This document shows, in pieces, positions 1-64,000 of a DNA stretch of 64,000 nucleotides. The notes beneath the pieces are model-generated. The model saw nothing but the letters and a program-made list of their open reading frames with translations, made no database searches and was not told the DNA's origin. Numbering within the stretch: the first letter of the stretch is position 1; every line of letters begins with the position of its first letter. The stretch lies in assembly GCA_964428655.1 (NCBI GenBank), contig CAYRYE010000001.1:376406-440405 (forward strand), given 5' to 3'. Made by a program: the position numbers and the translations under genes. Source of the DNA: an uncultured Gammaproteobacteria bacterium. Lineage in GTDB: Bacteria; Patescibacteriota; Microgenomatia; UBA12405; JAHJSD01.

Positions 1-1
1 T

Positions 2-301
2 GAAAAAGGAACTAATTGGCTGGAGTGGAAGGGAAATGTTAAAGAATCGGGCCTTCTTCAAGTTAGTGTTTTCCGTTTCCCAGGCTGGAAGGTTTGGATT
101 GATTATGATGAGGTAGAGTTAACCCATGAAAAAGAGTTGGGTAGAATGCTAGTCAAAGTTGACGAAGGAAAACACAAAGTCTATTTCCGTTTTACCAATA
201 CTCCAATCAGGTCCTGGTCAAACCTGATTTCTCTCTTATCTTGGGGAGTTTTGTTACTTGTTATCCTCAGAAATAAATGGCGAAAAATAACCCTGATATA
301 A
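2..301 (+). CDS. 3' end of a gene that starts upstream of the window; hypothetical protein with a C-terminal TM anchor (…IRSWSNLISLLSWGVLLLVILRNKWRK)
   Basis: Frame 2 is open for 100 codons from the window edge to TAA at 299-301. That is unusually long for a random ORF in AT-rich DNA. A hydrophobic C-terminal segment is followed by a basic tail. Confidence 0.3.
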   Translation, partial: EKGTNWLEWKGNVKESGLLQVSVFRFPGWKVWIDYDEVELTHEKELGRMLVKVDEGKHKVYFRFTNTPIRSWSNLISLLSWGVLLLVILRNKWRKITLI

Positions 302-1731
302 AGAGGAAGGCTTTTGCTGGCATTGGCGCCTTAATGATGCGCAGCTTGTTAATGCAGCCGATCTCTTTTTTAGGTTTTTTCTTTCTTTCAGTATTTCTGA
401 AGCGTTGGGAATTGGGAGTATTCTGGGCTGTTTCCGAGGTAGTTGGCTTGCTGGGCTATTTTTCTGATGTTGGTTTAGCAGCCGCTTTGATTCAAAAAAA
501 AGCCAAGCCTAAGAAGGAGGAGATCAGGGCCACTTTTACGATTCAACAGATTTTGGTTTTGGGGTTGATAATTATTGCTGTTGTTCTTGCTCCTTTCTTA
601 CAGCGCCGGTTTAATTTTACTGACGAAGGAAGGTTATTGTTCTATTCATTTTTATTTGGTTTTTTTGCCGCTTCTTTAAAGACGATTCCTTCAGTCAACC
701 TTGAGCGTCGACTTAAGTTTGGAAAGTTGGCCATAGTTGACTTGGTAGAACAGACAGTTTTTACCAGTTTGGCCGTTTTATTGGCCTGGCGTGGTTTTGG
801 AATAACCAGCTGGATCGGAGCTATTCTGGCTCGGTCTTTAGTGGGTGTAGTTTTAATCTATTTATTTTCACCTTGGCCGATTGGCATCAGTTTTAATTTT
901 AAAACTCTTAGATCCTTAGTGAAGTTTGGCGTTCCTTTTCAGATTAATTCACTGCTGGCAGTTTTCAAAGATAGGCTGGTCAACATTTTTCTTTGGGGCA
1001 TTGTTGGCAGTGACGGAATTGGCATTTTGGGTTGGGCTCAGCGCTGGGCCCAACTGCCCTTAAAATTTTTAATGGACCCCGTGATTAGAGTTGCTTTTCC
1101 AGCCTATTCAAGGCTTCAGGGAGACAAACAGCGGTTGAAGAATGCTTTGGAAAGAAGCGGCTTTTTTGTTAATTTATTCATTTTTCCCTTCTTAGTCGGA
1201 ATGGGATTAGCAATGCCCAGAGTAATTGCCGTCTTTCCCCAGTATCAAAAGTGGTCAATAGCCTTGGTTTCTTTTGCTTGGTATTTGGCTAATTTTGGCT
1301 TTGGGGCGGCAACAACGCCATTGGTTAATGCTTTCAACGCCGTTGGTAAAATTAAAATTAGTTTAAAACTGATGGTTTTTTGGACAATTTTGACCTGGTT
1401 GTTTGTTCCTTTTTTAGCCAAGATAAACGGAGCTAATGGAGCCGCCTTTGGCCTCTTTTTAGTTTCGGCGAGTTCTTTTATTGCCTGGCGGTTGGCAAAA
1501 AAAGAATTTAGTGTTTCCTTGAAGAGAATTATTTTCACCCCACTTGTTCTGACAGCGATAATGGCAGTGGTCCTATTGCTTATTAACCAGTTTCTTCCGG
1601 CTACCTTGCTGGGTTTAATTATCTTTGTCCTAACTGGCGGCTTAATCTATTTGATAGCGCTATTGTTAGCAGTTAAAGATGAGTTGATTTGGTTTATAAA
1701 AGGGGCCTTATCACTAGTGAAAAAGTCGTGA
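277..1731 (+). CDS. Wzx-like oligosaccharide flippase (MOP/polysaccharide biosynthesis protein family), polytopic membrane protein
   Basis: 484 aa with about 12-14 hydrophobic helices. The N-terminal region matches the Wzx/PST-family pattern (…LLMQPISFLGFFFLSVFL…DVGLAAALIQKK…). An in-frame TAA sits at 274-276. Confidence 0.6.
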   Translation: MAKNNPDIKRKAFAGIGALMMRSLLMQPISFLGFFFLSVFLKRWELGVFWAVSEVVGLLGYFSDVGLAAALIQKKAKPKKEEIRATFTIQQILVLGLIIIAVVLAPFLQRRFNFTDEGRLLFYSFLFGFFAASLKTIPSVNLERRLKFGKLAIVDLVEQTVFTSLAVLLAWRGFGITSWIGAILARSLVGVVLIYLFSPWPIGISFNFKTLRSLVKFGVPFQINSLLAVFKDRLVNIFLWGIVGSDGIGILGWAQRWAQLPLKFLMDPVIRVAFPAYSRLQGDKQRLKNALERSGFFVNLFIFPFLVGMGLAMPRVIAVFPQYQKWSIALVSFAWYLANFGFGAATTPLVNAFNAVGKIKISLKLMVFWTILTWLFVPFLAKINGANGAAFGLFLVSASSFIAWRLAKKEFSVSLKRIIFTPLVLTAIMAVVLLLINQFLPATLLGLIIFVLTGGLIYLIALLLAVKDELIWFIKGALSLVKKS

Positions 1732-3398
1732 AAAAGATACTTTTAATCCTTTTGATTGTTATTGGTTCTTCTTTTCAGTTGCTGACCGTTTTTAAAAGTG
1801 GCAATCAGTGTCAGTTAGGGATTTGTTTTTGGGGTCCAAACGGGCATGATGGAGTTTGGCATTTAGCTTTAATAAATCAAGCCGCTAAGAAAATTCCTCC
1901 CGCCAACCCAGTTTTTGCTGGCGAGGTTTTGAAAAATTATCATTGGGGGTATAATTTTACCGCCGGCTGGTTGGCAAAAATTCTGTCACTCTCGGTTGCC
2001 AATGTTCATTTTAGGGTTTTACCATTGATTTTTAGTTTGCTTTTGGGTTGGTTGAGTTTTAAATTGGGAATTTTAATCACTGGTAGATTTTGGGTTGGTT
2101 TCTGGTTTGCCTTTTTAAACTATTTTGCCAGTTCTTTGGGTTGGGTAATTACTCTAATTAGGAATGGGAATCTGGGGGGCGAGTCATTGTTCTGGTCAAT
2201 GCAATCCGCTTCTTTTCTTCTCAATCCTCCTTATGCCATGTCTGTGATTCTTTTGCTTTTGGGCCTCTGTCTTTGGAAAAAACGGCAAGGCAGTCTTGGT
2301 TTGGCAAGAACACTTTTTTTAGGCTTGTTGTTTGGTTTATTGTTGAACATCAAGGCTTATTTAGGCATATTATTTCTCCTTGCCTTATTATTTTCTATTC
2401 TTCTTGATTTTTTTGTCCATCGGAGATGGGATAAGGAAAAGGTAATGATTGGCGTTCTTTCTTCGGTCGCCATGGGAGTAGTTTGGTTTTTTTGCCAAAG
2501 AGGCGGCGGCTCTCCTTTTGTTTTTGAGCCTCTTTGGTTTGTGCGGACTATGTTTGAAGCCCAGGACAGATTATTTATTCCCAAACTTGGAAAAGTTTGG
2601 TGGATTCTGAGCAGTAGTTGGTTAACTAATCCCAAATTCTGGATTTTAGCCGCAGGGGGAATATTTTTATTTATAGCGGGTAATTTTGGCACCAGATTGT
2701 TGGGGCTGCTTAGGATTAGAAAGAATTCTTGGGATTGGCTTTTTCTAGGTTTTATTGTCAGCGGAGTTTTAATCCCTTTGTTTTTTACTCAAAAAGGAAC
2801 TGCCTGGAACACTATTCAATTTTTTTATTATTCTTTATTTTTTTCAAACTGGTTCTTAGCTAAATTTCTTGACTCTTTAACTAAAAAGAAATTATCAAAT
2901 CTGATTGGTTTGTTTTTTATAATCCTGCCGCTTTTACTTTCAAATCATGAAGTGTTCAAAACCTATCTTTCTCCTAACCCGACTGCCTATATTCCTAAAA
3001 ACGAGTTAAAAGCCCTTGAATTTTTAAATGATCAGAAAGATGGAGTAGTTTTGACTTTTCCTTATGATCCTTTTGGCAAAGATGGAATAACTCCGCCGCT
3101 GCCATTGTATTTTTATGAAACAACCGCCTATGTGGCTGGTTTTTCTGGACAACAGACTTTTCTTGAGGATGAAATGAATTTGGAAATAACCGGTTATCCT
3201 TGGAAAGAAAGAAGAGTTGAAGTTGAAAAGTTTTTTTCCACCACTGATAAAATTTTGGCCCGTGGTCTTTTATTAAATAATGGTATTGACTATGTTTACT
3301 TAGCTAATAATCAGGATTTTCAAATCCAAGAGGGAGATTTGGGTTTAAAGATGATTTTTGACAATGGACCAGTTAAAATATACAGAGTATTGAAATGA
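1728..3398 (+). CDS. Polytopic integral membrane protein, putative GT-C-like glycosyltransferase or membrane-associated glycan-processing protein (function unknown)
   Basis: Long ORF with many TM helices in the N-terminal two-thirds and a soluble C-terminal region. A GTG at 1728 overlaps the upstream stop (GTGA). The ORF track's TTG at 1689 is an alternative start. Confidence 0.45.
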   Translation: MKKILLILLIVIGSSFQLLTVFKSGNQCQLGICFWGPNGHDGVWHLALINQAAKKIPPANPVFAGEVLKNYHWGYNFTAGWLAKILSLSVANVHFRVLPLIFSLLLGWLSFKLGILITGRFWVGFWFAFLNYFASSLGWVITLIRNGNLGGESLFWSMQSASFLLNPPYAMSVILLLLGLCLWKKRQGSLGLARTLFLGLLFGLLLNIKAYLGILFLLALLFSILLDFFVHRRWDKEKVMIGVLSSVAMGVVWFFCQRGGGSPFVFEPLWFVRTMFEAQDRLFIPKLGKVWWILSSSWLTNPKFWILAAGGIFLFIAGNFGTRLLGLLRIRKNSWDWLFLGFIVSGVLIPLFFTQKGTAWNTIQFFYYSLFFSNWFLAKFLDSLTKKKLSNLIGLFFIILPLLLSNHEVFKTYLSPNPTAYIPKNELKALEFLNDQKDGVVLTFPYDPFGKDGITPPLPLYFYETTAYVAGFSGQQTFLEDEMNLEITGYPWKERRVEVEKFFSTTDKILARGLLLNNGIDYVYLANNQDFQIQEGDLGLKMIFDNGPVKIYRVLK

Positions 3399-4339
3399 AA
3401 AAGCCTTTGATTTCCGTTGTTGTTAATACGATTGATGGTGAGGAGGAGAATTTAGCTCGCTGTTTGGAGTCAGTTCGCCGGTTAGCAGATGAAATTGTAG
3501 TTATTGACATGTGCAGTAAGGACAAGGGCAGGCAAGTGGCTAAAAGTTTTGGCGCAGAAGTTTATCCCCATAAATATCTTACTTACGTTGAGCCGGCAAG
3601 GAATTTTGCCATCAGCAAGGCTAAGGGCAAATGGATATTGGTTCTTGATCCCGATGAGAAAATATCTCGTACTTTAGCCAGGAGACTTCGAAATATTATT
3701 ATTGATGAAGACAAGAAAGACCTTGATTGTGTTCTGATTCCTCGGAAAAATATTATCTTGGGCAAGTGGATGCAGAACTCTCGCTGGTGGCCTGATTATT
3801 TGCCTCGATTTTTCAGAAAAGGGAGAATCAGGTGGCCAAAAGAGATTCATCAACAACCCAACTTGAGCGGTAAAAAAATTCACACCCTTTTAGATAGTGA
3901 AAGATTTGCCATTGTTCATTATAATTACGAAAGTCTAGATCAATTCTTGGAAAGAACTAAAAGATATGCCGAGGCTCGCGCTAAAGAGCTGGTTAAAGAA
4001 AAAAATTATAAACTTAGCAATAAAGATTTATTAATAAAGCCCCTTGAAGAGTTTTTGAACCGTTTTTTCATTGGCGAAGCTTATAAGGATGGAGTTCATG
4101 GCTTGGCTCTTTCCTTACTTCAAGCCTGGGCTGCCCTTCTTATTTATCTTAAAGTTTGGGAGATACAGAAGTATGCCCAAAAGCCGCTTGAGCCCCGAAA
4201 AGTTAAGGAAATAATTTCTGAGGCCGCTTATCAGTTGGGGTATTGGCGGGATGACTTTATAGCCAGCACTAGTTCTTCAGCGCTGGCTCCGATTTTAAAG
4301 CCATTTTTAAAAATCCGGACTTGGTTGACGAAACTTTGA
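3395..4339 (+). CDS. Family 2 glycosyltransferase (GT-A fold), WaaE/KdtX-like
   Basis: N-terminal ISVVVNTIDGEEENLARCLESVRRLADEIVVIDMCSKD followed by an LDPDE (DxD-like) motif. ATGA overlap with the upstream gene. Confidence 0.7.
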   Translation: MKKPLISVVVNTIDGEEENLARCLESVRRLADEIVVIDMCSKDKGRQVAKSFGAEVYPHKYLTYVEPARNFAISKAKGKWILVLDPDEKISRTLARRLRNIIIDEDKKDLDCVLIPRKNIILGKWMQNSRWWPDYLPRFFRKGRIRWPKEIHQQPNLSGKKIHTLLDSERFAIVHYNYESLDQFLERTKRYAEARAKELVKEKNYKLSNKDLLIKPLEEFLNRFFIGEAYKDGVHGLALSLLQAWAALLIYLKVWEIQKYAQKPLEPRKVKEIISEAAYQLGYWRDDFIASTSSSALAPILKPFLKIRTWLTKL

Positions 4340-5277
4340 TGGAAAAGCTTTCAATTGTCATTCTTAACTATAATGGCAAGGAGATATTAAAGCAGACTCT
4401 TGAATCCTTGGTTAAAAGTATTTCTTCTTCTGGTCCCAAGATTATTGTTGTTGACAATGGTTCAACTGATGGCAGTAAAGAGTATTTGAAGCGCTTCGCT
4501 GAGAAATCCGCGAAAATCGATTCTGAGGTCCGCGTTAATTTATCTTTGATTGAAAATCAAAGCAATCTTGGTTTTACCGGTGGCAACAATGTTGGCATTA
4601 GACAAGCATTGAAAGACGGCGCAGATTACGTAATGCTTTTAAATAATGATGTTATTGTTAAAAACGCTTTTTGGAAACCATTAGTTGGTTTTTTGGAAGA
4701 GAACCAAAAAGTTGGCATAGTTGGGCCCAAGATTTATTTTGCTCCAGGCTGCGAGTTTCATCAAGATCGTTATTCCAAGAAAGATAGGGGTAAAGTGATT
4801 TGGTGTGCCGGAGGAATGATTGATTGGGGTAATGTTTATACTCCTCATCAAGGAGTAAACGAGGTAGATAGCGGCCAATACGGTGATGCCCGAGAGACAG
4901 ATTTTGTCAGCGGCTGCTGCCTATTGGCTAAACGAAAAGTGTGGGAAGAAGTTGGTTTGTTAGATGAGAGATATTTTCTTTATTTTGAAGATGTTGATTT
5001 TTGTTTGCAGGCTAAAAAGAAGGGTTGGGAAACTTATTTTGTTCCGGAAAGCAAAATTTGGCATTTGAATGCAGGCTCATCTGGTTGCGGGGGAGAACTT
5101 CAAGACTATTTCATTACCCGTAATCGATTGCTATTCGGTATGCGCTGGGCGCCTTTACGAACAAAGTTGGCCTTGATTCGCGAAAGTTTTAGAATTTTAA
5201 TGAGGAGTAGAAGATGGCAAAAGCTTGGCGTGAGGGATTTTTATCTGAGAAAGTTTGTTAAAGGTAGTTGGCAATGA
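4339..5277 (+). CDS. Family 2 glycosyltransferase (rhamnosyl/galactofuranosyl-transferase-like GT2)
   Basis: LSIVILNYNGKEILKQTLESL…IIVVDNGSTDGSKEYLK signature, then a NNDV…DED motif region. The ATG at 4339 overlaps the upstream TGA (TGATG). The ORF track start 4321 is also possible. Confidence 0.7.
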   Translation: MEKLSIVILNYNGKEILKQTLESLVKSISSSGPKIIVVDNGSTDGSKEYLKRFAEKSAKIDSEVRVNLSLIENQSNLGFTGGNNVGIRQALKDGADYVMLLNNDVIVKNAFWKPLVGFLEENQKVGIVGPKIYFAPGCEFHQDRYSKKDRGKVIWCAGGMIDWGNVYTPHQGVNEVDSGQYGDARETDFVSGCCLLAKRKVWEEVGLLDERYFLYFEDVDFCLQAKKKGWETYFVPESKIWHLNAGSSGCGGELQDYFITRNRLLFGMRWAPLRTKLALIRESFRILMRSRRWQKLGVRDFYLRKFVKGSWQ

Positions 5278-6059
5278 AAAAGAATAACATTTCTGTCATT
5301 ATTATTGCCGGTAACGCGGAAAAAGATATTGAGCGAGCTTTGGAATCAGCCAAGTGGGCCAAAGAAATAGTTGTCATTTTGGCTAATTCAACTGATGGAA
5401 CCGGAAGTATTGCCAAAAAGTACACTAGAAAAATATTTGAGACTCAGGACGAGTATGCTAGTCACTATGATAAATGGCGCAATCTTGGTTTGGAAAAAGC
5501 AGCCGGTGATTGGATTTTTTATCTTGATGCTGATGAAGTAATTACTCCGGAGTTGAAAAAAGAAATTTTGTTAATTACCAAACGCCAATCACCAAACACA
5601 GAACATCAATTTGTTGCCTACGCCGTCCCCCGTGAAAACTATTGTTTGGGTCAGCGAGTAAAATACGGCGGCTCTTGGCCTGATTATGTCAAGCGGTTGT
5701 TTTATAAGTCTGCCCTTGAGAAATGGGTTGGTCAATTGCATGAAGAGCCCGTTTTCAAAGGAAAACTGGGACATTTAAAGAACCCAATCAGACATTATAC
5801 TCACAAGAATTTGGCCTCAATGCTGGCAAAAACAATTAGTTGGTCAAAATTGGAAGCTGAGGAATTACATAAAGTTGGTCATCCACCAATGGTTTGGTGG
5901 CGTTTTTTACGGATGATGCTGACTGAGTTTTGGCAAAGGGGAATTAAAAAACAGGGATTTCGAGATGGAACGGTGGGAATAATAAAAGTAATTTTCCAAA
6001 TGTTTAGCCGTTTCATTACCTATGCGAGATTATGGGAATTACAGCAAAAGGAGAAGTAA
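5274..6059 (+). CDS. Family 2 glycosyltransferase, WaaE/KdtX-like
   Basis: ISVIIIAGNAEKDIERALESAKWAKEIVVI…YLDADE. ATGA overlap with the upstream stop at 5275-5277. Confidence 0.7.
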   Translation: MKKNNISVIIIAGNAEKDIERALESAKWAKEIVVILANSTDGTGSIAKKYTRKIFETQDEYASHYDKWRNLGLEKAAGDWIFYLDADEVITPELKKEILLITKRQSPNTEHQFVAYAVPRENYCLGQRVKYGGSWPDYVKRLFYKSALEKWVGQLHEEPVFKGKLGHLKNPIRHYTHKNLASMLAKTISWSKLEAEELHKVGHPPMVWWRFLRMMLTEFWQRGIKKQGFRDGTVGIIKVIFQMFSRFITYARLWELQQKEK

Positions 6060-7153
6060 TGAGAGCTTTAATTTACGATCCCTATTTAGACACTCTTGGT
6101 GGCGGAGAGCGCTATTGTTTAACAGCGGCAGAGCATTTATTAGAAAATGATTGGCAGGTTGATTTACCATGGCCTGATAGCAAAATAAAACATAAGTTAA
6201 TCAAAAGGTTTAGTCTGAATATAGGTAATATCAATATTATTGATTTTGATATTTTATCGAAAAATTTGCTTTCAAAAATCAGCTTTTTTAAAAGATATGA
6301 TCTGGTTTTTTGGGTATCAGATGGCAGTGTGCCCTTTTTGTTCGGGAAGAAAAACTTGGTTCTTATTCAGGCGCCCTTTATTGGAGTTAATAAAAAGAGA
6401 TTTTTAAACAATTTTAAATTTAATTTTATTAATCAGGTTGTTTGCTATTCCAAATTTGCTAAAAAGTTTATTGATAAAGAATTTGGGGTTAATTCAATGG
6501 TATTATACCCGCCGGTTGACGTGGCAAGGTTTAAACCTGAGAAAAAAGAAAATCTGATTTTAGCTGTTAGCCGGTTTGAGGAAACAATGCAGGCCAAAAG
6601 ACAGAATGTTCTTATTGAGGTATTTAGGGAAATGATTGATGAAGGATTAAAAAACTGGAAGTTAATTTTGATTGGTGGTTCTTTAGAGGAGCCAAAAAAG
6701 AATAAATTTTTGAAAGAGCTTAAAGAGATGTCCCAAAATTATCCGGTAGAATTCTTAGTTAATACTTCTTTTAAAACTCTTCAAAAATATTATGGTCGGG
6801 CGAAAGTTTTCTGGCATGCAGCCGGTTTTGGAATAGATGGGGTAAAAGAGCCTTGGCGGATGGAGCATTTTGGAATGACGACTGTTGAGGCGATGGCCGC
6901 CGGTTGTGTTCCGGTAGTGTTTGGCGGCGGTGGTCTTCCTGAGATTGTGCGACGCGGAGCAGGGGAGAAGTGGAAGACAAAGAATGAGTTGAAAAGAAAA
7001 ACAATGAGACTAATTACCAATGAAGGTATTTTACTCAAGTATCAAAGGAAGGCTGCTCTGGCAGCTCAAAAATTTTCCAAAAATAATTTTTCTCAACAAT
7101 TCCAAGAGATTCTGAACGAGAAGGCCCTGAAATTTGTTTTAAGGACTCGGTAG
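6059..7153 (+). CDS. GT4-family (GT-B fold) glycosyltransferase
   Basis: C-terminal EHFGMTTVEAMAAGCVPVV…GGLPEIV matches the GT4 nucleotide-sugar binding motif. AAGGAG Shine-Dalgarno at 6046-6051. TAATG overlap with the upstream gene. Confidence 0.7.
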   Translation: MRALIYDPYLDTLGGGERYCLTAAEHLLENDWQVDLPWPDSKIKHKLIKRFSLNIGNINIIDFDILSKNLLSKISFFKRYDLVFWVSDGSVPFLFGKKNLVLIQAPFIGVNKKRFLNNFKFNFINQVVCYSKFAKKFIDKEFGVNSMVLYPPVDVARFKPEKKENLILAVSRFEETMQAKRQNVLIEVFREMIDEGLKNWKLILIGGSLEEPKKNKFLKELKEMSQNYPVEFLVNTSFKTLQKYYGRAKVFWHAAGFGIDGVKEPWRMEHFGMTTVEAMAAGCVPVVFGGGGLPEIVRRGAGEKWKTKNELKRKTMRLITNEGILLKYQRKAALAAQKFSKNNFSQQFQEILNEKALKFVLRTR

Positions 7154-7162
7154 TAATACAAT

Positions 7163-8044
7163 TTGGACATGCTGTTAAGAAAGAAAGTATCGGTTATTAT
7201 TCCTAATTGGAACGGCGAGAAGCTGCTTCGAAAAAACTTGCCTCAAGTTTTGAAAGCTCTGCCGAAAAACAGCGAGGTGATTGTGGTTGATGATGGTTCA
7301 ACCGATGGCAGTAAGAAGTATCTTAAAACCATAACTAAAAACTTAAAAGTAATTTTCAATGACCGTAATCTTGGTTTTAGCAAGGTGTGTAATCAAGCAG
7401 CAAAATCAGCAAAAGGAGAGTTTCTAGTTTTGCTGAACAATGATGTTATTCCTGAAAAAGGGTTTTTAAAACCGGCTCTAAATCATTTTAACGATCCTGA
7501 TGTTTTTGCTGTTTCTTTTAATGAACCTCAATTTGGCTGGGCCAAAATTTGGTGGCGGGGCGGCTTTATTCATCATGGCACAGGCGGCAGGGGAAAGAAA
7601 TCCCACATTTGCGCTTGGGCCTCAGGAGGAAGTGCCGTTTTCAGAAAGTCTATGTGGCGGGAATTAGGTGGCCTTGACAAGCTTTACGAACCGTTTTATT
7701 GGGAGGACTTTGATTTGGGTTATCGAGCTTGGAGGCGCGGCTGGAAAATTATTTGGGAGCCGGGTTCAATTGTCTACCACCGTCATGAATCGACAATTTC
7801 TAAATTTTCCCGAGATTATGTAAATTTAATCCGAGAGCGAAACCAGCTTTTATTTATTTGGAAAAATATAGACGATTTTTGGCTGCGGCTTTCTCACCCT
7901 TTTGGTTTAGCTTTAAGAGCCTTGACTGCCCCTAATTATATTAAAGTAATCTGGTCAGCCTGTAAGCAGTATCGCCGATTTAATAAACCAGAAGAAAAAA
8001 ACAGAGTTAGAGCAGATAAAGAAATTTTAGGATTATTTAAATGA
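7163..8044 (+). CDS. Family 2 glycosyltransferase
   Basis: VSVIIPNWNGEKLL…VIVVDDGSTDGSKKYLK…LLNNDV. Paralog of the next gene. Confidence 0.7.
   Translation: MDMLLRKKVSVIIPNWNGEKLLRKNLPQVLKALPKNSEVIVVDDGSTDGSKKYLKTITKNLKVIFNDRNLGFSKVCNQAAKSAKGEFLVLLNNDVIPEKGFLKPALNHFNDPDVFAVSFNEPQFGWAKIWWRGGFIHHGTGGRGKKSHICAWASGGSAVFRKSMWRELGGLDKLYEPFYWEDFDLGYRAWRRGWKIIWEPGSIVYHRHESTISKFSRDYVNLIRERNQLLFIWKNIDDFWLRLSHPFGLALRALTAPNYIKVIWSACKQYRRFNKPEEKNRVRADKEILGLFK
7294..7379 (+). repeat. ~86-nt near-identical tract shared with 8161-8246 (tandem GT2 paralogs)
   Basis: About 87% nucleotide identity including a perfect 24-mer (aaagtaattttcaatgaccgtaat). The flanking gene sequence is much more diverged. Confidence 0.6.
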
Positions 8045-8850
8045 TGCTTTCTATTATTGTTGTTAGTTATAATACTAAACAATTGCTTCATAATTGCTTA
8101 AAAAGTATTGAAAAGAATAGAAAAGAATTGAAAAGTGTGGAAGTAATAGTAGTTGATAATGGGTCAACCGATGGCAGCAAAGAATATCTCAAAACCACAA
8201 CCAAAGACTTAAAAGTAATTTTCAATGACCGTAATTTGGGTTTTGCTGAAGCCAATAATCAAGGAATAAAGATTGCTAAAGGCAAATATGTTTTGCTTCT
8301 CAACAGCGACACAGTTGTAAAGGCTGGCGCCTTAAAACAATTAGTAGAATTTGCTGAAGAAAAACCAGACGCCGGTGTTATTGGATCTCAGTTATTAAAT
8401 CCTGACGATAGCGTTCAGCCCTCTTGCTATCATTCTCCTTCTATTTTTGGAGCAGTAAAAGAATTTTGGCTGGGGCAGAAGGGCGCTTTTACTAAATATG
8501 CGCCGGGAACCAAGGAGCCTGTTGCTGTTGATGCTGTGGTTGGAGCCGCCTTTTTAATTCGAAAAGAAGTGATTGACAAAATTGGCTTGCTTGATGAGCA
8601 ATATTTTATGTATTTTGAAGATCTGGATTATTGCCGCCGAGCTTGGCGGGCGGGTTATAAAGTTTATTATTTACCTGGGGCAGAAATAATCCACCTGCAT
8701 GGCGCCAGCGGAAAGAAACTTAAGAGCAAACCTAATCAGTGGTTAATAGAAAGCAGCAAAATTTATCACGGTAAGTTTAGGCATTACCTGATTAACTTTA
8801 TTATTTGGCTAGGTCAGAAATACCAGAGGTTAGAGAAATTTAAATATTGA
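8041..8850 (+). CDS. Family 2 glycosyltransferase (tandem paralog of 7163-8044)
   Basis: LSIIVVSYNTKQLL…VIVVDNGSTDGSKEYLK…LLNSDTV…YFEDLDY. ATGA start overlap. Confidence 0.7.
   Translation: MMLSIIVVSYNTKQLLHNCLKSIEKNRKELKSVEVIVVDNGSTDGSKEYLKTTTKDLKVIFNDRNLGFAEANNQGIKIAKGKYVLLLNSDTVVKAGALKQLVEFAEEKPDAGVIGSQLLNPDDSVQPSCYHSPSIFGAVKEFWLGQKGAFTKYAPGTKEPVAVDAVVGAAFLIRKEVIDKIGLLDEQYFMYFEDLDYCRRAWRAGYKVYYLPGAEIIHLHGASGKKLKSKPNQWLIESSKIYHGKFRHYLINFIIWLGQKYQRLEKFKY
8161..8246 (+). repeat. Second copy of the conserved GT2 tract (see 7294-7379)
   Basis: Direct comparison of the two sequences. Confidence 0.6.
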
Positions 8851-8884
8851 GTGAAGAGTGAATAACATGTACTGTTTCGGTAGT

Positions 8885-9136
8885 TTAGTAAAGTCCTCTA
8901 CGTACACGATGTACATAATATCCTATTCTTAAGACAGCTTTCTGGATTAGCCTTGGATTTACAAGATTGCTTGGAGTACGTATGCGGTGTTCTCCATCGT
9001 CACAGTCTATGTCGACAATCTGCAGAACTGATCCTTTAGAGACTTCAGTTACTCTGCCCCTAATTAATGGTGCTCTCCTGCCACATCCTTTACGAACGAA
9101 TACTTCGTCACCAGTTTGTACTACCCTTTCTCCCAT
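8885..9136 (-). CDS. Small DUF1918-like protein (83 aa)
   Basis: MGERVVQTGDEVFVRKGCGRRAPLIRGRVTEVSKGSVLQIVDIDCDDGEHRIRTP fits the DUF1918 pattern (VGD..V..G…G.V.EV…DDGHE…P). Local GC is about 43% versus about 36% in the flanks. The ORF-track start at 9172 is a TTG that lies in the promoter -35 element. Confidence 0.4.
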   Translation of the reverse strand: MGERVVQTGDEVFVRKGCGRRAPLIRGRVTEVSKGSVLQIVDIDCDDGEHRIRTPSNLVNPRLIQKAVLRIGYYVHRVRRGLY

Positions 9137-9143
9137 ATAAATA

Positions 9144-9172
9144 ATTATATTGGAAAAGATTGTTAAAATCAA
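9144..9172 (-). promoter_or_regulatory. Sigma70-type promoter TTGATT-17nt-TATAAT. The -10 element ends 7 nt before the ATG at 9136, so the transcript is leaderless.
   Basis: Read on the minus strand: ttgatt ttaacaatcttttccaa tataat tatttat ATG. Confidence 0.5.
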
Positions 9173-9213
9173 CTTTTTGTGTGTTAGTTGGCTGAGGTAG
9201 AACTTATGGTAAA

Positions 9214-11058
9214 TTAAAATAATACTATAACGATTAGTATGAGCAGGACTTCTGGTTGATTTTTTACCATCTCTTGGAAACGGCTATATGTTTGGGTTAT
9301 TGAGTGTGACAAGGAGAAAGGGGGTTTGAAATACTGGTCAATGACAAGCATGTTTGTGTTGTTTTGGGGCATTTGGGCCATTTTAAGCTTCCCGTCGTTG
9401 ATTTTTAAGTCATTGACAGTTAGGAGAAGGTTTTGTTTTTTTGAACTGGCAGTGATTGGTATGTCAATTCTAAAATAGCCAGGATCACCAATGTTGTATG
9501 CTGATATTGTTCTTTGAATAATTAATTCACCGCCCTCTTTTAGTATTTTAATTGTAAACTGATCTTTGCTGATTAAATTGGGATTTTTCAATAAAATTTC
9601 CAGTCGGTAAAGATGGTCTTTTTCAATCTGCAGGCGATAACTTTTTTCTTTTAGTTCTTCTAAGGGGAGGTAAAGAATCTTTGGGTTTAGGACTGATTCC
9701 GACTTCTGGATGGTTGGAATTAGATTGGCGGCAAAAAACATTGTCAAAATAACAGTGGGTGTTAAAAGGACTCCGATTAATCGTTTTTTCTTGGGCAGTC
9801 TTGGCAGTTTAATGCGAATCTTTTTGAGCTTGGGGCTCTTGTCATCGTTTTTCTTCAAAAGATCAATTATAGAATAAATGGCCAGCCCAGCCAGGATTGA
9901 ATGCAGCAAATTGTTAATCAGAATCGTGTCTATTCCTGCCCGGTCAAGATAGTTTTTGATTAATGGCAGGTTTAGGATATTGGGGTTTAGAGGAGAAACA
10001 ATGCCCCATTGAAGGAATTTGTCGTTGAAAAGCATGGTGATTCCTGCAAAAGACAGGAAAATAAGGGAAAACATTAATAAGTTTTTAGCGGTTTTTTGTT
10101 TTTCCCCCAGTTCTAGAGAAAAAATGATGGCCCAGAAGGGCATGAGCCATAAAAACCATTGCGGGTGAAAATGGGAGAATCCAAGGATAATAAGGTTAGC
10201 AGAAAAAAGCAATCGGAAAAGATTTTTTTGTTTGTTTTTCAAATGAAAGGTTAGAAATAATAGAATTGTCAAGAGCAGGGGGTTAATCAGTACCGCTTTT
10301 TGGAAGCCCAGGTTGAAGTTAGCAATAAACATTCTGTTTGCCAGACCGGAAAAGAGCATGTTTTGGCGGAAGTATTTTTGTGAAATAAATGGCAGAAGGG
10401 TGACAAGATAAACAACTATTGGAATAATGGCCAGTTTAATTTTTTTGGCGAGAGTGGATTTAGGATAACTGAAAGCGGCCAACACGGCCCAAATTAGGGG
10501 GTAAGTCTTTATACTGCCGGCTAATCCAAAAATTAAAAAAGCCAGTTTTGGTTTGCTTTGGTAAAAAAGCAAACCCAGCAAAAAAGCGGCAATGACAACA
10601 ATGTCGTTTTGCCCCATCATTACGGCGGAATACAAAGTAATCGGGTTGAAGAGCCAGATTAAAGCGGCAATTTTGGCTCTTTTTTCGTCTTTACTTTCCT
10701 TTTTGACTATCCGGAAAATGAGATAGCCGCTTATTAAGACTAGTATTAAAAGCGGGCTTTTGCTAATTAGATTAAAGCGGTATATTTGGCTGTGTTTTAC
10801 CGCCTCAGTGTTATCTGTGATTAGCCAGTTGACATATTTCTGGCTGGTAACAAGCTTGGTGAGAATGAATTCGGTCTTAAGCACTAAGAAGTGTAGAGGA
10901 GGATAGTGAAAAGGCGGAAAATTTGACTGGGGCCGGTAAACGTCTCGAACCTGTTTATTTAAAGAAGGATAAGAAAGGGTTAGTTTGGTGTCGGGATGAT
11001 AGGTGAATGGCGCTAACAGCAAATAAGCAAAAGCGGATAACAAAAGAATCTTTTTCAT
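9214..11058 (-). CDS. Polytopic membrane protein, putative GT-C-like glycosyltransferase (DUF2029/Gpi18-like), with a ~200-aa extracytoplasmic C-terminal domain
   Basis: 614 aa. It has an N-terminal signal or TM segment, about 10 TM helices in residues 90-400, then a soluble C-terminal region. Transcribed divergently from 11113. Confidence 0.45.
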   Translation of the reverse strand: MKKILLLSAFAYLLLAPFTYHPDTKLTLSYPSLNKQVRDVYRPQSNFPPFHYPPLHFLVLKTEFILTKLVTSQKYVNWLITDNTEAVKHSQIYRFNLISKSPLLILVLISGYLIFRIVKKESKDEKRAKIAALIWLFNPITLYSAVMMGQNDIVVIAAFLLGLLFYQSKPKLAFLIFGLAGSIKTYPLIWAVLAAFSYPKSTLAKKIKLAIIPIVVYLVTLLPFISQKYFRQNMLFSGLANRMFIANFNLGFQKAVLINPLLLTILLFLTFHLKNKQKNLFRLLFSANLIILGFSHFHPQWFLWLMPFWAIIFSLELGEKQKTAKNLLMFSLIFLSFAGITMLFNDKFLQWGIVSPLNPNILNLPLIKNYLDRAGIDTILINNLLHSILAGLAIYSIIDLLKKNDDKSPKLKKIRIKLPRLPKKKRLIGVLLTPTVILTMFFAANLIPTIQKSESVLNPKILYLPLEELKEKSYRLQIEKDHLYRLEILLKNPNLISKDQFTIKILKEGGELIIQRTISAYNIGDPGYFRIDIPITASSKKQNLLLTVNDLKINDGKLKMAQMPQNNTNMLVIDQYFKPPFSLSHSITQTYSRFQEMVKNQPEVLLILIVIVLF

Positions 11059-11112
11059 TATTTTATTCTAACACGGAGTGTATAATAAGGTAGTTGGAAT
11101 TATCTTTACAGT

Positions 11113-12396
11113 ATGGTGAAAACAATTTTTTATCTAGCTTTTTTATTAAGATTTGCCTTGTTGTTTTTTCCTAGTCACGGTGATTTAGCTAATCACGCTG
11201 ATTGGGGAGTTAGGTTTTTTGAATATGGATCGAGAAAGTTTTATGCCCCGGAAACAAATGTCTGGTCACATCTTTGGCCCAACCAGCCTCCCTTAACAAT
11301 TTATCTTTTTGCCGCTGTTCGGAAAACTTATGAAGCCATTTATCAACTTTTATGGTGGGTTAATCTTAATGTTCCTATTTTTCCTTCCAAATTAATGTTT
11401 TGGGTGGAAAAAAGCCTTTATCCTCTTATGTTAAAACTTCCCGCCAGTCTAGCCGATCTGGGCATTGGTTGGCTTATTTATCGCTTTGTGAAAAAGAAAA
11501 AAAATGCAAAAAAGGCTCGTGTTGTTCTGGCGCTGTGGCTCTTCAACCCGATTACTTTTTACAATTCCGCGATGTGGGGCCAAACAGACGCAATTATTAA
11601 TTTCTTTGCCTTAGCCTCTATTTTGCTTTTACTCGAGAAAAGAGCAGTCGGGGCGCTCTTGCTATTTGTTGTTTCTTTATTGTTTAAGTTTTCTTTAATT
11701 CTATTTCTCCCTATTATATTATTGATTATTTGGAAAGAGAAGTTGAGTTTTAAAAAGTGGGCATTTATTTTCGCATCAGTCTTTGCTTTGCTTTATTTTG
11801 TTTCTTTGCCTTTTGTTTACGATAAAAGTAGCCCTTTGGTTTGGCTAATCGCTCTTTATAAAGATAAAATTTTAAAGCATCAGCTTCATTATTTGACTGC
11901 TAATGCGTTTAATTTTTGGGGAGCGGTGTCTGGAATGGGGTTTAAGAGTGATTGGGTCAAATTAGCCGGATTGAGTGTTAAATATTGGTCGTGGATATTT
12001 TTAGTATTGTGGCTGGTTCCAATTTTTGTTTCGCTTTATAAAAAGATTTCCGGGGCAAAAGTTATTTTTTCAACATTCTTTGTCGCTTTTTCCTCTTTTG
12101 TTTTCCTGACCAATATGCATGAACGCTATCTTTATCCTGTTTTTCCGTATTTACTGCTCTCAACTATTTTTTACCCTAAGCTTAAAAAACTTTATTTTCT
12201 TTTGTCCGGAATTCATTTGATGAATCTTTATCATTGGTGGTGGAAACCAAGGATTGGTTTTTTGATAAAGTTATTTGAAGTTTGCCAAGGTGCTTTTCCG
12301 CGGCTTCTTTCGCTGATTAATGTTTTACTGCTGATTTGGACAATGCGTTTTTTTCTTTACTCATTGAAAGGAAAGACTATAATAAAAGGGAAATGA
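11113..12396 (+). CDS. Polytopic membrane protein, DUF2029/Gpi18-like putative mannosyltransferase (GT-C)
   Basis: 427 aa and multi-TM. The N-terminal …FPSHGDLANHADWG… loop follows the first TM helix. The same THGDL-type motif recurs in ORF 62678. Confidence 0.45.
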   Translation: MVKTIFYLAFLLRFALLFFPSHGDLANHADWGVRFFEYGSRKFYAPETNVWSHLWPNQPPLTIYLFAAVRKTYEAIYQLLWWVNLNVPIFPSKLMFWVEKSLYPLMLKLPASLADLGIGWLIYRFVKKKKNAKKARVVLALWLFNPITFYNSAMWGQTDAIINFFALASILLLLEKRAVGALLLFVVSLLFKFSLILFLPIILLIIWKEKLSFKKWAFIFASVFALLYFVSLPFVYDKSSPLVWLIALYKDKILKHQLHYLTANAFNFWGAVSGMGFKSDWVKLAGLSVKYWSWIFLVLWLVPIFVSLYKKISGAKVIFSTFFVAFSSFVFLTNMHERYLYPVFPYLLLSTIFYPKLKKLYFLLSGIHLMNLYHWWWKPRIGFLIKLFEVCQGAFPRLLSLINVLLLIWTMRFFLYSLKGKTIIKGK

Positions 12397-14099
12397 AGAC
12401 TATTTTTCGAGGTTTAAACAAGAGGTTTTGGCTGGCATTGGGCTTTTTAGCGCTAGTCGCTTTTTTAAGACTTTATAGGTTGAATGAAATTCCTCCGGCA
12501 GTTTTTGGGGACGAAGCTGACGTCGGTTATCATGCCTATTCTCTTTGGAAAACAGGAAAAGACTATTATGGACAGCTTTTACCGATTTACATTCGTTCCT
12601 TGGCAGAATGGAGAACGCCCCTTTTAATGTATATAACTGCTCCTTTTGTTGGCGTCTTTGGACTTAATGAATGGGGATTAAGATTGCCTTCGGCTGTTTT
12701 TGGAATATTATCGATAGTTATATTTTATTTGTTGGTAAAAGAATTATTTAAGGATCGATTGATTGCCGGCTTGGCCACTTTGTTTTTGGCTACTTCGCCT
12801 TGGCACATTCAATATAGTCGAATGGCTTTTGAATTGTCTTTTTTGCTTTTCCTGTTTTTGGCCGCTATATATTTGACCCTTGTTGCTTATCGGAAAAATT
12901 GGCTGTTGGTTTTAGCGGCAATTTTTTGGGGCTTGACACCGTATGCTTACAGCACGGCTAACGTTTTGATGCCGCTTTTGCTTGGTTTGCTAGTTTTTGT
13001 TTATCGAAAGAGGATGTTGAAGATCGAGAGAAAATGGCTTTTGGTTTCGATTGTAGTTTTAGGCTTGCTTTTAATTCCAATTGGCAGGGAAATTATTTGG
13101 GGGCACGCCGCTGATAGGGCAAAGTTATTCAGTGTTTTTGGCCACCAGGGGCATCTTGGAGAAATAATTTTTCAAAGGGAAATGGGGGGGTTTTCTTTTT
13201 GGGAAAGAATTTTTCATAATCGGCCTTTGAGTTGGCTGCGATTGATAGGACTTAATTATTTGAGCGCTTTTTCACCATTATTTTTGCTGGAGCGCGGTGA
13301 TGTAACTTTTCGCCATTCGGTTCAAAAGATGGGCCAAATTCTTTGGTCTCAATTGCCCTTGCTTATCTTAGGGGTATATTATTTAGCCGCTAAAGCTAAA
13401 AAGGAGCAAAAATATTTTTGGTTGGGGTGGCTGCTGATTGCTCCGATTCCTGCATCTTTAACTTGGGATGGAGCCTGCCACACCAGCCGGCTTTTTTTAT
13501 TGCTTCCACCATTGATGGTGATTTTTTCAGTGGGTCTGCTTGAAGGAGTTAAATCAATCAGGTCAAAGTTATTAAGGAAAGGATTTTTAGCCTTTTGGTC
13601 AATTTGGCTTTTGATTGGATTCATATTTTATCTTCACCGTTATTATGTTCATTATCCAATTGAATCTTGGCGTTGGTGGCATCTGGGTTACAAAAAAGCG
13701 ATGAATTATATTCAAAAACATGATGACGAATATGAATTGATTGTTATTAATAACACTTATGAGCCGGCCCTGCTTCATTTTTTGTTTGAGACCGGCTACG
13801 ATCCGATTGAATTTCACCGAAATTTTAAAGGAGATGTTCCTAGAGAAAACGCGTTGCCCGGCATTGACGCTTTTTCCTTAGGAGATAAATATTATTTTGG
13901 CACTATTAGCCAAGAGGTGAAAGAATCCGGGGGGATTCCAGTTGTTTTAAGCCCTAAAATGCTTTATTTGATTTCTCAGGAAAAAGAGGTTGGCGGCGAT
14001 TGGGATTGGAGAAAAGATCCACCTTCCGGGGTAAAGGTTTTGGAAACTGCCGTCAATCCTTATAACAAACCAATTTTTTACTTAGTTACTCATGAATAG
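12393..14099 (+). CDS. GT39-family (ArnT/PMT-like, GT-C) glycosyltransferase, paralog 1
   Basis: N-terminal …LRLYRLNEIPPAVFGDEADVGYHAYSLWKTGKDYYGQLLPIY…GLNEWGLRLPSAVFGILSIVIFYLLVKELF is a classic GT39 loop-1 architecture with the conserved acidic DE pair. ATGA overlap with upstream. Confidence 0.7.
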   Translation: MKTIFRGLNKRFWLALGFLALVAFLRLYRLNEIPPAVFGDEADVGYHAYSLWKTGKDYYGQLLPIYIRSLAEWRTPLLMYITAPFVGVFGLNEWGLRLPSAVFGILSIVIFYLLVKELFKDRLIAGLATLFLATSPWHIQYSRMAFELSFLLFLFLAAIYLTLVAYRKNWLLVLAAIFWGLTPYAYSTANVLMPLLLGLLVFVYRKRMLKIERKWLLVSIVVLGLLLIPIGREIIWGHAADRAKLFSVFGHQGHLGEIIFQREMGGFSFWERIFHNRPLSWLRLIGLNYLSAFSPLFLLERGDVTFRHSVQKMGQILWSQLPLLILGVYYLAAKAKKEQKYFWLGWLLIAPIPASLTWDGACHTSRLFLLLPPLMVIFSVGLLEGVKSIRSKLLRKGFLAFWSIWLLIGFIFYLHRYYVHYPIESWRWWHLGYKKAMNYIQKHDDEYELIVINNTYEPALLHFLFETGYDPIEFHRNFKGDVPRENALPGIDAFSLGDKYYFGTISQEVKESGGIPVVLSPKMLYLISQEKEVGGDWDWRKDPPSGVKVLETAVNPYNKPIFYLVTHE

Positions 14100-15759
14100 A
14101 AAACTAACAATTATTGTCATTTTAGTTTTAGCTTGTTTTTTGCGCTTGTGGCGGCTTGATAAATTTCCGCCGGGATTTACTCCTGATGAGGCGGCTCAGG
14201 GGTACACTGCCTATTCGATTCTGAAAACTGGCAAAGATGAGTGGGGTAAGCAATGGCCGCTTAATTTTCGTTCTTTTGGCGATTTTAAGCCGCCGCTTCA
14301 AACTTATTTAATGATTCCTTCAATAGCGGTTTTTGGCTTAAACAAATTTGCTGTTCGTTTTCCAAATGCAGCCTTAGGAATTTTGGCCATTTTGGGTGTT
14401 TTTCTTTTGGTAAAAAAACTTTTTGCCAATAAATTGATTGCCGTTATTTCTTCAATGTTATTAGCTTTTTCTCCTTGGCATATTATGCTTTCTCGGGGTG
14501 CTTTTGAAGCCAACTTAACTGTTTTCTTTATCTCTTTTGGGATTTATTTTTTGTTGAAAAATCAGCAATTCTTGGCCGCTCTTTTTTTAGGTTTAAATAT
14601 GTTCTCTTATCACAGCGCTAAAATATTAACTCCATTAATAATTTTATTATTTATTATTTATCATTTATCTTCTTTAAAGATTAAGATTTCTAAATTAATA
14701 ATTAATAATTCAAAATTCATAGTTATATTCTCTATATTTTTCTTAATTTCTTTTTCCTCATTTTTCTCTGGCGGCCAGAACAGGGGGCTGGATATTGCTA
14801 TTTTTAATCCGACAGACAAATGGCAGGCAGTAGCTGATGAGCGTTGGTGGGGGGTGAAAAATAATTTGCCTGATTTCATCGCTAGGCTTTTCCATAATAA
14901 AGCAACTTATTCTCTGTCAAAATTTGCTAAAAATTATCTCTCTTATTTTTCACCTCAGTTTTTATTCTCAGAAGGGCCGGGCGAGGGGACTTACGGCATG
15001 ATTCCGGGGCGGGGAGTGTTATGGTGGTGGGAGCTGCCGATAATTTTATTCGGACTTTATTGGTTGGTTAAAAAACCAAACAAAGAAACAATTTTAATAT
15101 TGGCGATGATTCTTTTAGTGCCGATTCCGGCCGCTTTAACTAAAGGAACGAGAGCCGCTAATCGAGCCGCAGTAATGATGCCTTGGATTCAGGTGTTTGG
15201 CGCTTGGAGCATTTGGAAGCTCAAAGCTGCATCTAAAAACTTAAAACTTTTTAAGAAAATGTCTTTTGTTTTCCTTGTTTCCTTATCTCTTTATCTTTTT
15301 ATCTCTTTTTTTGAAGACTATTTTATTCAGTCACCAAGAAAAATTGCCAAATCAATGCTTTACGGTCGGTGCGAAGCAATGGAGTATGTGGCTGAAAATA
15401 TGACTGATGCGGAAAACATCATTGTTTCCAGAAAATTATCAGAGCCTCAGGCTTATGTATTATTTTGCCTTAAATATCCCCCAAAACTGGCCCAAAAAGA
15501 AGTTCCTAATTGGTTGGAATATCAAGAAAAAGGCCTAAGTTTTGTGGACCAGTTGGGAGAATATCGTTTAGGGAAATTTGTTTTTAGAGAATTAAATTGG
15601 CAATCAGATTCAAAACTAGACAACACGATTTTGGTTGGTTTGCCAAAAGAGTTTCCTGCTGACATTGAATCAAAGGAGATTATTAATTATCCAAATGGCG
15701 AGCCGGCAGTTATTATTTATCAGGTTCCAAAACAAAATGTTTATGCTTCAAAGTCTTAA
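14092..15759 (+). CDS. GT39-family (ArnT/PMT-like) glycosyltransferase, paralog 2
   Basis: …LRLWRLDKFPPGFTPDEAAQGYTAYSILKTGKDEWGKQWPLNFRSFGD…. Confidence 0.7.
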   Translation: MNRKLTIIVILVLACFLRLWRLDKFPPGFTPDEAAQGYTAYSILKTGKDEWGKQWPLNFRSFGDFKPPLQTYLMIPSIAVFGLNKFAVRFPNAALGILAILGVFLLVKKLFANKLIAVISSMLLAFSPWHIMLSRGAFEANLTVFFISFGIYFLLKNQQFLAALFLGLNMFSYHSAKILTPLIILLFIIYHLSSLKIKISKLIINNSKFIVIFSIFFLISFSSFFSGGQNRGLDIAIFNPTDKWQAVADERWWGVKNNLPDFIARLFHNKATYSLSKFAKNYLSYFSPQFLFSEGPGEGTYGMIPGRGVLWWWELPIILFGLYWLVKKPNKETILILAMILLVPIPAALTKGTRAANRAAVMMPWIQVFGAWSIWKLKAASKNLKLFKKMSFVFLVSLSLYLFISFFEDYFIQSPRKIAKSMLYGRCEAMEYVAENMTDAENIIVSRKLSEPQAYVLFCLKYPPKLAQKEVPNWLEYQEKGLSFVDQLGEYRLGKFVFRELNWQSDSKLDNTILVGLPKEFPADIESKEIINYPNGEPAVIIYQVPKQNVYASKS

Positions 15760-17371
15760 ATTAAAGTTCAAAAAAGAAACGCTTTTCTTAATGGCGGTTG
15801 TTTTTCTGTCTCTTTTTTTGAGAATTTACAAAATTTCTAATAATCCGCCCTCTTTGAACTGGGACGAAGTTTCTCATGGGTTTAACGCTTATTCCGTCTT
15901 AAGAACAGGAAGAGACGAGTGGGGTAAGAGATTTCCATTAATTTTTCAGGCCTATGGTGATTACAAACTACCCCTTTATATTTATCTCACTGTTATCCCG
16001 GTGAAACTATTGGGGCTGAATCCCTTGAGTGTTAGACTAGTTTCCATTCTTTCCGGAGTTGGTTTAACCATGGTTGCTTATTTTTTAACCAAAAAATTAA
16101 CTAAAAACTCTCTGGCGGCAAACCTGGCGGCATTTTTAGTTGCTGTTTCTCCTTGGAGCTTTTTTCTTTCTCGGGTAGCGGTTGAAGCCAATTTGGCTGC
16201 TTTTCTTTTTTCCCTGGGATTTCTTTTTATTTTAAAAGAAAAATATTTTTTAACCGCCTTTTTTTGGGGATTGAGCTTGCACAGTTATAATTCGGCTCGG
16301 GTTTTGGCTCCTCTAATGTTTTTGTTTCTTGTTCTTAATTCAATTAAAAAAAGAAAAATTAAAAAACAAATATTGCCCGCCATTATATTTATATTATTCT
16401 TTATTCCGATTATTCTGCAATTTTTGGGAAAATCAGGTGGAGCGAGATTTTATTGGGTTTCACCGATTGATCAGGGAGTAATTAATCGAATAATTGAAAA
16501 AAGAATCAGTTCTTCTTTGCCGAAGACAATAGTCAGATTGATTTACAATCGGCCTGTTTATTTTATTGGCTATTCAATCAGAAATTACTTTAGCCACTTA
16601 ACTGCCAATTTTTTATTTTTAAAAGGAGGCAGCCATTACCAATTCTCTTTGCCTAATCATGGTCTTCTTTATTTAGTTACCGCCCCATTTTTAATAATTG
16701 GCCTGATTTGGCTGATTGCCGAAAGAAAATGGCTGTTGCTCTTTTGGGCTTTTGCTTCTTTTGTTCCCGCGGCTATTACCAGAGATTCGCCTCATGTTTT
16801 AAGAAGCATTTTAGTTTTGCCTTTGCCAATGATTTTTGCTTCTCTTGGAGTTTGGCAGACATTAGAATGGCTTAAGAAAAAATCTAAACTGGGGGGGAAG
16901 CTTTTTCTTTCAGCCTTTATTATTATAGTATTAATTAGTTTTGTGTTTTGGTGGAAGAATTATTGGCAGATTTACAGAATTCATTACTCTTGGTCCTGGC
17001 AGTATGGCTGCAAGCAGGTAATTGATTATGCTAAAGAGAATTACAGCGAGTACGATAAAATTGTTTTTACCAAGAAATATGGCGAGCCTCACGAGTTTAT
17101 TTTGTTTTATTGGCCTTGGGAGCCTGAGTTTTATCAGCAGGATCCTAGGAGAGTTTGGGATTATCATGCTAATTGGTATTGGGTTGACTCTTTTGACAAA
17201 TTCGAATTTTGGAATGATTGGGAAGTAAAAGAAAAACTCAAAACTACAACTCAAAACTCAAAGCTTTTATTAATTACTTCACCGGGAAATTGGCCAGAAG
17301 AAGGGGAATTACTTAAAACAATTGAATTTTTGGATAAAGGCAAAGTTTTTGAAGTAGTAGAGTATAAGTAG
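15737..17371 (+). CDS. GT39-family (ArnT/PMT-like) glycosyltransferase, paralog 3
   Basis: …LRIYKISNNPPSLNWDEVSHGFNAYSVLRTGRDEWGKRFPLIFQAYGD… The likely start (ATG 15737 or 15743) overlaps the upstream gene by about 20 nt. The ORF track start is 15635. Confidence 0.65.
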   Translation: MFMLQSLKLKFKKETLFLMAVVFLSLFLRIYKISNNPPSLNWDEVSHGFNAYSVLRTGRDEWGKRFPLIFQAYGDYKLPLYIYLTVIPVKLLGLNPLSVRLVSILSGVGLTMVAYFLTKKLTKNSLAANLAAFLVAVSPWSFFLSRVAVEANLAAFLFSLGFLFILKEKYFLTAFFWGLSLHSYNSARVLAPLMFLFLVLNSIKKRKIKKQILPAIIFILFFIPIILQFLGKSGGARFYWVSPIDQGVINRIIEKRISSSLPKTIVRLIYNRPVYFIGYSIRNYFSHLTANFLFLKGGSHYQFSLPNHGLLYLVTAPFLIIGLIWLIAERKWLLLFWAFASFVPAAITRDSPHVLRSILVLPLPMIFASLGVWQTLEWLKKKSKLGGKLFLSAFIIIVLISFVFWWKNYWQIYRIHYSWSWQYGCKQVIDYAKENYSEYDKIVFTKKYGEPHEFILFYWPWEPEFYQQDPRRVWDYHANWYWVDSFDKFEFWNDWEVKEKLKTTTQNSKLLLITSPGNWPEEGELLKTIEFLDKGKVFEVVEYK

Positions 17372-17395
17372 GAAACAAGATATTTAAAGTTGTCG

Positions 17396-17700
17396 AGTTA
17401 AGTTCGCTACACAAATAGGGTATCCATAATAGTGGTGTGGTCTTCCCACCGAGCAACGGAGGTCATGTTCTCCGCCCCTTCCTTCAACGCGTTTTGGACA
17501 AGATTTTGCTGTTGTTCCATTTTCTGTCTGAACGCTTACTCTTGCATAGGCTCTTACTGAACCTCTGCCAGACCGATCCCTTGTTCTGCCTCCACAAAAT
17601 GCTTCAGCCATGCCTGCATTTTACCATATTCGCAAGGAACCACCTGGGCCGTGTGTCCCAGAGGCTATGCGTTTCATTGTTGAAGCTTCTGCGATTTTGA
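17396..17700. other. GC-rich (~48%) non-coding island between the GT39 paralog and rlmN. Possibly a structured RNA or a degraded gene remnant.
   Basis: No protein-like ORF in any frame. Local hairpin CCUGGG-n8-CCCAG at 17643-17662. Composition resembles RNA genes of AT-rich genomes. I could not match it to an RNA family by eye. Confidence 0.2.
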
Positions 17701-17722
17701 CTTTAGTTGTAAAATATAAGGG

Positions 17723-18793
17723 ATGAAAAACAAAACTAATTTTGAAACTACAAGGTTTGATCTTATTAGAGAGTTTTTGAAATCGAAAAATGAACCCAAT
17801 TACAGGTTTAAGCAATTGGTGGATGGAATATTTAAACAGCGAGTGAACGAGTTTGAAGAAATTATGGTTTTACCAAAACCGCTTCGGATTGAGCTTAAAC
17901 AAAAATTTGGCTCAGTGTTAACAGTCAAAGTGCTTAGGAAAACTAAATCGTCCCAAGCTACCAAAGTTCTTTTTGGACTGCATGATGGTGAGCGCGTAGA
18001 AATGGTAGAAATGGATTTTAAAGGAGAAAAAAGAAAATGGAAATCCTTGTGTGTTTCTTCTCAAGTTGGTTGTGCTTTAGGGTGCGCTTTTTGTGCCACA
18101 GGAAAAATTGGTTTGAAGAGAAATATGACACCGGATGAAATTATTGACCAAGTGCTTTATTTTCATCTTCAGGGCAGTAATATTAATAGTATCTCATTTA
18201 TGGGAATGGGGGAGCCCTTAGTTAATCCAGCGGTTTTTACTGCAATTAAGGCCTTCACTGACAAGAATCTTTTTAATTTCAGCCCGCGAAGAATTAGTGT
18301 TTCTACAGTCGGTATTGTTCCGGGAATTAAAAAATTGATTAAGCAATTTCCTCAAGTTAATATTGCCTTCTCATTGCAGACTCCATTTGAAAGGCAAAGA
18401 AGAGAGTTAATGCCGATTAGCAAACAGTATCCGATCAGGGAGGTTTTAGCGGCTTTGGACGATCATATTAGGAAAAACAAAAGAAAAGTGTTTTTGACCT
18501 ACATAATGCTGAAAGAAGTTAATGACACGGAAAGGCATTTGTTGGCTTTAAAAAAGTTAATTAAGAGCAGAGGTAAAACTTCTTATCTCTATCATGTGAA
18601 TTTGATTAGATATAATCCGGCTGTCATGGTGGGGGGAAGATTTCAATGTTCTTATAAAGCTAAAATTGAACACTTTAGGCAAGAATTGGAAAAGGCGGAA
18701 ATCAATGTCACTTTAAGACAATCTTTCGGTGTTAAACATCAGGCTGCTTGTGGGCAGTTGTATGCGGAATACGATTCCGTCCCTATTCGTTGA
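17723..18793 (+). CDS. rlmN: Dual-specificity RNA methyltransferase RlmN (23S rRNA m2A2503 / tRNA m2A37), radical SAM
   Basis: CALGCAFCATG (CX3CX2C) cluster, GMGEPL motif, and overall RlmN/Cfr architecture with an N-terminal HhH-like domain. Confidence 0.85.
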   Translation: MKNKTNFETTRFDLIREFLKSKNEPNYRFKQLVDGIFKQRVNEFEEIMVLPKPLRIELKQKFGSVLTVKVLRKTKSSQATKVLFGLHDGERVEMVEMDFKGEKRKWKSLCVSSQVGCALGCAFCATGKIGLKRNMTPDEIIDQVLYFHLQGSNINSISFMGMGEPLVNPAVFTAIKAFTDKNLFNFSPRRISVSTVGIVPGIKKLIKQFPQVNIAFSLQTPFERQRRELMPISKQYPIREVLAALDDHIRKNKRKVFLTYIMLKEVNDTERHLLALKKLIKSRGKTSYLYHVNLIRYNPAVMVGGRFQCSYKAKIEHFRQELEKAEINVTLRQSFGVKHQAACGQLYAEYDSVPIR

Positions 18794-19030
18794 GTTAGAC
18801 TTGGTTTGCACACGGTCGCGCCGCGCTTATTAGTGGGCTATGCAGCCTCTGGGCAGCTGCGCCTACTGCCTTCACACCTGTAAAAAGTGTTACTTCTTCC
18901 TCCGGGCGATGGAGCTAATCTTGAGCATCCTCTTCTCAAACATCCAGCATATTTTTCTCTCAACCCTGTGAAAGTGCCTGAATATTTTTCTTTAAGTTCT
19001 AGCATTGGCGGTAGCTTTTTTTCTGCCATA

Positions 19031-19098
19031 GAAAAATTATAACAAAAGAAATAAAATAATAAAATAACCTCCGAGACACGGCACCTGGGAAGAAAACT
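19031..19098 (-). terminator. Putative intrinsic terminator downstream of the cyclase gene (imperfect hairpin followed by a U-rich tract on the minus strand)
   Basis: The minus-strand RNA reads …CUUCCCAGGUGCCGUGUCUCGGAGG UUAUUUUAUUAUUUUAUUUCUUUU. Confidence 0.3.
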
Positions 19099-19109
19099 CC
19101 TTTACCTTG

Positions 19110-19703
19110 CTATTTTGAAGTTGGCTGCCAATAATAAAGATTAGTTTTTTTACTAAACCCCTTTAGTTTTTTAGAATTAAATCTTTTCAATTCTTTTTTT
19201 TGGTTTTTGTTGAGTTGAGAATAAATATTTTGAGTCACTAAGACGTTTTCTTTTAACTTGCTCAATAATGAGCTGACCCTGAATGCTTTGATTATGGTTG
19301 GGCCGGTATGGAAGTTTCCAATCATTTTTAGTTTTGAATTTTTTGCTGAGAAAACTTTTCCTGCATCAATCCCTACTCCTAGGCTTAGCGGGAAATTATT
19401 ATTGTTCTGGAAGCTATTCATAAAAGATTTCGCCATGTTGAATGCTCTGTTGGCATTGTCTCTTCCTCTAAACAAAACGCCAACGCCATCTCCAAGATCG
19501 TTGATAATTTTGCCGCCAAAAGCAAGGGCGTGTTTCTCTAAAGTAAGATAGTATATATTGAGTAGCCTAGCTGTTTGATTTGCTTTTTGACAAACTACGA
19601 ATTCGGTGAAGTTTCTTAAGTCAAACCAGGCATAAGCGGCAATAAAACCTTTTAGTTTTAGTGAAGCTTTGTTTTTGGCAATGTCAATGTGATGATTAAC
19701 CAT
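19110..19703 (-). CDS. Stand-alone class III nucleotidyl (adenylyl/guanylyl) cyclase-like domain protein (197 aa)
   Basis: AAYAWFDLRNFTEF (aligns to the F-DIvGFT metal-Asp motif), KIINDLGDGVGVLF (aligns to the IGDaym second Asp), and GVGIDAGKVF…MIGNFHTGPTIIKAFRVSS (aligns to RIGIHtGpv…GDtVNlAsR). The transition-state Asn appears replaced (Ile). Confidence 0.5.
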   Translation of the reverse strand: MVNHHIDIAKNKASLKLKGFIAAYAWFDLRNFTEFVVCQKANQTARLLNIYYLTLEKHALAFGGKIINDLGDGVGVLFRGRDNANRAFNMAKSFMNSFQNNNNFPLSLGVGIDAGKVFSAKNSKLKMIGNFHTGPTIIKAFRVSSLLSKLKENVLVTQNIYSQLNKNQKKELKRFNSKKLKGFSKKTNLYYWQPTSK

Positions 19704-19793
19704 AGACTTTAAAGACTAACAATTCAAGAGTTACAGAACTATAATAGCACACACGCGCTTTAGTTAAAGCAAAAAAACTGTTAGAATATTTTT

Positions 19794-20582
19794 ATGAAAC
19801 CAAGCGATTTTGTTGAAGTGGTGGTTAATTCTTATCAAAATGGTAATGGAATATTCGCTAATAAAGTTAACGCTGAGGATTTACTACCAGCCAAAATTGA
19901 TAATTTGAACAGGGCCCTTTTTCTTTTTTACGTAATTCAGTTGGATTATGCTACCAAATCTCAAAAGTTGTACCTTGGGGCCAGGAAACTTTTTAATGAA
20001 TCTATTTTATTTTTTACTCCAGAATTTATTGTCGAGATGGATGAGAAAGAGTTAAAGAATTTGTTAAAGAAAAAGCTCAGGCCGAGATATATAAACGAGG
20101 CGCTAAAGAGGTATAAATTAAATTCTCGTTTTCTGTTGGATAATTATGCTGGCGACCCCAGGAATATATTTAGAAATTCAACAACTGCTCGCGATGCTTT
20201 GAAAAAAATCAGGGAATTCAGGGGTTTTGGGCCCAAAATTGGCAATTTCTTTTTTAGAACAATGGTTAATACTTTTAGTTTCAATTATCCAGACATTGAA
20301 AAAATATTGCCACCTGTGGACGTTCATGATGTAAGAATTGCTTATTTAATGGGGTTTATTTCTTCTGAGAAAATGTCCGGTGATAATATTAAAACGGTTA
20401 AAAATTTGTGGAATTCTGCCTGTCGAGGGGCAAATAAGAGTTGGTTAGAATTCGACAAGGCCTTGTGGTTAATTGGTTCAGAGGGTAAGCCAAAGACGAA
20501 AGAAGATGTTTTAAAGGTGGTTCTGAACATTAGGGAGACAAATGAAGAGAATAGTTTTGCGACAAAATGCTATAAATGTTAA
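19794..20582 (+). CDS. Hypothetical protein with an HhH-GPD-like motif (FRGFGPKIGNFFFR), possibly base-excision-repair-glycosylase-like
   Basis: 262 aa. The helix-hairpin-helix Gly-Pro-Lys-Ile-Gly segment resembles the HhH-GPD superfamily. Confidence 0.3.
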   Translation: MKPSDFVEVVVNSYQNGNGIFANKVNAEDLLPAKIDNLNRALFLFYVIQLDYATKSQKLYLGARKLFNESILFFTPEFIVEMDEKELKNLLKKKLRPRYINEALKRYKLNSRFLLDNYAGDPRNIFRNSTTARDALKKIREFRGFGPKIGNFFFRTMVNTFSFNYPDIEKILPPVDVHDVRIAYLMGFISSEKMSGDNIKTVKNLWNSACRGANKSWLEFDKALWLIGSEGKPKTKEDVLKVVLNIRETNEENSFATKCYKC

Positions 20583-20659
20583 CTCGGTTCCTCCGGGCCT
20601 CGCTGATTATATGCGCGCGATTTTTGTTCGGCTCTTTTGAGCCAGTGATATAAACAATC

Positions 20660-20992
20660 TTAAGTATTAATTCTTGAAGCGTAGTTGAAGCAATGAAAAT
20701 ATTTTTGCCAAAGTTGATCAGAAGAGCTGTGTTGATTTTTACCCCAGAAATAGTCGACTAATAATTCATTTAGCCTTGTTAATTCTTTTAAACGAGCTTT
20801 ATTATTTTTGTTTTTTATACTAAGTTCTAATAATTCAAGTGCTCTTACAAAGGCTTTTTGGCTATATTCTAAGTTGTTTTTATTTTTCCAAATAATTACC
20901 CTATTTACCTCACTGCCAATATTGGCCATTTGTTCGAAAAGGCTCATATTATTCCAATTACCAGAGGCTAGTTTTTGGTGTTGAAAACTCAT
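20660..20992 (-). CDS. Small hypothetical protein (110 aa), second gene of a two-gene minus-strand operon
   Basis: ATGA overlap with the upstream partner. Weak resemblance to MazG-like small all-alpha pyrophosphohydrolases, which I cannot confirm. Confidence 0.4.
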   Translation of the reverse strand: MSFQHQKLASGNWNNMSLFEQMANIGSEVNRVIIWKNKNNLEYSQKAFVRALELLELSIKNKNNKARLKELTRLNELLVDYFWGKNQHSSSDQLWQKYFHCFNYASRINT

Positions 20993-21330
20993 TTTGCTAT
21001 CAACTTGTTTACAATCCTTATTATTTTTTCTTGTGTCTTTGGATTATCTACGCCTTGAGAAAGGTTTTTCAAAGAAGGACGGACATTAATCATTGAATCG
21101 AATTCAATTCTGTCGTTTTCTCCTATTTTTGGATAGATGTTTATTCCCCACAAATTTTTTTGTTTAGAGCCATTTTGAAGAAGAAGAGCTTCTTCGTCTG
21201 CGTGTAATTCTCCATTTATGGCCATTATTTCTTTTTCTATGTCAACAACGGCTTTAACCAAATTACCAAACATTTGCTCGGCCATTTTTTTAAGTTCTTT
21301 AATGGAAACTTTTTGGTTTACAATTTTCAT
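20989..21330 (-). CDS. Small conserved hypothetical protein, DUF5674-like (113 aa)
   Basis: …KELKKMAEQMFGNLVKAVVDIEKEIMAINGELHADEEALLLQNGSKQKNLWGINIYP…FDSMINVRPS… matches from memory the conserved pattern of an uncharacterised family common in CPR and Firmicutes. Confidence 0.4.
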   Translation of the reverse strand: MKIVNQKVSIKELKKMAEQMFGNLVKAVVDIEKEIMAINGELHADEEALLLQNGSKQKNLWGINIYPKIGENDRIEFDSMINVRPSLKNLSQGVDNPKTQEKIIRIVNKLIAK

Positions 21331-21439
21331 TTAAGTAATTTTAACATGAAATGAGAAACAAGTTTTGCTTATTTATAAATTATTTTTCTTGCGCGCGTTT
21401 TTTTGCTTCGCAAAATAAAGTAAATGGTAAAATACTCCC

Positions 21440-22024
21440 ATGCAGAATTTTAAAAGCGTAATTGGCATAATTGCCACTTTACTGGTTCTTGTTGGTTACA
21501 TTCCCTATGTTCGAGATATTATCAAAGGAAAAACAAAACCCCATATTTACAGTTGGTTTCTTTGGGGATTTGTAACTTTAATTGCTTTTGCTTTGCAGGC
21601 TAGTGACAATGCTGGAACGGGATCTCTGGTTACTTTGGCAGCGGGGTTGATGTGTTTGGTTGTTATTGCTTTGGGCTTTATTTACAAAAGTAAAGTAGAG
21701 ATCACCAGAACTGATACTTTGTTTTTAATTTTAGCTTTTATTGCTCTTGGCCTTTGGCTTTTAGCTAAACAACCAACTCTTTCAGCCATTCTTATTACTT
21801 TAGTTGATTTATTTGGTTTTGCTCCGACAGTCAGAAAATCTTGGAACAGGCCCCACTCTGAGACCCTCTCGTTTTATTTTTTAAATACCCTTCGCTTTGC
21901 TTTGGCTGTTTTTTCCTTGCAGCATTATTCAATAATTACCACTCTTTATCCGTCCACCTGGTTGTTAGCCAATGGCTTGTTTGGCCTGGTTCTTGTTATC
22001 CGTCGAAAACAGTTGAGTGAGTAG
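21440..22024 (+). CDS. Small polytopic membrane protein (about 6 TM helices), unknown function
   Basis: 194 aa and highly hydrophobic. Confidence 0.5.
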   Translation: MQNFKSVIGIIATLLVLVGYIPYVRDIIKGKTKPHIYSWFLWGFVTLIAFALQASDNAGTGSLVTLAAGLMCLVVIALGFIYKSKVEITRTDTLFLILAFIALGLWLLAKQPTLSAILITLVDLFGFAPTVRKSWNRPHSETLSFYFLNTLRFALAVFSLQHYSIITTLYPSTWLLANGLFGLVLVIRRKQLSE

Positions 22025-22155
22025 TTGCTCTGCTAGTAGTTTTTAAAAAGTTTTATTTTTCGAAAATCCATGGCGGATAAGGATTCGAGCCTGCTTAGGC
22101 CCTATAGACTGCTTGTGGTGAAGTTTAGGGAAAAGCTTGTATAATTGGACTTAGG

Positions 22156-23838
22156 GTGAGGGAAAAGAAAAAAATTGGCATTATTTTGGCTGGTTTGTTT
22201 TTGGTTGGTTTCTTTCTGAGAATTTGGCGAGTCAATAATTATCCCCCTTTGCTTTGGGACGAAGCGGCATTGGGATACAATGCTTATTCCATTTTAAAAA
22301 CCGGGCGGGACGAGCATGGTCAATTTCTTCCTTTAATCTTTAAGTCTTTCGGCGATTACAAGCCCGGTCTTTATGTTTATTTGACTCTGCCCTTTGTGGC
22401 CATTTTTGGCTTGAATGAGTTAGCCGTTCGTTTGCCGTCAGTAATCTTAGGGTCATTAATGCCCCTGTTTTTATATTTGCTGGTAAAGGAAGTTTTCAAG
22501 AAGAAAAATTGGCCTGTTGGCCAATGGCTAGCAATTCTATCTGCCGCTGTTTTGACTTTCTTACCCTGGCACATTCATTTTTCCCGCGGCGCTTGGGAAA
22601 CTAACGCGATGATGTTTTTCTTGGTTTTGGGCTCCTGGCTGTTTATGAAATCTTTGAGTTCACTATCCACCATCCATTATTCACTATTTGCTTTCCTACT
22701 TTCTCTTTGGTCTTATCAGAGCGCCAAAATGCTAGTGCCGCTGATTTTGTTGGGTTTACTAATTTTTGGAAAATTGGAAATTGTAAATTGGAAATTGTCC
22801 TGCAAAGCGGGATTGTCCTTTGGACGAAAAATTCTTCCATTAATAATTTTATTTTTAATGGGAGCGTGGTATTGGCAGAGTTTTTCCGGCCCGGCCAAGA
22901 ATCGCCTTAAAGTAATGAATCTTTTTTCTCACCGACGGCCTCAGGAGGAAATTCAACAATTGTTAAATGAGGATAATGAAAAAGAAAAGAATTTGCATTT
23001 TTATATTTTTCACGGAGAATGGCTGCATTTTTTTCGAGGTTCTTTAACTCGGTACTTTAATCATTTTTCGCCTCGATTTTTGGCTTTTGACGGAGATTGG
23101 AGCAATCCACGCCATTCAGCCCCCTACTTTGGCATGATTGGCCATGTTAATTTTGTTTTATTGATAATTGGTTTAGGATTTTTTATTTCTAAAAAAAGAA
23201 GTTTAAAAGAATATTTCTTTTTATATTGGCTGCTAGTTGCTCCGTTGCCGGCGGCCTTGACCAGAGACATCGTCTCCGGAGTTAGAGCTTTGGGTATGGT
23301 AGTGCCAATTAGTTTTTTCATTGGGTATGGGTTGATAAATATCAAAATTTCAAAATCTGCTTTTCGCTATTTGCTTTTCACTATTATTTTATTGGATTTT
23401 ATCTATTGGTTTGATCTTTATCACACTCACATGGTAAAAAGACTTCCTAAAGAATGGCTTTATGGTTATAAGGAGGCAATCAGTTTTGTTATGGGCGGCG
23501 AGGATAAATTCGACAAGGTAATCCTGACAGATTTTTACGGCCAACCTCATATTTATTATCTTTTTTACTCAGGTTATTCACCATCTGAATATCAACAGAA
23601 GTTAAAACTGACAGAAAATGAAATGGGCGATGTTGCCAAGATGGAATTTCTGGATAAAATTAGTTTTAGGCCGGCTAGCTGGGGATCAGACAGAGATGCT
23701 GAAGACGCTTTGATAGTTTTTCCTCGCGATGAGTTTTTAAGGGGTGAACTTGAGGGAAAACCTGAAGCGGTTTCTCGACTCGAGCCTTTGGGGGTTATTA
23801 ATAATCAACCAATGTTCTATGGCCTTAAAAATAAGTAA
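22156..23838 (+). CDS. GT39-family (ArnT/PMT-like) glycosyltransferase, paralog 4
   Basis: …LRIWRVNNYPPLLWDEAALGYNAYSILKTGRDEHGQFLPLIFKSFGDYKPG… Contains the 2x14-nt (4x7-nt) tandem repeat at 22771-22798. Confidence 0.7.
   Translation: MREKKKIGIILAGLFLVGFFLRIWRVNNYPPLLWDEAALGYNAYSILKTGRDEHGQFLPLIFKSFGDYKPGLYVYLTLPFVAIFGLNELAVRLPSVILGSLMPLFLYLLVKEVFKKKNWPVGQWLAILSAAVLTFLPWHIHFSRGAWETNAMMFFLVLGSWLFMKSLSSLSTIHYSLFAFLLSLWSYQSAKMLVPLILLGLLIFGKLEIVNWKLSCKAGLSFGRKILPLIILFLMGAWYWQSFSGPAKNRLKVMNLFSHRRPQEEIQQLLNEDNEKEKNLHFYIFHGEWLHFFRGSLTRYFNHFSPRFLAFDGDWSNPRHSAPYFGMIGHVNFVLLIIGLGFFISKKRSLKEYFFLYWLLVAPLPAALTRDIVSGVRALGMVVPISFFIGYGLINIKISKSAFRYLLFTIILLDFIYWFDLYHTHMVKRLPKEWLYGYKEAISFVMGGEDKFDKVILTDFYGQPHIYYLFYSGYSPSEYQQKLKLTENEMGDVAKMEFLDKISFRPASWGSDRDAEDALIVFPRDEFLRGELEGKPEAVSRLEPLGVINNQPMFYGLKNK
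22771..22798 (+). repeat. Perfect tandem repeat, 2 x 14 nt (AAATTGGAAATTGT), also read as 4 x 7 nt, inside GT39 paralog 4
   Basis: Direct reading. Encodes …KLEIVNWKLSC…. Confidence 0.8.
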
Positions 23839-25354
23839 GCGGAAATTGGTTTTGATATTAATTTTATTTTTGGCGGCTTTTTTACGGCTTTATAGATTGG
23901 GTCATTATCCGCCCTTGAATGCCGACGAAGCGGCTATTGGCTATAATGCTTGGTCTATTTTAAAAACCGGCCGGGACGAGCATGGTGGCTTTTTACCCCT
24001 TCATTTCAAATCTTTCGGCGATTACAAGCCAGGGGGATATTTTTATGTTGTTCTGCCCTTTGTTGGTTTTTTAGGTCTTAACGAGTGGGCGGTTAGACTG
24101 CCTTCAGTTTTAGCAGGAATACTTACTGTTTGGCTGGTTTACCAACTGGCTAAACTGCTCTGGAAGAATGAGAAGCTGGGCTTGATTTGGGCTTTTGTTT
24201 TAACCATTTCACCTTGGCACATTCATTTTTCCCGCGGCGGCTGGGAAAGTAATTTTGCTCTGTTTTTAATTATTTTAGGAGTCTATTTTTTTTACAAATT
24301 CCTTTCTACCCGTTTAATCAAATACTTTATACTTCATACCTCATACTTCATACTTTCTCTATATATTTACCACAGCGCAAGAATTATTGCTCCGGTTCTG
24401 TTTTTAGGTTTAGTTTTATTTAACTGGAAGTTTTTTTGGCAGAGCAGGAAGCAAATCATTGCTCCACTGGTTTTTGGTTTTTTGCTTTTAATTCCGCTTG
24501 TTTTTTCGTTTTTAAAAGGCGGCGCTTCATCTAGATTCTCTGGAGTTGGGTTGTTTGCCGATACCGGCCCTTTCTGGCGAGTCAATGAGTTATTAAATCA
24601 GCATGAAGGAAAGGGTTTTCCATTTGTTAGGTTAATTCATAATAGGTTTATTATTTATGGCATTTCTTTTGCCCAGAAATATTTTTCTCATTTTAATGGC
24701 CAATTCTTATTTATTGATGGTGATGATGTGCCCCGAAGCAAAGTGCCTGACATGGGAGTGATGCACTTATTTGAAGTGGGATTTTTAATTTTAGGCATTT
24801 GGTTTTGGCTGCGAGGCAAAAGAAAGTATAAATATTTACCATTCTTATTATTAATAACAGGTCCTTTGGCATCGGCAATGACTTTTCAAGCCCCAAGCGC
24901 CTTAAGATCTTTGCCAATGGTGGTGCCGCTGACCTTTTTTGTTAGTTATGGAATCATTAACATTATTAATTTATTAAATAAAAAATTTGCCAAGCTTACT
25001 ATCTGTTATTTACTGTCTATTATCTATCTATTTAGTCTTTGTTACTGGCAGGATCGTTATTTTACTCATTATTTAAAACGATTTCCTTCGGCCTGGCCTG
25101 ATTTTAGACCGGTTGCGAATTGGGTTAAAAATAATGGTGATCAGTATGAAAAAATCTGTATTACCGGCAATTATGATCAGCCCTATATTTTGGCTTTATT
25201 CTATCTTCAATATCCGCCGGAAAAGATTCAAAAAGAGATTAAATTGACACCACCGGACGAGTTTGGTTTTTCTACAGTTGAAAACTTTGGAAAATATTAT
25301 TTTGGCAATTGCCAGGATTTCGATGGTAAAATAATTCATGGTTCAAAATACTAG
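23819..25354 (+). CDS. GT39-family (ArnT/PMT-like) glycosyltransferase, paralog 5
   Basis: …LRLYRLGHYPPLNADEAAIGYNAWSILKTGRDEHGGFLPLHFKSFGDYKPG… The likely start, ATG 23819, overlaps the upstream gene by 20 nt (ORF track start 23744). Contains the ATACTTC heptamer repeat at 24322-24356. Confidence 0.65.
   Translation: MALKISKRKLVLILILFLAAFLRLYRLGHYPPLNADEAAIGYNAWSILKTGRDEHGGFLPLHFKSFGDYKPGGYFYVVLPFVGFLGLNEWAVRLPSVLAGILTVWLVYQLAKLLWKNEKLGLIWAFVLTISPWHIHFSRGGWESNFALFLIILGVYFFYKFLSTRLIKYFILHTSYFILSLYIYHSARIIAPVLFLGLVLFNWKFFWQSRKQIIAPLVFGFLLLIPLVFSFLKGGASSRFSGVGLFADTGPFWRVNELLNQHEGKGFPFVRLIHNRFIIYGISFAQKYFSHFNGQFLFIDGDDVPRSKVPDMGVMHLFEVGFLILGIWFWLRGKRKYKYLPFLLLITGPLASAMTFQAPSALRSLPMVVPLTFFVSYGIINIINLLNKKFAKLTICYLLSIIYLFSLCYWQDRYFTHYLKRFPSAWPDFRPVANWVKNNGDQYEKICITGNYDQPYILALFYLQYPPEKIQKEIKLTPPDEFGFSTVENFGKYYFGNCQDFDGKIIHGSKY
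24322..24356 (+). repeat. Heptanucleotide tandem repeat (ATACTTC-like, 5 units) inside GT39 paralog 5
   Basis: atacttt atacttc atacctc atacttc atacttt. Encodes …KYFILHTSYFIL…. Confidence 0.8.
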
Positions 25355-26159
25355 ATACAAATTATCAGTTGCCATTGCAGCATATAATGAAGAAAAAAAT
25401 ATTGGCCGCTGTTTAGATTCAGTTAAGGGCTGGGTGGATGAAATTGTTGTTTTCGATGAATTTTCCTTTGATAGAACTAGGGAGATTGCTGAAAAGTACG
25501 GTGCTAAAGTTTTTAAAACTAAACATAAACCAATCTTTCATATCACTAAACAGAAAGCAATTGATAAATGCAAAGGAGAGTGGATTTTACAGCTAGATGC
25601 TGATGAAGTCGTTGATAGAGAATTAAAAAAAGAGATTTTAGAGATAACAAGGCAAAAAAAACACTTTGGGAGTGGCCCGAGGATGCCAATTGCCTTTTAC
25701 ATTCCCAGAAAAAACCATTTCTTGGGAAAGTGGCTTAAAAAAACCGGCCAGTATCCGGATCCGGTAATTCGGTTTTTCAAGAAAGGGAAAGCCCGTTTGC
25801 CTTGCCAATCAGTTCATGAACAAATGAAAGTAGATGGCGAAACTGGTCGGTTAAAAGGTCATTTATTTCACTACCCTTATCCTAATTTCTCTGAATATCT
25901 GCGAAAATCTAATCGCTATACAACCTTGACAGCTCAGGAAATGCTGGACCGAGGCGAAAAGCTGGGCATTGTTTCTTTTTTAAAAGCCTATTTTAAGTTA
26001 GAAAAAACTTTCTGGTCGCTATTTCTTCGCCACAAAGGCTTTTTAGACGGTTTCCCTGGATTTGTTTTCTCAGCCTATTCTGGTCTTCACCACATCACTG
26101 CCTATGTTAAATTCTGGGAGCTTCATAAACAGAGTAGAAAAACTAAAGTGTCAACTTAA
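25338..26159 (+). CDS. Family 2 glycosyltransferase, WaaE/KdtX-like
   Basis: LSVAIAAYNEEKNIGRCLDSVKGWVDEIVVFDEFSFDRTREIAEKYGAKVF…QLDADE. Confidence 0.7.
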   Translation: MVQNTRYKLSVAIAAYNEEKNIGRCLDSVKGWVDEIVVFDEFSFDRTREIAEKYGAKVFKTKHKPIFHITKQKAIDKCKGEWILQLDADEVVDRELKKEILEITRQKKHFGSGPRMPIAFYIPRKNHFLGKWLKKTGQYPDPVIRFFKKGKARLPCQSVHEQMKVDGETGRLKGHLFHYPYPNFSEYLRKSNRYTTLTAQEMLDRGEKLGIVSFLKAYFKLEKTFWSLFLRHKGFLDGFPGFVFSAYSGLHHITAYVKFWELHKQSRKTKVST

Positions 26160-26178
26160 GACACTTTGGGTGTGAAAA

Positions 26179-26207
26179 TAGACAAGGCTTTTCGTAATTG
26201 GTATAAT
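26179..26207 (+). promoter_or_regulatory. Near-consensus sigma70 promoter with extended -10: TAGACA-17nt-TGgTATAAT. The predicted TSS is about 26214.
   Basis: tagaca at 26179-26184, TG at 26199-26200, tataat at 26202-26207. It sits at the 5' edge of a 575-nt GC-rich non-coding island. Confidence 0.5.
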
Positions 26208-26213
26208 TAGAGA

Positions 26214-26735
26214 TGGTGGGAATTTTTGGTTTTACTTGCGATAGACTTACGGATCAAATGTCTCCTGCTCAAGTTAAGCTTGAGGGAGAAAGACCTATAA
26301 GAGGCGGAAGGGGTGCGTGTTTGGCAAGAGGTGGGCCGTGTTCTCAAGAGTGTGATGGGAAAGTAGAAATAACAAGGGTGACGATAAGCGCAAGAGACCC
26401 AAGGGGTTTGATAGTTCCTGTGGGGAGAGTTAGACCGGTTGCTTCTTCGCCTGGTTCGGCAAGGTAATTTCTAAGTTTTGTCTTTCTATAGCTTTTCGTG
26501 CTATACTTTTTTACGGTGGCTGAACCAAAAAGAGGCTTGAATGTAGCTCAACAAAGGGAGTTGGCACGAACAGGCAGGGTTTCCTTTTTTCCTGGGTGCA
26601 CAGTTTTAAGGCCTGCTTTAAGGCGTTCTCAGGAGACACATTTTTTGAAACGAGTTGCTAGTATTCTTCCTCCCCGCCAACGGCAGTTTGTTGAAAAGGC
26701 TATCAGGATCCAGTTTTCATGATAAAATTTCATTA
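26214..26735 (+). ncRNA. Candidate structured non-coding RNA(s) of unknown class in a GC-rich intergenic island. It could contain two transcripts; a weaker TTGTCT-18-TATACT promoter lies at 26478-26507.
   Basis: About 50% GC against a genomic ~36%. Only Gly/Arg/Pro-rich pseudo-ORFs are present. A strong promoter sits directly upstream. Long-range complementarity links 26541-26556 (UAGCUCAACAAA) with 26683-26703 (UUUGUUGAAAAGGCUA). Some RNase P-like and tmRNA-like motif fragments are present, but no complete match was found by eye. Confidence 0.3.
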
Positions 26736-27812
26736 ATGGCGGGTAAACTTATTGTTGGTGTTGATACTACTTCTCTTTACACAGGTCATAAAGTTAGAGG
26801 AATTGGATTTTATACCAAGAGATTGTTAAGAGAAATTAAGAAATTTAGAAATTTAGAAATTAGGGAGCTAAAAAACAAGCAAGAGATTGAAAAAGGCGGT
26901 TACGATTTGCTCCATATACCATATTTCCACCCTTACTTTTTTACCTTGCCTTTTCGAAAAACGAAACCGTTGGTAGTGACGATTCATGATTTGGTTCCGG
27001 TTAAATATCCAGAACATTATCCACCGGGGAAAAAAGGCAAACTTCGTTGGCAAGTTCAAAAAAGATTATTAAGAAGGGTAGATTTTATTATCACTGATTC
27101 TTTTAATTCAAAATACGACATTGCTGATTTAACCGGCTATCCCCAGGACAGAATTTATGTAGTTTATCTGGCGGCTGGGGGAGAATTTAAAAAGCTAGAA
27201 GCCAGAAGTTTAAAGTTGAAGATTAAGAAGAAATATAATTTGCCCGATCAATTTGTTCTCTATGTTGGCGATGTTAATTGGAACAAAAATGTGCCGGGAT
27301 TGGTTAGAGCTTGTGAAAAAATCAGCGTGCCGTTAGTGATCGCTGGTAAACAAGCAGTAGCAAAAGATTTTGATTCTCATCATCCCGAAAACCGAGATCT
27401 CGTTTGGCTGCAAAAAAAGTATCAAGTATTAAGTAATAAGTATCAGGGGAAAGAAAAGAGATTTTATTTATTAGGGTTTGTACAGTCCGAGGAGCTAACA
27501 GCGCTTTACAACCTTGCTGTTGTTTATTGTCAACCCTCTTTTGACGAAGGCTTTGGCTTGCCGGTTTTAGAAGCAATGGCCTGTGGTTGTCCGGTTGTTT
27601 GTTCAAATAAAGGAAGTTTGCCGGAAGTGGCTGGCGAGGCGGCAGAAATGGTTGAGCCGACGGTTGATGAGCTGGCCGCTGGAATTAAGAGAGTGATTGG
27701 AAATAAAGACTTGCAGAAAAAACTTTCTAAGCTCGGTCTCGCCCGCGCCAAAGAATTTTCCTGGCAAAGAACGGCAAAAGAAACAATGGATGTTTATCAT
27801 TTGGTTGTATAG
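26736..27812 (+). CDS. GT4-family (GT-B) glycosyltransferase
   Basis: …FDEGFGLPVLEAMACGCPVVCSNKGSLPEV… The true start is the internal ATG at 26736 (MAGKLIVGVD…). The upstream part of the track ORF lies in the GC island. Confidence 0.7.
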   Translation: MAGKLIVGVDTTSLYTGHKVRGIGFYTKRLLREIKKFRNLEIRELKNKQEIEKGGYDLLHIPYFHPYFFTLPFRKTKPLVVTIHDLVPVKYPEHYPPGKKGKLRWQVQKRLLRRVDFIITDSFNSKYDIADLTGYPQDRIYVVYLAAGGEFKKLEARSLKLKIKKKYNLPDQFVLYVGDVNWNKNVPGLVRACEKISVPLVIAGKQAVAKDFDSHHPENRDLVWLQKKYQVLSNKYQGKEKRFYLLGFVQSEELTALYNLAVVYCQPSFDEGFGLPVLEAMACGCPVVCSNKGSLPEVAGEAAEMVEPTVDELAAGIKRVIGNKDLQKKLSKLGLARAKEFSWQRTAKETMDVYHLVV

Positions 27813-27868
27813 GAAAAAATTACCCCTTGACAGGCTTTTTAAAATGCTGTTCTATTGAAATAGAGCTT

Positions 27869-30800
27869 ATGAGGCATCGCAAGTTTCTTTTTGGTTTTCT
27901 CCTTATCTTGTTTTTAGTTGGGGGAGCGGTTTCCGTTTCTCGGGTTATAAAAATAGTTCGGGCGGCTGACATTTCAGTTTCTGTTTTTACAGCTGATGAC
28001 TATGATACTTCTGCGGAAGATGTTACTTATGACCTTACTTTTGTCGCACCGGTAGATGAAGATGAATATTATCAATTTGGTCTAATGCGTGTTCGCGGCG
28101 ATCATTCTACGGTCGGGGCTGATTTTGCTAACGCAACCCTTGTTACATTAACTGATGACGGCGCTGATATTTCCGGCAATGTCTCTCTTAGCAAACATAG
28201 CCCTGATGAAACTGGCTATGTTTCTGGATTTACCCTTCTATTTAGTGGCGGACTTACAATAGAGGGAGGCTCAACAGTTGTTGCCAGCTTTGGCGGGATC
28301 ACTAATCCAGTTGGAGAAGGTGCTTTTATACCAAGCATTAGCGGTTCGGATTGGAGCGAAACTAATCAGGGCAGTGCTCCGTCTCAAGCATTTGGAACAC
28401 CATTGGTTAAATTTAAAGTTACTGATCCAGAGGGAACCGTTGTTTCTAATGCTAACATTTGGATTGGAAGCCTTTCGACAATGAACTATTTTAATGCCGG
28501 CGGCGAAACTGATGCCGGTGGACAAACCTTTTTCTTTATAAGTGATTTTTATGGAGTTGATGATGCCGACAGAAGTGGCGATTACTCCGTTGAAATTAAT
28601 CCTCCTTCTGATAGTGAATACACCCGGCCTCCGAATTTTACTATTACATTAGCTGAGGGCGAGACTCTTGATTGTACAAATAAGGGTTCAACTTGCAGTG
28701 AGGATGTTGGTAATGGCCCGATTTTACTAACAAGGCCAATGGCCAAAGGAAAAGTTGTTGTCCCGGCTAATCCTCCAAGCACTGTTACTGCCTTAGCTGG
28801 TTCAGGGGTGGCTAATGTCCAGGTTCAGGTTAGAGATAGTGTCAGTATGGATCCCGGTGCTTCCAATTGGATGTGGACTGATTCTGAAGGAAACTTTAGA
28901 ATAGGCGGTTTATCAGCCGGCACTTATACTATTGAATTTGCCATGGGTTGGGGCAATGAGCAATTTGTTGGCTTATTGGCTCCTGATACAATAACCAACT
29001 TTGTTGTCAATGCTAATGGATCTGTTACTTATAATAGTTCAACTACAGCGGCAGCGAGTTTACCTCGTGATTTTGGCAATCTTGCTTTGCAAGTGGCCAA
29101 TAAAGATATCCTTGGCAAAGTTGTTGACGGTGACGGAAATGGAATTAATGGCATGAGGATTAGGGCCAACAAAATGATGGGGATGGGGGATAGCCAAACC
29201 ACAACAGCCGCTAATGGCACTTATGGTCTTCAAGTTGGCGCTGGTAATTGGTGGATAATGCCGGAGATAGATTATTCCAATAACTATGATGATGACACAA
29301 CTAATGATGTATCAGCTAATTATATTTATTGTGGTATGCCTAAAAATGTTGTTTTTGAGGAAGCCAATTCTGTGGAAGAATCATCTACCGGCAACAATTT
29401 TACTATGAAGCAGGCCACGGCTACAATTACCGGAAGAGTCGTTCTTCCCAATGGATCACCAGTAACAGGCAATGCCGGCGTTAATGCTTTTTCTAAAGGT
29501 GGCTGCGGCGGTTATTCTTCAGTTGATTGGGATGATGGGACTTTCTCAGTATCTGTTCCTCCCGGTACATACAATATTCAGGTTAATTCCTGGAATGAAG
29601 AATATGGAGACCCTGCAACCGAAACAGTTACTGTTACTACAGGGACAACGAATTTAGGTGATTTTTCCTTGGTTGCTAAAGAAGCAAGAATCAGTGGTCG
29701 GCTTTGGGCTGATGCTAATAATAATGACACCTATGATGCTGGCGAAGGAGTGGGTAATACTCGGGTTGAAGCTTTTAAAATGGCCAGAAAATTTGACGAG
29801 TTTTCCATGGGAGGAATGGGCGGCCCAATGGGAGGATCTGATTGGGCGACAACTAACAGCTCTAATGATGCGGCAACAAAGGGGCAGTTTACTCTTTATG
29901 TTACTCAAGGCAGCTGGAATGTCAATGTCATGGCTGATATGGGAATGATGCACGGTGGTTATTCAACCACGGCGACTAATTACATTTACACTGGATCACC
30001 AATTCAGGTTAATATTACCTCTGCTACTGGAACAAGTACAGGAAATAACTTTGAGTTAAAAGTTGCCGACGCCACTATTAATGGTCGTTTGTGGAATGAT
30101 ATTAATGAAGATGGTGAGTTTGATAATGGTGAGGGGGTTCCCGGTGTGTTTGGCTATGCTTTTGCTGAACCTGATGGTGCCTTTAATCAAGGCCCGATGA
30201 TGGGCATGGGCATGGGAGCGGGAATTAATAATGGCAGTTTTACAATTAAAGTCCCTGCCGGAACCTATCGAGTGGGAGTTGATTTCCCTCCTGACATGGC
30301 TGGATATACCCCATCTGCTATGGCCACTGTTACTGTTGCCGAGAGCGGAACGGCAACTGTAAACGTTCCCGTTATTGAAAACAATGCCATAGTTGCTATG
30401 TGTTTTAAAGATGTTGATGGCAATGCAGTTACTTCTCTTCAATATGCAGAAACCTTTTTAAACAATTCAGCCGGAGCCCACCAGTGGCAAATGTTTTCTA
30501 CAGAAAATCTTACTACCGGTTGTGCCAATATTACTACGGCCGCTGGAGAGTGGTATATTGGCTATCACATAGATCCAACCACTGATAATTATATGAGTGA
30601 GCCTATGTCTGATAACAAAGTGACCGCTATCGCCGATGATACTGTTACTAAAAACATTACCTTAAGGGTAGCGGATTCAACCGTTAGCGGCACTGTTTAT
30701 GACCCCAGCGGCAGCCCCTTGGCCGGTGTATTTATTTCAACAGACAATCGTAAAGCAGCCGGGTTTGATATGGCCGGACCAATGTTTATGCGGGGTGAAG

Positions 30801-32443
30801 TAACTGAAAATGATGGCGCTTATTCTTTAACCTTACCGGCCGGCACTTATAAAGTAGAAGCCCGTTTCCCTCCATCAGCCGTTGTTGGCGGACAAACCGT
30901 TACTTATTTAAATCCTGACGGGCAAGAAGTAACCATTTCGGCAGATTCTCCGGTAACAGCTAACTTTACTTTTCAAGAGTCTGATGCGACGATTACCGGA
31001 ACAGTGACCTTGGATGGAAATGATCAAGGAGCTTTCATTAGCGCTTACTCTGATGTTAGCGGCTACAATGAGACTATCACTACCAACGGCAGCTATACTC
31101 TTAATGTAACCAAAGATGATACTTGGTATTTGCGGGCAATGTACGAAACTGGGAACGACTTTTATCAATCTGATATTCATGAAGTTGCCATGGGCGGCAA
31201 TACTACACAATCTCAAGATTTAGCAATGTCAGTTGTTTCTTTCACTATTCCTGATCCTGTTTCAACCACATTTAATTGCGCTAACGCTAAACAAGTAACT
31301 CTTTCTAATGGCGCCAGCCTTTCAATTCCTGCCAGCGCCATTGTACCTGCTTCCGTGGATTCTTGCGACTCTACTGATTCAGGCAGCAATATTACTTTAA
31401 ACATTAATCCAACGGCTCAAATGTCTTTGCAAGACCAATCAATTCCTATTGGTGTTGGTTACGAAATTTCGGCTTCCGACAGCAACGGAAGCACTATTTC
31501 TGATACTTTTAATTCAAATGTCACTCTTACTATTCCCTATACTGATGAGGAAATAGAGGCGGCAATTGGAGGAACAATTGACGAAGAGCTTTTGGGTAAT
31601 GGGTATTGGGACACATCAACTTCAGCTTGGCGGAGCGTTGATAGTCAGGTTTTAGACGCAGATAATGACACTTTGACTATTTCTACCAACCACTTTACTT
31701 TGTTTGGAGTGCTGGCGGCAACTGATGCTTCAACTACTGGAGGGGATTCTGGTGATGATTCTGTTAGTAGCGGAGCAGCAGCTGGCACCACTGCCTCAGG
31801 TGGAGTTTCCAAGCCAATGGCTCCCAAAAACACAGGCTCAATTGTTGAGGGAGCAGTTAATCGAGTCACTCTGATGATTCCTTCGGGAGCCTTGAAGTGG
31901 GACGGTGATTTTGAAATTAACAAATTAGAATCTGGTTTTAATAAACCTAGGCCTCCACTTTGGATTGCCTCTGGGCCGTATAAAGTAGTTATGAAGTCTT
32001 GGTGGAATGGAGCAGAGTTTTCTGATTTTAAAAAGCCGGTCATATTAATAGTCAGATATGACCCCACTGCTTTAGGAGAGATTCCGGAATCATCTCTAAG
32101 ATTAAATTACTATGATTCCGTCAAAGGTTACTGGAGGCCCATTAGCTCCCTTCTTATCAAGGACAGACATGAAGTGGCCGCCGTTATTGACCAAATCCAT
32201 GGCACTTATGCTCTAATTGGCGGTTTTGGTTACCAAGGGGCGCCGGCTTACACGGGCACTACCGTTACTGCTGAAGCAGGGTCAGAAGAAATAGGAATAA
32301 CTGAAGAATTATTGCCGACTGAAGAAATCAAGGAAGAAACCAAACATCCAACAGCGGTTAGCGAACCGGTTGAACAGGAACCGGCTCCTAAAGAGAGTTG
32401 GTTGAGACGGCTCTTGAAGAAAATCTTTCCCTTTCTGCGCTGA
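27869..32443 (+). CDS. Giant (about 1524 aa) secreted or surface protein. It has an N-terminal signal/TM anchor, multiple Cna-B / SdrD-B-like / carboxypeptidase-regulatory-like beta-sandwich repeats, a Ser/Thr/Gly-rich linker, and a basic/hydrophobic C-terminal tail.
   Basis: MRHRKFLFGFLLILFLVGGAVSV signal-like N-terminus. Repeats are seeded by …ATITGRVVLPNGSPV…, …ARISGRLWADANNNDTYDAGEGVGN…, …ATINGRLWNDINEDGEFDNGEGVPG…, …STVSGTVYDPSGSPLAG…, and …ATITGTVTLDGND…. Met-Gly-rich loops are present (MMGMGD, MGGMGGPMGG, PMMGMGMGAG, MADMGMMHGG, MAGPMFMRG). No LPXTG motif. Confidence 0.7.
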   Translation: MRHRKFLFGFLLILFLVGGAVSVSRVIKIVRAADISVSVFTADDYDTSAEDVTYDLTFVAPVDEDEYYQFGLMRVRGDHSTVGADFANATLVTLTDDGADISGNVSLSKHSPDETGYVSGFTLLFSGGLTIEGGSTVVASFGGITNPVGEGAFIPSISGSDWSETNQGSAPSQAFGTPLVKFKVTDPEGTVVSNANIWIGSLSTMNYFNAGGETDAGGQTFFFISDFYGVDDADRSGDYSVEINPPSDSEYTRPPNFTITLAEGETLDCTNKGSTCSEDVGNGPILLTRPMAKGKVVVPANPPSTVTALAGSGVANVQVQVRDSVSMDPGASNWMWTDSEGNFRIGGLSAGTYTIEFAMGWGNEQFVGLLAPDTITNFVVNANGSVTYNSSTTAAASLPRDFGNLALQVANKDILGKVVDGDGNGINGMRIRANKMMGMGDSQTTTAANGTYGLQVGAGNWWIMPEIDYSNNYDDDTTNDVSANYIYCGMPKNVVFEEANSVEESSTGNNFTMKQATATITGRVVLPNGSPVTGNAGVNAFSKGGCGGYSSVDWDDGTFSVSVPPGTYNIQVNSWNEEYGDPATETVTVTTGTTNLGDFSLVAKEARISGRLWADANNNDTYDAGEGVGNTRVEAFKMARKFDEFSMGGMGGPMGGSDWATTNSSNDAATKGQFTLYVTQGSWNVNVMADMGMMHGGYSTTATNYIYTGSPIQVNITSATGTSTGNNFELKVADATINGRLWNDINEDGEFDNGEGVPGVFGYAFAEPDGAFNQGPMMGMGMGAGINNGSFTIKVPAGTYRVGVDFPPDMAGYTPSAMATVTVAESGTATVNVPVIENNAIVAMCFKDVDGNAVTSLQYAETFLNNSAGAHQWQMFSTENLTTGCANITTAAGEWYIGYHIDPTTDNYMSEPMSDNKVTAIADDTVTKNITLRVADSTVSGTVYDPSGSPLAGVFISTDNRKAAGFDMAGPMFMRGEVTENDGAYSLTLPAGTYKVEARFPPSAVVGGQTVTYLNPDGQEVTISADSPVTANFTFQESDATITGTVTLDGNDQGAFISAYSDVSGYNETITTNGSYTLNVTKDDTWYLRAMYETGNDFYQSDIHEVAMGGNTTQSQDLAMSVVSFTIPDPVSTTFNCANAKQVTLSNGASLSIPASAIVPASVDSCDSTDSGSNITLNINPTAQMSLQDQSIPIGVGYEISASDSNGSTISDTFNSNVTLTIPYTDEEIEAAIGGTIDEELLGNGYWDTSTSAWRSVDSQVLDADNDTLTISTNHFTLFGVLAATDASTTGGDSGDDSVSSGAAAGTTASGGVSKPMAPKNTGSIVEGAVNRVTLMIPSGALKWDGDFEINKLESGFNKPRPPLWIASGPYKVVMKSWWNGAEFSDFKKPVILIVRYDPTALGEIPESSLRLNYYDSVKGYWRPISSLLIKDRHEVAAVIDQIHGTYALIGGFGYQGAPAYTGTTVTAEAGSEEIGITEELLPTEEIKEETKHPTAVSEPVEQEPAPKESWLRRLLKKIFPFLR

Positions 32444-32550
32444 ATAAGTCTGTTCCGCACTCACCTACTTTGATTTTTGCTAAATATGGGTCGAACGACG
32501 GTAGGAGCGAATCGGATATGCTGTGTTAGATGATAGTTGTATTGATTTTT

Positions 32551-33222
32551 TTAATCAGTAAATTTGAAAGTGGAAAGCATTTGATCAAAAATTGCCTCTT
32601 TTTCTTCTTCTGTTTTAGATCTCCACCATTCGTTTCCTGCGAGATCAATACATTTAATCTGATAAATTTTGTTATTATATTCACTATATATTACATCTCT
32701 TGCAGAACTTGCGCCAGGAGGGCATGGGCCAAGATTTTTTATGCGCAAAGCAAGTGAGCCTGCCAAGGTATAGTTTTTTAAAGAAATCTTGTTCATATCA
32801 AGATAATTGTTAGTATCTCTAGGGCCGCCGCAAGTTTCATTCTTCTTTATCCAATTGGTTAAAGAATCTTCCGTAGCTTCGTGAATCATGATATATACAT
32901 CACCATGTATGAGCCAAATATAATCGTTGGATTCTTGTGGGCCTTCTGACTCCTGAGGATATTTTATTTCAAACCCATATTCTTCATTCCTATATATCTT
33001 CCAACTCTCGTATGGATCATTCTCTACTTCCTCCTCCTTTATTTCTGGTAATTGAGTAATTTGACCTTCTAACTCCTTAATCCTTTCTTTTTCAAAACTA
33101 CTTTTCTGCCACCAGCCTCCGACAACTAGGGCAGTAATGATCAAAAAAACAACAAATACCCAAATGAACTTTCGCCATTGAATGGGACTATTAAATTGTG
33201 GATTGTTTTGTTGTGTATTCAT
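32551..33222 (-). CDS. Hypothetical N-terminally anchored extracytoplasmic protein (223 aa)
   Basis: A single N-terminal TM helix (FIWVFVVFLIITALVVGGWW) is followed by a charged coiled region and a globular domain. Convergent with the giant surface protein. Confidence 0.5.
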   Translation of the reverse strand: MNTQQNNPQFNSPIQWRKFIWVFVVFLIITALVVGGWWQKSSFEKERIKELEGQITQLPEIKEEEVENDPYESWKIYRNEEYGFEIKYPQESEGPQESNDYIWLIHGDVYIMIHEATEDSLTNWIKKNETCGGPRDTNNYLDMNKISLKNYTLAGSLALRIKNLGPCPPGASSARDVIYSEYNNKIYQIKCIDLAGNEWWRSKTEEEKEAIFDQMLSTFKFTD

Positions 33223-33273
33223 ATGTCTATTATTTTAGCAAAAACTATGCAGATTTAAAAAAATCAGCACAAA

Positions 33274-33483
33274 TTACTTCTCATTTCCAAGTTTATTAAG
33301 CCTCTCTCTAAGTCGTAAGGTACTCCATTGCCATCTTGCCAATCTACTAGCTCTTGCTTGCCGCCTTTTTGGAGTTTCAAGAGGCCGTGGATGCTCTGCT
33401 GCTACATGATGAGCATTAATTAAAGCACTTGCTCCGGCAACTACTATTCTTCTAAGTGTCCAATTTTCTTTATTGACTGTCAT
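33274..33483 (-). CDS. Possible small basic protein (69 aa), unknown. It could be spurious.
   Basis: GC-richer short ORF, Arg-rich, with no recognisable motif. Confidence 0.2.
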   Translation of the reverse strand: MTVNKENWTLRRIVVAGASALINAHHVAAEHPRPLETPKRRQARASRLARWQWSTLRLRERLNKLGNEK

Positions 33484-33599
33484 GGTTTTGATTCACCTCT
33501 TTCTTTGAGCTTGTCTTTTTTCTGCTCCCTTCAAAGATTATGTTTAATCATTATTATCATACTATGCTGATTGGGAAATTGCCAGATGTTTTTCTACAC

Positions 33600-33628
33600 T
33601 TGAATAGATCATTCCCGCTGGCTATAAT
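33600..33628 (+). promoter_or_regulatory. Sigma70-type promoter TTGAAT-17nt-TATAAT, 12 nt upstream of ATG 33641 (near-leaderless transcript)
   Basis: ttgaat at 33600-33605, a 17-nt spacer, tataat at 33623-33628. Confidence 0.45.
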
Positions 33629-33640
33629 TCAGATTACGCA

Positions 33641-34837
33641 ATGATTAAGTATATCTTTAAACTTTTCTTATTCCTTCAGATAATTTTTATTTTTTCATGG
33701 TTTTCGGGAAAGAGTTTTCTGCCTCTAAAGGAGGCGTTTTTGGGTAGAGGGTTGGGGGAACTCACTGATCAACCTTTAATTTGGAGTCGAGCCAATTTTG
33801 ACGGTTTTTATTATGCTAAGATTGCTCGCGACGGCTACCAGTATCTCCAGCAAGCTTTTTTTCCTTTTTATCCGAGATTAATTGAGCTTCTTCAGCCGAT
33901 TTTTCAAAGCTTTATTGTTTCTGGAATTTTTATTTCCTCATTGTTTTTTATTTTTTGCCTTTGGCTGTTGGCAAAAATTTTAAAAGAGGAGGGCGAAAAA
34001 GAAGAGACGATAAAAAAAACCCTCCTCTTTTTAGTTTTGTTTCCTACTAGTTTTTACTTTATTTCCGTTTACACGGAATCGCTGTTTTTTTTCCTTGTTC
34101 TTTTGGTTTTTTGGTTAGCGAAGAAGAAAAAGTGGTTTTGGGTTGGCTTAGTGGCAGGGCTAGCCTCTTATACCCGCCTGGTGGGCATCTTTCTTTTTCC
34201 TGCTTTAGTCTATGAATATTACGAAGGCGAGAGCAAAAGGAGAATGAAAGAAAGAGTGGCGGTGGCAAAGAAAACGTTGGCCGCCAGGTTGAACTTTAAA
34301 TATTTAACTTATTTTTTCAAAAGCCGCCGGCGTCATATTAAAAATTTATTCTTTATCTCTCTTTCCTCTTGGGGTCTTCTTGGTTATATGAGTTATTTAC
34401 AAAAAACAATGCAAGATTATTTCTATTTTATTAAAGTTCAATCAGGTTTCGGAGCCCAACGAGATGTGAGTAGAATAATAATGATTTATCAGGTCTTTTG
34501 GCGTTATTTAAAAATGATTTTGACGGTTAACTTCAGAGATCCAATTTACTTTACAATATGGTTGGAGCTTTTAGTTAGCTCTTTGTTCTTGATATTGCTG
34601 GTATTGGCTTGGTGGAAATTCAAGTTGCGTCAGTCATGGCTTGTTTTTTCTGTCTTAGCCTACATCTTGCCGACTTTAACCGGTACTTTTTCCTCAATGC
34701 CCCGCTATGCGTTGGTTTGTTTTCCCTGCTTTTTAGTTTTGGCCAAGCTTAAGCTGCCTAAATGGGTTTATCCTGTTAGTGGAGGGCTTCTCTTGCTTTG
34801 TTCTGCCTTATTTGTCAGAGGTTACTGGATAGGGTGA
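33641..34837 (+). CDS. Polytopic membrane protein, PIG-V/Gpi18-like mannosyltransferase family (GT-C, DUF2029-type)
   Basis: 398 aa and multi-TM. The N-terminal lumenal loop …WSRANFDGFYYAKIARDGYQYLQQAFFPFYP… is typical of GPI-mannosyltransferase-2-like bacterial homologs. Confidence 0.5.
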   Translation: MIKYIFKLFLFLQIIFIFSWFSGKSFLPLKEAFLGRGLGELTDQPLIWSRANFDGFYYAKIARDGYQYLQQAFFPFYPRLIELLQPIFQSFIVSGIFISSLFFIFCLWLLAKILKEEGEKEETIKKTLLFLVLFPTSFYFISVYTESLFFFLVLLVFWLAKKKKWFWVGLVAGLASYTRLVGIFLFPALVYEYYEGESKRRMKERVAVAKKTLAARLNFKYLTYFFKSRRRHIKNLFFISLSSWGLLGYMSYLQKTMQDYFYFIKVQSGFGAQRDVSRIIMIYQVFWRYLKMILTVNFRDPIYFTIWLELLVSSLFLILLVLAWWKFKLRQSWLVFSVLAYILPTLTGTFSSMPRYALVCFPCFLVLAKLKLPKWVYPVSGGLLLLCSALFVRGYWIG

Positions 34838-36282
34838 TTGCTAAGCGCATTTTTGTTTTCGGTCTTGACGGAGCTACTTGGAAGATTATTGATAGTTTTA
34901 TCAAAAAAGGGCATTTGCCATTTATTAAAAAGTTGATTTCTCAGGGGGCTAGGAAAGAATTAATTAGTACTATTCCACCAAGAACTGCTCCGGCCTGGTC
35001 TTCATTTATCACTGGCCAAAATCCAGGCGAGCATGGAGTTTTTGATTTTGTTGTTAGAAATAATGTTTTTGGCAAGGAAAAAAAGAAACTTGTTAATGGC
35101 AGTTGGCTAAAGACTAAGTTTTGGCAGGCGTGGGAAAAAGATGGAAAAAGGATTGCTTTAATTAATCTTCCCATGACTTATCCGATCGAAGAAGTAAATG
35201 GAGTGGTGGTTTCTTCAATATTAACACCAAGGGGCAAAAAATGGTTTTATCCTCAAGAATTAGGGAAAGTACTTAAAGAGGTGGGTTATGAAATGGAAAA
35301 TTTTGGTTTTTTAGAAAGAGCTTCTAAATCAAAGATATCTTCCAGGGAAATTTTTGCAAAGATTAAGAAAATGGCCGAGGCAAAGTTTTTATTAGCTCGT
35401 CGGTTGTTGGAAAAAAAAGATTGGGATTTCTTTTTCCTGCTTTTCAGCGAAACCGATTGGATTCAACACTTGTTTTGGCGAGGTGGCCAAACTTTAAAAA
35501 TCTATCAAAAAATTGACCAGTACTTGGAAACGCTCTATGAGATTTTAAGAAAAAAATATGGAGCAAGAAATTTTTCTTTTTTTGTTATTTCTGATCATGG
35601 CTTTCATTTGGCTCCAGGAGTTCACTTTAATGTTTATCCCTGGTTAAGGAAAAACAAGTTTCTAAGACCTTCACCAAGAGCTTTTTTAGGCAGAGTTTTG
35701 CGAAAGTTTTCCTTTTGGGAAGAAGATAAAACCAAAAGTAGATTTGGCGATTGGGGGCAAAGCAGTATTTTAAAAACTGGCTCTTTTGGTTTTTGGCTGA
35801 ACAAGAAAGTTTTGGGAAAAAAATACAATTCATTTAGAAATAATTTAATAAAAGAGTTGGGAAACTTGAAGTTCGAGAACGGCAAAAAGATTTTTAGGAT
35901 GGTGGCTAAGAGAGAAGATGTTTATTGGGGTAGGAAGCTTAAAGATTTTTGGGATATTATTTGGTTGACCAACTCTTATTTCACCATCGGACCTTGCTCG
36001 ATTGAAAGAAAACTTTTTGTTCCCAGGGAAAAAGGGGTTAAGGCAACCCATGATTCAGATAGAAAAGGCATTTTTTTGGTTAAAGGTGTAGGAATCAAAA
36101 GCCAGCTTCGCCGTTGGCTGGATAGGGAACTTTATATTTGGAACATGGCCGATATTTTTAATCAGATTTTTAATTATGATGGTAAAATTATTAGTGGTCA
36201 AACTGGGGCAAAAAGGAGTAAATTCGATAAAGCTGGAGAAAAAGAAATAATAGCCAGGTTAAAGGCGTTGGGATATGTTTAA
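34834..36282 (+). CDS. Alkaline-phosphatase-superfamily enzyme (type I phosphodiesterase / nucleotide pyrophosphatase / phosphoglycerol-transferase-like)
   Basis: IFVFGLDGATWKIIDSFIKKGHLPFIKKLISQGARKELISTIPPRTAPAWSSFITGQNPGEHGVFDF shows the metal-ligand and nucleophile region of AP-superfamily enzymes. A GTG at 34834 overlaps the upstream TGA (GTGA). The ORF track start is 34798. Confidence 0.6.
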   Translation: MIAKRIFVFGLDGATWKIIDSFIKKGHLPFIKKLISQGARKELISTIPPRTAPAWSSFITGQNPGEHGVFDFVVRNNVFGKEKKKLVNGSWLKTKFWQAWEKDGKRIALINLPMTYPIEEVNGVVVSSILTPRGKKWFYPQELGKVLKEVGYEMENFGFLERASKSKISSREIFAKIKKMAEAKFLLARRLLEKKDWDFFFLLFSETDWIQHLFWRGGQTLKIYQKIDQYLETLYEILRKKYGARNFSFFVISDHGFHLAPGVHFNVYPWLRKNKFLRPSPRAFLGRVLRKFSFWEEDKTKSRFGDWGQSSILKTGSFGFWLNKKVLGKKYNSFRNNLIKELGNLKFENGKKIFRMVAKREDVYWGRKLKDFWDIIWLTNSYFTIGPCSIERKLFVPREKGVKATHDSDRKGIFLVKGVGIKSQLRRWLDRELYIWNMADIFNQIFNYDGKIISGQTGAKRSKFDKAGEKEIIARLKALGYV

Positions 36283-37561
36283 AAAGCTTCTTAAGAATCA
36301 ATTAGTAAAAGGGAGCGCTGTTCTTTTTGTTGGCAGCACCATTGTTAACCTGGCTAATTATCTTTATCATCTCTTGATGGGCAGAATGCTGGGGCCGGTC
36401 GACTATGGCATTTTAGCCTCGCTAATTTCCCTAATTTATTTACTAACCATTCCCAATACCACCTTGATGTTGGTAGCAGTCAAATATGTTTCTTCTTTTT
36501 TCAGTAAAGGGAGATTGGGGGCAATATCCTCATTTTATTCCTGGTTGAACAAAAAATTGACAATAGTTATTTTTTTTGGTGTTCTATTTTTGGTGTTTTC
36601 GTCTTCACGGATTGCCCATTTCCTTCACTTGGATTCAGCTCTTTTGGTTTTCTTAGTTTCCCTCTTTGGTCTGATTAGTCTTTATGCCAGCGTTAATTTA
36701 TCTGTTTTACAAGGCTTTCTTCAGTTTGGTTTGATTTCTTTGCTAGGTGTAATTCAAGCAGCCGTAAAATTCTTTTTAGGTATTTTGCTTGTTTTTTTAG
36801 GAATGAGGGTTTTGGGCGCAGCACTGTCGATAATTACAGGAGGCTTGATTGTTCTGTTTCTTTCTTGGATTTTGGTTAATCGTTTTCTAAAAGATGGTAG
36901 GAAGAATGATGTTGAGATAAAAGAAAGAAGGATTTTAAGCTACGCTTTGCCTGTTTTTTTATCCACTTTATCTTTTACTTCTCTTTACACCACTGATTTG
37001 GTTTTAGCCAAACATTTTTTGTCAGCCCAAGACGCTGGTTTTTATGCCAGCTTGTCAATGCTGGGTAAAATAATATTTTTTGCCGCCAGCCCTTTGGTAA
37101 CAGTTATGTTTCCCGTAGTGGCTAATTATTTTGAAAAAGGCAAGAACTATATGAAAGTCTTTAATCTTAGCTTTCTTGTCACTTTGTTTCTTTCTTTAGG
37201 AATAACAGCTGTTTATCTTGCTTTTCCTAAATTAATGGTTAAAATGCTTTATGGAGAGAGCTTCCTGCCTGCGGCAAAATATTTGCCAATCTTCGCCCTC
37301 TTTTTAGCTTTTTACTCGCTTTCTTATCTTCTGGTTAATTTTTACCTTTCGATTAAAAAGACAAATATTGTTATCTTTCCTATTTTAACTGCCCTTATTC
37401 AGGTTTTTTTAATTTGTTTCTTTCATCAGAGTCTGGCTCAATTGGTTTGGGTTTCTGTTAGCGTTTTGGGCTTGTTGCTATTGAGCCTCTTATTGTATCA
37501 TTGGCTTAGTGGCGGCAAAAAAAAGAGAATCATTCCTCTCAGTAATAATTCCTGCCTATAA
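36275..37561 (+). CDS. Wzx-like oligosaccharide flippase (MOP family), second copy in the window
   Basis: 428 aa with about 12 TM helices. N-terminus …VLFVGSTIVNLANYLYHLLMGRMLGPVDYGILASLISLIYLL… is typical of PST/Wzx. Confidence 0.6.
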   Translation: MFKKLLKNQLVKGSAVLFVGSTIVNLANYLYHLLMGRMLGPVDYGILASLISLIYLLTIPNTTLMLVAVKYVSSFFSKGRLGAISSFYSWLNKKLTIVIFFGVLFLVFSSSRIAHFLHLDSALLVFLVSLFGLISLYASVNLSVLQGFLQFGLISLLGVIQAAVKFFLGILLVFLGMRVLGAALSIITGGLIVLFLSWILVNRFLKDGRKNDVEIKERRILSYALPVFLSTLSFTSLYTTDLVLAKHFLSAQDAGFYASLSMLGKIIFFAASPLVTVMFPVVANYFEKGKNYMKVFNLSFLVTLFLSLGITAVYLAFPKLMVKMLYGESFLPAAKYLPIFALFLAFYSLSYLLVNFYLSIKKTNIVIFPILTALIQVFLICFFHQSLAQLVWVSVSVLGLLLLSLLLYHWLSGGKKKRIIPLSNNSCL

Positions 37562-38312
37562 ACAAGAGAGAACTATTGCGAAGGACCTTCAAAAGATAAA
37601 AGAAGTGTTAGAAAAAGTCCGCCATGATTATGAAATTATTGTTGTTATAGATGGCCGGGCAGATAAAACTTATGAGAAGGCCCAAAAGTTAGTTTCTTCC
37701 AGGATTAAAGTTTATCAGTATCGCGAAAATAAAGGGAAAGGCCATGCAGTTCGTTATGGAATGGCAAGGAGCAAAGGAGATTTAATTGCTTTTATTGATG
37801 CGGGAATGGAAATTGACCCTAATGGTTTATCCATGCTCTTAGAACATATGTTTTGGTATGATTCGGATATTATTGCTGGCTCAATACGCCATTCGGCTTC
37901 AAAAGTTCAGGGCTATCCTTTAAAAAGAAAAATTTGGAGTTGGGGGTATCATGCCTTGACACGGATTCTTTTCGGGTTAAGAATTACTGACTGCCAGCGG
38001 GGGATAAAAATCTTTAAAAGAAAAGTGTTAGAGAAGGTTTTACCTCGGCTTTTGGTAAAAGCCCATGCTTTTGATATTGAGATACTAGCCGTGGCCAAGA
38101 GGTTGGGTTTTGATAAAATTCATGATGGACCGGTAGAAATGAATGCTGATAAAAATAGATATTCAAGTATCAGCTGGGGAACGGTTCGAGATATGCTTCT
38201 TGATACTTTAGCCGTTTTCTATCGTCTCAAGTTCCTTCGTTATTATGATGACGGCGGCAAGCGAAAATGGCGCTATGATCCGGATTTAAGTTTTAGAGTG
38301 AATGTTGGCTAA
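37509..38312 (+). CDS. GT2 polyprenyl-phosphate sugar synthase (DPM1/GtrB/ArnC-like)
   Basis: LSVIIPAYKQERTIAKDL…YEIIVVIDGRADKTYEKA…ENKGKGHAVRYGMARSKGDLIAFIDAGMEIDPN. There is a 53-nt overlap with the flippase across an A8 homopolymer. Confidence 0.65.
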   Translation: MAAKKRESFLSVIIPAYKQERTIAKDLQKIKEVLEKVRHDYEIIVVIDGRADKTYEKAQKLVSSRIKVYQYRENKGKGHAVRYGMARSKGDLIAFIDAGMEIDPNGLSMLLEHMFWYDSDIIAGSIRHSASKVQGYPLKRKIWSWGYHALTRILFGLRITDCQRGIKIFKRKVLEKVLPRLLVKAHAFDIEILAVAKRLGFDKIHDGPVEMNADKNRYSSISWGTVRDMLLDTLAVFYRLKFLRYYDDGGKRKWRYDPDLSFRVNVG

Positions 38313-38314
38313 TC

Positions 38315-39304
38315 ATGGCCATCGAAGCCTCTATTATCATTCCCGTAAAAGAAATTAATGATTATATACGGGATGAGATAATTCCGGCTTTAAAAAGACA
38401 GACTTTTAAAAATTTTGAATTGATAATTATTCCTGATAGACATGGGGGCTTGGTCCGTTTTCCTTCATTTGTCAGAATTTTTCCTTCATGGCCAAAGATA
38501 GGTCCGGCTTTTAAAAAAGATTTAGGAGTAAAAAAGGCCAAAGGAGAAATTGTTGTCTTTCTTGATGATGATGCTTATCCGGAAAAAGATTGGTTAGAAA
38601 AAGCAATACCTTATTTTAAAAGAGATGAAGTGACGGCTGTTTGCGGTCCTGGGGCGACTCCAGCCAATGATCCTGTTTTGGCCAAAGTTTCCGGTTGGAT
38701 GTGGTCATCGCTTTTGGGCTCTGGTGGAGCCGGAACTTACCGCTGCTGGCCTGGCAAAAAGCGAGAGGTGGATGACTATCCAGCCTTTAATTTATTTGTT
38801 AGAAAAAAAGATTTTGAATCAGTGGGTGGGTTTGATTCCAAATTCTGGCCGGGCGAGGATACTAAATTGTGCCATGATCTAGTCTATAAATTGGGCAAGA
38901 AAATTATTTATGATCCTAAAATTTTGGTTTATCATCACCGAAGAAAAATATTTAAACCCCATCTTAAGCAAATCGGCCGCTATGGATTCCAACGGGGATA
39001 TTTTGTTAGAATTTTGCCCAAAACTTCTAAAAGAATTGGTTATTTTATGCCGACACTTTTTGCGTTAGGCTTAATAATCGGGCCTGTTTTTTATTCTATT
39101 TTCGAGTCAGAGATAATAATTAATTTTTATTTATTTTCACTATTTGTTTATTTTTCGTTATTATTTGGAACAACAATTTGGGTTTTTACTAAAAGCAAGA
39201 ATTTGTTAATAGCTTTGCTGGTAATGCCAACAATTTTTGCCAGCCATGTTTTCTATGGCATTATGTTTTTAAAGGGGTTGTTCAGCAGACTGGAGACTAT
39301 TTAA
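38315..39304 (+). CDS. GT2 glycosyltransferase with a C-terminal membrane-spanning region
   Basis: ASIIIPVKEINDY…FELIIIPDRHGG…VVFLDDDAYP GT-A core. The last roughly 90 aa are hydrophobic. Confidence 0.6.
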   Translation: MAIEASIIIPVKEINDYIRDEIIPALKRQTFKNFELIIIPDRHGGLVRFPSFVRIFPSWPKIGPAFKKDLGVKKAKGEIVVFLDDDAYPEKDWLEKAIPYFKRDEVTAVCGPGATPANDPVLAKVSGWMWSSLLGSGGAGTYRCWPGKKREVDDYPAFNLFVRKKDFESVGGFDSKFWPGEDTKLCHDLVYKLGKKIIYDPKILVYHHRRKIFKPHLKQIGRYGFQRGYFVRILPKTSKRIGYFMPTLFALGLIIGPVFYSIFESEIIINFYLFSLFVYFSLLFGTTIWVFTKSKNLLIALLVMPTIFASHVFYGIMFLKGLFSRLETI

Positions 39305-41017
39305 TAGTTGTTTTGCCTTTTCATTGGCGGGTTGCAGTTCAATAAACTTTTTTAGATTTTCTTCGGCAAGCTTGAAATTCTTTTGTTCAAGATAAATAGC
39401 GGCTAGGTTTTGGTAAGACTGCCAGATATTAGGATTAATCTCAATGGCTTTTTGGTAATTTTTAATTGCTTCGTTGATCTTGTTGGTTTGCCAATAAATA
39501 TTGGCTAAATTATGATAAGCATCGGCATAGCCTGGTTTTAGTTCAATCGCTTTTTTAAATTCTTCAATTGCTTTTTCAAAATTACCGTGACGGCCGTAAT
39601 AATCACCTAAATTATTATGATTTTGATGACTTGAGGGTGAAGTTTTGGCCGCCGCCAGCCAAAGATTATCCTGATTTTTCCAATCACGATTTCTGACAAT
39701 TGTTCTTGTCGTTAAGGCAACAAGAATTAGAGTAAAAATAATCAGAGGTATATTTCTAATCTTCTTTATATCGTTTAGTTTTTTAACTACTATGGCGATG
39801 ACCACAAAGATGCCAATTGAGCCGAGATAGACATACCGTTCAGCTACGAGCCAAGAGATTCCAAACGGAGTCATTGTTGGTAGGAGAGAAATGATAAAAA
39901 ATGACAGCCAAAAAAAGATATGACGATTTCGTTTAAAACTGTAGACAATTATTCCCAAGAAAGCAATTAGAACTCCTAATTTTATAAAATATTCTAATTG
40001 GCTAAAGACCATTTCTGAATGATAAAGAGTCAAATTTTTTGGCCAGAAGATAAGTTCAAGATAGGAAGTAATTGCGATTGGTACTTGGTGTAAAAGATTG
40101 GAAGTTTTGGGTTTTTGGTAAAAGTTTGTTTCCAACGAAGTAATCCTGGTTCCCATAGCTCCGGAGCTGAGAAAATAAAGTCCCCAAAAACTACTTATTC
40201 CTAGAAAAAGGAGAAGCTTTTTCCAATTGGTTTTTAAGTTTTCAAAACAGAGTTCGTAAACAAAGAGAATAATTGGAAAAATAATTGCTTTCTCAGAGAT
40301 AGTGAGAGCCAAGAAAAAACTGGTGAGAGAGAGGTAGATGTATCGGTTGTTTTTTAGGGTCAAGATGTAAGAAAGAATGGATAGCATTATGAAGAAACTA
40401 TACATACAGTGGCCTCCGCCAGAAATCCAAGTAATAGATTCAATGAGAATAGGGTGGACAGCGGCAAGAGAGGCGGCCATGATTGCTGTTATTTTGTCAA
40501 AAAGAAGATAAATAATGATGAAAACTAGACAAACGGTTGCCAGGTGGAAAAGAATATTGGGAAGTCGAAAGGCGATTGGTGATTTGCCAAAAACTTGGTT
40601 AATCAAAAAGTAAAACAGAGGTTGAAAAAATCTCAGTAGACGAAAAGGAGAGGAGGTAACATATGAAATATCATCTATGTTCTTGTTATTAAGAATGCCT
40701 TCTATATCATCAGAAACAAATTCGTTGTTAATGGAATTTGCATATGAAATAAAGACAAGAACGATTAGGACTATTATATAGAGATAATGTTCAATCATCC
40801 ATTGTTTGAAGCCAAATTTAGATAAATTTTTCCTTTTGTCTTCTTCTGTAGATTTTTGTTGTTTGATAAAGCGTTGATATTTTTTTTCTTTCCAAATTTT
40901 TTTCAAATAAGACTGAATTGTCTCGGGAGGAATATCTGAGTCTTTAGCGACTTGGCTTAAACTCATGATCTTAAGTTTTTTTCTTATCTCTTCTTTTTGT
41001 TTTTTTGTAAGATTCAT
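39269..41017 (-). CDS. Integral membrane GT-C-like protein fused to a C-terminal TPR-repeat domain
   Basis: 582 aa. The N-terminus is charged and HTH-like (…MSLSQVAKDSDIPPETIQSYLKK…). About 11 TM helices follow. The C-terminus has at least three TPR units (…AIEEFKKAIELKPGYADAYHNLANIYWQTNKINEAIKNYQKAIEINPNIWQSYQNLAAIYLEQKNF…). Confidence 0.55.
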   Translation of the reverse strand: MNLTKKQKEEIRKKLKIMSLSQVAKDSDIPPETIQSYLKKIWKEKKYQRFIKQQKSTEEDKRKNLSKFGFKQWMIEHYLYIIVLIVLVFISYANSINNEFVSDDIEGILNNKNIDDISYVTSSPFRLLRFFQPLFYFLINQVFGKSPIAFRLPNILFHLATVCLVFIIIYLLFDKITAIMAASLAAVHPILIESITWISGGGHCMYSFFIMLSILSYILTLKNNRYIYLSLTSFFLALTISEKAIIFPIILFVYELCFENLKTNWKKLLLFLGISSFWGLYFLSSGAMGTRITSLETNFYQKPKTSNLLHQVPIAITSYLELIFWPKNLTLYHSEMVFSQLEYFIKLGVLIAFLGIIVYSFKRNRHIFFWLSFFIISLLPTMTPFGISWLVAERYVYLGSIGIFVVIAIVVKKLNDIKKIRNIPLIIFTLILVALTTRTIVRNRDWKNQDNLWLAAAKTSPSSHQNHNNLGDYYGRHGNFEKAIEEFKKAIELKPGYADAYHNLANIYWQTNKINEAIKNYQKAIEINPNIWQSYQNLAAIYLEQKNFKLAEENLKKFIELQPANEKAKQLLNSLQSAEQPL

Positions 41018-41028
41018 GAGAAAATTTG

Positions 41029-41760
41029 TTACCAGGCGTAAGTGGCAAGATGTCTTTTGTTTGCGCTCAGTATGTGTTTATAACCAAAGGTTTTTAATAT
41101 TTTTTCAACTCTTTTCGATGTTGGTTGACTATCTATAATATGATAAGAGGCGATAGCCAATCTTGGGTGGAATTTTTTTAGAGTTTGCGCGGCTCCTATC
41201 AATGCTTCTATTTCCGAACCCTCTATGTCCATTTTAACAAAATCGACGGACCTCAATTTCAGCTTTTTAACCAAGGAATCAAGTTTTATTAATGTTATTT
41301 TTTTCTCTTTTTTGTTTCCGTAAAAAAGAGAAAGTTCACCCGGGCAATTTGAATTTGAAAAAGCAGATTTTTTTGTTTTTCTACTCCAAAGCCCTTTGCT
41401 GACAATAGTCACATTTTTAATGTTTAATTTTTTGAGCCGGTTCTTTAACAGTCTAACGCCTTGGGGGTCGGGCTCTATGGCGATAATTTTACCGTTTTTG
41501 CCAATAAGACGGGAAGCGATAATGGTGAAATTTCCTTCGTAGGCGCCTCCATCTATGACAACCTCCCCTTTTTTAGGTTTACCAAATTTCAGGTATCCGG
41601 AATAAACGTCTTCAACGAAACGGTAAAGCGGTATGGGAAAGAAGAGAAAAAACCAATTGTAAAGATTCCAGTAGTAGAAGGCTTCACCTTCCTTACAGAA
41701 CATTTTCTTGGCAAATTGTATCGCAATAATAGTTAGTTTTGTTTTTAACTTTAGGCTCAA
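41029..41760 (-). CDS. FkbM-family SAM-dependent methyltransferase
   Basis: VVIDGGAYEGNFTIIASRLIGKNGKIIAIEPDP…FVKMDIEGSEIEAL. Confidence 0.65.
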   Translation of the reverse strand: MSLKLKTKLTIIAIQFAKKMFCKEGEAFYYWNLYNWFFLFFPIPLYRFVEDVYSGYLKFGKPKKGEVVIDGGAYEGNFTIIASRLIGKNGKIIAIEPDPQGVRLLKNRLKKLNIKNVTIVSKGLWSRKTKKSAFSNSNCPGELSLFYGNKKEKKITLIKLDSLVKKLKLRSVDFVKMDIEGSEIEALIGAAQTLKKFHPRLAIASYHIIDSQPTSKRVEKILKTFGYKHILSANKRHLATYAW

Positions 41761-41797
41761 GGATTTTTAATTAAGGTAACATATAATTTACAAATTA

Positions 41798-42565
41798 TTA
41801 CTTTTTGATAGCCGAGGCGATTAGAAAATAACCCCGCTTTTTGTCAATAGAACAAAGTAGATCTGACAGCCATCCATATAAAGGCACGTAGCCACGAGTA
41901 AACATTTTTATGTCTCTAAATCCCACTAGTTCTAAACTATCTTGCAATCCTTGAAAGGAAAGTACTTTGATATGGCCAATGGAGCCAGTTAAACCTTTTC
42001 TTTGGCATTTTTTTATCAATTTCTCGATGTCTTTGGCATTTTTTCTTTGTTTCATCAATGGATTGCCAACAAGCCAACCACCAATATCGCATGAAAATGG
42101 CTGCCAGCCAAAAAATAGGGCAAAAAGATTAGCGAAAGAGGCTAAATTTTCTGTTAAAATTATCAGCTGGCCGTTGGGCTTTAGGCAACGATAACACTCC
42201 AGAAGATAAAAAGCGGTGTTATGAACATGTTCTATGTTTTGGCTTGATAAAATAATGTCAAAGTAATTACTCTCAAGCGGCCATTTATAGTTTAAGTCGG
42301 CTTTCAGACATTTTATTCCTTTACTTTTTGCGGCCCTAATTCTTTGAGGGAGTATTTCAATGCCCCAGATTTCTTTAGATTTGATAGTTTTAGCAAATTC
42401 CTTTGTTAATTTTCCATCTGAACAGCCGAGGTCTAAAAATCTATCAACGTTCTTTTTAGTGATTAATTTTTTTCCTAAGGAAATACAATCCTTAACTCCT
42501 TCGTCAAAAGAATTGCGTGGACACAGTTTTACTGCTTTTTTGGCAAAGTTTATAAAAATATTCAT
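41798..42565 (-). CDS. Class I SAM-dependent methyltransferase
   Basis: RFLDLGCSDGKLT…LKPNGQLIILTEN (motifs I and II/III). Confidence 0.6.
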   Translation of the reverse strand: MNIFINFAKKAVKLCPRNSFDEGVKDCISLGKKLITKKNVDRFLDLGCSDGKLTKEFAKTIKSKEIWGIEILPQRIRAAKSKGIKCLKADLNYKWPLESNYFDIILSSQNIEHVHNTAFYLLECYRCLKPNGQLIILTENLASFANLFALFFGWQPFSCDIGGWLVGNPLMKQRKNAKDIEKLIKKCQRKGLTGSIGHIKVLSFQGLQDSLELVGFRDIKMFTRGYVPLYGWLSDLLCSIDKKRGYFLIASAIKK

Positions 42566-42595
42566 CAGCTTAATGTATAATATTTATTCTACCCC

Positions 42596-43645
42596 ATGAT
42601 TGTTTTAAATAAAATAAACCCCTTTTTTTCAATCGTTATTGCCAGTTACAACAGTGGTTCGTTTTTAAAAAACTGTCTGCGATCTATTTATCGATCCAGC
42701 TTTAAGAATTTTGAATTGATACTGGTTGATAATGCCTCAAACGACAATAGCGTGAAAGATCTTCTTCCAAAATTACTCCTGAAACCAAATTTTAAATTAG
42801 TTAGGATTAGAAAAAATGCCGGTTCGGCCGGTGGTAGAATTGCTGGTATTAAAAAAAGCCGTGGTCAATATTTATTTTTTTTGGATGCAGATACGGTAAT
42901 TAAAAAAAACTGTCTTGAAACATTGGCAGAGTTTTTAAAGAAACATCCCGAAGTCGGTATGGTTCACCCGAAACTTCTTAATTTAGAAAGAAAGCAGTTT
43001 TTTGATTGTGCCGGCGACTACTTAGATCCTTTTGGTTTTTTAATAAGCCGCGCTCAAGGGAGAAAAGACGATGGCAGCCTCGATTATATTTGCCCGATTT
43101 TAAGTAGTAAAACAGCGGCGGCAGTAATTAAAAAAGATGTTTATAAAAAGGTCGGTGGTTTTGACAAAGACTACTTTTTTCTCTTGGAAGACACTGATTT
43201 AGATTGGCGCCTATGGCTTAGTGGTTTCTCTGTCTTGTTTTTTCCCAAAGCGGTTGTTTATCACGGCTTTAACACTAGCGAAAAAAATAAAAATAAAAGT
43301 AAGTATTATTCGGAATTTGTTGTTAGATTCTATGGACCGCGTAATTACTTTTTAACTTTAGTAAAAAATTTAGGCACTATAAAATTGTTAAAAACGCTTC
43401 CCCTCCATTTGGGTTGCTGGTTTTCAGTAATAATTAGTTTGCTTTGGAAGGGCAGTTTTAAAGAGGCTTCATATACCGCGGGTGGGATTTTATGGAACTT
43501 AAAAAATCTGCCACTTGTTTTAAGAAAAAGGGCCGTGGTTCAAAAAAACAGAAAATTATCAGATGAGGATTTGGGATTTTTATTTAAGCCACTAGGGGAT
43601 AGAAAACAATATTTTTTACGGCTAAAGTCTTACATCAGTGATTAA
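42596..43645 (+). CDS. Family 2 glycosyltransferase
   Basis: FSIVIASYNSGSFLKNCLRSI…ELILVDNASNDNS…FFLDADTV. Confidence 0.65.
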   Translation: MIVLNKINPFFSIVIASYNSGSFLKNCLRSIYRSSFKNFELILVDNASNDNSVKDLLPKLLLKPNFKLVRIRKNAGSAGGRIAGIKKSRGQYLFFLDADTVIKKNCLETLAEFLKKHPEVGMVHPKLLNLERKQFFDCAGDYLDPFGFLISRAQGRKDDGSLDYICPILSSKTAAAVIKKDVYKKVGGFDKDYFFLLEDTDLDWRLWLSGFSVLFFPKAVVYHGFNTSEKNKNKSKYYSEFVVRFYGPRNYFLTLVKNLGTIKLLKTLPLHLGCWFSVIISLLWKGSFKEASYTAGGILWNLKNLPLVLRKRAVVQKNRKLSDEDLGFLFKPLGDRKQYFLRLKSYISD

Positions 43646-44699
43646 AAAATATATTGCCGTTTTACCATATTGGCCGGTATTTGCACCCAAGAACGAGGAC
43701 TATTTTTTCTTGCCCTCGCTGGTGGCAAAGGTTGCCGGCTATAAATCTTCTCTTTTGATTTATTCACCTAAAAAAGAAGAGGAAGCTAAGAATTATCAAG
43801 GAATAGATCTATTTTTTTGTAAAACTTTTAGAAATTTATATAAAAGTATTTCGAAAGATTCTATTGTTCATATTCAAACAACTTACCGATCATCGCTTTT
43901 GCTTATTCTTCTCTTAACGTTAAAAAGGAAGAACTGCCGGATAATTTGGACACCTCATACTTCTTTTGGAAAAAGATATCCCCTTGGTTTTAATTTTGAC
44001 ATTTTTAAAATTGCCTTCCCTGTTTTTAAAAAAATAGATAAAATAATCGCCATTACTGAATTCGAAAGGCAATATTTGGAGAAATTGGGATACAGAAATA
44101 TTGTTTACACTCCGCTTGTAACAGATGTAAAGAATTTTTCAAGAAATAAAAGACGGGAAAAGACTAAGGAGTTTAACTTTTTATTTATTGGTGGAGGGAG
44201 AAAAGTCAAAGGATTGGCAACAGTTTTGAAAGCATTTTCAGTTTTTGGAAAGTTTGGGATAAACAGCAATCTTTTTATTCTCGGTAGAGTGAGTAACAGC
44301 TTTAAAAAAAAATATTGTGATTTAATAAACAACAAGGTAAAGTTTTTTGGTGTTATAAAGCCCTGCTCTAATCACCTGGTCGATTTATTTGGGAAATCAA
44401 ATTGCTACATTAATGCTTCGTTTCAGGAAGGCAGTCCTCTAGCAGCGTTAGAAGCGGCGGCCTCAGGCCTATTTCTATGTTTACCTGATTTGCGAACACT
44501 AAAAAGCATTTTTGGAGATAATGCCTTTTATTACAAAATTGGCAGCTGGTTGGAGTTAATTGAAACGATGTTTCTTTGTTTTTACAATGTGGAAATTTCT
44601 CGAAAGAAAATTGCTAGAAATGAAAAATTGATGCGAGAGTTTTCTTGCGAAAAATTCGAGATTAAATTTACTTGCCTTTTAAGATCTTTGAGTAGTTAG
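43638..44699 (+). CDS. GT4-family (GT-B) glycosyltransferase
   Basis: …NASFQEGSPLAALEAAASGLFLCLPD… nucleotide-sugar binding region. Confidence 0.55.
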   Translation: MIKKYIAVLPYWPVFAPKNEDYFFLPSLVAKVAGYKSSLLIYSPKKEEEAKNYQGIDLFFCKTFRNLYKSISKDSIVHIQTTYRSSLLLILLLTLKRKNCRIIWTPHTSFGKRYPLGFNFDIFKIAFPVFKKIDKIIAITEFERQYLEKLGYRNIVYTPLVTDVKNFSRNKRREKTKEFNFLFIGGGRKVKGLATVLKAFSVFGKFGINSNLFILGRVSNSFKKKYCDLINNKVKFFGVIKPCSNHLVDLFGKSNCYINASFQEGSPLAALEAAASGLFLCLPDLRTLKSIFGDNAFYYKIGSWLELIETMFLCFYNVEISRKKIARNEKLMREFSCEKFEIKFTCLLRSLSS

Positions 44700-45393
44700 G
44701 TTTTTGAAAAATTGCTTCGTAGTTAACGGTAACTTCTTTAGTGGGAAAAATTTTGTCTAAAAAAGTTGCGGTTAAATTCATAAAAATTATTAGTGGGGAA
44801 AAGAGAATAATATAAGACCAGTAGGCGAGAGATTCTTTTTTTGTAAATAGTTTTGTTGGCAGGGTGGTAGCTAAATAGGAAAGTGTTTGAAATACGCCAT
44901 TTTGAGGCTTTAGATGACGAACTATAAATCCACTTGATTTGCCTAGATATTTTATCCCATACTCGGTAAATCGGAAATAATCATTGGGGGCGCTATGAAT
45001 TTGATAAAGGAAATTGGTGGTAAGAAACAGCAGCCCGCCAGGTTTCAATATTCGATAAAACTCTCTAAAAACTTTTCGCGGCCTTTTTAAATGTTCCAAA
45101 ACTTGAATGCAGAAAATGTAATCAAATGTTTTATCCTTTACAAAAGGCAATCCCTTATTAAGATTACCAGTGATATCCAAGTTTTGTTCTTTATTTTGTT
45201 TCAAGTCATGAGAAAAATATTGAGCCTTGCTGAATAACCGCTTGTAGTTGCTGGCTTGTACGCCGATGTCTAAGATTTTTTTTCCCGAACGGTCACATTT
45301 TTTGGCAGCAGATATAACAAATCTATCCATTTGGTAGTAGAAATTCATAAAAAGAAATTTTATAAAAAGTATGATTTTATCTTTAGTTGTCAT
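44668..45393 (-). CDS. Class I SAM-dependent methyltransferase
   Basis: KILDIGVQAS…LKPGGLLFLTTNF. A 32-nt convergent overlap with 43638-44699. Confidence 0.55.
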   Translation of the reverse strand: MTTKDKIILFIKFLFMNFYYQMDRFVISAAKKCDRSGKKILDIGVQASNYKRLFSKAQYFSHDLKQNKEQNLDITGNLNKGLPFVKDKTFDYIFCIQVLEHLKRPRKVFREFYRILKPGGLLFLTTNFLYQIHSAPNDYFRFTEYGIKYLGKSSGFIVRHLKPQNGVFQTLSYLATTLPTKLFTKKESLAYWSYIILFSPLIIFMNLTATFLDKIFPTKEVTVNYEAIFQKPNYSKILKGK

Positions 45394-46364
45394 GTTTTTT
45401 TACTGAAGTATTTTAAGCCGGTAATAGTTCCCAACCAGCCGCCCAGCCAATTTATATTTTTAGTTTTTATTGCCTTATAAGTCCAATAGGAGTTGAGGAA
45501 TAAAACATAGAGAGAAAACTTAAATACATAACTGGGTTTCAGTTTGAAAATATGAGTAAAATAAAATCGAATAAAATTTTCCATTCTTTCTTTAGCATCA
45601 GTTCTTCTTGAATAAGCGCCGCCTTGAGAAATATGGTGTTTTACTTTTGCCTTAGAATTAAAAACAAGTTGATAGCCTAATTCTTTAACTCTCATGGCTA
45701 AATCTAATTCAGACCACTCAGCCACTTTTTTGTAGTTATAGTCAAACCCACCCACTTTATTTACTAGTTTTTTTCTTAAGGTCATATTGCAGGCTTCAAG
45801 GTAATCAACTTCTCTTAAGCCCTTGATCTTTAAACAACTGAGAAAGTTAGAGCCTGGTGACCAGGCGCCGCTTTTAAAGATTCTTCCCACTTCGTGTTTT
45901 TTTCCTTCAAGAAAGAACCAGTTCCAAAAATTGCCTAATAATTTCCAAATTCCTTTGGAGTAATAAAGAAAGAAAACATCTCTGTTTTTTAAGAGTTTTA
46001 ACGGAATAATGGTTGGGCCGCTGACACCGCCAATTTTTTTGTTTTTAAAAGTGTTAATAATTGCCTTGGCCCAGCTTTTACTAACAATTACGTCGTCATC
46101 AATCCAGGCGACTAGTTTTCCTTTAGCTTTTCGCCAACCTTGATCTCTTGCTCTGGCCAGCTCTTTTTTTCTATAGACAATTTTTTTAATTTTAAGTTTT
46201 TTGGAATATTTGGAGATTACGTGATTGGTCTTGTCAGTTGAACCGCCGTCAATTATTACTGCCTCGAAATTAGAAGAATTTTGTTTTGTTAAACTTTCCA
46301 AACAGTTTTTAAGATCACCGGCCCGATTAAAAGTGCAAATCACTATTGATAGTTTTGGCTTCAT
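45390..46364 (-). CDS. Family 2 glycosyltransferase
   Basis: LSIVICTFNRAGDLKNCLESL…AVIIDGGSTDKT…AWIDDDV. Confidence 0.65.
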   Translation of the reverse strand: MKPKLSIVICTFNRAGDLKNCLESLTKQNSSNFEAVIIDGGSTDKTNHVISKYSKKLKIKKIVYRKKELARARDQGWRKAKGKLVAWIDDDVIVSKSWAKAIINTFKNKKIGGVSGPTIIPLKLLKNRDVFFLYYSKGIWKLLGNFWNWFFLEGKKHEVGRIFKSGAWSPGSNFLSCLKIKGLREVDYLEACNMTLRKKLVNKVGGFDYNYKKVAEWSELDLAMRVKELGYQLVFNSKAKVKHHISQGGAYSRRTDAKERMENFIRFYFTHIFKLKPSYVFKFSLYVLFLNSYWTYKAIKTKNINWLGGWLGTITGLKYFSKKT

Positions 46365-46385
46365 GACTTTAGTATACTAAAAGCG

Positions 46386-47411
46386 ATGAGGGATTATCTA
46401 ATTAGAAAAGCCAAATTATTGTATTCTTCTTCTTTGGGAATTGGGCGATTGGTTAAAGCAATTTCCTCTTCAAAAATTTACTTAAGAATCCTAAAAACGA
46501 AAATAATTAACCAAATTCACAAAGATAAAAAAGGACCTTTTAATTTGTCAATTGAGACAACCAATTTTTGCAATGCTTGTTGTTCAATGTGTCCTTATCG
46601 GCTGATGAAACGACCCAAAAAAATAATGGACGAAGAAATATTTAGTAAAATAGTCCGGCGAATAAAGAAGGAGAAAATTTGCATTAATAAGATTCTTTTA
46701 AGCGGCTTGGGGGAGCCGTTGACTGATCCAAATTTTATCTCACGGATTAAAAAATTAAAAAATCTTGGCTTTCCCATTCGACTTTACACTAATGCTTCTT
46801 TATTAACAAAGAAAATTGCTAAAGAATTAGTCAAAATTAAACTTGATGAGATCAATATCAGTTTTAATGGGGTTACGCCAAAGCAATATAAAAAGATAAT
46901 GGGATTGGATTTTGATAAAACAATTAAAAATATCGATAATCTTCTTGAAATTAAAAAAGAACAGAAAAGCAAGTTGCCAGTAATTCAAATATCTTCAATT
47001 ATTACTCCAGAAAACGAAGTTGATATTAAAAAGCATATTAAAAAATGGTCTGGAAAAGTAAGTTCAGTCACTGTTTCTCAGCCTCATGAGTGGGGCGGGG
47101 GAGTGAAGATGGCCTTCGACCTCTGGCCAAAAACTTCAAACACAACTTATCCTTGTCGGTCTCTTTGGCACACTTTTGTTATTGATAGTCAAGGTAATTT
47201 TGTCATCTGCTGCCGTGATTATGAATCAAAATATATTTTAGGCAATATTAAAACTGACTCGTTTTCTGCAATCCAAAATAATCCTCTTGTAAAAAAGTTT
47301 CGTCGGCTTCATTTACAGTTTCAAAAAGGAAAATTGCCTCAGATGTGCCGGAAATGCAATTTCCCCTATCAAGATGGAATCGAGTGGTTTATGCCTCGGT
47401 CAATAGATTAA
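46386..47411 (+). CDS. Radical SAM enzyme with a C-terminal SPASM/twitch-like Cys-rich domain
   Basis: FCNACCSMC (CX3CX2C) near the N-terminus. C-terminal cysteines …YPCRSLWHTFVIDSQGNFVICCRDY…MCRKCNF…. Confidence 0.6.
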   Translation: MRDYLIRKAKLLYSSSLGIGRLVKAISSSKIYLRILKTKIINQIHKDKKGPFNLSIETTNFCNACCSMCPYRLMKRPKKIMDEEIFSKIVRRIKKEKICINKILLSGLGEPLTDPNFISRIKKLKNLGFPIRLYTNASLLTKKIAKELVKIKLDEINISFNGVTPKQYKKIMGLDFDKTIKNIDNLLEIKKEQKSKLPVIQISSIITPENEVDIKKHIKKWSGKVSSVTVSQPHEWGGGVKMAFDLWPKTSNTTYPCRSLWHTFVIDSQGNFVICCRDYESKYILGNIKTDSFSAIQNNPLVKKFRRLHLQFQKGKLPQMCRKCNFPYQDGIEWFMPRSID

Positions 47412-48401
47412 GTTTTTTAAAATATTTTTGAAGATATATTTAATTGTATTTAGAGAGTATATCCAGAAGATGGAAAAACAAATTATCGGATGTAAAAACC
47501 AAGCTGGATCGGGGATTTTCACAAAACCTTTTAACGCCTCAATTATTGGCCCGATCCAAGTTAAGGCATAAATGGAATAGACAATAATTTTAATTTTGTC
47601 TTTTTGGGGATTGTAAATAAGATAGCGTCTTTGCAGTAGATCATGAAGATATAAATTGTTCATGTATTTTTGCCTTTTTTTTAAATATTTGAAGAAATTT
47701 TCTCCGCTGGCATGGATAATGTCATTTTTTACCACCACATATTTATTGTAACCTTTCTTTATCAAATCATAATTAACATCAATATGAAAAAAATGTTTTT
47801 TGTCAACATTAGCCCTCATAAGCAGATTTTTTTTAATTAGAAAGCCATTGGCTCCCACAGTGGAAAGATTCTCTTTGTCAAATTCAACCAAAAAGTATTC
47901 GCCTTTATCTGTTGCTTTTCCAGACAGAGTCCATTTTAAAGACAAATAAGACTGCCTATCAGCTTTGTTCAAAAAATAGGCAATTGGGTCATTAACACCG
48001 AAAAGAGAAAAATAACGATTTAGAATTTTATCCCTTTTCTGATAGGTGTATCGCCAGGGATAACAGCCAACTATATTAGTTTCTTTGTCAAGAAGGGAAA
48101 CCATTTTGGCCAGCCATTTTTTATTTGGCAGAATATTATCATCATCTATTTGAAGAATGAGTTCGTTTTTTGCCTGCCTTAGAGCAACCGCCTTGGCCGC
48201 CTCAGGACTACCGGTATTTTCAGGAATGATTTTAGTTTGATATTGTTTGGCAATTTCAATAGTTTTATCGGTTGAACCGCCATCAGCAATAATAATTTCA
48301 ATTTTATCTTGGTTATATTCTTGCTCTCGAACACTTTTAAGACACTTTTTCAAAGTTTTCTCACTATTAAGGGTGGCCATAATTACACTAATGCTTTTCA
48401 T
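47400..48401 (-). CDS. Family 2 glycosyltransferase
   Basis: ISVIMATLNSEKTLKKCLKSV…IIIADGGSTDKT…QIDDDN. Confidence 0.65.
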   Translation of the reverse strand: MKSISVIMATLNSEKTLKKCLKSVREQEYNQDKIEIIIADGGSTDKTIEIAKQYQTKIIPENTGSPEAAKAVALRQAKNELILQIDDDNILPNKKWLAKMVSLLDKETNIVGCYPWRYTYQKRDKILNRYFSLFGVNDPIAYFLNKADRQSYLSLKWTLSGKATDKGEYFLVEFDKENLSTVGANGFLIKKNLLMRANVDKKHFFHIDVNYDLIKKGYNKYVVVKNDIIHASGENFFKYLKKRQKYMNNLYLHDLLQRRYLIYNPQKDKIKIIVYSIYALTWIGPIIEALKGFVKIPDPAWFLHPIICFSIFWIYSLNTIKYIFKNILKNLIY

Positions 48402-48420
48402 AGTTGTATTATAGTCAATT

Positions 48421-49080
48421 TTAATTCTCTCGAAAAAGATGAACTTCCCAAAAATTTGCCAACCCTTTTAAAAATCTAGGTACTTTTTCAAAATAGCAGT
48501 AAAGCCAGCCAGCGTGCAGGCCTATAACCACAGGAATGATTTTATACTGCTTGAACAAACTTTTTTTAAGAAGAATAATCAAATCTTCTTCTGTGTATTC
48601 TCTTACATGTCCGGATTTAAAATGGGGAAACTTTCTTTTTTTGCTAAAAAATTCAATTACCCTGCGTGTTAACCTTTTTCTATTCGGAGTGGTTATTAGG
48701 GCAGCCGCTCCAGGCCTTAAGACCTGATACAGTTCATCTAGGGCCTTTAAATCATCAGGAACGTGTTCTATGACATGACTGCTCACAGCTATGTCAATAC
48801 TCTTTGGTTTAATAAAATTGGTTAGATTTTGCCAGTCACCGGTAATGTATCTGACATTCTTAAAATTAGAGGGCGTTTTTTGGGGAAGCAGTTCAACGCC
48901 AATCAATTGATGACAGTGCTGGCTGAGTTGTTTTGTTTTTTCCAAGTTTGAGGCTCCAATTTCTAAAACAATAGAAGATTTCTTGACATACTTTTTGTAA
49001 GATTGGCATATTGAAATCCAATCATAAGTAATGTTTAACGAGGGAAAGCCTATTTTCATGAGCCTGCCAAAGTATAACAA
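48421..49080 (-). CDS. Class I SAM-dependent methyltransferase
   Basis: VLEIGASNLEKT…LRPGAAALITTPN. Confidence 0.55.
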   Translation of the reverse strand: MLYFGRLMKIGFPSLNITYDWISICQSYKKYVKKSSIVLEIGASNLEKTKQLSQHCHQLIGVELLPQKTPSNFKNVRYITGDWQNLTNFIKPKSIDIAVSSHVIEHVPDDLKALDELYQVLRPGAAALITTPNRKRLTRRVIEFFSKKRKFPHFKSGHVREYTEEDLIILLKKSLFKQYKIIPVVIGLHAGWLYCYFEKVPRFLKGLANFWEVHLFREN

Positions 49081-49126
49081 ATAAACAGTCCGGAGCTGTT
49101 TGCCCTGGTATACTAATTAAAGAAAT

Positions 49127-50584
49127 ATGAAAATTGTTATTGCTTATCCCCCACTTGAATCAAAAAAAGGGATTCCATTTTTAGCCCAGAATCGGCAGTT
49201 TCAATGGGGGCATAGCCCATGGACTGCTTATCCAATGGTGCCGGCCTATGCGGCGGCAATGTTAAAACAAGCTGGACATCAGGTTTTTTGGTTGGACGGA
49301 ATTACCGAGGGGTGGTCTTATCAAAAATGGCTGAATGAAGTCAAAAAAATAGAACCGGATTTAATTGTTATAGAAACCAAGACCCCAGTAGTCAAACAAC
49401 ACTGGAAGATTATTAATCATCTTAAGTCACTGTCGACCGTTCTCGTTGGCGACCACGTCACCGCTTTACCTGGAGAATCATTCGAAAACTCTAAAGTTGA
49501 TTATGTTTTAACTGGCGGCGATTATGATTTTTTACTTCTTAATTTGGTTGAGCATTTAGCCAAAGGTGAGAAACTTGAACCTGGAATTTGGTATAGGGGA
49601 AAAATACGAGATACGAAATACGAGATACGAGATACCGGCCCTTTCAAGCTAAATCATGATTTAGATACTCTTCCCCTTATTGATCGTGATTTAACCAAAT
49701 GGAAGCTCTACGCTTATAAAAACAGCAATTATTGTCGAACGCCGGGAACATACACTATGTTTGGCCGAGATTGTTGGTGGGGGAAGTGTTTTTTTTGCTC
49801 CTGGACTACCTTATATCCAGGAGAAAATTATCGAACAATAAGCCCCAAGCGAGCCTTGGATGAGGTAGGTCATATTTTAGAGAATTATCCGATTAAGGAA
49901 ATCATGGATGATTCCGGCACTTTTCCTACTGGAGATTGGTTGAAAGAGTTTTGCCGAGGAATGATTAAAAGAGGTTATAATAAAAGAGTAAGAATTAGCT
50001 GTAATATGCGTTTTAATGCAGGTTTAAATAAAAAGGATTATCAATTAATGGGTAAAGCAGGATTTAGATTTCTTCTTTATGGATTAGAGTCAACTAATCA
50101 GAAAACTTTGGATAAAATTAATAAAAACATGAAAATAGAAGAAGTGGAAAAAGTTTTGGGTTGGGCCAAAGGAGCCAAACTTAATCCTCATTTAACCGTT
50201 ATGATTGGTTATCCTTGGGAAACAAAGAGAGAGATTAAGAAAACCTTAGATTTCACTAGAGATCTTTTCAAAAAAGGCCTAGCAGACACTCTCCAAGCAA
50301 CAATTGTTATTCCCTATCCGGGAACACCGCTTTTCGCTGAAGCAAAAAGAAAAGGTTGGTTGAAAACTTTAAATTGGGATCAATATGACATGCGGGAGCC
50401 GATTTTAAAAACAGAAATGAGAGGTGGGGAGATAAAAGCATTAATTCAAGATTTTTACAAATCTGTTTTCACGCCCCAATTTATTTTAAGAAAAGCAAGA
50501 GAAGCCTTTTCTAACTGGGATGTTTTTAGATATTATCTTAGATTGGGTTTGAAATTTCCCAACAAGCTCTTAGATTTTGTATAA
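49127..50584 (+). CDS. B12-binding-domain radical SAM protein (class-B-like)
   Basis: N-terminal Rossmann-like B12-binding-type region (MKIVIAYPP…), a Cys cluster CWWGKCFFC (CX4CX2C variant), and a TIM-barrel-like remainder. Contains the ATACGAG heptamer repeat at 49624-49656. Confidence 0.55.
   Translation: MKIVIAYPPLESKKGIPFLAQNRQFQWGHSPWTAYPMVPAYAAAMLKQAGHQVFWLDGITEGWSYQKWLNEVKKIEPDLIVIETKTPVVKQHWKIINHLKSLSTVLVGDHVTALPGESFENSKVDYVLTGGDYDFLLLNLVEHLAKGEKLEPGIWYRGKIRDTKYEIRDTGPFKLNHDLDTLPLIDRDLTKWKLYAYKNSNYCRTPGTYTMFGRDCWWGKCFFCSWTTLYPGENYRTISPKRALDEVGHILENYPIKEIMDDSGTFPTGDWLKEFCRGMIKRGYNKRVRISCNMRFNAGLNKKDYQLMGKAGFRFLLYGLESTNQKTLDKINKNMKIEEVEKVLGWAKGAKLNPHLTVMIGYPWETKREIKKTLDFTRDLFKKGLADTLQATIVIPYPGTPLFAEAKRKGWLKTLNWDQYDMREPILKTEMRGGEIKALIQDFYKSVFTPQFILRKAREAFSNWDVFRYYLRLGLKFPNKLLDFV
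49624..49656 (+). repeat. Heptanucleotide tandem repeat (ATACGAG, about 4.7 units) inside the B12-radical-SAM gene
   Basis: atacgag atacgaa atacgag atacgag atacc. Encodes …KIRDTKYEIRDTG…. Confidence 0.8.
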
Positions 50585-50602
50585 TAAGCAAAAAGAGAGA
50601 CA

Positions 50603-51157
50603 ATGACCAAAAAAAAGAAAAATAAAAGTAGGCCGTTTATTTTGTTTATTACTGGAATCAGTGGTTCGGGAAAAACAACTGTTTTTGAGAAATTTTCGAA
50701 AGATTTAAGTTTAAAGGCTTCTTCGATTGAATTTCGAGAAATTGATGAAAAAAAAGTTCCCCCTGTGGGAAGAAGCCATTGGCGTCAATATCGAGTTGAG
50801 GAGCTTCTTTATCAGGCAATTAAAAACTTAAAGAAAGGAAAATCTACTGTTATTTGTGGTATTACTTTGCCTCAAGAAATTATTAATTCAAGATTGTATA
50901 AACCTTCTTTTAATATTCATTTTCTCTTACTCGACATTCCTATTTCCCTTTTTTCTAAAAGAGTGAAAGAGAGAATTAAAAAAACTAAAGAAGAGAAAAA
51001 TTGGGAAGAGTTAAAATATTCCACAAAAAAACTTTCTACTAGATTAAAAAATCAAGTGGTTAGTTATAAAAATGGTTTAGTGTTGGATGTAGGCAAAAAA
51101 AATGTTGATGAGATTTTCAAAGATGTTTTTTCTTTGATGAGAAAGTTACAGAAATAA
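50603..51157 (+). CDS. Small P-loop NTPase / nucleotide-kinase-like protein
   Basis: Walker A FITGISGSGKTT with a kinase-like size (184 aa). Confidence 0.5.
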   Translation: MTKKKKNKSRPFILFITGISGSGKTTVFEKFSKDLSLKASSIEFREIDEKKVPPVGRSHWRQYRVEELLYQAIKNLKKGKSTVICGITLPQEIINSRLYKPSFNIHFLLLDIPISLFSKRVKERIKKTKEEKNWEELKYSTKKLSTRLKNQVVSYKNGLVLDVGKKNVDEIFKDVFSLMRKLQK

Positions 51158-51176
51158 ATTATAATCAGAAAGTCGA

Positions 51177-51947
51177 ATGAAACAAAATTACCGAGATTTG
51201 CTTTTCAACCTGGTTAAGCGCGAGATTGCTGGGAGGTATAAACAATCAATTCTGGGCTACTTCTGGGTGGTTTTAAACCCCTTTTTCCAGATGCTGGTAA
51301 TGACATTAGTCTTTTCAAAAATCATGCGAATTTCGATTCCTGGTGTGCCTTATTTTCTGTTTTTATATGTGGGTCTCTTGCCTTGGACTTTTTTTGTTAA
51401 TTCTGTTAATTCGGCAATGGGAAATCTGGTCGGCATGGGTTCTTTAATAAAAAAGGTTTATTTTCCCAGGGAGATTATTGTTTTGGCAGCTGTTTTAGCA
51501 AAAGTGGTAGATCTTATTTTGGCCTCTCTGATTTTTGTCTTGTTTATGATTATTTTTCGCCAATCAACTAATTTGGCTTTAGATTTAGCAGTTGTTCCTA
51601 TGATTTTTCTTATCCAGTTTATTTTTTCTTTCGGCATTGGCCTTTTTGTTTCTGCTTTAAACCTTTTTTATCGCGATGTTCAGTATTTGATGAGTTTAAT
51701 TTTAATGCTTTGGTTTTATTTAACGCCAGTGGTTTATCCAATTGAAATGGTCCCCGAGAAACTGCGGATTGTCTTTTCACTTAATCCTATGTCGGTTTTA
51801 ACCAATGCTTATCGACGGGTAATTCTAGGCGGTTCTTTGCCAAATTTAGCCCATTTGACAGTCGCCTTGTTAGTTTCGTTAATTATCTTGGTAATTGGCT
51901 GGAGAGTATTTAAAAAACTAGAAGGCCGCTTTGCAGATGTTGTCTAA
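51177..51947 (+). CDS. ABC-2 type transporter permease (Wzm/TagG-like polysaccharide exporter)
   Basis: 256 aa with 6 TM helices. The N-terminal …LVKREIAGRYKQSILGYFWVVLNP… ABC-2 signature precedes the Wzt-like ATPase. Confidence 0.7.
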   Translation: MKQNYRDLLFNLVKREIAGRYKQSILGYFWVVLNPFFQMLVMTLVFSKIMRISIPGVPYFLFLYVGLLPWTFFVNSVNSAMGNLVGMGSLIKKVYFPREIIVLAAVLAKVVDLILASLIFVLFMIIFRQSTNLALDLAVVPMIFLIQFIFSFGIGLFVSALNLFYRDVQYLMSLILMLWFYLTPVVYPIEMVPEKLRIVFSLNPMSVLTNAYRRVILGGSLPNLAHLTVALLVSLIILVIGWRVFKKLEGRFADVV

Positions 51948-53391
51948 AAAAATGAAAAATAACATTGCCATTAAATTTGATTCTGTTTCTAAACTCTATT
52001 ATCTCCAGTCCCATCGGACTTTAAAAGAGTTTCTGCCGGCATTTTTAAAAAAGAAAGCACCAAAGACTCTCCGACGAGTGGCCCGTCAGTTTTATGCCCT
52101 AAAAAACATTTCTTTTAAAATTAAAAAGGGCGAGACAGTCGGCATCATTGGTCCTAACGGAGCCGGCAAGTCAACTATTCTCAAATTGATCGCCGGCGTC
52201 ACCAAGCCAACCAGAGGAAAAATAACTGTCAACGGCCAGGTTTCACCTTTAATCGAATTAGGAGCCGGTTTTCATCCTGATTTAACCGGTCGGGAAAACA
52301 TTTATCTTAACGGTTCCATTTTGGGTCTGACTAAAAAGAAAATTGACAAAAAATTCAAAGAAATCGTTGATTTTGCCGAACTCTGGGACTTTATTGACCA
52401 ACCAGTCAAACACTATTCTTCAGGTATGTATGCTCGTTTAGGCTTTTCAATTGCCATTAGTGTTGAGCCGGAAATTCTTTTAATTGATGAAATTTTAGCT
52501 GTTGGCGATGCTGCTTTTCAAGAAAAATGTTTTGCCAAGATGGAGGAATTTAAAAAGAGTGGAGTGACGATTATTTATGTTTCCCATTCCCTTCCCAGTG
52601 TGGCCAAATTTTGTAATCATTGTCTCTATTTAGATAAATCCAAGTTGATTTCTGAAGGTAATCCCCAAGAAATAATAGAAAATTATTTAAGAACTGAAAA
52701 AAAAGTCAGCAGTCAACAGTATCACCAAACCCCAGAAAAAAGTTCAATTGAGGCGATTGATCCAAGCTGGTACAAAAATTTTGTTGGCGGCATGTGGGAG
52801 GAAATAGGTAAGTTACAGTTTGATTTTTTAATTAAACAAGGCTTAAAACCTGAAAATAAGTTATTAGATCTTGGTTGCGGCAGCTTGAGAGGGGGAATTC
52901 ATTTTATTAAATATCTTAAAAAAGGAAATTATTTTGGGATTGACGTTAGAAAAGATATTTTAATTGCCGCTGAAAAAGAAATTAAAATTAATAAACTATC
53001 AAACAAGAATCCTCAATTATTTCAAATAACTGATAATAAATATGATGATCATTTAAAAGAAAAATTTGATTTTATTTTGGCTGTTTCCGTTTTTACCCAT
53101 TTAAATTTAAATGAAGTTGCTATTTGTTTATATGAAGCAAAAAAAATTCTTAAAAAGAAAGGCAATTTTTTTGCCACTTATTTTGAATCAGAAAAATGTG
53201 TTTTTGATACTAATGGTTTTCTTCAAGTAGAGAAGCCGGATAAGGTTATTACCCTTTTTCACAAGGATCCTTACCATTATTGCTTTTCTCTAATAAAAGA
53301 AGTGGCTAAATTAATTGGATTAAAGGCAAAAGTTATCAAGAATTGGAAACATCCTCGAAATCAAAAAATGTTAGTTTTTAGACATCAGTAA
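51931..53391 (+). CDS. ABC transporter ATP-binding protein (Wzt/TagH-like) fused to a C-terminal class I SAM-methyltransferase-like domain
   Basis: Walker A GPNGAGKST, signature YSSGMYARLG, Walker B LLIDEIL, H-loop YVSHS. Then a ~230-aa extension with LLDLGCGSLRGG (MTase motif I), YFGIDV, and FDFILAVSVFTH. Confidence 0.7.
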   Translation: MQMLSKKMKNNIAIKFDSVSKLYYLQSHRTLKEFLPAFLKKKAPKTLRRVARQFYALKNISFKIKKGETVGIIGPNGAGKSTILKLIAGVTKPTRGKITVNGQVSPLIELGAGFHPDLTGRENIYLNGSILGLTKKKIDKKFKEIVDFAELWDFIDQPVKHYSSGMYARLGFSIAISVEPEILLIDEILAVGDAAFQEKCFAKMEEFKKSGVTIIYVSHSLPSVAKFCNHCLYLDKSKLISEGNPQEIIENYLRTEKKVSSQQYHQTPEKSSIEAIDPSWYKNFVGGMWEEIGKLQFDFLIKQGLKPENKLLDLGCGSLRGGIHFIKYLKKGNYFGIDVRKDILIAAEKEIKINKLSNKNPQLFQITDNKYDDHLKEKFDFILAVSVFTHLNLNEVAICLYEAKKILKKKGNFFATYFESEKCVFDTNGFLQVEKPDKVITLFHKDPYHYCFSLIKEVAKLIGLKAKVIKNWKHPRNQKMLVFRHQ

Positions 53392-53393
53392 AT

Positions 53394-56300
53394 ATGGCTA
53401 AGGGTAAAAGAAAGACCATTTGTATTTTAGGAATGCATCGGGCAGGCACTTCCCTTTTAACTAGAATTTTAAATATTTCTGGAATGGCGATTGGAGAAAA
53501 AGAGGAAATAATTGGTGTCAGGAAGGGTAATCCCACCGGTCATTGGGAAAATAAAGCCTTTGTTGAGATTAATAATCAGATTATTTCAATATTTAAGAAA
53601 AATGCTGATTGGCATGAAATTCCTGATTATCCCACTAATTGGTTAAAAAATCCCAAGGTAGTATCACTGGAAAGAAAAGCAAAAGAGCTAGTGAAAAAAA
53701 TGAATGCAAGATATAAAATTTGGGGGTGGAAAGACCCCCGAACTTGTGTTACTTTGCCTTTTTGGCAAAAGATAATTGGGGACGAATTGGTCTATGTGGT
53801 TATTTTTAGGAATCCTCTTGATGTCGCCAAATCATTAAAAAAAGTTCACAATCTTCCCCATGATAAAAGCATTTTGCTTTGGGCAAGATATTATCTTACT
53901 GTTTTAGATAGTCTTAGAGGCAAGAAGTTTTCTTTTATTCATTCTGAAAAATTATTATCAAATTGGGAAAAAGAAATTAAAAAAATATTGAAACATATAA
54001 ATTCTTCTTATCTCAAAATTAATGATCAGAAAAGAGAAGAGGTTAACAATTTTATCAGGCCTAGCATTTGGCATTTTAGTACCAAGACTAAAAATAGTTT
54101 TTTTGGCTTGGCAGATAATTTGCGATTGGCCTTGCTTGATTACTTATATCTTTCTACTAATAAAGTTAAAACAATTTTAAAAAAGGATCTTACTAATTTG
54201 GGCCATCAGTTAGCCAATAAAACCAACCAGGCAAATGCCCTTGTTGGAGAATTAACGAAAAAAGATGAACAATTGATAGTTAAAGATAACCAATTAAGTG
54301 ACTTTTCTAAACAATTAAGAGATACTACTGAGGAGTTGGAAGTGACTAAAAATGAACTTGTCGAGGCTGAGGAAAAGTTAGGAAAAACAGGTAAAGAAAT
54401 ATATGACGCTATAATTAAGCAGGAACAAAAAATAAAACAGCTTCGGTTAAAAGCAAGAGAGATCAATAAATCTCTTAAAAAGAAAAAGATGGTTATCAAA
54501 GAAAAAAACAAAAAAGTGGCTGATCTAAGTCTCCACTCTCAAAATCTGGGGAAAATTCTTGCCAATATTGTTTCGGCAAAAACTTTTAAGGCCTGGCAAA
54601 CATACGTGAAGATTAGACGAAAACCGACGCTTTTGATTGAAGCTGGGAAAACTTTATTAAAAAAAGGTCCAGGAGGTTTAAAGCAAAGGTTGACAAATGT
54701 TCAACAAAAGGAAGAAAGAATAGCCGCTCTTAATCAACAATATCATGTTTGGTTGAGAAAAAATACTCCCACAAAAAAGGAATTAAGAGGTCAAAAAAGA
54801 AAACAAAAAAAATTTGAATATAGGCCCAAAATCAGCATTATTACTCCAGTTTACAACACTGATAAAAAGTGGCTGCGAGCCTGTATTGAATCGGTCTTAG
54901 TTCAAACATACGACAATTGGGAGTTATGCATAGCTGACGACGCCTCAACAAAGCCCTATATTAAAAAAATCTTGAAAGAATATGAAAAGAAAGACAAGAG
55001 AATAAATGTTGTTTATCGTCGAAGAAATGGCCATATTTCTCGAGCCTCAAATTCAGCTCTGAGACAAGCAGTGGGAAAGTTTATCGCCCTTTTAGATCAT
55101 GATGATAAGCTAGTGCCTCATGCCCTGTATAGAGTGGTTGAATTTTTGAATAAAAAAAGAAAGGCTGATTTTGTTTACTCTGATGAGGACAAATTAGATT
55201 TAAATGGCAACCGGGTTAAACCATTTTTTAAGCCAGACTGGTCACCTGATATGTTTTTATCAGCCAATTATTTGTGTCATTTAAGTGTAATTAGAAAAAA
55301 ATTAGTTGATAAAGTTGGTGGTTTTAAACCAGGCTATGAGGGTTCTCAGGATTATGATTTGTTTTTAAGAATTACTGAAAAGACAGACAAGATTTATCAC
55401 ATCCCTGATGTTCTTTATTCTTGGAGAGAGGCGTCTGGATCTACGGCGGCAGTTTATGAAGTCAAGGGTTATGCTGATGCGGCCGCAGCTAAAGCCTTAA
55501 AAAGTAGTATTAAAAGAAAAAAATTAAAAGCAGAAGTGGAACAAGGTTTGATTCCCGGAACATTTAGAGTTAAATACAAGATTAAAAAGAAACCTTTGGT
55601 TAGTATTATTATTCCTACCAAAGACATTGTTAATTATCTTAAAAGGTGTGTTGAATCTATTTTGAAAAAAACAGATTATGATAATTATGAAATTATTATT
55701 GTTGATACTGGAAGCAAAGAAAAGAAAACCTTTAGGTATTATGAGAAATTAAAAAAAAATCCAAGGATTAAGTTTTTGCAATGGGATAAACCTTTTAATT
55801 TTGCTTCAGTTAATAATTTTGCTGTTAAGAATACCCAAGGGAAATATGTTCTTCTTCTTAATAATGATATAGAAGTCGTCTCTTATGATTGGATAAAGTC
55901 AATGCTTGAGCATGCCCAGAGAGCTGAGGTGGGAGCGGTAGGGGCGAAATTATTATACCCTGATGGAAAAATTCAACATGCCGGGATAATTTTAGGGATT
56001 CGTGGCGGACCAATTAAGAAGGGGATAGCTGGTCATGCCCAAAAGATGTTTATAGATGAACCTTCGGGATTACCCCTATGGAACTCAAAAGATATGATAA
56101 GGAATTTTTCAGCAGTAACAGCCGCCTGTCTTATGATTGAAAGAAGTAAATATTTAGAAGTCAAAGGGATGAATGAAAAACTAGAAATTGCCTTTAATGA
56201 TGTTGATTTTTGCCTTAAACTGCAAAAAAAGGGGTATCTCAATGTTTATACCCCTTATGGCGGACTTTATCATTACGAGTCAGTTTCTGTTGGTCGTCCA

Positions 56301-56441
56301 AGTCAAGGGACAAGAGATATTGCCGAATTCCAAAAAGAGATTAACATAATGCACCGAAAATGGGGGCACCTTTTACAAAATGATCCTTACTATAATTCAA
56401 ACCTGACTTTAGACAGGGAAGATTTCAGTTTGGGAGTATGA
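53394..56441 (+). CDS. Multidomain glycan assembly protein: N-terminal sulfotransferase-like domain, ~200-aa coiled coil, then two tandem GT2 domains
   Basis: 5'-PSB-like ICILGMHRAGTS and 3'-PB-like VIFRNPLDVAKS. Heptad-rich K/E/Q segment about aa 270-470. GT2 domain 1 has ISIITPVYNTDKKWL…CIADDAST…LDHDD. GT2 domain 2 has VSIIIPTKDIVNYL…IIIVDTGS…LNNDIEV. Confidence 0.7.
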   Translation: MAKGKRKTICILGMHRAGTSLLTRILNISGMAIGEKEEIIGVRKGNPTGHWENKAFVEINNQIISIFKKNADWHEIPDYPTNWLKNPKVVSLERKAKELVKKMNARYKIWGWKDPRTCVTLPFWQKIIGDELVYVVIFRNPLDVAKSLKKVHNLPHDKSILLWARYYLTVLDSLRGKKFSFIHSEKLLSNWEKEIKKILKHINSSYLKINDQKREEVNNFIRPSIWHFSTKTKNSFFGLADNLRLALLDYLYLSTNKVKTILKKDLTNLGHQLANKTNQANALVGELTKKDEQLIVKDNQLSDFSKQLRDTTEELEVTKNELVEAEEKLGKTGKEIYDAIIKQEQKIKQLRLKAREINKSLKKKKMVIKEKNKKVADLSLHSQNLGKILANIVSAKTFKAWQTYVKIRRKPTLLIEAGKTLLKKGPGGLKQRLTNVQQKEERIAALNQQYHVWLRKNTPTKKELRGQKRKQKKFEYRPKISIITPVYNTDKKWLRACIESVLVQTYDNWELCIADDASTKPYIKKILKEYEKKDKRINVVYRRRNGHISRASNSALRQAVGKFIALLDHDDKLVPHALYRVVEFLNKKRKADFVYSDEDKLDLNGNRVKPFFKPDWSPDMFLSANYLCHLSVIRKKLVDKVGGFKPGYEGSQDYDLFLRITEKTDKIYHIPDVLYSWREASGSTAAVYEVKGYADAAAAKALKSSIKRKKLKAEVEQGLIPGTFRVKYKIKKKPLVSIIIPTKDIVNYLKRCVESILKKTDYDNYEIIIVDTGSKEKKTFRYYEKLKKNPRIKFLQWDKPFNFASVNNFAVKNTQGKYVLLLNNDIEVVSYDWIKSMLEHAQRAEVGAVGAKLLYPDGKIQHAGIILGIRGGPIKKGIAGHAQKMFIDEPSGLPLWNSKDMIRNFSAVTAACLMIERSKYLEVKGMNEKLEIAFNDVDFCLKLQKKGYLNVYTPYGGLYHYESVSVGRPSQGTRDIAEFQKEINIMHRKWGHLLQNDPYYNSNLTLDREDFSLGV

Positions 56442-57496
56442 AAAAACTACAAGAATGTTTTAAAAAACTCAAAAATATAAGATTTTATAAATTTATCCTA
56501 TTGCTTTGTTTGTTTATCTTTTGGCTTGGTTTTTTTATTTGGCATTTTGGTGATATAAAAATTACCCAATGGGGGGACATCCCGTTAACTACTAGTAACT
56601 TTTTGGAATCATACTATTGGACTAAAAAGATAATTTTTTGGGATAAAACTTTGGAGCTGATCGAAGAGAAGGTCAATGAAGAAAATTTGAAAAAATTGTT
56701 GCTTGAAGCCTATGTTGAGGCAATTCCAGTTAATCAGTGGTGGTCACCTCTAAGAGGAGATAAGGTGAAAGCTTTAAGGGATTTATTTGATTTTTATCGG
56801 GAAAATGAGGACTGTTTAGTTTTGGAAAAAGCCGCCTTTGAGTTTATTAAAATAAATTCTGACCATCCCGATGGTTATTTCAATTTAGGACTTGCTCTAG
56901 AAAAACAAGGTAAACTTAACCAAGCAGCGGAAAATTACAGAAGGACGCTTTCTTTAGAAAAAACTCATCTGGCGGCAATTAAACAGCTCTCTTCCATTCT
57001 TATTGAGAAGGATAGGTATTATGAAGCAAAGGAGGTTATTTCAGCTTATGAAACCAGAGTAGATTTAGTTGATCGGACTTTTTGCTTCTATTCAGATGAT
57101 GATAATTTCGCCGAGGGAGGAAAAAGTTGCGGCAGTAGATTTTTAGATGGTAAATATGTAATACGGATTGATAATAAAAATGTGAACATTAAAATGATAA
57201 GAATTGACCCCCCTCAAGGAAAGTTGTTTTTGCAAAAAATAGAGTTTGTTTCTCCTGGCGGCAAAGTGGAAAAAACAATAGATAGTTTTAGGGGATGGAT
57301 TATGTCAAAAGACTTAAAAAAAGTGGATGATCATAATTTCTATAGTATAGGTAGTGACCCTTATCTCTACATTAAATTATCGACTCATCTCGATTTTTCC
57401 CAATTCGACCAAGTTTTAATTGAGGCATCAATTGATCCGGATACTGACCCAGAAATAGATGTTTTATTGAAAGAGATAGAAGATAAAATTTCCTAG
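56438..57496 (+). CDS. N-terminally membrane-anchored TPR-repeat protein, unknown function
   Basis: TM helix FYKFILLLCLFIFWLGFFIW. TPR-like …HPDGYFNLGLALEKQGKLNQAAENYRRTLSLEK…. Confidence 0.5.
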   Translation: MKKLQECFKKLKNIRFYKFILLLCLFIFWLGFFIWHFGDIKITQWGDIPLTTSNFLESYYWTKKIIFWDKTLELIEEKVNEENLKKLLLEAYVEAIPVNQWWSPLRGDKVKALRDLFDFYRENEDCLVLEKAAFEFIKINSDHPDGYFNLGLALEKQGKLNQAAENYRRTLSLEKTHLAAIKQLSSILIEKDRYYEAKEVISAYETRVDLVDRTFCFYSDDDNFAEGGKSCGSRFLDGKYVIRIDNKNVNIKMIRIDPPQGKLFLQKIEFVSPGGKVEKTIDSFRGWIMSKDLKKVDDHNFYSIGSDPYLYIKLSTHLDFSQFDQVLIEASIDPDTDPEIDVLLKEIEDKIS

Positions 57497-57501
57497 TTAA
57501 A

Positions 57502-60500
57502 ATGAAAAATATTGAAACAAAGAAAAAAATAATTCAGATTTTTTTAGGTTCCTGGATCGCTATTTCAATTATTTTTATGGCCTTGTCCTTATATGCCTTT
57601 GGCCAAAGTGTGGCAGAATATAGACATTTTGCCACTTTCAATGACTGGAAATCATTTCAAACAGCTAATGCTAAAAATTTTTTCAAGAATAACTTTTATT
57701 ATTTTAAGGGCAGGTTAAAAAAAGTTTTTATTAGTAATAATTCTATTCGGGAAAGATTGAAAGAGAATGGTTTCGATTATATTAATTTAGAAACCCTTCC
57801 AGCAGACTTACACTCCCTGGATTCTGACTTACCAGCTAGTGGTAGAAGCTATATCGAGGGGGAAATTAATTTAGAAAAAGGAAAAAAGGAACCGGTTCTG
57901 CTTAAGTATCGCGGTGACAATTTTTATCATTGGGGCTTTCCTAAAAAATCTTTCAAAATAAAATTTGATGACGATAGGATTATTAATCTTATTAACCCAA
58001 AAGAAATTGATTTTATTGCTGATAAAATTGCCTTTAATTTAGCTGAGGAAATGGGTCTTTATTTTTCTGGAGTAAAGTTTACTGGTTTATTCATAAACAA
58101 TGACTTTAAAGGGATATTTCTTGAGACAGAGGAGCCAAATACTGAGTATATCCGAAATCACTCACTTCCTTTTAGGGCCGTTTTTCAAGGAGAGAGCATT
58201 GGTCCGGACAGACAGGGTCTAGGTTTATTTCAAGACTCGAATAAATGGGATCTTGATGGTGGCTATTTGTCTAAGAAAAGCCTAGAGCCCTTTCTAAGGG
58301 CTCTGAATGAGGGAAATTTCAAAGGAATTTATCAAAATATTAACTTTGACTACTGGGTTAATTTCTATACTTTTGTCTCACTTATTCAAAATAGCCATTT
58401 TGATGATGCTCACAACTGGTTTTGGGGCGTTCATGGAGATCGTTTTTACCCTATTGTTTGGGATCCTGTCGGTTGGGTTATGAGAACTGGCTCTGGTGAA
58501 GGGGTAGAGGAAATGAAATCCATGATTTCTCAAACTTTTCGGAAAAATGTCTATTTCTCTAGTAGTTTTTCTCATCAACTCTGGCAACGAGTTAATGACT
58601 CCGGATTATTGGAAAGAATGTTTCAGGAAATGGATGAAATCAGTCTTTCTTTAGAAAATGTTTTGGACTACGATTTTTATAAAGGGGGCATATTTGGTAA
58701 TTCCAAGGGGGCTAGGTCACCTCAGACTACGGAAGAGATCCTAGAGGAAATTGCTGGCTTAAGGTCAAAAATTCAAGACAGGTTTGATTTTCTTAAGAAT
58801 GCTCTGTCTAAGGCTTCTGCTAGTTATTATATTGATGATAGGGATAATTGGTTGTATCTCCAGTACTCTGGTATTGCTCCCGCCGAAATAAAACAGATTT
58901 ATAGGGGGGTTCCCTTTGTCAATTATTCAACAGTTGAAGTTTTTAATAATTTGCAATATTTCCCCCTCCCCTTAGATTTAAACCAAATTGTTTCCGGTCG
59001 AGTTTCTGCTGGCGGCCCCTTTCCTTATGCAAAAGTTTGTCCAATGAGTTACCGAGTTAAGGTTAATTCTCGTCTCGGAGGTTTAATTGAGCCAAAATTA
59101 GTTAATTCTTTGAGCAAGGAAGAAATTGATCTTAAAGAGGTTAATGAATTTTCTCCTACTGACTGCATGATGGATTTTACCAGTCCAGGTGAGACTAAAT
59201 TTGGAAAACAAACAATTAATAATCAAAAAAGGGAAAATAATAGTCTTGAAATAACATTTTCTACCATTAATCCGGCTGATTATTTTGATTTTGACAGAAA
59301 TGATGAGGATGAAACTAAAATGACTTTGGGGGCTGAAAAATATGATAAAGTTTTCTTTAAAAAGGAAGAATTTAGTAAAAATATAGAACTAGAATTTAAA
59401 AAGCAGGAATATTTAGGAAGAGAGAATTGGTATTTGTCGCCTATTGATTTTAATAGCGGTTTTCTTTTCTATAGCCAGAGTTTGGCCCGGTCTCTGGGTT
59501 TTCCAATAAAGAAGCAGGAATTACTAAGTGTTTTTGGTAACGAATTCTATATTGGTGAATACTTCTTAAAAGAAGCAGCTGAGAATAAGGCCTTTTTTGA
59601 GGTTAATGGCTTAACTTTTGACACCGATATTTACAAGCTTGAAGGGGAAGATAGTCTCAAGAGGAAAAATTGGCAGAAGATTTCCACTGACCCGCGAAAA
59701 GAAGTTGATGATGATGAAACTTTAAAGGGTCTTTTAGACTCTTTAAATGATCCAAATGCCCTATTTAAAATTATTGATTGGCAAAATTTTGCTAATTTTT
59801 ATTCTTATCTAATTTTAGCCAGAGATGAGTTTCCTCAATATTTGCTTTATTTTGATAATACCCTAGGGAGGTTTAAGTTTATTCCTGATAAGGAAAAGTT
59901 TTATAGAGCAAATCAGGGATTTGATATTTATGACCCTTTGGTTCAGGAAATTTTAAAAAAAGACTTTGTTTGGGAAATTTTAGCCGAAAAAATTGGGAGG
60001 GATATTGATGGCATTTTATCTAAGATAATCCAGCAATATCAAGGGACAGGGAAACAATATCAAGAGAAAATCGAAAACAGTTTTGTTTATTGGAGTGATT
60101 CAGATGAAGGGCAAGGGCGAGAGTATTTTACTAATCAAGAGAAAATATTAAGAAATAATTTCTCAATCCTTAATGGGAAGGCGCAAGAATTAGTTGAAAG
60201 AAAAGATGAATCACTGATCCAGGAAATGATAGAAAGTTCTCAAAAAGAATTCTGGCAAAAAGATTCAATCTTTACCCTAGGGGATGAAGATAAAGTTATT
60301 TTGATCAAGGAGGGAAACCATTCTATTAAAAAGGATGTTATTATTCCTCCTGGACTAACTGTTGTTATTGAGCCGGGGGCAGTATTAGAAATGGGTTCAA
60401 AAGCCTCTATTGTTTCTCTTTCCCCAATAATAGCTGAGGGAACAGAGGATAAGCCAATAAAAGTGATTCCCTTAAAGGAAAAAAAGCCCTGGGGAGTAAT

Positions 60501-61152
60501 TGCTGTTTTAGGAACAGGTAGTCGAGAATCTCAGTTTGAGCAGATGATTTTTCAAGGAGGATCAGAAACATTTCTGAATAATGTCTATTTATCAGGCCAA
60601 CTTTCTATTTATCATGCTGACGTCTTGATTAGGGATTGCCAATTTTTAGAAGCAAAGGCAGATGATTCTTTAAATTTAAAATATGGCAAATTTTTAATAG
60701 AGAGTAGCTTTTTTGGAGAAAACAATGCTGATGCAATTGATCTTGATTTTGTCACCGGAGAGGTCATTAATAGTACTTTCGAAAAAAATGGTAACGATTC
60801 TATTGATGTTTCTGGGGCGAGAGTTTTGATCAAAAATAATACCATTAGCAACTCAGGAGACAAGTGCATTAGCATTGGAGAGGAGAGTGAAACAGAGGTT
60901 GTTGCTAATGTTTTAGATAGTTGTAGCATTGGTATTGAGATAAAGGATAGTTCAGTCGCCCATATCGAGGATAACCAAATTATTAATAATAATATTGGTA
61001 TTAATGCCTATCAAAAGAAAGTTTTCTTTGAGGGAGGAAGAGGAGAGGTCTACACTACCATTTTTGATAACAATCGAGAAGATATTGATTACAAAAATAC
61101 TTCTACTGGTGTTAAATTTGATACTGATAATTCAGAGATAGTTGTCCATTAA
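57502..61152 (+). CDS. CotH-family (atypical protein kinase) domain protein with an N-terminal TM anchor and a C-terminal right-handed parallel beta-helix repeat domain
   Basis: …VLLKYRGDNFYHWGFPKKSFKIKFDDD… is the hallmark CotH motif region. The C-terminus has NosD/pectate-lyase-like repeats (…NNTISNSGDKCISIGEES…IEDNQIINNNIGINAY…). Confidence 0.65.
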   Translation: MKNIETKKKIIQIFLGSWIAISIIFMALSLYAFGQSVAEYRHFATFNDWKSFQTANAKNFFKNNFYYFKGRLKKVFISNNSIRERLKENGFDYINLETLPADLHSLDSDLPASGRSYIEGEINLEKGKKEPVLLKYRGDNFYHWGFPKKSFKIKFDDDRIINLINPKEIDFIADKIAFNLAEEMGLYFSGVKFTGLFINNDFKGIFLETEEPNTEYIRNHSLPFRAVFQGESIGPDRQGLGLFQDSNKWDLDGGYLSKKSLEPFLRALNEGNFKGIYQNINFDYWVNFYTFVSLIQNSHFDDAHNWFWGVHGDRFYPIVWDPVGWVMRTGSGEGVEEMKSMISQTFRKNVYFSSSFSHQLWQRVNDSGLLERMFQEMDEISLSLENVLDYDFYKGGIFGNSKGARSPQTTEEILEEIAGLRSKIQDRFDFLKNALSKASASYYIDDRDNWLYLQYSGIAPAEIKQIYRGVPFVNYSTVEVFNNLQYFPLPLDLNQIVSGRVSAGGPFPYAKVCPMSYRVKVNSRLGGLIEPKLVNSLSKEEIDLKEVNEFSPTDCMMDFTSPGETKFGKQTINNQKRENNSLEITFSTINPADYFDFDRNDEDETKMTLGAEKYDKVFFKKEEFSKNIELEFKKQEYLGRENWYLSPIDFNSGFLFYSQSLARSLGFPIKKQELLSVFGNEFYIGEYFLKEAAENKAFFEVNGLTFDTDIYKLEGEDSLKRKNWQKISTDPRKEVDDDETLKGLLDSLNDPNALFKIIDWQNFANFYSYLILARDEFPQYLLYFDNTLGRFKFIPDKEKFYRANQGFDIYDPLVQEILKKDFVWEILAEKIGRDIDGILSKIIQQYQGTGKQYQEKIENSFVYWSDSDEGQGREYFTNQEKILRNNFSILNGKAQELVERKDESLIQEMIESSQKEFWQKDSIFTLGDEDKVILIKEGNHSIKKDVIIPPGLTVVIEPGAVLEMGSKASIVSLSPIIAEGTEDKPIKVIPLKEKKPWGVIAVLGTGSRESQFEQMIFQGGSETFLNNVYLSGQLSIYHADVLIRDCQFLEAKADDSLNLKYGKFLIESSFFGENNADAIDLDFVTGEVINSTFEKNGNDSIDVSGARVLIKNNTISNSGDKCISIGEESETEVVANVLDSCSIGIEIKDSSVAHIEDNQIINNNIGINAYQKKVFFEGGRGEVYTTIFDNNREDIDYKNTSTGVKFDTDNSEIVVH

Positions 61153-61153
61153 A

Positions 61154-61903
61154 ATGAAACGATCAAAAACAAAATTAGGATTAAATTTTCGCCGCTTTGA
61201 GTTTAAATACTTAATGCCAGCTAAATTGGCTGATATTATTGTTGCCTCTATTGTTCACTATACCAATATTGATCCCTATATTGAGAAAGAAGACTTTTAT
61301 TATGTTAATAGTATATATCTGGATAGCAATGACTTCTTTTTTTATCAAGAAAAGTTAAGCGGTTTGAAGAATAGAAAAAAGTATCGACTGAGATTTTACG
61401 GAGAAGAGATTTATCCTCCCAAGCAACCTTTATTTTTTGAGATTAAAAGGAGGGTGGATGCCGTAATAATAAAAAACAGGACGGTAGTAAGGTTAAAACA
61501 TTTGAGGGCAATAAATCTTTCTAATTGGCAGGATGTTGCTCAAGAAAATCAGAAATTTTTCACTGAGTTCTATCATGACTATCGTTGGTTTGGTCTCAAG
61601 CCAGGTCTTTTTGTTAGGTATAAAAGAAAGCCCTTTTTTTCAAAATTTGACCGCAATTTTAGGGTTACTTTTGACTTCGATCTGCAGGCGGCAAAAGTTA
61701 ATCAATTAACCCCTGGGGTAGTTCATTATAGGAATATTTTAAACAAAGTTGCTGTTATGGAGGTTAAATTCAATGGTATTATCCCCTCTTGGTTTGCTGA
61801 GGTCATTAGGACTAATAACTTGAAACGAGCCCCCTTTTCTAAATATTGTAATTCTTTGAATATCATATATAATTTTGATGACGAGTTACCAATTATTTAT
61901 TAG
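61154..61903 (+). CDS. VTC-domain (polyphosphate-polymerase-domain-like, CYTH-related) protein
   Basis: …NFRRFEFKYLMP…, about 250 aa. It has the typical genomic association with CotH and DUF4956. The ORF track start is 61142. Confidence 0.5.
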   Translation: MKRSKTKLGLNFRRFEFKYLMPAKLADIIVASIVHYTNIDPYIEKEDFYYVNSIYLDSNDFFFYQEKLSGLKNRKKYRLRFYGEEIYPPKQPLFFEIKRRVDAVIIKNRTVVRLKHLRAINLSNWQDVAQENQKFFTEFYHDYRWFGLKPGLFVRYKRKPFFSKFDRNFRVTFDFDLQAAKVNQLTPGVVHYRNILNKVAVMEVKFNGIIPSWFAEVIRTNNLKRAPFSKYCNSLNIIYNFDDELPIIY

Positions 61904-61915
61904 TTTTACTTTTCT

Positions 61916-62593
61916 ATGAATAATACTAACGCTTTAATTAAGACTTTTAGTAGTCCTCTTGTTACTATCTATTATTTAGGCATTTCTATTGCTGTGGCCT
62001 TTATAATTGCCGTTGTTTATCGGAAAACTCACAGGAGTGTTTCTTATTCGCAATCCTTTGCCAATAGTTTAGTAATGCTTCTTCCAATGGTGGCTTTGAT
62101 AATTAATATTGTTAATACCAATGTTGCTCGGGCAATTGGGGTTTTTGGAGCCTTTTCAGTAACTCGCTTTAGGACGCCGATCAAAGACACTCGGGATATG
62201 GTATATATTTTTTGGTCACTTGCAGTTGGCTTGGCCATTGGAGCGGGTGAAGTAGGAATAGCAGTTACAGCTACCATAGTTTTATCTTTGCTAGCCTATT
62301 TGCTTTATTTAACTAATTTTGGTGCCACTAGTAATTATGACTACACCTTGATAACCAATTTAGATACCCGCCAAGGCAAACTTGAAGATTTAAAGAGGGT
62401 GATTGATAAATACTCGAAAGCAAAAGAAATTATTAATATTCAGTCAGATAAGAATGGGGAAAACCTAGAACTTAGTTCTAACTTGAAGCTAAGGAAGGGT
62501 ATTAAAATAGATGAATTAGTTGGTGAAATCAATAGATTAAAAGGAGTTGGTGAAGTAAATGCGAGTCCTTCACAAGGGGGAATTGAGTTTTAA
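61916..62593 (+). CDS. DUF4956-family membrane protein
   Basis: …IGVFGAFSVTRFRTPIKDTRDMVYIFWSLAVGLAIGAGE… is characteristic of DUF4956. The N-terminal half has 3-4 TM helices. Confidence 0.55.
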   Translation: MNNTNALIKTFSSPLVTIYYLGISIAVAFIIAVVYRKTHRSVSYSQSFANSLVMLLPMVALIINIVNTNVARAIGVFGAFSVTRFRTPIKDTRDMVYIFWSLAVGLAIGAGEVGIAVTATIVLSLLAYLLYLTNFGATSNYDYTLITNLDTRQGKLEDLKRVIDKYSKAKEIINIQSDKNGENLELSSNLKLRKGIKIDELVGEINRLKGVGEVNASPSQGGIEF

Positions 62594-62677
62594 CTTTTAG
62601 TTTTTACCCCCCTTCAGCTATTTTTCAAGTAGGTAAATAAGTAGTGGCTTTTAGTAGCTTTGTGGTAAAATTTTGTC

Positions 62678-63979
62678 ATGGATTTGAGAAACAAGAGCAT
62701 TTTGGTGAAAAAATTTATATTAAAGACTGGCAGTAAGATTTTTGGGATTAAAAGAAAGGAAAAAATTTGTCTCCTTATTTTTTTCCTCGGAATAGGCTTA
62801 TTTCTGAGGTTATTATTAATTCCTTTTCTTACCCATGGAGATCTCCTTCGTACCTATAGTAAAGCAATTGTTTTTGCCCTTCAGGGTAGAATTTATAACT
62901 CTAATTTTGGATTTTTTTGGCTATCGCTTCATGCTTTGCCGGTTAAAATATTTTCTTTATTTACGCCTGCGCTTAAAGAGGGATTGATTATAAAGTATAA
63001 TATGGACCCGTTTCGTGATAGTTTATTTTACTCCCATTTAGGCTCCAGGATTTTATTTATCTTTAAGTTTCCTTTCCTAATTTTTGAACTATTATCTGGG
63101 ATTTTAGCTATTAGGCTTTTAGATAAAGAGAGGGAAAAGATAAAGTTTTGGATTTTTTGGATGCTTAACCCAATCATGATTTTTACCCTTTATATTCATG
63201 GAAGAAATGAGGCTGCCCCAATTTTCTTTTTAGCCTTGAGTTTTTTATTAATGAAAAAAAAGAAACTAGCTCTTTCGTTTCTCTCTTTAGGGATGGCAAT
63301 GACATTAAGACTTTATGCTATTTTTTTCCTTCCAGTTTATTTTCTCAAGATTTCGAAGAAATTAGGGAAAAAGATAATTTATCTGGGTTTGGCCCTGACT
63401 CCGTTATTGGCAGATTTAGCAATAATGCGTCTTTTTAAAGATAATAGTTTTTTTTCCGTTGATAAAATTCACTCCATCCCTGAGGTTTTCTTTACTGCTA
63501 ATTTAGAACTGGGCATGACCCAGAAAGCCTCTATCTTAATCGCTATTTTGGTTGGTTTCTATCTTTGGTTGGTTGTTATTAATAATCAGGCAGTAGAAAA
63601 ATGGCAGACTTTTTTTAACCTATCATTTTTAAGTATTTTGCCTTGGTTTTCCCTAGGATTTATTCATCCACAATATTTCGCCTGGCTGTCATTGTTTTTT
63701 GGAATTTTTATCGCTAGAAATAAAAAGATGGTTTTCCCTTATTTAGTTTATTGTTTTTCCTGGCTTTTAATTATTATTGATTTTGGCAGATCATTTACCT
63801 GGTCACTTTTTAAACCGATAGATGTTTTTATATTCGGTAATATTTCCACTACCCCAGAGACGGTTTGGTATAGAATGTTTCCCGATTTTAGCCTGAACTA
63901 TTTAGCTCGATCAATTATGCTTGGATCTTTTTTATTTATTTTTATTTTTAGAAATAAACTATATGAAGAAAGAAGATAG
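62678..63979 (+). CDS. Polytopic membrane protein, DUF2029/Gpi18-like putative GT-C glycosyltransferase
   Basis: 433 aa and multi-TM. The …FLTHGDLLRTY… loop after the first TM is related to the SHGDLANHADWG loop of ORF 11113. Confidence 0.4.
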   Translation: MDLRNKSILVKKFILKTGSKIFGIKRKEKICLLIFFLGIGLFLRLLLIPFLTHGDLLRTYSKAIVFALQGRIYNSNFGFFWLSLHALPVKIFSLFTPALKEGLIIKYNMDPFRDSLFYSHLGSRILFIFKFPFLIFELLSGILAIRLLDKEREKIKFWIFWMLNPIMIFTLYIHGRNEAAPIFFLALSFLLMKKKKLALSFLSLGMAMTLRLYAIFFLPVYFLKISKKLGKKIIYLGLALTPLLADLAIMRLFKDNSFFSVDKIHSIPEVFFTANLELGMTQKASILIAILVGFYLWLVVINNQAVEKWQTFFNLSFLSILPWFSLGFIHPQYFAWLSLFFGIFIARNKKMVFPYLVYCFSWLLIIIDFGRSFTWSLFKPIDVFIFGNISTTPETVWYRMFPDFSLNYLARSIMLGSFLFIFIFRNKLYEERR

Positions 63980-64000
63980 GCTCATTGCCATAAAGTGCTT

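Follow-up and report, generated by a model that had tools for sequence, protein, structure and literature searches.

A Wzm/Wzt-type ABC exporter whose ATPase carries a C-terminal methyltransferase domain in the position of a carbohydrate-binding module

Analysis of the window, a 64,000-nucleotide stretch of DNA whose host appears to belong to the Patescibacteria/CPR bacteria, revealed that the ATPase gene (wzt) of an ABC exporter is genuinely fused to a gene for a class I SAM-dependent methyltransferase (MTase), and that this fusion derives from an ancestral pair of adjacent wzt and MTase genes. As judged from its sequence, the Wzt-borne MTase is not degenerate, and its predicted catalytic motifs are intact. 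Our best explanation, to which we give about an even chance as a whole, is that the locus encodes a Wzm/Wzt exporter for a putative lipid-linked cell-surface glycan and that an active, cap-writing MTase, tethered to this exporter, would work with the polymerase encoded downstream and so couple capping to export. The arrangement suggests that the final capping of the chain may take place on the exporter itself. Since the host, judging by the names given to the closest homologues of the nucleotide-binding domain, appears to be a member of the Patescibacteria/CPR bacteria, the exported product is probably not an LPS O antigen.

The genes of the locus lie close together (Table 1). The wzt frame, which shares 17 nt with the end of wzm, opens with TTG and has an ATG as its third codon; only 2 nt separate its stop from the start of the gene for the 1,015-aa polymerase, which in turn is overlapped by 4 nt by the gene for a TPR-containing protein. 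From the 2-nt gap we infer that wzt and the polymerase gene are co-operonic. The operon structure is read from gene spacing only, because promoter-scan hits in the window were no more than chance predicts and terminator-like sites did not clearly exceed chance; an Rfam scan of the window gave no match. A gene for a P-loop kinase-like protein ends 19 nt upstream from wzm; its product scored far below the cutoffs of the AAA_18, APS kinase, and uridine kinase models, and whether it is part of the exporter system is uncertain. Other glycan genes (GT2, GT4, MTase, and flippase) surround wzm and wzt in the window.

Table 1. Features of the exporter locus, with positions in the window
Feature	Position	Strand	Basis
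P-loop kinase-like protein, 184 aa	50603..51157	+	P-loop-level matches only
wzm, ABC-2 type permease subunit, 256 aa	51177..51947	+	PF01061 ABC2_membrane, E 4e-18
wzt, 486 aa	51931-53391	+	Open reading frame as in the earlier note
wzt NBD, residues 1-257	51931..52701	+	PF00005, E 3e-24
wzt linker, residues 258-288	52702..52794	+	Fusion junction and A8 run at ~52696-52703
wzt class I SAM-dependent methyltransferase domain, residues 289-486 and stop	52795..53391	+	Pfam, motifs
Sulfotransferase-like, coiled-coil-like, and two GT2 modules, 1015 aa	53394..56441	+	Pfam, homology
TPR-containing protein, 352 aa, conserved neighbor	56438..57496	+	TPR_1/TPR_2 matches

An earlier note, made from the DNA sequence alone, had described a Wzm/Wzt-type exporter here, and the Pfam matches of both subunits and the adjacency and shared orientation of their genes bear this out. 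Wzm showed similarity below cutoff to the NCBIfam Wzm/RfbD and KpsM models and is 83% and 76% identical to the Wzm proteins of two related loci (L090 and L091, respectively). In Wzt, the ABC_tran match (Pfam) covers residues 57-188, and the nucleotide-binding domain (NBD) has a Walker A motif (G74-T82, GPNGAGKST), a signature (S163-M166, SSGM), a Walker B/D-loop region (D186-E187...G192-D193), an H-loop (H219), and a C-terminal helix (residues 245-265); GPNGAGKST, SSGM, D186-E187, and H219 are invariant in 6/6 fusion proteins. The best PDB matches of the NBD were Aquifex Wzt (6amx/7k2t; E 9e-68), TarH/TagH, and mycobacterial RfbE, and the best NCBIfam models were TagH and Wzt/RfbE, both below their equivalog cutoffs. 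Most of the NBD core was modeled by AF2 at block-mean pLDDT values of 75-94. Its motifs, its closest characterized relatives, and the adjacent co-oriented permease gene identify the protein as a Wzt/TagH-type exporter ATPase.

The C-terminal extension had been read in the earlier note as a SAM-methyltransferase-like domain instead of a carbohydrate-binding module (CBM), and our Pfam search led to the same reading: residues 306-421 matched Methyltransf_31, Methyltransf_12, Methyltransf_25, and Methyltransf_11 at E 4e-12 to 2e-7, all above gathering scores, while PF14524 (Wzt_C) gave no match to the window Wzt. The domain is of the Rossmann-like alpha/beta MTase type and not the jelly-roll CBM at the C terminus of cap-dependent Wzt proteins. 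With homologue scores down to E 1.7e-94 for the C-terminal 224 aa, the MTase call is far beyond chance. The motifs quoted earlier (LLDLGCGSLRGG, YFGIDV, and FDFILAVSVFTH) are all found in the translation. Motif I spans D313-G322 (DLGCGSLRGG; window 52867-52896), and the residues expected to bind SAM are intact, both in its Gly-rich loop, D313-x-G315-C-G317 (here D313-L-G315-C-G317), and at D338, the acidic residue after beta2; these are invariant or nearly so across the MTase family. The motif II region is F379-H390. In the family alignment (A2), the fused MTase matches all 17 invariant columns and keeps 53/58 conserved columns (≥85% consensus), compared with 49-58 in free-standing members, and it has the family's N-terminal W..VGG.W..IG..QF helices, GCGSLRGG, SVFTH, and the C-terminal W.HPR.QKM.

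These findings bear on the two possibilities raised for the extension, namely, a chain-modifying activity built into the exporter or a degenerate, no longer catalytic MTase fold whose only role is to read the terminus. That the domain sits at the CBM position of a Wzt without a CBM would suit a reader; however, the retention of every family-invariant residue and the 65% identity to the closest relative (P0001), a free-standing MTase, make a degenerate reader very improbable, and the putative built-in activity is favored. Two lines of kinship were dropped. A profile search with the MTase at E≤1 did not recover WbdD from PDB sequences, so that no relationship is detectable by sequence, and PDB sequence searches found no close solved relative of the family. 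A link to the Nod-factor proteins NoeI/NoeE was abandoned after tblastn against plasmids gave only matches of 26-33% identity annotated as "class I SAM-dependent methyltransferase" and the NCBIfam match of the sulfotransferase domain to NoeE reached 17.6 bits against a cutoff of 500.

The frame is open throughout the junction (window 52690-52800), with no stop codon in this interval and no ATG, GTG, or TTG in the MTase frame before M288, which itself sits within the conserved N-terminal MTase region. An assembly or sequencing artifact, in which an indel error falsely joined two genes, could be sought in the junction's A8 homopolymer, and the two genes are separate in the closest relative; however, removal of one A gives no two-gene arrangement, because the MTase frame has no start before M288, the protein is recorded, on 548-kb contigs, from both JGI/Logan (484 aa) and NCBI (486 aa), and unrelated assemblies contain fusions of the same kind, including one that was recovered from two independent samples. 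We regard such an artifact as extremely improbable, and the separate MTase reading frame that the earlier note allowed for, created by a frameshift, finds neither a stop nor a usable start codon. In the closest relative, whose gene order is wzm-wzt-MTase-[sulfotransferase-GT], the MTase gene is separate and shares an ATGA overlap with wzt, and the linker of the fusion aligns to the C-terminal tail of the Wzt and the N-terminal tail of the MTase from this locus (L001). The full-length AF2 model, built from an alignment of six fusions, has two folded domains with a low-confidence linker between them (pLDDT <50) and, at pLDDT 72.9 and pTM 0.48, no confident interdomain geometry. For adjacent, translationally coupled genes in general, a minor indel is enough for fusion, which can be almost neutral.

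Fusion homologues were found elsewhere, as the earlier note had proposed to check. An exhaustive phmmer run found no fewer than four further clusters (50% identity) in which Wzt is fused to the same MTase family (P0242, P0296, P0298, and P0351; locus GC 47-67%), P0351 being present in two independent samples, together with a Wzt fused to a different MTase type (P0339) and one fused to a GNAT acetyltransferase (P0141). In a neighbor-joining tree without support values, the fused MTase domains are scattered among unfused members, and each is closest to unfused proteins, except for the pair P0296/P0298. The Wzt-MTase fusion has thus probably recurred, with at least three to four independent events, always at the Wzt C terminus. 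A profile search of a 5.8-billion-protein set with the six-fusion alignment returned the window protein as the sole ABC-MTase fusion and missed other members of the query itself; since it scored only the 8,000 candidates sharing most words, it says nothing on the rarity of the fusion. Four loci from high-GC genomes (L026, L031, L052, and L080), in which long open frames upstream are joined to the MTase, were ruled out as Wzt fusions, because none has an NBD match directly ahead of the MTase in the same orientation; the only NBD matches, those of L026 and L052, lie downstream in the opposite orientation.

It is possible, although we think it doubtful, that the fusion is passive, of the "Rosetta-stone" kind, in which an active glycan MTase gains only equal stoichiometry and membrane proximity, with no part in substrate selection or recruitment. 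The closest relative is unfused with a 4-nt overlap that a single small indel would convert into a fusion, and the low-confidence linker comes with no predicted fixed interface. Short, CBM-less Wzt proteins are followed by a separate MTase in L099, L125, L139, and L156, as in L001; as this combination apparently can work unfused, the fusion may add nothing to recognition. Against a passive fusion, however, the same type probably arose several times in lineages spanning GC 33-67%, a different MTase type and a GNAT occupy the same C-terminal position, and in sister loci this position is filled by a cap-binding CBM. The recurrence and the presence of other modifying enzymes at the same position suggest selection rather than accident.

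The 1,015-aa protein encoded directly downstream is presumed to be a terminator-ruler-polymerase. It has two Glycos_transf_2 matches (Pfam; E 1.5e-51) and a central Lys/Glu/Leu-rich region of ~200 aa that looks coiled-coil-like by eye. The N-terminal domain matched Sulfotransfer_3 below cutoff (Pfam; E 5.6e-4) and is 79% identical to its L001 counterpart and 35% identical to the product of a Desulfurobacterium gene with precomputed Pfam matches to Sulfotransfer_3 and Sulfotransfer_1; from the below-threshold match and the homology to better-scoring relatives, we consider it a putative sulfotransferase. The earlier placement of wzt directly upstream from a sulfotransferase-ruler-GT2 gene stands, with the sulfotransferase and ruler parts as putative assignments. 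The polymerases of L090 and L091 (78% and 64% identical, respectively) have an N-terminal MTase where the window protein has the sulfotransferase, which points to a terminator module that may be swapped on the polymerase. The TPR protein has a 53% identical homologue in L090, and in Desulfurobacterium (L002) a GT2+TPR gene comes after the polymerase.

A Wzt_C CBM is the hallmark of cap-dependent export. A pattern scan of GTDB species-representative genomes for D-[VIL]-GCG-[SAC]-LRGG yielded 482 confirmed matches to the MTase family. The MTase gene directly follows wzt in 11/80 metagenome loci, and Wzt_C CBMs (E 1e-22 to 1e-28) are present in at least 5 of those 11 Wzt proteins. The family also has a linked sulfotransferase partner: in 15/80 genome loci and 26/80 metagenome loci, a homologue of the window's sulfotransferase domain is encoded no more than 2 kb from the MTase, and in L086 its gene directly follows the fusion gene. 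Within the flanks scanned (10 kb for genomes and 4 kb for metagenomes, many of the latter on short contigs), wzt was undetected in most loci, and family members also occur in a Wzx/Wzy-type cluster next to sugar-nucleotide genes (L003) and in a locus without obvious glycan genes (L004); the family is therefore not solely a terminator of ABC-exported glycans. With these members in mind, the window MTase might methylate something other than the terminus, such as internal residues during channel feeding, the lipid-linked primer, or a nucleotide-sugar precursor, and one of the other MTases in the window (48421-49080, 41029-41760, and 41798-42565) could be the terminator. We consider this improbable, given how tightly and repeatedly the family is linked with wzt, including genes for CBM-bearing Wzt, and with the sulfotransferase and given that the sulfotransferase, at the polymerase N terminus in the window and in L001, occupies the position of the terminator module in described systems. 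Moreover, the order wzm-wzt-MTase-GT is that of the "transport-elongation-termination" (TET) operon of Pseudomonas syringae, and the MTase gene, in its place immediately after wzt, matches the position of the terminator MTase in operons of this type (PMC7820976).

Under our preferred explanation, an active cap-writing MTase on the exporter, wzt would have gained the MTase by fusion with the gene ancestrally just downstream, and the domain would be joined to the NBD through a linker of ~30 residues at the position of the CBM in cap-dependent Wzt. The downstream enzyme would polymerize the chain and sulfate its nonreducing end; the Wzt-borne MTase would next bind the sulfated terminus as its substrate and methylate it, giving a two-part cap. 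Such a cap would be analogous to that of Escherichia coli O9a and Klebsiella O3/O7, in which a kinase and a methyltransferase write a methyl-phosphate cap. In textbook quality control, a separate terminator enzyme writes a cap at the chain end, which the CBM of Wzt then reads. Cap reading is the task of a Wzt CBM in all characterized terminated systems (PMC11231755, PMC9445017). In the window, the acceptor pocket of the MTase would, at least partly, do the recruiting job of the missing CBM, and capping would bring the finished chain to the exporter because the MTase is part of the transporter. We infer the glycan terminus as substrate, the order of sulfation and methylation, the methylated atom, and any role of the MTase in export selectivity. 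More tentatively, and as a joint proposal that we think will probably not hold in full, there may be, next to cap readers with a CBM and "coupled" transporters without one, a third class of glycan ABC exporters, in which Wzt carries the cap-writer (an MTase in the window, a GNAT in another lineage), chain completion ends on the transporter, enzyme-substrate binding replaces a lectin-type checkpoint, and a methyl-plus-sulfate cap is written by a conserved MTase-sulfotransferase pair widespread across bacterial phyla.

If true, a repeatedly evolved, cap-writer-bearing Wzt would represent a different coupling of chain completion to export, and the fusion would offer a simple genetic handle on how CBM-less transporters choose finished chains. 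The widespread MTase-sulfotransferase gene pair beside wzm/wzt hints at sulfated, methylated glycan termini, which we did not find described for an ABC-export pathway in the searchable literature. The envelopes of Patescibacteria/CPR bacteria are poorly known, and the locus adds a concrete surface-glycan system for them.

The system resembles the cap-dependent WzmWzt exporters of E. coli O9a, Klebsiella O12/O4, and Aquifex aeolicus in its Wzm permease and Wzt NBD, in the extra C-terminal domain after the last NBD helix, and in its glycan cluster, where it adjoins a candidate terminator-ruler-polymerase; however, where those exporters have a jelly-roll CBM, it has a class I SAM MTase, a putative cap "writer" in place of a "reader." With WbdD (E. 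coli O9a/O8 and Klebsiella O3) and Klebsiella O7 ORF6 it shares the proposed logic of cap writing by two enzymes, a SAM MTase and a transferase of an anionic group, and, applied to the neighboring gene, the idea of a coiled-coil "ruler." Unlike in WbdD, the partner is a putative sulfotransferase rather than a kinase, and it is the transporter, not the polymerase or terminator, that bears the MTase; the window Wzt-MTase has neither a kinase nor a coiled coil of its own and is not a WbdD-type terminator, and with MTase sequences not detectably related, the resemblance is functional only. Terminator MTases fused to the polymerase include WsaE of Geobacillus stearothermophilus. Others are the GT-MTase fusions of P. 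syringae (PMC7820976) and Klebsiella O7 ORF6 (PMC11231755). As in these, a putative cap-writing MTase appears to have been shuffled onto a different member of its pathway, and the window's relatives L090 and L091 have an MTase-GT2-GT2 layout, but the fusion partner in the window is the exporter ATPase, a combination of which we found no description in the searchable literature. CBM-less Wzt proteins end after the NBD or bear nonenzymatic extensions. Like those of the Klebsiella O2a type and TagH/TarH, the window Wzt has no CBM, and its NBD matches TagH models; unlike them, it bears an enzyme domain and adjoins an apparent terminator.

Pfam searches of the exporter genes, whose overlapping ORFs together fill 51177-53391 on the + strand, identified an ABC-2 domain in the permease Wzm, and an ABC ATPase domain (residues 57-188, E 3e-24) and a SAM-dependent methyltransferase (MTase) domain in Wzt; no Pfam match to Wzt_C (PF14524), the usual C-terminal carbohydrate-binding module (CBM), was found in the window Wzt. 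The nearest solved structures to its nucleotide-binding domain (NBD) are Aquifex aeolicus Wzt (E 9e-68), TarH/TagH, and mycobacterial RfbE, and the domain keeps its Walker A and Walker B motifs, its SSGM signature, and its H-loop histidine. Taken together, the Pfam domains, the closeness to solved Wzt, and the intact NBD motifs confirm an earlier note's observation, which stands as written, of a Wzm/Wzt exporter with an MTase-like domain replacing the CBM. Many top-scoring NBD relatives (P0122-P0132 and P0241-P0290) are tandem double-NBD proteins of ~500-530 or ~770-920 aa, another uncommon Wzt-like architecture.

Residues 306-421 of Wzt match four generic SAM-methyltransferase Pfam models, all above gathering scores (best E 4e-12). 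The C-terminal 224 residues retrieved 293 homologs; each of the best 120 is a free-standing protein (195-300 aa, 36-65% identity), and the named ones among them are class I SAM-dependent methyltransferases. The window protein has all 17 columns that are invariant in a 55-member alignment (including D313, G315, C316, G317, R320, G322, Y334, G336, S386, F388, and H390) and fits 53 of the 58 columns in which consensus among the other 54 reaches at least 85%, compared with 49-58 (median 55) for the free-standing members; therefore, as judged from the alignment, the MTase fold and the SAM-binding residues, whose integrity had been in question, are intact. The alternative that a degenerate MTase fold is reused as a terminus reader finds no support in these columns. 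The analysis supports the earlier note's main interpretation, namely, that a chain-modifying activity may be built into the exporter.

An exhaustive phmmer search over 1.84 billion representatives answered the question of whether fusion homologs exist elsewhere: five full-length ones were found (P0242, P0296, P0298, P0351, and P0339), each with ABC_tran and MTase confirmed by Pfam. The MTase belongs to the window family in the first four and is a different one in P0339. A Wzm gene directly precedes the fusion wherever the upstream gene has a Pfam annotation (P0242, P0298, and P0339). GC content is 46% to 67% at the fusion loci for which DNA was retrieved (window, 33%), and assemblies of two separate samples both contain P0351; an artifact is therefore very unlikely. 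At the window junction, where an A8 run lies, the tail of Wzt and the N-terminal tail of the MTase can each still be recognized and are joined in frame. No ATG, GTG, or TTG usable for a separate MTase lies upstream of M288, even assuming a miscounted A8, and M288 itself falls within the conserved N-terminal helices of the MTase; a separate ORF hidden by a frameshift was thus not found. The identical protein is on record at JGI/Logan and NCBI, on contigs of ~548 kb. An assembly or frameshift artifact was rejected on the missing start, the duplicate records, and the homologs elsewhere. Our results support a feature that is real, neither degenerate nor artifactual, and not unique.

The nearest MTase, P0001 (65% identical to the window domain), is encoded on a 24-kb metagenome contig (L001) in the order wzm-wzt (232 aa)-MTase (226 aa)-large sulfotransferase/GT protein, with the wzt stop overlapping the MTase start in an ATGA. 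The unfused Wzt of this closest relative is without 14 residues just past the Walker A lysine (GSGK--------------KGK) and may be defective or misassembled. In BLAST ranking and a neighbor-joining tree without support values, the fusion MTase domains are interspersed with those of unfused members: the window domain falls next to P0001, that of P0242 next to unfused proteins 55-59% identical to it, and that of P0351 by itself, while P0296 and P0298 are the only fusions that pair with each other. The simplest reading of these sequence groupings is that three or four independent fusions took place, plus the P0339 event. Other C-terminal domains occur on Wzt as well. P0141, with an NBD 61% identical to that of the window, carries a GNAT acetyltransferase domain; in its locus, L092, a 463-aa gene with Methyltransf_24 matches lies upstream, and GT and epimerase genes follow. 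In locus L149, the gene for a Wzt with a beta-propeller (Lactonase/YncE-like Pfam matches) instead of Wzt_C immediately precedes a gene of the window MTase family.

The MTase family motif has 482 confirmed matches in many phyla (GTDB, one genome per species). Neighborhoods were analyzed by tblastn with the window proteins in the best 80 genome loci and the best 80 metagenome loci. In 11 of the 80 metagenome loci, the MTase gene comes right after wzt in the same orientation, and in 5 of those 11 (L114, L142, L147, L152, and L159) Wzt bears a bona fide Wzt_C (E 1e-22 to 1e-28), a module that occurs in characterized systems exporting capped chains (PMC11231755, PMC9445017). A homolog of the N-terminal, sulfotransferase-like domain of the 1015-aa enzyme encoded downstream of wzt is found no more than 2 kb from the MTase in 15/80 genome and 26/80 metagenome loci (41/160), usually immediately after the MTase gene; the Desulfurobacterium homolog has precomputed Pfam Sulfotransfer_3 and Sulfotransfer_1 matches, and in L086 a 312-aa sulfotransferase directly follows the fusion gene. 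The MTase and sulfotransferase form a widespread conserved pair (L099, L114, L139, L142, L152, L159, L086, L001, L002, and others), frequently laid out as wzm-wzt(+/-Wzt_C)-MTase-sulfotransferase. The pairing suggests an undescribed methyl-plus-sulfate glycan terminus.

The N-terminal module of the 1015-aa polymerase is sulfotransferase-like in the window and L001 and an MTase in L090 and L091, two close relatives of the window with short Wzt whose Wzm (83% and 76% identical to that of the window, respectively) and dual-GT2 region (78% and 64%) are otherwise similar. From this exchange, the N-terminal module appears to be a terminator cassette that can be swapped while the rest of the polymerase is conserved. 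L090 and L091 each have a small 23S_rRNA_IVP/bAvd-like gene inserted between wzm and wzt, and L090 also has an NYN-domain gene there; both are absent from the window.

Intergenic distances in the + strand run are 19 nt upstream of wzm, 2 nt after wzt, and then -4, +5, and -11 nt, a tight spacing from which we infer one transcription unit from ~49.1 kb to 61.9 kb. In the window, a promoter scan gave hits at chance level only, and terminator-like sites were not clearly more frequent than chance. The 184-aa protein encoded before wzm resembles APS, uridine, and adenylate kinases at the P-loop level; a link to PAPS supply for the sulfotransferase could be imagined but is unsupported. A large glycan island with several GT2/GT4 genes surrounds wzm-wzt.

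Features of the exporter region and of related loci
Feature	Location	Strand	Remarks
Glycan island	window 33641-50584		
Wzx-like flippase	window 36275-37561		glycan island
Three more MTases	window 41029-41760, 41798-42565, 48421-49080		glycan island
SPASM radical-SAM enzyme	window 46386-47411		glycan island
B12-binding radical-SAM enzyme	window 49127-50584		glycan island
P-loop kinase-like protein, 184 aa	window 50603-51157	+	19 nt upstream of wzm; P-loop-level similarity only
Wzm, ABC-2 permease, 256 aa	window 51177-51947	+	PF01061, E 4e-18
Wzt-MTase, 486 aa	window 51931-53391	+	TTG start; ATG two codons further on
Dual-GT2 polymerase	window 53394-56441; L090 8893-11883; L091 3321-6236		N-terminal module differs
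CotH kinase-like (E 3e-20)/C-terminal right-handed beta-helix (NosD/Beta_helix) protein, 1216 aa	window 57502-61152		end of the same tightly packed run
Unfused Wzt	L001 235-933		14-residue gap
Wzt-GNAT (P0141)	L092 1727-2959		
Wzt-beta-propeller	L149 1124-2827		
Insertion between wzm and wzt	L090 5816-6934; L091 2003-2374		23S_rRNA_IVP/bAvd-like gene; in L090 also an NYN-domain gene

We propose that the 1015-aa enzyme would build the chain and then sulfate its end, at a length fixed by its central region, which appears coiled-coil-like from composition and for which we infer a ruler function. The Wzt-borne MTase would bind the sulfated terminus and methylate it, in our judgment more plausibly on a sugar hydroxyl than on the sulfate; thus tethered, it would bring the finished chain to the exporter and take over at least part of the absent CBM's job. 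A full-length model has two well-folded domains and a low-confidence linker (residues 258-288), with unreliable interdomain geometry (pTM 0.48). The chief competing explanation is that two genes already coupled in translation fused passively, without a role in substrate selection. Cassettes with an unfused short Wzt (L001, L099, L125, L139, and L156) show that the system need not have a CBM or a fusion. The recurrence of the fusion, together with the GNAT and other-MTase analogs in the equivalent place, speaks for a selective advantage of some kind. Gene fusions between pathway neighbors are common.

The window transporter belongs to the Wzm/Wzt family but not to its CBM-bearing subclass, and its MTase domain, although a class I MTase, is no member of the WbdD family. 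In the full-text literature, MTases are described as separate terminators or as glycosyltransferase fusions; no description of an MTase fused to Wzt was found in the searchable full-text literature, outside which most subscription journals lie. Wzt-MTase proteins sit unremarked in public databases: P0339, the only named fusion homolog, is listed just as an "ATP-binding cassette domain-containing protein"/ABC-type polysaccharide transport ATPase. Three features offer specialists an alternative to export checkpoints based on a CBM, and one open to testing: where the enzyme sits, the fusion's apparent recurrence, and the linked sulfotransferase cassette. The proposed sulfotransferase-plus-MTase cap has a parallel in the kinase-MTase pair that writes methyl-phosphate caps, and the MTase-family loci share the gene order wzm-wzt-MTase-GT with the "transport-elongation-termination" operon of Pseudomonas syringae, whose MTase was interpreted as a WbdD-like terminator (PMC7820976). 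The putative swappable cassette on the window polymerase is likewise matched by the terminator modules described on the polymerases WbbB and Klebsiella O7 ORF6 (PMC11231755).

Follow-up and report, generated by a model that had tools for sequence, protein, structure and literature searches.

In ABC-transporter-dependent glycan pathways, a capping enzyme mounted on a coiled-coil ruler is the established means of controlling chain length. The locus described here raises the question of whether such a cap can be a sulfate. Specifically, one ATG-started ORF at 53394..56441 (+) encodes a 1015-aa protein in which a PAPS-type sulfotransferase head, a coiled coil, and two GT2 modules follow one another in that order, and genes for an ABC exporter lie directly upstream. 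The original prediction for this DNA had placed a sulfotransferase-like domain, a coiled coil of ~200 residues, and two GT2 domains on a single polypeptide and had linked them to ABC export. We analyzed the locus together with its surroundings; the 64-kb window, below, is the whole stretch of DNA examined, 64,000 nucleotides in length. Our main reading, to which we assign a probability of roughly 55%, is that the ORF specifies a polymerase-terminator on a single chain, serving an ABC-transporter-dependent surface glycan that the protein would cap with sulfate and size with its coil. The features on which the argument draws are as follows.

50603..51157 (+): 184-aa P-loop NTPase/kinase-like gene directly 5' of wzm (AAA_18 4e-5; APS_kinase 4.5e-3, aa 11-41)
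51177..51947 (+): wzm, ABC-2 type permease (Pfam ABC2_membrane 4.2e-18)
51931..53391 (+): wzt, ABC ATPase with a C-terminal SAM-methyltransferase-like domain (ABC_tran 3.4e-24; Methyltransf_31 4.1e-12)
53394..56441 (+): candidate polymerase-terminator ORF, 1015 aa, with sulfotransferase head, coiled coil, and two GT2 modules
53409..54155 (+): PAPS-type sulfotransferase head, aa 6-254 (profile and structure methods)
54195..54569 (+): coiled-coil spacer, two 60-residue helices, aa 268-392 (AF2 and heptad test)
54570..54806 (+): helical linker, four shorter helices and a basic stretch, aa 393-471 (AF2)
54825..55493 (+): GT2 module a (GT2a), aa 478-700 (PF00535 best stretch aa 481-640)
55590..56438 (+): GT2 module b (GT2b), aa 733-1015 (second PF00535 stretch and Glyco_tranf_2_5)
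56438..57496 (+): downstream TPR-containing gene with a hydrophobic N-terminal segment (TPR_1 8.5e-7)

Only 2 nt separate the wzt stop from the start of the ORF, and the stop of the ORF overlaps the next ATG. The 1015-aa protein recurs identically in independent assemblies, on four contigs in all, and one of these contigs, Ga0111034_1103162 of JGI 3300008517, is 548 kb long. It is therefore no assembly chimera, and the modules do reside on a single polypeptide, as had been proposed. Scans of the 64-kb window for tRNAs and Rfam families were empty.

The sulfotransferase head

The head contains the two motifs to which the original prediction had pointed, a 5'-PSB motif, GMHRAGTS (aa 13-20), and the 3'-PB motif RNPLD, which lies within RNPLDVAKS (aa 139-147). 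Between them is WGWKDPR (aa 110-116), and the spacing of the 3'-phosphate-binding motif is R139-x7-S147. Against the Pfam family Sulfotransfer_3 (PF13469), the whole protein scores 20.7 bits and the isolated head 24.9 bits, and neither value reaches the gathering cut-off of 27. A single-sequence phmmer search of the PDB with the head likewise returned nothing meaningful; a profile of homologs was needed, and this profile matches SULT1A3 (1.3e-7) and TPST1 (6e-5). All aligned head homologs (12/12) match PF13469 at E <= 0.01, the best at 1.1e-12, and eight of the 12 also match PF00685. In the profile alignments, HR(S/A)GTS of the head corresponds to the TPST 5'-PSB loop PRSGTT (TPST1), the KDP that includes K113 corresponds to the KDP catalytic-Lys region of TPST, and RNPLDVAKS corresponds to RNPKDVAVS of SULT (SULT1A3). 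The head is thus confirmed as a sulfotransferase fold, one seen by profile and structure methods only.

Residues H15, R16, G18, T19, S20, E52, K113, R139, and S147 are invariant across full-length homologs. Seven of them (R16, G18, S20, E52, K113, R139, and S147) are still invariant in 34 distant long head-bearing proteins. By analogy with the Glu and Lys of TPST, E52 and K113 are candidate catalytic residues. At position 17 of the 5'-PSB loop, Ser is nearly invariant in the homologs and the present protein has Ala. Compared with P0002, the closest full-length homolog, the head is the best-conserved part of the protein, with 79% identity versus 55% overall, which argues for selection on function.

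The head belongs to a large family, with 13,203 cluster representatives at E <= 1e-10, whose members occur N-terminally on GT2, GT4, WsaF, WbsX, and TagF-like enzymes and on RgpF-type proteins. The present head is 13-16% identical to tyrosylprotein sulfotransferases and to bacterial enzymes of the Sulfotransfer_3 family (PF13469). It differs from them in sharing its chain with a coil and GT modules, and its predicted acceptor is the end of a glycan, whereas that of the tyrosylprotein sulfotransferases is a peptide tyrosine.

The coil, the linker, and the GT2 modules

Downstream of the head, AF2 places helices at aa 268-327 and 333-392, with a break at GKTGK (aa 330-334). One heptad register runs over aa 268-392: its a/d positions are 64% hydrophobic, versus 22% elsewhere, a value reached by 0 of 2000 shuffles. 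Heptad-periodic helices bear out the coiled coil that had been predicted, and its length requires revision, from ~200 to about 125 residues. AF2 modeled the protein as a monomer and was of low confidence over the coil (pLDDT 33-70), which may be either extended or a hairpin. Among homologs, the coil is hypervariable in both sequence and length. Relative to P0002, there is an indel of 24 residues, and among head-bearing relatives, the shortest heptad-like stretch has 60 residues and the longest about 310. Such variation in length is the behavior expected of a spacer.

The helical linker that follows (AF2 helices 398-408, 411-424, 426-457, and 461-471) is modeled with increasing confidence, pLDDT rising to >90 near GT2a. 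It ends, just before GT2a, in a conserved Y450..W453 motif in which both named residues are invariant, and it is ~70% identical to the linker of P0003, a relative with a methyltransferase head. That the linker could bind the membrane or a partner is conjecture. A hydrophobic-moment scan of aa 393-430 yielded moderate values only, below those of helices inside globular domains, and we claim no amphipathic membrane anchor there.

The remainder of the chain accommodates the two GT2 domains of the original prediction. PF00535 matches the polymerase portion in two stretches with 175 bits (cut-off 23.3; E 1.5e-51), and conserved acidic motifs are present. GT2a has ADDAS (514-518), LDHDD (567-571), and SDEDK (596-600), with D568 and D597-K600 invariant, and phmmer matches it to the GT-A domain of K4CP chondroitin polymerase (2.5e-27). 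GT2b, for which NCBIfam matches cover aa 731-856, has VDTGS (770-774) and LNNDIE (822-827), and its invariant residues are D825, H862, and E962. Structurally, the whole model is matched best by tandem GT-A polymerases, namely K4CP (1.5e-20) and PmHS2 (1.7e-20). In K4CP and in PmHS2, a heparosan synthase, the two GT-A modules of one chain alternate two transfers. Unlike the present protein, these enzymes have neither a terminator head nor a coiled coil, and their products are capsule glycosaminoglycans.

Exporter genes and homolog loci

The best NCBIfam matches of Wzm are galactan Wzm/RfbD and KpsM, each below its curated cut-off. Wzt, for which the JGI annotation gives a start at 51937, has TagH/Wzt-type NCBIfam matches and consists of an NBD (about aa 1-265) followed by the methyltransferase-like domain (nt 52786-53391). 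The carbohydrate-binding module Wzt_C (PF14524) has no match in the Wzt of this locus; therefore, the coupling of export to termination seen in the prototypes is not evident here. Among the 120 best Wzt homologs, the methyltransferase domain occurs only in this Wzt's own cluster. In the homolog locus L006, a homolog of this domain (E 2e-23) makes up the N-terminal half of a fusion with APS kinase. Given that a second sulfotransferase-polymerase locus joins the same domain to APS kinase, the Wzt domain may be a dedicated partner, either performing a second capping step or reading the cap or a cofactor and so linking sulfation to export.

The association with an ABC exporter, also anticipated in the original prediction, extends beyond this locus. 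Of ten homolog loci with enough flanking sequence, eight have wzm-wzt directly upstream (L005, L006, L007, L008, L019, L042, L049, and L060); in two cyanobacterial loci, L017 and L023, wzm/wzt were not found within 8 kb. Thus, on the three points that the prediction had itself named as possible grounds for its refutation, the N-terminal domain scores as a sulfotransferase fold, the center is heptad-periodic, and homologs are found with wzm/wzt. The distant head-bearing families represented by P0041 and P0082 do not adjoin wzm/wzt, and we set them aside as context evidence.

The homolog loci differ in the components that accompany the head. Five of them (L006, L007, L008, L042, and L049) carry Wzt_C on Wzt; beside the Wzt_C-bearing Wzt of L007, there is no candidate for forming a cap other than the sulfotransferase head. 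APS kinase is encoded in two, L006 (2e-61, adjoining the homolog) and L060 (5e-64), the latter locus being from a Pseudomonas MAG. A split form exists in Laspinema, Phormidium, and Oscillatoria, in which the sulfotransferase is a 355-aa protein of its own and the GT2 proteins are likewise separate; the Laspinema olomoucense D3b system, L042, also has a stand-alone sulfotransferase at 12641-13387 (Sulfotransfer_1 9e-22). Finally, heads can be swapped: P0003, from a syntenic locus, is 67% identical to the present protein from aa 301 to the end and has a methyltransferase head instead.

No gene for PAPS synthesis or sulfate activation was found within the 64-kb window, which belongs to a contig at least 548 kb long. 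Specifically, the APS kinases of L006 and L060, used as queries, had no match in the window, including the 184-aa P-loop gene. The latter shows P-loop-level Pfam similarity only, together with weak PDB matches, and we rejected it as a local APS kinase. On the other side of the ORF, the TPR gene is translationally coupled, its ATG overlapping the polymerase-gene stop. It is a possible candidate partner whose membership in the system is uncertain; we rejected it as a conserved partner because it has no homolog at the same position beside P0002.

A predicted sulfate-capping polymerase-terminator

The closest characterized protein, as judged by architecture, is one that the original prediction did not name, ORF6 of Klebsiella pneumoniae O7, described by the Whitfield laboratory in JBC in 2024 (PMC11231755). 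In both proteins, a non-glycosyl modifying enzyme at the N terminus is followed by a central coil and, at the C terminus, by two GT2 modules, and ORF6 too is accompanied by wzm/wzt. The heads differ: that of ORF6 is a methyltransferase-kinase that forms a methyl-phosphate cap, whereas the present head is a PAPS-type sulfotransferase with a predicted sulfate cap. The parallel originally drawn with WbbB and WbdD is also apt, the terminator being distal to the coil in an ABC-transporter-dependent setting. The likeness is architectural; at E <= 1e-3, the WbbB and WbdD chains in the PDB gave no sequence match. WbbB (Klebsiella/Raoultella O12) combines a terminator, a coil spacer, and two polymerizing GT modules on one chain, as the present protein is predicted to do. 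Its terminator, however, transfers beta-Kdo and is itself a glycosyltransferase, of family GT99, and the families of its polymerase modules, GT102 and GT103, are different ones. WbdD (Escherichia coli O9a / K. pneumoniae O3) resembles the present protein, with its putative capping head, in having a non-glycosyl cap enzyme at the far end of the coil, in its case a kinase-methyltransferase. The chemistry differs from that of the present head, and WbdD has no GT modules of its own; it recruits WbdA as polymerase, and the split form described above resembles this division of labor.

In every characterized coiled-coil protein of this pathway, the terminator is the enzyme distal to the coil, and the caps shown experimentally are methyl, methyl-phosphate, and Kdo (PMC11231755). 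We read the present protein as a new head variant within the known polymerase-terminator class. Our full-text literature search, the scope of which did not extend to the 2019 terminator census, found no description of a sulfotransferase that acts as a glycan chain terminator or that is fused to a coil and GT modules.

By analogy with WbbB, WbdD, and ORF6, we infer polymerase activity, PAPS use, terminal sulfation, termination, and a ruler function for the coil. At the cytoplasmic face of the membrane, a lipid-linked chain would be extended by the two C-terminal GT2 (GT-A) modules, which would add sugars in turn. The ~125-residue coil would separate these modules from the PAPS-dependent sulfotransferase at the N terminus. 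At 0.148 nm per residue, a continuous coil of 125 residues would span at most about 18 nm, and one whose helices fold back would span about half of this. Once long enough to reach the head, the non-reducing end would be sulfated, the sulfate would stop further elongation, and the Wzm/Wzt pump encoded immediately upstream would export the finished chain. The host is probably a CPR/Patescibacteria organism. Since CPR/Patescibacteria are not known to have LPS, the product would be a surface glycan, for which “O-polysaccharide” is likely the wrong term. A bolder version, which we offer tentatively and with the odds somewhat against it, is that this is the first sulfate-based terminator, a PAPS sulfotransferase head on a coil ruler that caps and sizes the surface glycan of an LPS-less CPR bacterium, with the methyltransferase-like domain replacing the cap-reading module of Wzt.

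The sulfotransferase could instead be a tethered decorator that sulfates internal residues or every repeat during synthesis, the coil serving only for oligomerization or as a scaffold. Sulfated polysaccharides in which the modification is chain-long are known in cyanobacteria, and cyanobacterial ABC-type clusters carry sulfotransferase genes (PMC8205485). Moreover, loci of the cyanobacterial relatives hold extra stand-alone sulfotransferases, such as that of L042, and the local Wzt has no cap-reading module. A long spacer, however, would hinder access to newly added residues, and a decorator would break with the rule that the coil-distal enzyme terminates in every characterized member of the pathway (PMC11231755). 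The exchange of the head for methyltransferase heads on the same scaffold (P0003) and the pairing of the head with Wzt_C in five homolog loci also speak for termination, and we consider decoration unlikely. The lack of Wzt_C bears on the coil as well. K. pneumoniae O2a is one of the CBM-less systems in which chain length is set via polymerization-export coupling. Were this so here, the head would add a terminal or adaptor modification without length control, and the break at GKTGK between equal 60-residue helices is compatible with a fold-back hairpin that would be no ruler. We find this rather improbable, given that coil length varies from 60 to about 310 residues among relatives with conserved flanking domains, and that the architecture is that of WbdD and WbbB, for which ruler function has been demonstrated (cited in PMC11231755).

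A further alternative is that the head is catalytically silent here, a structural or ligand-binding remnant in a reduced genome that makes no PAPS. CPR genomes are metabolically reduced, the 64-kb window contains no APS kinase or other sulfate-activation gene, and the head combines a sub-threshold Pfam score with the Ser17Ala change in its PSB loop. Nonetheless, to judge from the sequence, Ser17 is the only residue lost among those that contact PAPS or are candidates for catalysis, and the strong conservation of the head relative to that of P0002 argues for a selected function. Moreover, the contig is at least 548 kb long, and the search for sulfate activation covered 64 kb of it. A silent head therefore seems to us very improbable.

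A sulfate cap, if true, would be a new and strongly anionic terminator chemistry, and it would imply that Wzt_C modules recognize a sulfated terminus in those homolog loci that carry them. Given that the head family is large and is present on many polymerase scaffolds, the principle would apply widely, cyanobacteria included, and the sulfated polysaccharides of cyanobacteria are of applied interest. For CPR bacteria, sulfate capping would provide a concrete, testable prediction about an otherwise uncharacterized cell surface and, if true, would raise the question of the source of PAPS for a reduced genome.

Besides the cyanobacterial clusters (PMC8205485), the literature search came closest to such a protein in Aeromonas salmonicida, where a stand-alone sulfotransferase-domain ORF lies beside wzt and a WbbB homolog, and the known O-antigen contains no sulfate (PMC4483657). 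Finally, homologs of ORF6 occur in a methanogen (PMC11231755), and the methyltransferase-headed relatives of the present GT2 pair likewise include archaeal ones (P0003 and P0020).

One polypeptide with a sulfotransferase-like head, a coil and a GT2 pair

The original prediction placed a sulfotransferase-like domain, a coiled coil, and a tandem GT2 pair on a single polypeptide, and all three are present in one 1015-residue ORF:

53394-56441 (+ strand): putative polymerase–terminator ORF, ATG start; sulfotransferase head at residues 6-254, GT2a at 478-700, GT2b at 733-1015

Only 2 nt separate the upstream wzt stop from its start, and the ATG that comes next overlaps its stop; thus, the ORF lies in a tightly packed row of co-directional genes. 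The identical protein recurs on four contigs of up to 548 kb, assembled independently from metagenomes, so the sulfotransferase–coil–GT fusion is no assembly artefact.

By itself, the head sequence falls below the Pfam gathering score (for the whole protein, Sulfotransfer_3 gives E 5.6e-4 and 20.7 bits versus a cut-off of 27), and a single-sequence PDB search with the head returned no match. All 12 of its 12 aligned homologs match PF13469 (best E 1.1e-12), 8 of them also match PF00685, and their profile finds human SULT1A3 (1.3e-7), SULT7A1, and TPST1 (6e-5) in the PDB. Specifically, in the profile alignment, RNPLDVAKS aligns with the 3'-phosphate-binding motif RNPKDVAVS, HRSGTS with the TPST1 5'-phosphosulfate loop PRSGTT, and an invariant WKDPR with TPST1 KDP. 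Full-length homologs share invariant H15, R16, G18, T19, S20, E52, K113, R139, and S147, and R16, G18, S20, E52, K113, R139, and S147 are still invariant in 34 distant long head-bearing proteins; the sole deviation is Ala in place of the nearly invariant Ser17. As predicted, the head has the fold and motifs of PAPS sulfotransferases, and PAPS would be its sulfate donor. The head family comprises 13,203 representatives at E <= 1e-10. In long proteins, the head lies N-terminal to GT2, GT4, WsaF, WbsX, and TagF-like modules and to RgpF-type proteins.

In the GT2 pair, PF00535 matches twice (E 1.5e-51), GT2a carries LDHDD and SDEDK, GT2b carries LNNDIE, and D568 and D825 are invariant among homologs. 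Structurally, the whole model is matched best by K4CP (1.5e-20) and PmHS2, GT-A polymerases with two modules each; in sequence, GT2a matches K4CP at 2.5e-27. The GT2 pair of this ORF is typical of ABC-dependent loci: wzm and wzt lie within the flanks of 35 of the 59 GT2-pair loci of at least 12 kb.

The coil is present but shorter than the roughly 200 residues predicted. The full-length AF2 model (pLDDT 80.6) contains 60-residue helices at 268-327 and 333-392, broken at GKTGK; both are of low confidence, as expected if a coil that forms oligomers is modelled from a single chain. Residues 268-392, proline-free and rich in Lys, Leu, and Glu, keep one heptad register, in which 64% of the a/d positions are hydrophobic, versus 22% elsewhere. 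This periodicity was reached by 0 of 2000 shuffles, and each half is significant separately in the heptad test (p 0.0005 and p 0.003). Helices and register thus give a coil of about 125 residues. In the model, four shorter helices (393-471) follow and pack toward GT2a. No other segment is as poorly conserved in sequence among homologs as the coil, and its length differs between them (from 60 to about 310 residues by a crude heptad detector); the closest full-length relative, P0002, differs by a 24-residue deletion within it.

Exporters and exchanged heads

Directly upstream of the ORF lie, in order, a P-loop NTPase-like gene, wzm (ABC2_membrane), and wzt (ABC_tran, with TagH/Wzt-type NCBIfam matches):

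50603-51157: P-loop NTPase/kinase-like gene, 184 aa, directly before wzm
52786-53391: SAM-methyltransferase-like domain, C-terminal 200 residues of Wzt, in place of Wzt_C

The first resembles known kinases at the P-loop level only and is kept in the other assemblies. Pfam finds no Wzt_C, the carbohydrate-binding module (CBM) that reads the chain cap in prototype systems, on the window's Wzt.

Full-length, co-linear homologs of 35-55% identity occur in metagenomes (P0002, P0010-12, P0016, P0017, and P0019), and species-representative genomes supply four from cyanobacteria, one from a Rudaea MAG, and one from a Pseudomonas MAG. Co-occurrence with an ABC exporter, proposed as a check on the prediction, is found in 8 of the 10 homolog loci with usable flanks.

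Exporter and APS kinase genes at the ten homolog loci
Locus; wzm/wzt; Wzt_C; APS kinase (PAPS synthesis)
L005; immediately upstream (wzm cut off at contig end); no; no
L006; immediately upstream; yes; 2e-61, adjacent
L007; immediately upstream; yes; no
L008; immediately upstream; yes; no
L019; immediately upstream; no; no
L042; immediately upstream; yes; no
L049; immediately upstream (wzm cut off at contig end); yes; no
L060; immediately upstream; no; 5e-64
L017; none within 8 kb; not applicable; no
L023; none within 8 kb; not applicable; no

At L007, no evident candidate other than the sulfotransferase head could form the cap that a CBM-bearing Wzt would read. Laspinema, Phormidium, and Oscillatoria encode the parts separately, as a sulfotransferase protein of 355 aa, a GT2 protein, and a protein with the GT2 pair. 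At L042 (Laspinema olomoucense D3b, 7968-12448), the gene order is wzm, wzt with Wzt_C, the 355-aa sulfotransferase, a 461-aa GT2, and a 637-aa GT2 pair; behind them come another sulfotransferase, of Sulfotransfer_1 type, then a methyltransferase and a GT4. The filamentous cyanobacterial loci L049 and L051 are split likewise. The division of labour in this culturable cyanobacterium (L042) resembles that of WbdD and WbdA. A different sulfotransferase-rich locus, L093 (451-13808), encodes a 1492-aa ABC_membrane–ABC_tran–GT2 fusion and, after it, a GT2, a short-coiled sulfotransferase protein of 828 aa (P0082), a protein of GT4 type, and a sulfotransferase–GT2 protein of 894 aa.

Heads are exchanged among close relatives. 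P0003, encoded at a syntenic CPR locus, shares 67% identity over everything after residue 300 and bears an unrelated methyltransferase head; methyltransferase heads also occur on the close GT2-pair relatives P0004, P0005, P0014, and P0020. The Wzt-tail methyltransferase-like subfamily lies immediately upstream of the sulfotransferase–polymerase gene in two loci, as a separate gene in L005 (930-1610) and fused to the APS kinase in L006 (5959-7206; 30% identity over 195 aa, E 2e-23), and is absent from the remaining sulfotransferase loci. Among the 120 best Wzt homologs, only the cluster of the window's own Wzt carries a methyltransferase domain; in P0141, a GNAT acetyltransferase takes its place.

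A putative sulfate-capping terminator

The protein has the architecture of the coiled-coil polymerase–terminator class. The predicted parallel to WbbB and WbdD holds, and an even closer anatomical match is K. pneumoniae O7 ORF6, with a methyltransferase–kinase at the N-terminus, a coiled coil in the middle, and a C-terminal pair of GT2 modules (PMC11231755), a likeness between architectures as described rather than aligned sequences. The protein has no sequence similarity to the WbbB and WbdD chains in the PDB; its relation to them is one of design. The domain combination had not been recognised as a described family: the searchable literature holds no description of a sulfotransferase–coil–GT fusion or a sulfate cap, and an earlier bioinformatic mention is possible, but the architecture belongs to a known class. 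A sulfate-capping polymerase–terminator would be conceptually expected, chemically new, and testable.

Given this anatomy, we propose that the GT2 pair would elongate a lipid-linked chain while the coil, as a putative ruler, would hold the sulfotransferase away from the polymerase, by up to about 18 nm if continuous and about half that if a hairpin. Sulfate placed on the non-reducing end would stop growth, and Wzm/Wzt would export the finished chain.

Three main rivals would each change part of this scheme. The sulfotransferase could decorate internal residues instead of capping. Alternatively, the coil could scaffold without measuring, with chain length set by export coupling, and this fits the window's Wzt, which lacks the CBM that is a hallmark of the class. 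Finally, the head could be silent in a genome without PAPS synthesis: the 64-kb window encodes no APS kinase. The head is 79% identical to that of P0002 versus 55% over the whole protein, which argues for selection on it.

The glycan island and its host

The 64-kb window is a glycan-assembly island rich in GT2 and GT4 genes; it encodes no second sulfotransferase, and no nucleotide-sugar pathway genes were found within it. Among the homolog loci, L007 carries rmlABCD-type genes. Positions 1-50600 hold at least 12 GT2 and 3 GT4 genes, a GT87-like gene, FkbM-type and other methyltransferases, SPASM and B12-binding radical-SAM enzymes, and the following:

277-1731, 36275-37561: two Polysacc_synt flippase-like genes
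12336-17371, 22156-25354, 33641-34837, 39269-41017: seven PMT_2-type GT-C paralogs, the last fused to TPR repeats

Around the putative polymerase–terminator gene, GC lies at 33-38%, and both the Wzt NBD and the GT2 pair have their closest named relatives in the Microgenomates group and other CPR bacteria. Such organisms are not known to make LPS; for a probable CPR host, "surface glycan" suits the product better than "O-polysaccharide". The closest GT2-pair relative in the genome collection (P0005, locus L013, CAZGPK010000001.1; 62% identity, Methyltransf_24 head) is labelled "uncultured Gammaproteobacteria"; the next closest are all CPR (Dojkabacteria, Saccharibacteria, Microgenomates), and the label may reflect mis-binning or horizontal transfer.

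A 1538-aa protein of CarboxypepD_reg/transthyretin-like repeats (27827-32443) is encoded in a stretch of raised GC (0.43-0.44 versus about 0.35) and has a similar, syntenic counterpart in L010, the locus of the methyltransferase-headed relative. Downstream, a gene trio (57502-62593) encodes, by Pfam, a 1216-aa protein with a CotH kinase-like domain and, at its C-terminus, a right-handed beta-helix (NosD/Beta_helix), then a protein with a VTC domain and a membrane protein with DUF4956, and is kept in 4 of 4 assemblies.

Follow-up and report, generated by a model that had tools for sequence, protein, structure and literature searches.

A linked CotH, VTC and DUF4956 gene trio beside a glycan export cluster: a possible envelope-spanning polyphosphate system

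Three neighbouring genes, encoding a CotH-family kinase-like protein, a VTC-domain protein and a DUF4956 membrane protein, were identified in a 64,000-nucleotide stretch of bacterial DNA (the window). The trio is a variant of an already known but unexplained module. We tentatively propose, with somewhat less than even confidence, that the three proteins act as one envelope-spanning system, in which polyphosphate made by VTC would move outward through or together with DUF4956 and would be used or processed by an external CotH protein. Support for this model comes from the gene arrangement, the catalytic residues, the predicted topology, the linkage across genomes, the location of CotH, the precedent of the eukaryotic VTC complex and the genetics of S. 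intermedius.

ORF calling placed the genes for CotH (1216 aa; 57502–61152), the stand-alone VTC protein (249 aa; 61154–61903) and the DUF4956 protein (225 aa; 61916–62593) next to one another, nearly abutting and in one direction, as the first-pass annotation had described; these genes, the upstream TPR gene and all features within them lie on the + strand. The VTC start is the ATG at 61154 used in the database protein, not the TTG at 61142 of the longer ORF. From the TPR gene (56438–57496) through CotH and VTC to DUF4956, the intergenic gaps are 5, 1 and 12 nt; none of them contains a convincing terminator. The full order is Wzm (51177–51947), a Wzt-methyltransferase fusion (51931–53391), a 1015-aa glycosyltransferase, the TPR protein and CotH, the first two being ABC-transporter-type glycan export genes. 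The trio does lie immediately downstream of a glycan export module, as described earlier, and the glycan pathway around it uses an ABC transporter (Wzm/Wzt). In the earlier label of a sulfation/glycosylation cluster, "sulfation" traces solely to a Sulfotransfer_3 match that falls short of the threshold (E = 5.6e-4, 20.7 bits vs. a Pfam cut-off of 27). The association of the trio with glycan genes is descriptive and has no background rate for comparison.

The TPR protein (352 aa) has one Pfam TPR match at residues 145–176 and a single hydrophobic segment at residues 13–40 behind a K-rich N-terminus, indicating an N-terminal membrane anchor. Its gene overlaps that of the upstream glycosyltransferase by 4 nt, and homologues lie directly upstream of CotH in L004/L005, L010, L025, L028, L035, L042 and L071, with the L004 copy being 36% identical (E = 4e-66). 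The TPR anchor protein is thus likely to be an accessory fourth component in this lineage. This conserved partner, the second, degenerate CotH domain and the relation of DUF4956 to MgtC were all absent from the first-pass annotation.

The CotH protein consists of an N-terminal signal anchor, a CotH domain, a beta-sandwich, a degenerate CotH-like domain and a parallel beta-helix. Residues 9–34 form its single hydrophobic segment (Kyte-Doolittle score 2.31) behind four K/R residues, in agreement with the N-terminal anchoring proposed earlier; the signal anchor itself is placed at about residues 10–33 (57529–57600). The bulk of the protein is accordingly predicted to lie outside the cytoplasmic membrane, held by the signal anchor with a positive-inside N-terminus. 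In related loci, 70 of the 75 CotH ORFs share such an N-terminal hydrophobic anchor, and other linked CotH ORFs carry PKD, LTD and Fn3-associated domains, as secreted proteins typically do.

Kinase domain 1 (about residues 92–436; 57775–58809) matched PF08757 over residues 134–427 (E = 2.8e-20, 73.5 bits vs. a cut-off of 23.8). The CotH profile matched B. cereus CotH (5jd9, E = 3.9e-14), and Foldseek aligned domain 1 with the same structure (E = 2.7e-12, TM 0.66). The motifs H299-x-D301-x-x-H304-N305 and W320-D321, invariant in 11 homologues that are 24–47% identical to the query, line up with FD..HN and WD in 5jd9, and the D301/D321-type aspartates may be read as B. subtilis D228 and D251 through the mutants in PMC7821199. 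With both catalytic aspartates kept on a modelled CotH fold, domain 1 is active-looking. It shares this fold and these aspartates with the Bacillus spore-coat kinase CotH (PDB 5jd9/5jda), from which the present protein differs in its multidomain architecture, its predicted membrane anchoring outside the cell and its place in a glycan cluster. The Bacillus enzyme has about 360 aa, targets CotB and CotG with ATP as donor and, to our knowledge, has neither a signal sequence nor VTC or DUF4956 neighbours; the lineage of the window, in contrast, is not known to us to sporulate.

The beta-sandwich (about residues 438–546; 58813–59139) is all-beta at AlphaFold model residues 398–506, has no Pfam match and is confined to the closest relatives. 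The second CotH-like domain with its helical tail (about residues 581–917; 59242–60252) also has no Pfam match; in the AlphaFold model its secondary structure follows the same order as domain 1, and residues 659–896 align to the family HMM with the catalytic Asp replaced by Phe and His-Asn by Tyr-Leu, so that a pseudokinase is predicted. An iterative search seeded with residues 576–800 found matching ORFs at 64 of the 80 loci, among them some whose sole CotH-domain ORF is the Pfam-confirmed one, such as L070. The right-handed parallel beta-helix (about residues 932–1196; 60295–61089) had been anticipated in the first-pass annotation and is evident in the AlphaFold model (pLDDT above 90), and residues 1071–1210 matched Beta_helix PF13229 and NosD PF05048 (E about 8e-9). 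Foldseek returned NosD, alginate lyase, GH87 glucanase, AlgG and phage tailspikes (E = 1e-5 to 1e-3), and the nearest folds are polysaccharide-active enzymes. Moreover, the helix bears an invariant acidic/basic ladder (D1054 D1055, D1077 D1080 D1082, D1099 D1102, D1120 K1121, E1127, K1148 D1149 and K1172), and in L006, L020, L022 and L076 it is encoded by a separate gene beside CotH.

These likenesses to lyases, GH87, AlgG and tailspikes, together with the clearly degenerate second domain, would suit a CotH/beta-helix protein that merely binds or cuts glycans at the surface (an adhesin, lyase or hydrolase), with a catalytically irrelevant kinase fold and VTC and DUF4956 as unrelated neighbours. 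Fungal CotH proteins are surface ligands. However, we consider this reading very improbable, given the invariant aspartates and His-Asn of domain 1 in homologues as little as 24% identical and the persistence of VTC–DUF4956 linkage where CotH lacks any beta-helix (L070, L072, L061 and L066).

The VTC protein matched PF09359 (E = 2.1e-39, 135.9 bits vs. a cut-off of 23), and its profile matched the yeast Vtc4 catalytic domain (3g3q, E = 1.5e-12). Vtc4 residues K200, R264, R266, K281, Y359, R361, E426, K428, S457 and K458 align with VTC residues K18, R78, R80, K98, Y156, R158, E203, K205, S229 and K230, respectively, and all ten except S229 are invariant among 29 homologues; R264A/R266A/E426N is the dead Vtc4 mutant employed in PMC9911596. 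These conserved catalytic residues suggest that the protein synthesizes polyphosphate. It contains no hydrophobic segment and is therefore predicted to be cytoplasmic. Among the best 150 representatives (168–346 aa), the VTC match covers most of each protein. In the first step of the proposed mechanism, this soluble triphosphate-tunnel enzyme would build polyphosphate from ATP phosphate on the cytoplasmic side of the membrane. The catalytic tunnel domain of the eukaryotic VTC complex (Vtc4/Vtc3/Vtc1) is homologous and shares these aligned key residues, whereas the domain here is a separate 249-aa protein without SPX or C-terminal TM helices.

The DUF4956 protein matched PF16316 (E = 1.7e-16, 60.8 bits vs. 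a cut-off of 30.6), so that all three family assignments exceed the Pfam gathering thresholds. Its AlphaFold model (pLDDT 85.9) has helices at residues 14–38, 46–65, 69–86, 92–109 and 113–132 and a beta-alpha-beta-beta-alpha-beta unit at residues 143–218, consistent with five predicted TM helices and an ACT-like domain that is probably cytoplasmic. Because the loops carry 1, 3, 0, 4 and 0 K/R residues, loops 1 and 3 and the C-terminal domain are assigned to the inside. R84, F85, R86 and T87 never vary, and K90 and D94 hardly do. The hhalign comparison with E. coli YhiD (probability 91.5%, E = 8.8e-7) indicated a remote MgtC/SapB/YhiD relative, in which TM3–TM5 and the C-terminal ACT-like domain are alignable. 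For the C-terminal domain, M. tuberculosis MgtC (2lqj) was a structural match with TM 0.61 and a weak E of 0.03, the MgtC/SapB NCBIfam model gave 22 bits vs. a cut-off of 214, and the YhiD segment ...LVRNQNIVGLTTAA... is exchanged in DUF4956 for the invariant basic RFRTPIKD loop. The 114 homologues (141–252 aa) contain PF16316 only.

In the second step, DUF4956 would be the membrane partner of VTC, taking the nascent chain and passing it outward or handing it across, with its invariant RFRTPIK loop at the cytoplasmic membrane face. This partner role is suggested by the obligate adjacency and the predicted topology. In the eukaryotic complex, Vtc4 makes the chain and a basic TM channel translocates it in a coupled process (PMC9911596), and the logic proposed here is the same, with cytoplasmic-face synthesis coupled to passage via a basic-residue membrane partner. 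DUF4956 would be the functional analogue of the transmembrane ring under Vtc4, except that the partner here is MgtC-like and the destination would be the cell exterior rather than the vacuole. Against this, we know of no transporters among MgtC-family proteins, and of no protein-kinase-like enzyme that uses polyphosphate as donor. The DUF4956 monomer model is also poreless, and no VTC–DUF4956 or CotH–VTC fusion was seen among the homologues examined.

Linkage was assessed in a VTC-seeded survey of 80 genome loci. DUF4956 directly followed VTC on the same strand in 70 of the 73 loci with enough flank, and a CotH ORF lay within 10 kb of VTC in 49 of the 52 loci that had 4 kb or more on either side, CotH being undetectable in the other three, which also counts against the model. 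CotH was Pfam-confirmed in the loci tested (Oscillospiraceae L070, Bacilli L072, Mediterraneibacter L080, Hydrogenedentota L061 and Lokiarchaeum L066). In a reverse check seeded with distant CotH proteins that carry a beta-helix, DUF4956 was nearby in 4/4 cases and VTC directly downstream in 3/4. The closest relatives are candidate-phyla-radiation (CPR) genomes, and trio loci span CPR, Firmicutes, Acidobacteriota, Hydrogenedentota, DPANN and Lokiarchaeum (Asgard) with otherwise unrelated neighbours. By synteny, VTC and DUF4956 are the invariant core of the module. The first-pass reading thus stands for the domains, the external CotH and the polysaccharide-active-like beta-helix, but not for VTC and DUF4956 as bystanders.

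The recurrence of the trio without an explained function, as also noted before, agrees with published reports. Genes for CotH, a polyphosphate polymerase and DUF4956 (with or without DUF4832) are accessory to Gram-positive pelDEADAFG loci (Whitfield et al. 2020, PMC7112168), and the S. intermedius trio is SIR_1594/1593/1592, whose knock-outs gave partial aggregation phenotypes and no mechanism (mBio 2025, PMC12345266). The same families occupy the same predicted places in both settings (a secreted CotH, a soluble polymerase and an MgtC-like TM and ACT protein), and both adjoin exopolysaccharide genes and include a polysaccharide-active module. In contrast, no pel-family match was seen within the window, the glycan pathway is Wzm/Wzt, the CotH-fused beta-helix may stand in for the absent DUF4832 glycoside hydrolase, and the window adds a TPR anchor protein and, within CotH, a second, degenerate domain. 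Unlike PMC12345266, in which the trio was not detected outside Pel loci, our survey found it to be widespread there. C. perfringens NELoc-2 similarly contains VTC, a 222–226-aa 'tubulin/FtsZ' membrane protein, CotH, a 685-aa protein, a HEAT protein and a chitin-synthase-like GT2 (Lepp et al. 2010, PMC2879425), an order repeated in L070 as VTC, DUF4956, CotH, a 705-aa protein, HEAT and GT2. From its size, position and predicted location, we infer that the NELoc-2 membrane protein is DUF4956. Both loci place VTC, a small membrane protein and CotH beside a GT2 synthase; the NELoc-2 CotH is short (about 500 aa), lacks a beta-helix and follows the VTC pair, which it precedes here.

In S. intermedius, deletion of DUF4956 or CotH lowered Pel-dependent aggregation by >50% in artificial sputum medium and altered Pel levels, and the VTC knock-out had no clear phenotype and aggregated normally (PMC12345266), which argues against a strict dependence of CotH on VTC-made polyphosphate. 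The two effective deletions shifted Pel amounts in opposite directions (PMC12345266), which looks regulatory. Polyphosphate might accordingly stay in the cytoplasm, with VTC and DUF4956 acting as an MgtC-like pair for phosphate/ATP homeostasis or signalling that tunes glycan output, and with CotH as an ordinary ATP-dependent Ser/Thr kinase of secreted or membrane proteins linked to them by co-regulation only. The possibly ligand-sensing ACT-like domain of this remote MgtC/YhiD homologue, the effects of MgtC on ATP synthase and PhoR (summarised in PMC12345266) and the use of ATP by Bacillus CotH (PMC7821199) fit such a pair. However, no source of ATP is known for a kinase anchored outside the cell, and CotH is predicted to be extracytoplasmic in 70 of 75 linked ORFs. 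Co-regulation alone would also not account for a linkage that is nearly obligate in genomes of CPR, Firmicutes, Acidobacteriota, DPANN and Asgard, and the DUF4956-specific basic loop stands where YhiD has another segment. We therefore regard this explanation as quite unlikely.

Alternatively, exported polyphosphate could itself be the end product, serving in the matrix or at the surface as a polyanion for cation binding or exopolysaccharide cross-linking, with CotH as its primer, anchor or length-controlling enzyme, for example attaching the chain to protein or glycan. This alternative, which we rate as unlikely, shares the synteny and topology evidence with our preferred model. Pel is a polycation and would bind such a polyanion, although PMC12345266 describes it just as GalNAc-rich. 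The Firmicutes module adjoins Pel and chitin-synthase-like loci (PMC7112168, PMC2879425), the reduced aggregation seen on deletion of DUF4956 or CotH suits a matrix role, and the invariant Asp ladder of the beta-helix could hold divalent cations. On the other hand, aggregation is normal in the VTC mutant, the cluster glycan of the window is not known to be cationic and no polysaccharide deacetylase was found within the window; moreover, the kept catalytic aspartates of CotH point to phosphotransfer, which is common to both readings.

In the third step of the preferred, envelope-spanning model, external CotH would take the exported polyphosphate as phosphoryl donor, or would process or attach the chain. 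The beta-helix would hold the target, a surface polymer for which the glycan of the surrounding ABC-transporter-dependent cluster is the most plausible candidate. Since the kinase-fold CotH is predicted to be external, with no obvious ATP supply, and VTC and DUF4956 are invariant, any mechanism must include both of the latter. The trio may deliver phosphate to the cell surface, where ATP is not expected.

The genes for CotH (57502-61152), a predicted VTC-type polyphosphate polymerase (61154-61903) and a DUF4956 protein (61916-62593) are contiguous on the + strand of the window, and the three open reading frames (ORFs) named by the first-pass annotation were borne out at these coordinates. Its domain assignments also held in Pfam, each match exceeding the curated threshold: CotH (PF08757) over residues 134-427 (E = 2.8e-20, 73.5 bits, cut-off 23.8), VTC (PF09359; E = 2.1e-39, 135.9 bits, cut-off 23) and DUF4956 (PF16316; E = 1.7e-16, 60.8 bits, cut-off 30.6). 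In addition, Beta_helix (PF13229) and NosD (PF05048) matched residues 1071-1210 of the CotH protein (E ~8e-9; 35.7 bits against cut-offs of 25.9 and 23.6). The public VTC protein starts at the ATG at 61154, 2 nt past the CotH stop, and DUF4956 starts 12 nt past the VTC stop. The CotH start lies 5 nt past the gene of a 352-aa TPR protein (56438-57496), which overlaps a 1015-aa glycosyltransferase gene upstream by 4 nt. Consensus scans revealed no convincing terminator between the TPR and trio genes, and the promoter/terminator scan gave a signal at background level. The TPR-CotH-VTC-DUF4956 arrangement amounts to a single transcription unit or nearly so.

All 64 kb of the window form a glycan and glycosylation island, which contains at least 12 GT2/GT4 transferases, two Wzx-like flippases, many methyltransferases, four radical SAM enzymes, one GT87-like gene, six PMT-type GT-C paralogues (12336-17371, 22156-25354 and 39269-41017) and a surface protein of 1538 aa (27827-32443) that carries CarboxypepD_reg repeats. 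A 197-aa protein with an adenylate/guanylate-cyclase domain (19110-19703, - strand; PF00211, E = 8e-7) also lies within the island. A Wzm/Wzt pair, in which Wzt is fused to a methyltransferase (51177-53391), is directly followed by the gene of the 1015-aa protein (53394-56441, + strand), which comprises a sulfotransferase-like N-terminus, a charged stretch (residues ~260-400) resembling a coiled coil by eye, and two GT2 domains. We take this protein to resemble the chain-terminator, molecular-ruler or polymerase enzymes (WbdD/WbbB type) of ABC-transporter-dependent O-antigen pathways. The neighbourhood had been described as a sulfation/glycosylation cluster; for sulfation, the one indication was a sub-threshold Sulfotransfer_3 match (E = 5.6e-4, with a 'GMHRAGTSLL' motif) in the N-terminal part of the 1015-aa protein. 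A longer copy of this contig shows the island running at least 9 kb past DUF4956, where it encodes GT2, radical SAM, epimerase, methyltransferase and phosphodiesterase proteins; the trio therefore sits inside the cluster and not at its edge. No Pfam match to polyphosphate kinase, exopolyphosphatase, Pel or polysaccharide-deacetylase families was obtained among the window ORFs scanned, and no tRNA genes were found.

CotH carries a single hydrophobic segment (residues 9-34) preceded by four K/R residues, indicating a signal anchor that leaves most of the protein outside the membrane, in line with the N-terminal anchor proposed earlier. Searched singly, the VTC and CotH sequences matched no solved structure, and profiles were needed. 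The CotH profile matched the B. cereus CotH structure 5jd9 over domain 1 (residues ~92-436; E = 3.9e-14), and the fold of this domain in the AlphaFold model (residues 41-1216, mean pLDDT 81) also retrieved 5jd9 in Foldseek (E = 2.7e-12, target-normalised TM-score 0.66). The motifs H299-x-D301-x-x-H304-N305 and W320-D321 are invariant across 11 CotH homologues, 24-47% identical to the query, and align with FD..HN and WD of 5jd9. D301 and D321 are read as the catalytic and metal-binding aspartates, the predicted counterparts of B. subtilis D228 and D251, which have been mutated as D228Q and D251A (PMC7821199). Domain 1 is followed by a beta-sandwich (~438-546) and, at ~581-917, by a second domain with the same secondary-structure order as domain 1 in the AlphaFold model; Pfam gave no match to residues 431-1000, the beta-sandwich included. 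Only two approaches detected this second domain: the AlphaFold model, and an iterative search started from residues 576-800, which matched ORFs in 64 of 80 loci, among them loci whose sole CotH-domain ORF is the Pfam-confirmed one. Because the CotH family HMM may contain the second domains of relatives, its score for this domain is inflated, and only the residue alignment was used. In that alignment the catalytic Asp is replaced by Phe and His-Asn by Tyr-Leu; domain 2 is a degenerate, presumably non-catalytic copy.

The beta-helix at the C-terminus of CotH, likewise proposed earlier, was confirmed by the Pfam matches, by the model (~932-1196, pLDDT >90) and by its Foldseek neighbours, which include NosD, alginate lyase, GH87 glucanase, AlgG and phage tailspikes. 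It displays an invariant Asp/Lys/Glu ladder and, in some relatives, is encoded by its own gene adjoining CotH. A purely glycan-binding surface protein, a role that the beta-helix could fill, is a very improbable account of CotH; on the other side stand the invariant residues of domain 1.

The VTC protein (249 aa) is a single domain. A profile built from 29 homologues matched the yeast Vtc4 catalytic domain (3g3q; E = 1.5e-12), and the Vtc4 tunnel residues K200, R264/R266, K281, Y359, E426 and S457/K458, together with R361 and K428, align with K18, R78/R80, K98, Y156, E203, S229/K230, R158 and K205, respectively. Apart from S229, these positions are invariant in the 29 homologues. The alignment numbering was checked with K200, E426 and S457/K458, which we take to be catalytic in Vtc4. 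R264A/R266A/E426N is the catalytically dead Vtc4 used in cryo-EM (PMC9911596). In contrast to the eukaryotic VTC complex, whose catalytic subunit carries an SPX domain and a C-terminal three-helix TM domain and is accompanied by Vtc1-type partners, the VTC protein of the window has no hydrophobic segment, SPX domain or TM domain. The profile retrieved 8,240 cluster representatives at E ≤ 1e-10, and the best 150 of these 8,240 are single-domain proteins of 168-346 aa, with the VTC match covering most of each.

The AlphaFold model of DUF4956 (pLDDT 85.9) consists of five TM helices followed by a beta-alpha-beta-beta-alpha-beta domain, the five-TM and ACT-like C-terminal layout of the MgtC/SapB/YhiD family. 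Since basic residues concentrate in loops 1 and 3 (three and four K/R, vs. none in loops 2 and 4), the protein is probably oriented N-out and C-in, which would place the ACT-like domain in the cytoplasm. Alignment with E. coli YhiD by hhalign extended from TM3 to the C-terminus (probability 91.5%, E = 8.8e-7). The score against the curated MgtC/SapB model NCBIfam PRK09977 was 22.2 bits, far below the cut-off of 214, and DUF4956 is therefore a remote relative of MgtC/SapB/YhiD and not a member. The DUF4956 profile gave no significant match to solved structures, and Foldseek returned weak ACT-like matches, including a resemblance to M. tuberculosis MgtC (2lqj), none at E ≤ 0.001. At the cytoplasmic end of TM3, the corresponding YhiD segment is replaced by an RFRTPIKD stretch, whose R84, F85, R86 and T87 are invariant; K90 and D94 are nearly so. 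This basic cluster at the inner membrane face would fit a phosphate- or polyphosphate-handling site.

Gene linkage was evaluated by a VTC-alignment scan of one genome per species, which yielded 80 loci. The trio recurs, CPR genomes included, in line with the recurring module that the first-pass annotation described: DUF4956 directly follows VTC on the same strand in 70 of the 73 loci with enough downstream sequence, and the iterative search placed a CotH ORF within 10 kb of VTC in 49 of the 52 loci flanked by 4 kb or more on each side. A first CotH HMM built from CPR sequences had missed Firmicutes CotH (33/39 CPR-like loci vs. 1/13 others), and these misses were corrected with Pfam and jackhmmer. 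Pfam confirmed CotH in the non-CPR loci tested, which came from Oscillospiraceae, Bacilli, Mediterraneibacter, Hydrogenedentota and Candidatus Lokiarchaeum ossiferum. Among linked CotH ORFs whose 5' end is intact, 70 of 75 encode an N-terminal hydrophobic anchor; other linked CotH ORFs carry PKD, lamin-tail and Fn3-associated domains. In the reverse test, seeded with four distant proteins that combine CotH with a beta-helix (from Acidobacteriota, a gammaproteobacterial symbiont, Diapherotrites and Planctomycetota), DUF4956 lay nearby in all four and VTC directly downstream in three. In the sampled genomes, DUF4956 accompanies VTC proteins almost always, and a CotH anchored outside the cell usually does. 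A search for proteins fusing any of the three families gave none. The lineage of the window is inferred from relatives such as a candidate division CPR3 genome (L025) and Peregrinibacteria. In about nine CPR loci, the gene immediately preceding CotH encodes a homologue of the TPR anchor protein.

Several further features were observed in these loci. In non-CPR loci, the TPR slot directly upstream of CotH is occupied by a 370-460-aa gene that overlaps CotH and has no Pfam match (L091, 6853-8004; L092, 6626-8014; L094, 1816-2925); the copies in L091 and L094 resemble each other weakly (E = 2e-9); they show no clear resemblance to the TPR protein. In a Peregrinibacteria locus, a 321-aa gene that separates CotH from VTC (L007, 7043-8008) gave a weak CYTH match (E = 0.017) and may encode a second, divergent tunnel-fold protein. 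In two unrelated loci, a ~480-aa Metallophos (PF00149) gene adjoins the VTC-DUF4956 pair (L009, 6487-7938; L091, 12277-13722); since the yeast endopolyphosphatase Ppn2 belongs to the same superfamily, this neighbour could be a polyphosphate-trimming partner. CPR-like triads were also found in several metagenome-assembled genomes titled 'uncultured Gammaproteobacteria' (L018, L024, L026, L033, L037, L038, L049, L055 and L071), titles that may be mislabelled; L071 has the TPR gene and the CotH-CotH2-beta-helix architecture of the window.

The locus is one variant form of an already documented module whose function is unexplained. In Gram-positive bacteria, cotH, a polyphosphate polymerase, DUF4956 and DUF4832 are accessory genes contiguous with pelDEADAFG, and it was suggested that CotH might regulate Pel via phosphorylation (Whitfield et al., 2020; PMC7112168). 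The same gene order was reported, with its function uncommented, in NELoc-2 of C. perfringens (Lepp et al., 2010; PMC2879425), a locus that an Oscillospiraceae locus of our set (L070) reproduces. Whereas the Gram-positive module adjoins pel genes and has a DUF4832 glycoside hydrolase, the window trio lies among Wzm/Wzt, GT2, GT4, PMT-type GT-C, methyltransferase and radical SAM genes, has neither a Pel-family nor a DUF4832 match, and carries a beta-helix fused to CotH instead. Unlike spore-coat CotH, which is cytoplasmic (mother-cell) and lacks a signal sequence, the CotH protein of the window has a signal anchor, and no sporulation or spore-coat Pfam family besides CotH was matched among the window ORFs scanned. 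An anti-phage defence role was considered and rejected, as PADLOC returned no model match for CotH, VTC or DUF4956. What sets the locus apart is its CPR-type lineage, its place in a glycan cluster of ABC type and not of Pel type, the TPR partner, and the tandem of two CotH domains, one predicted to be active and one degenerate, joined to a beta-helix. Full-text searches retrieved no biochemical study of prokaryotic VTC, DUF4956 or triad CotH proteins.

In S. intermedius, SIR_1592 was described in 2025 as MgtC-type TM helices plus ACT, SIR_1593 as a polyphosphate polymerase and SIR_1594 as a secreted CotH with FN3 (PMC12345266). Deletion of SIR_1592 or SIR_1594 reduced aggregation by >50% in artificial sputum medium, with more Pel in Δ1592 and less in Δ1594, and Δ1593 had no clear phenotype; the authors left the mechanism open and did not find the trio outside Pel loci (PMC12345266). 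Our scan shows a much wider distribution of the trio than this, and in the window it lies in a non-Pel, ABC-transporter-type cluster.

The most economical reading of the trio would be a trans-envelope system. Behind it stand a CotH that is almost always external and has intact catalytic residues, a cytoplasmic VTC protein with an intact tunnel, a gene-linked small membrane protein, and linkage across distant lineages in which the other neighbours differ. VTC would make polyphosphate at the inner membrane face, and the polymer would be passed outward by or with DUF4956; the eukaryotic VTC complex provides a precedent for a polymerase coupled to membrane passage (PMC9911596). Outside, CotH would use polyphosphate as a phosphoryl donor replacing ATP, or would attach or process the chain, its target being a polymer held by the beta-helix or equivalent binding domains. 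We advance this full chain of synthesis, export and external use or processing tentatively, as a proposal that may well fail. The specific form in which the prokaryotic VTC and the MgtC-like protein export polyphosphate as an energy-rich phosphoryl donor for an external kinase-fold enzyme is possible and somewhat unlikely. Exported polyphosphate could itself be what the system ultimately produces, CotH then serving to anchor or prime it; this reading is unlikely. Against strict coupling, the strongest evidence comes from S. intermedius, where the VTC knock-out is silent, although redundancy with another polyphosphate source is possible there. A cytoplasmic, MgtC-like homeostasis pair beside an independent ATP kinase would suit the MgtC-like layout of DUF4956; we regard it as distinctly unlikely. 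Taken together, the observation of the first-pass annotation was confirmed, and its interpretation, an extracytoplasmic kinase or polysaccharide-binding role with phosphorylation of surface proteins or glycans, was partly supported.

Bacterial polyphosphate is usually ascribed to PPK1 and PPK2, and VTC-type polymerases are regarded as eukaryotic. The comparison across genomes, in which the value of the finding lies more than in the single locus, reveals a widespread prokaryotic VTC/DUF4956/external-CotH system. If the proposed coupling is true, it would explain how a kinase-fold enzyme works outside the membrane, assign DUF4956 a function, and represent a previously unrecognised way to power phosphorylation in a compartment that has no ATP, with surface glycans or proteins as the acceptors. 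Exopolysaccharide systems, among them the Pel loci of streptococcal and clostridial pathogens, would also gain a new modification or matrix component. In Candidatus Lokiarchaeum ossiferum (CP104013, 479501-500202; L066, 7310-11545), CotH, VTC and DUF4956 occur in the same order, all Pfam-confirmed, and CotH has two lamin-tail domains; this trio may be relevant to where the eukaryotic VTC polymerase originated. CPR bacteria rely on the cell surface for host attachment, and the system would, if the coupling holds, be among the few in CPR surface chemistry with a concrete hypothesis.
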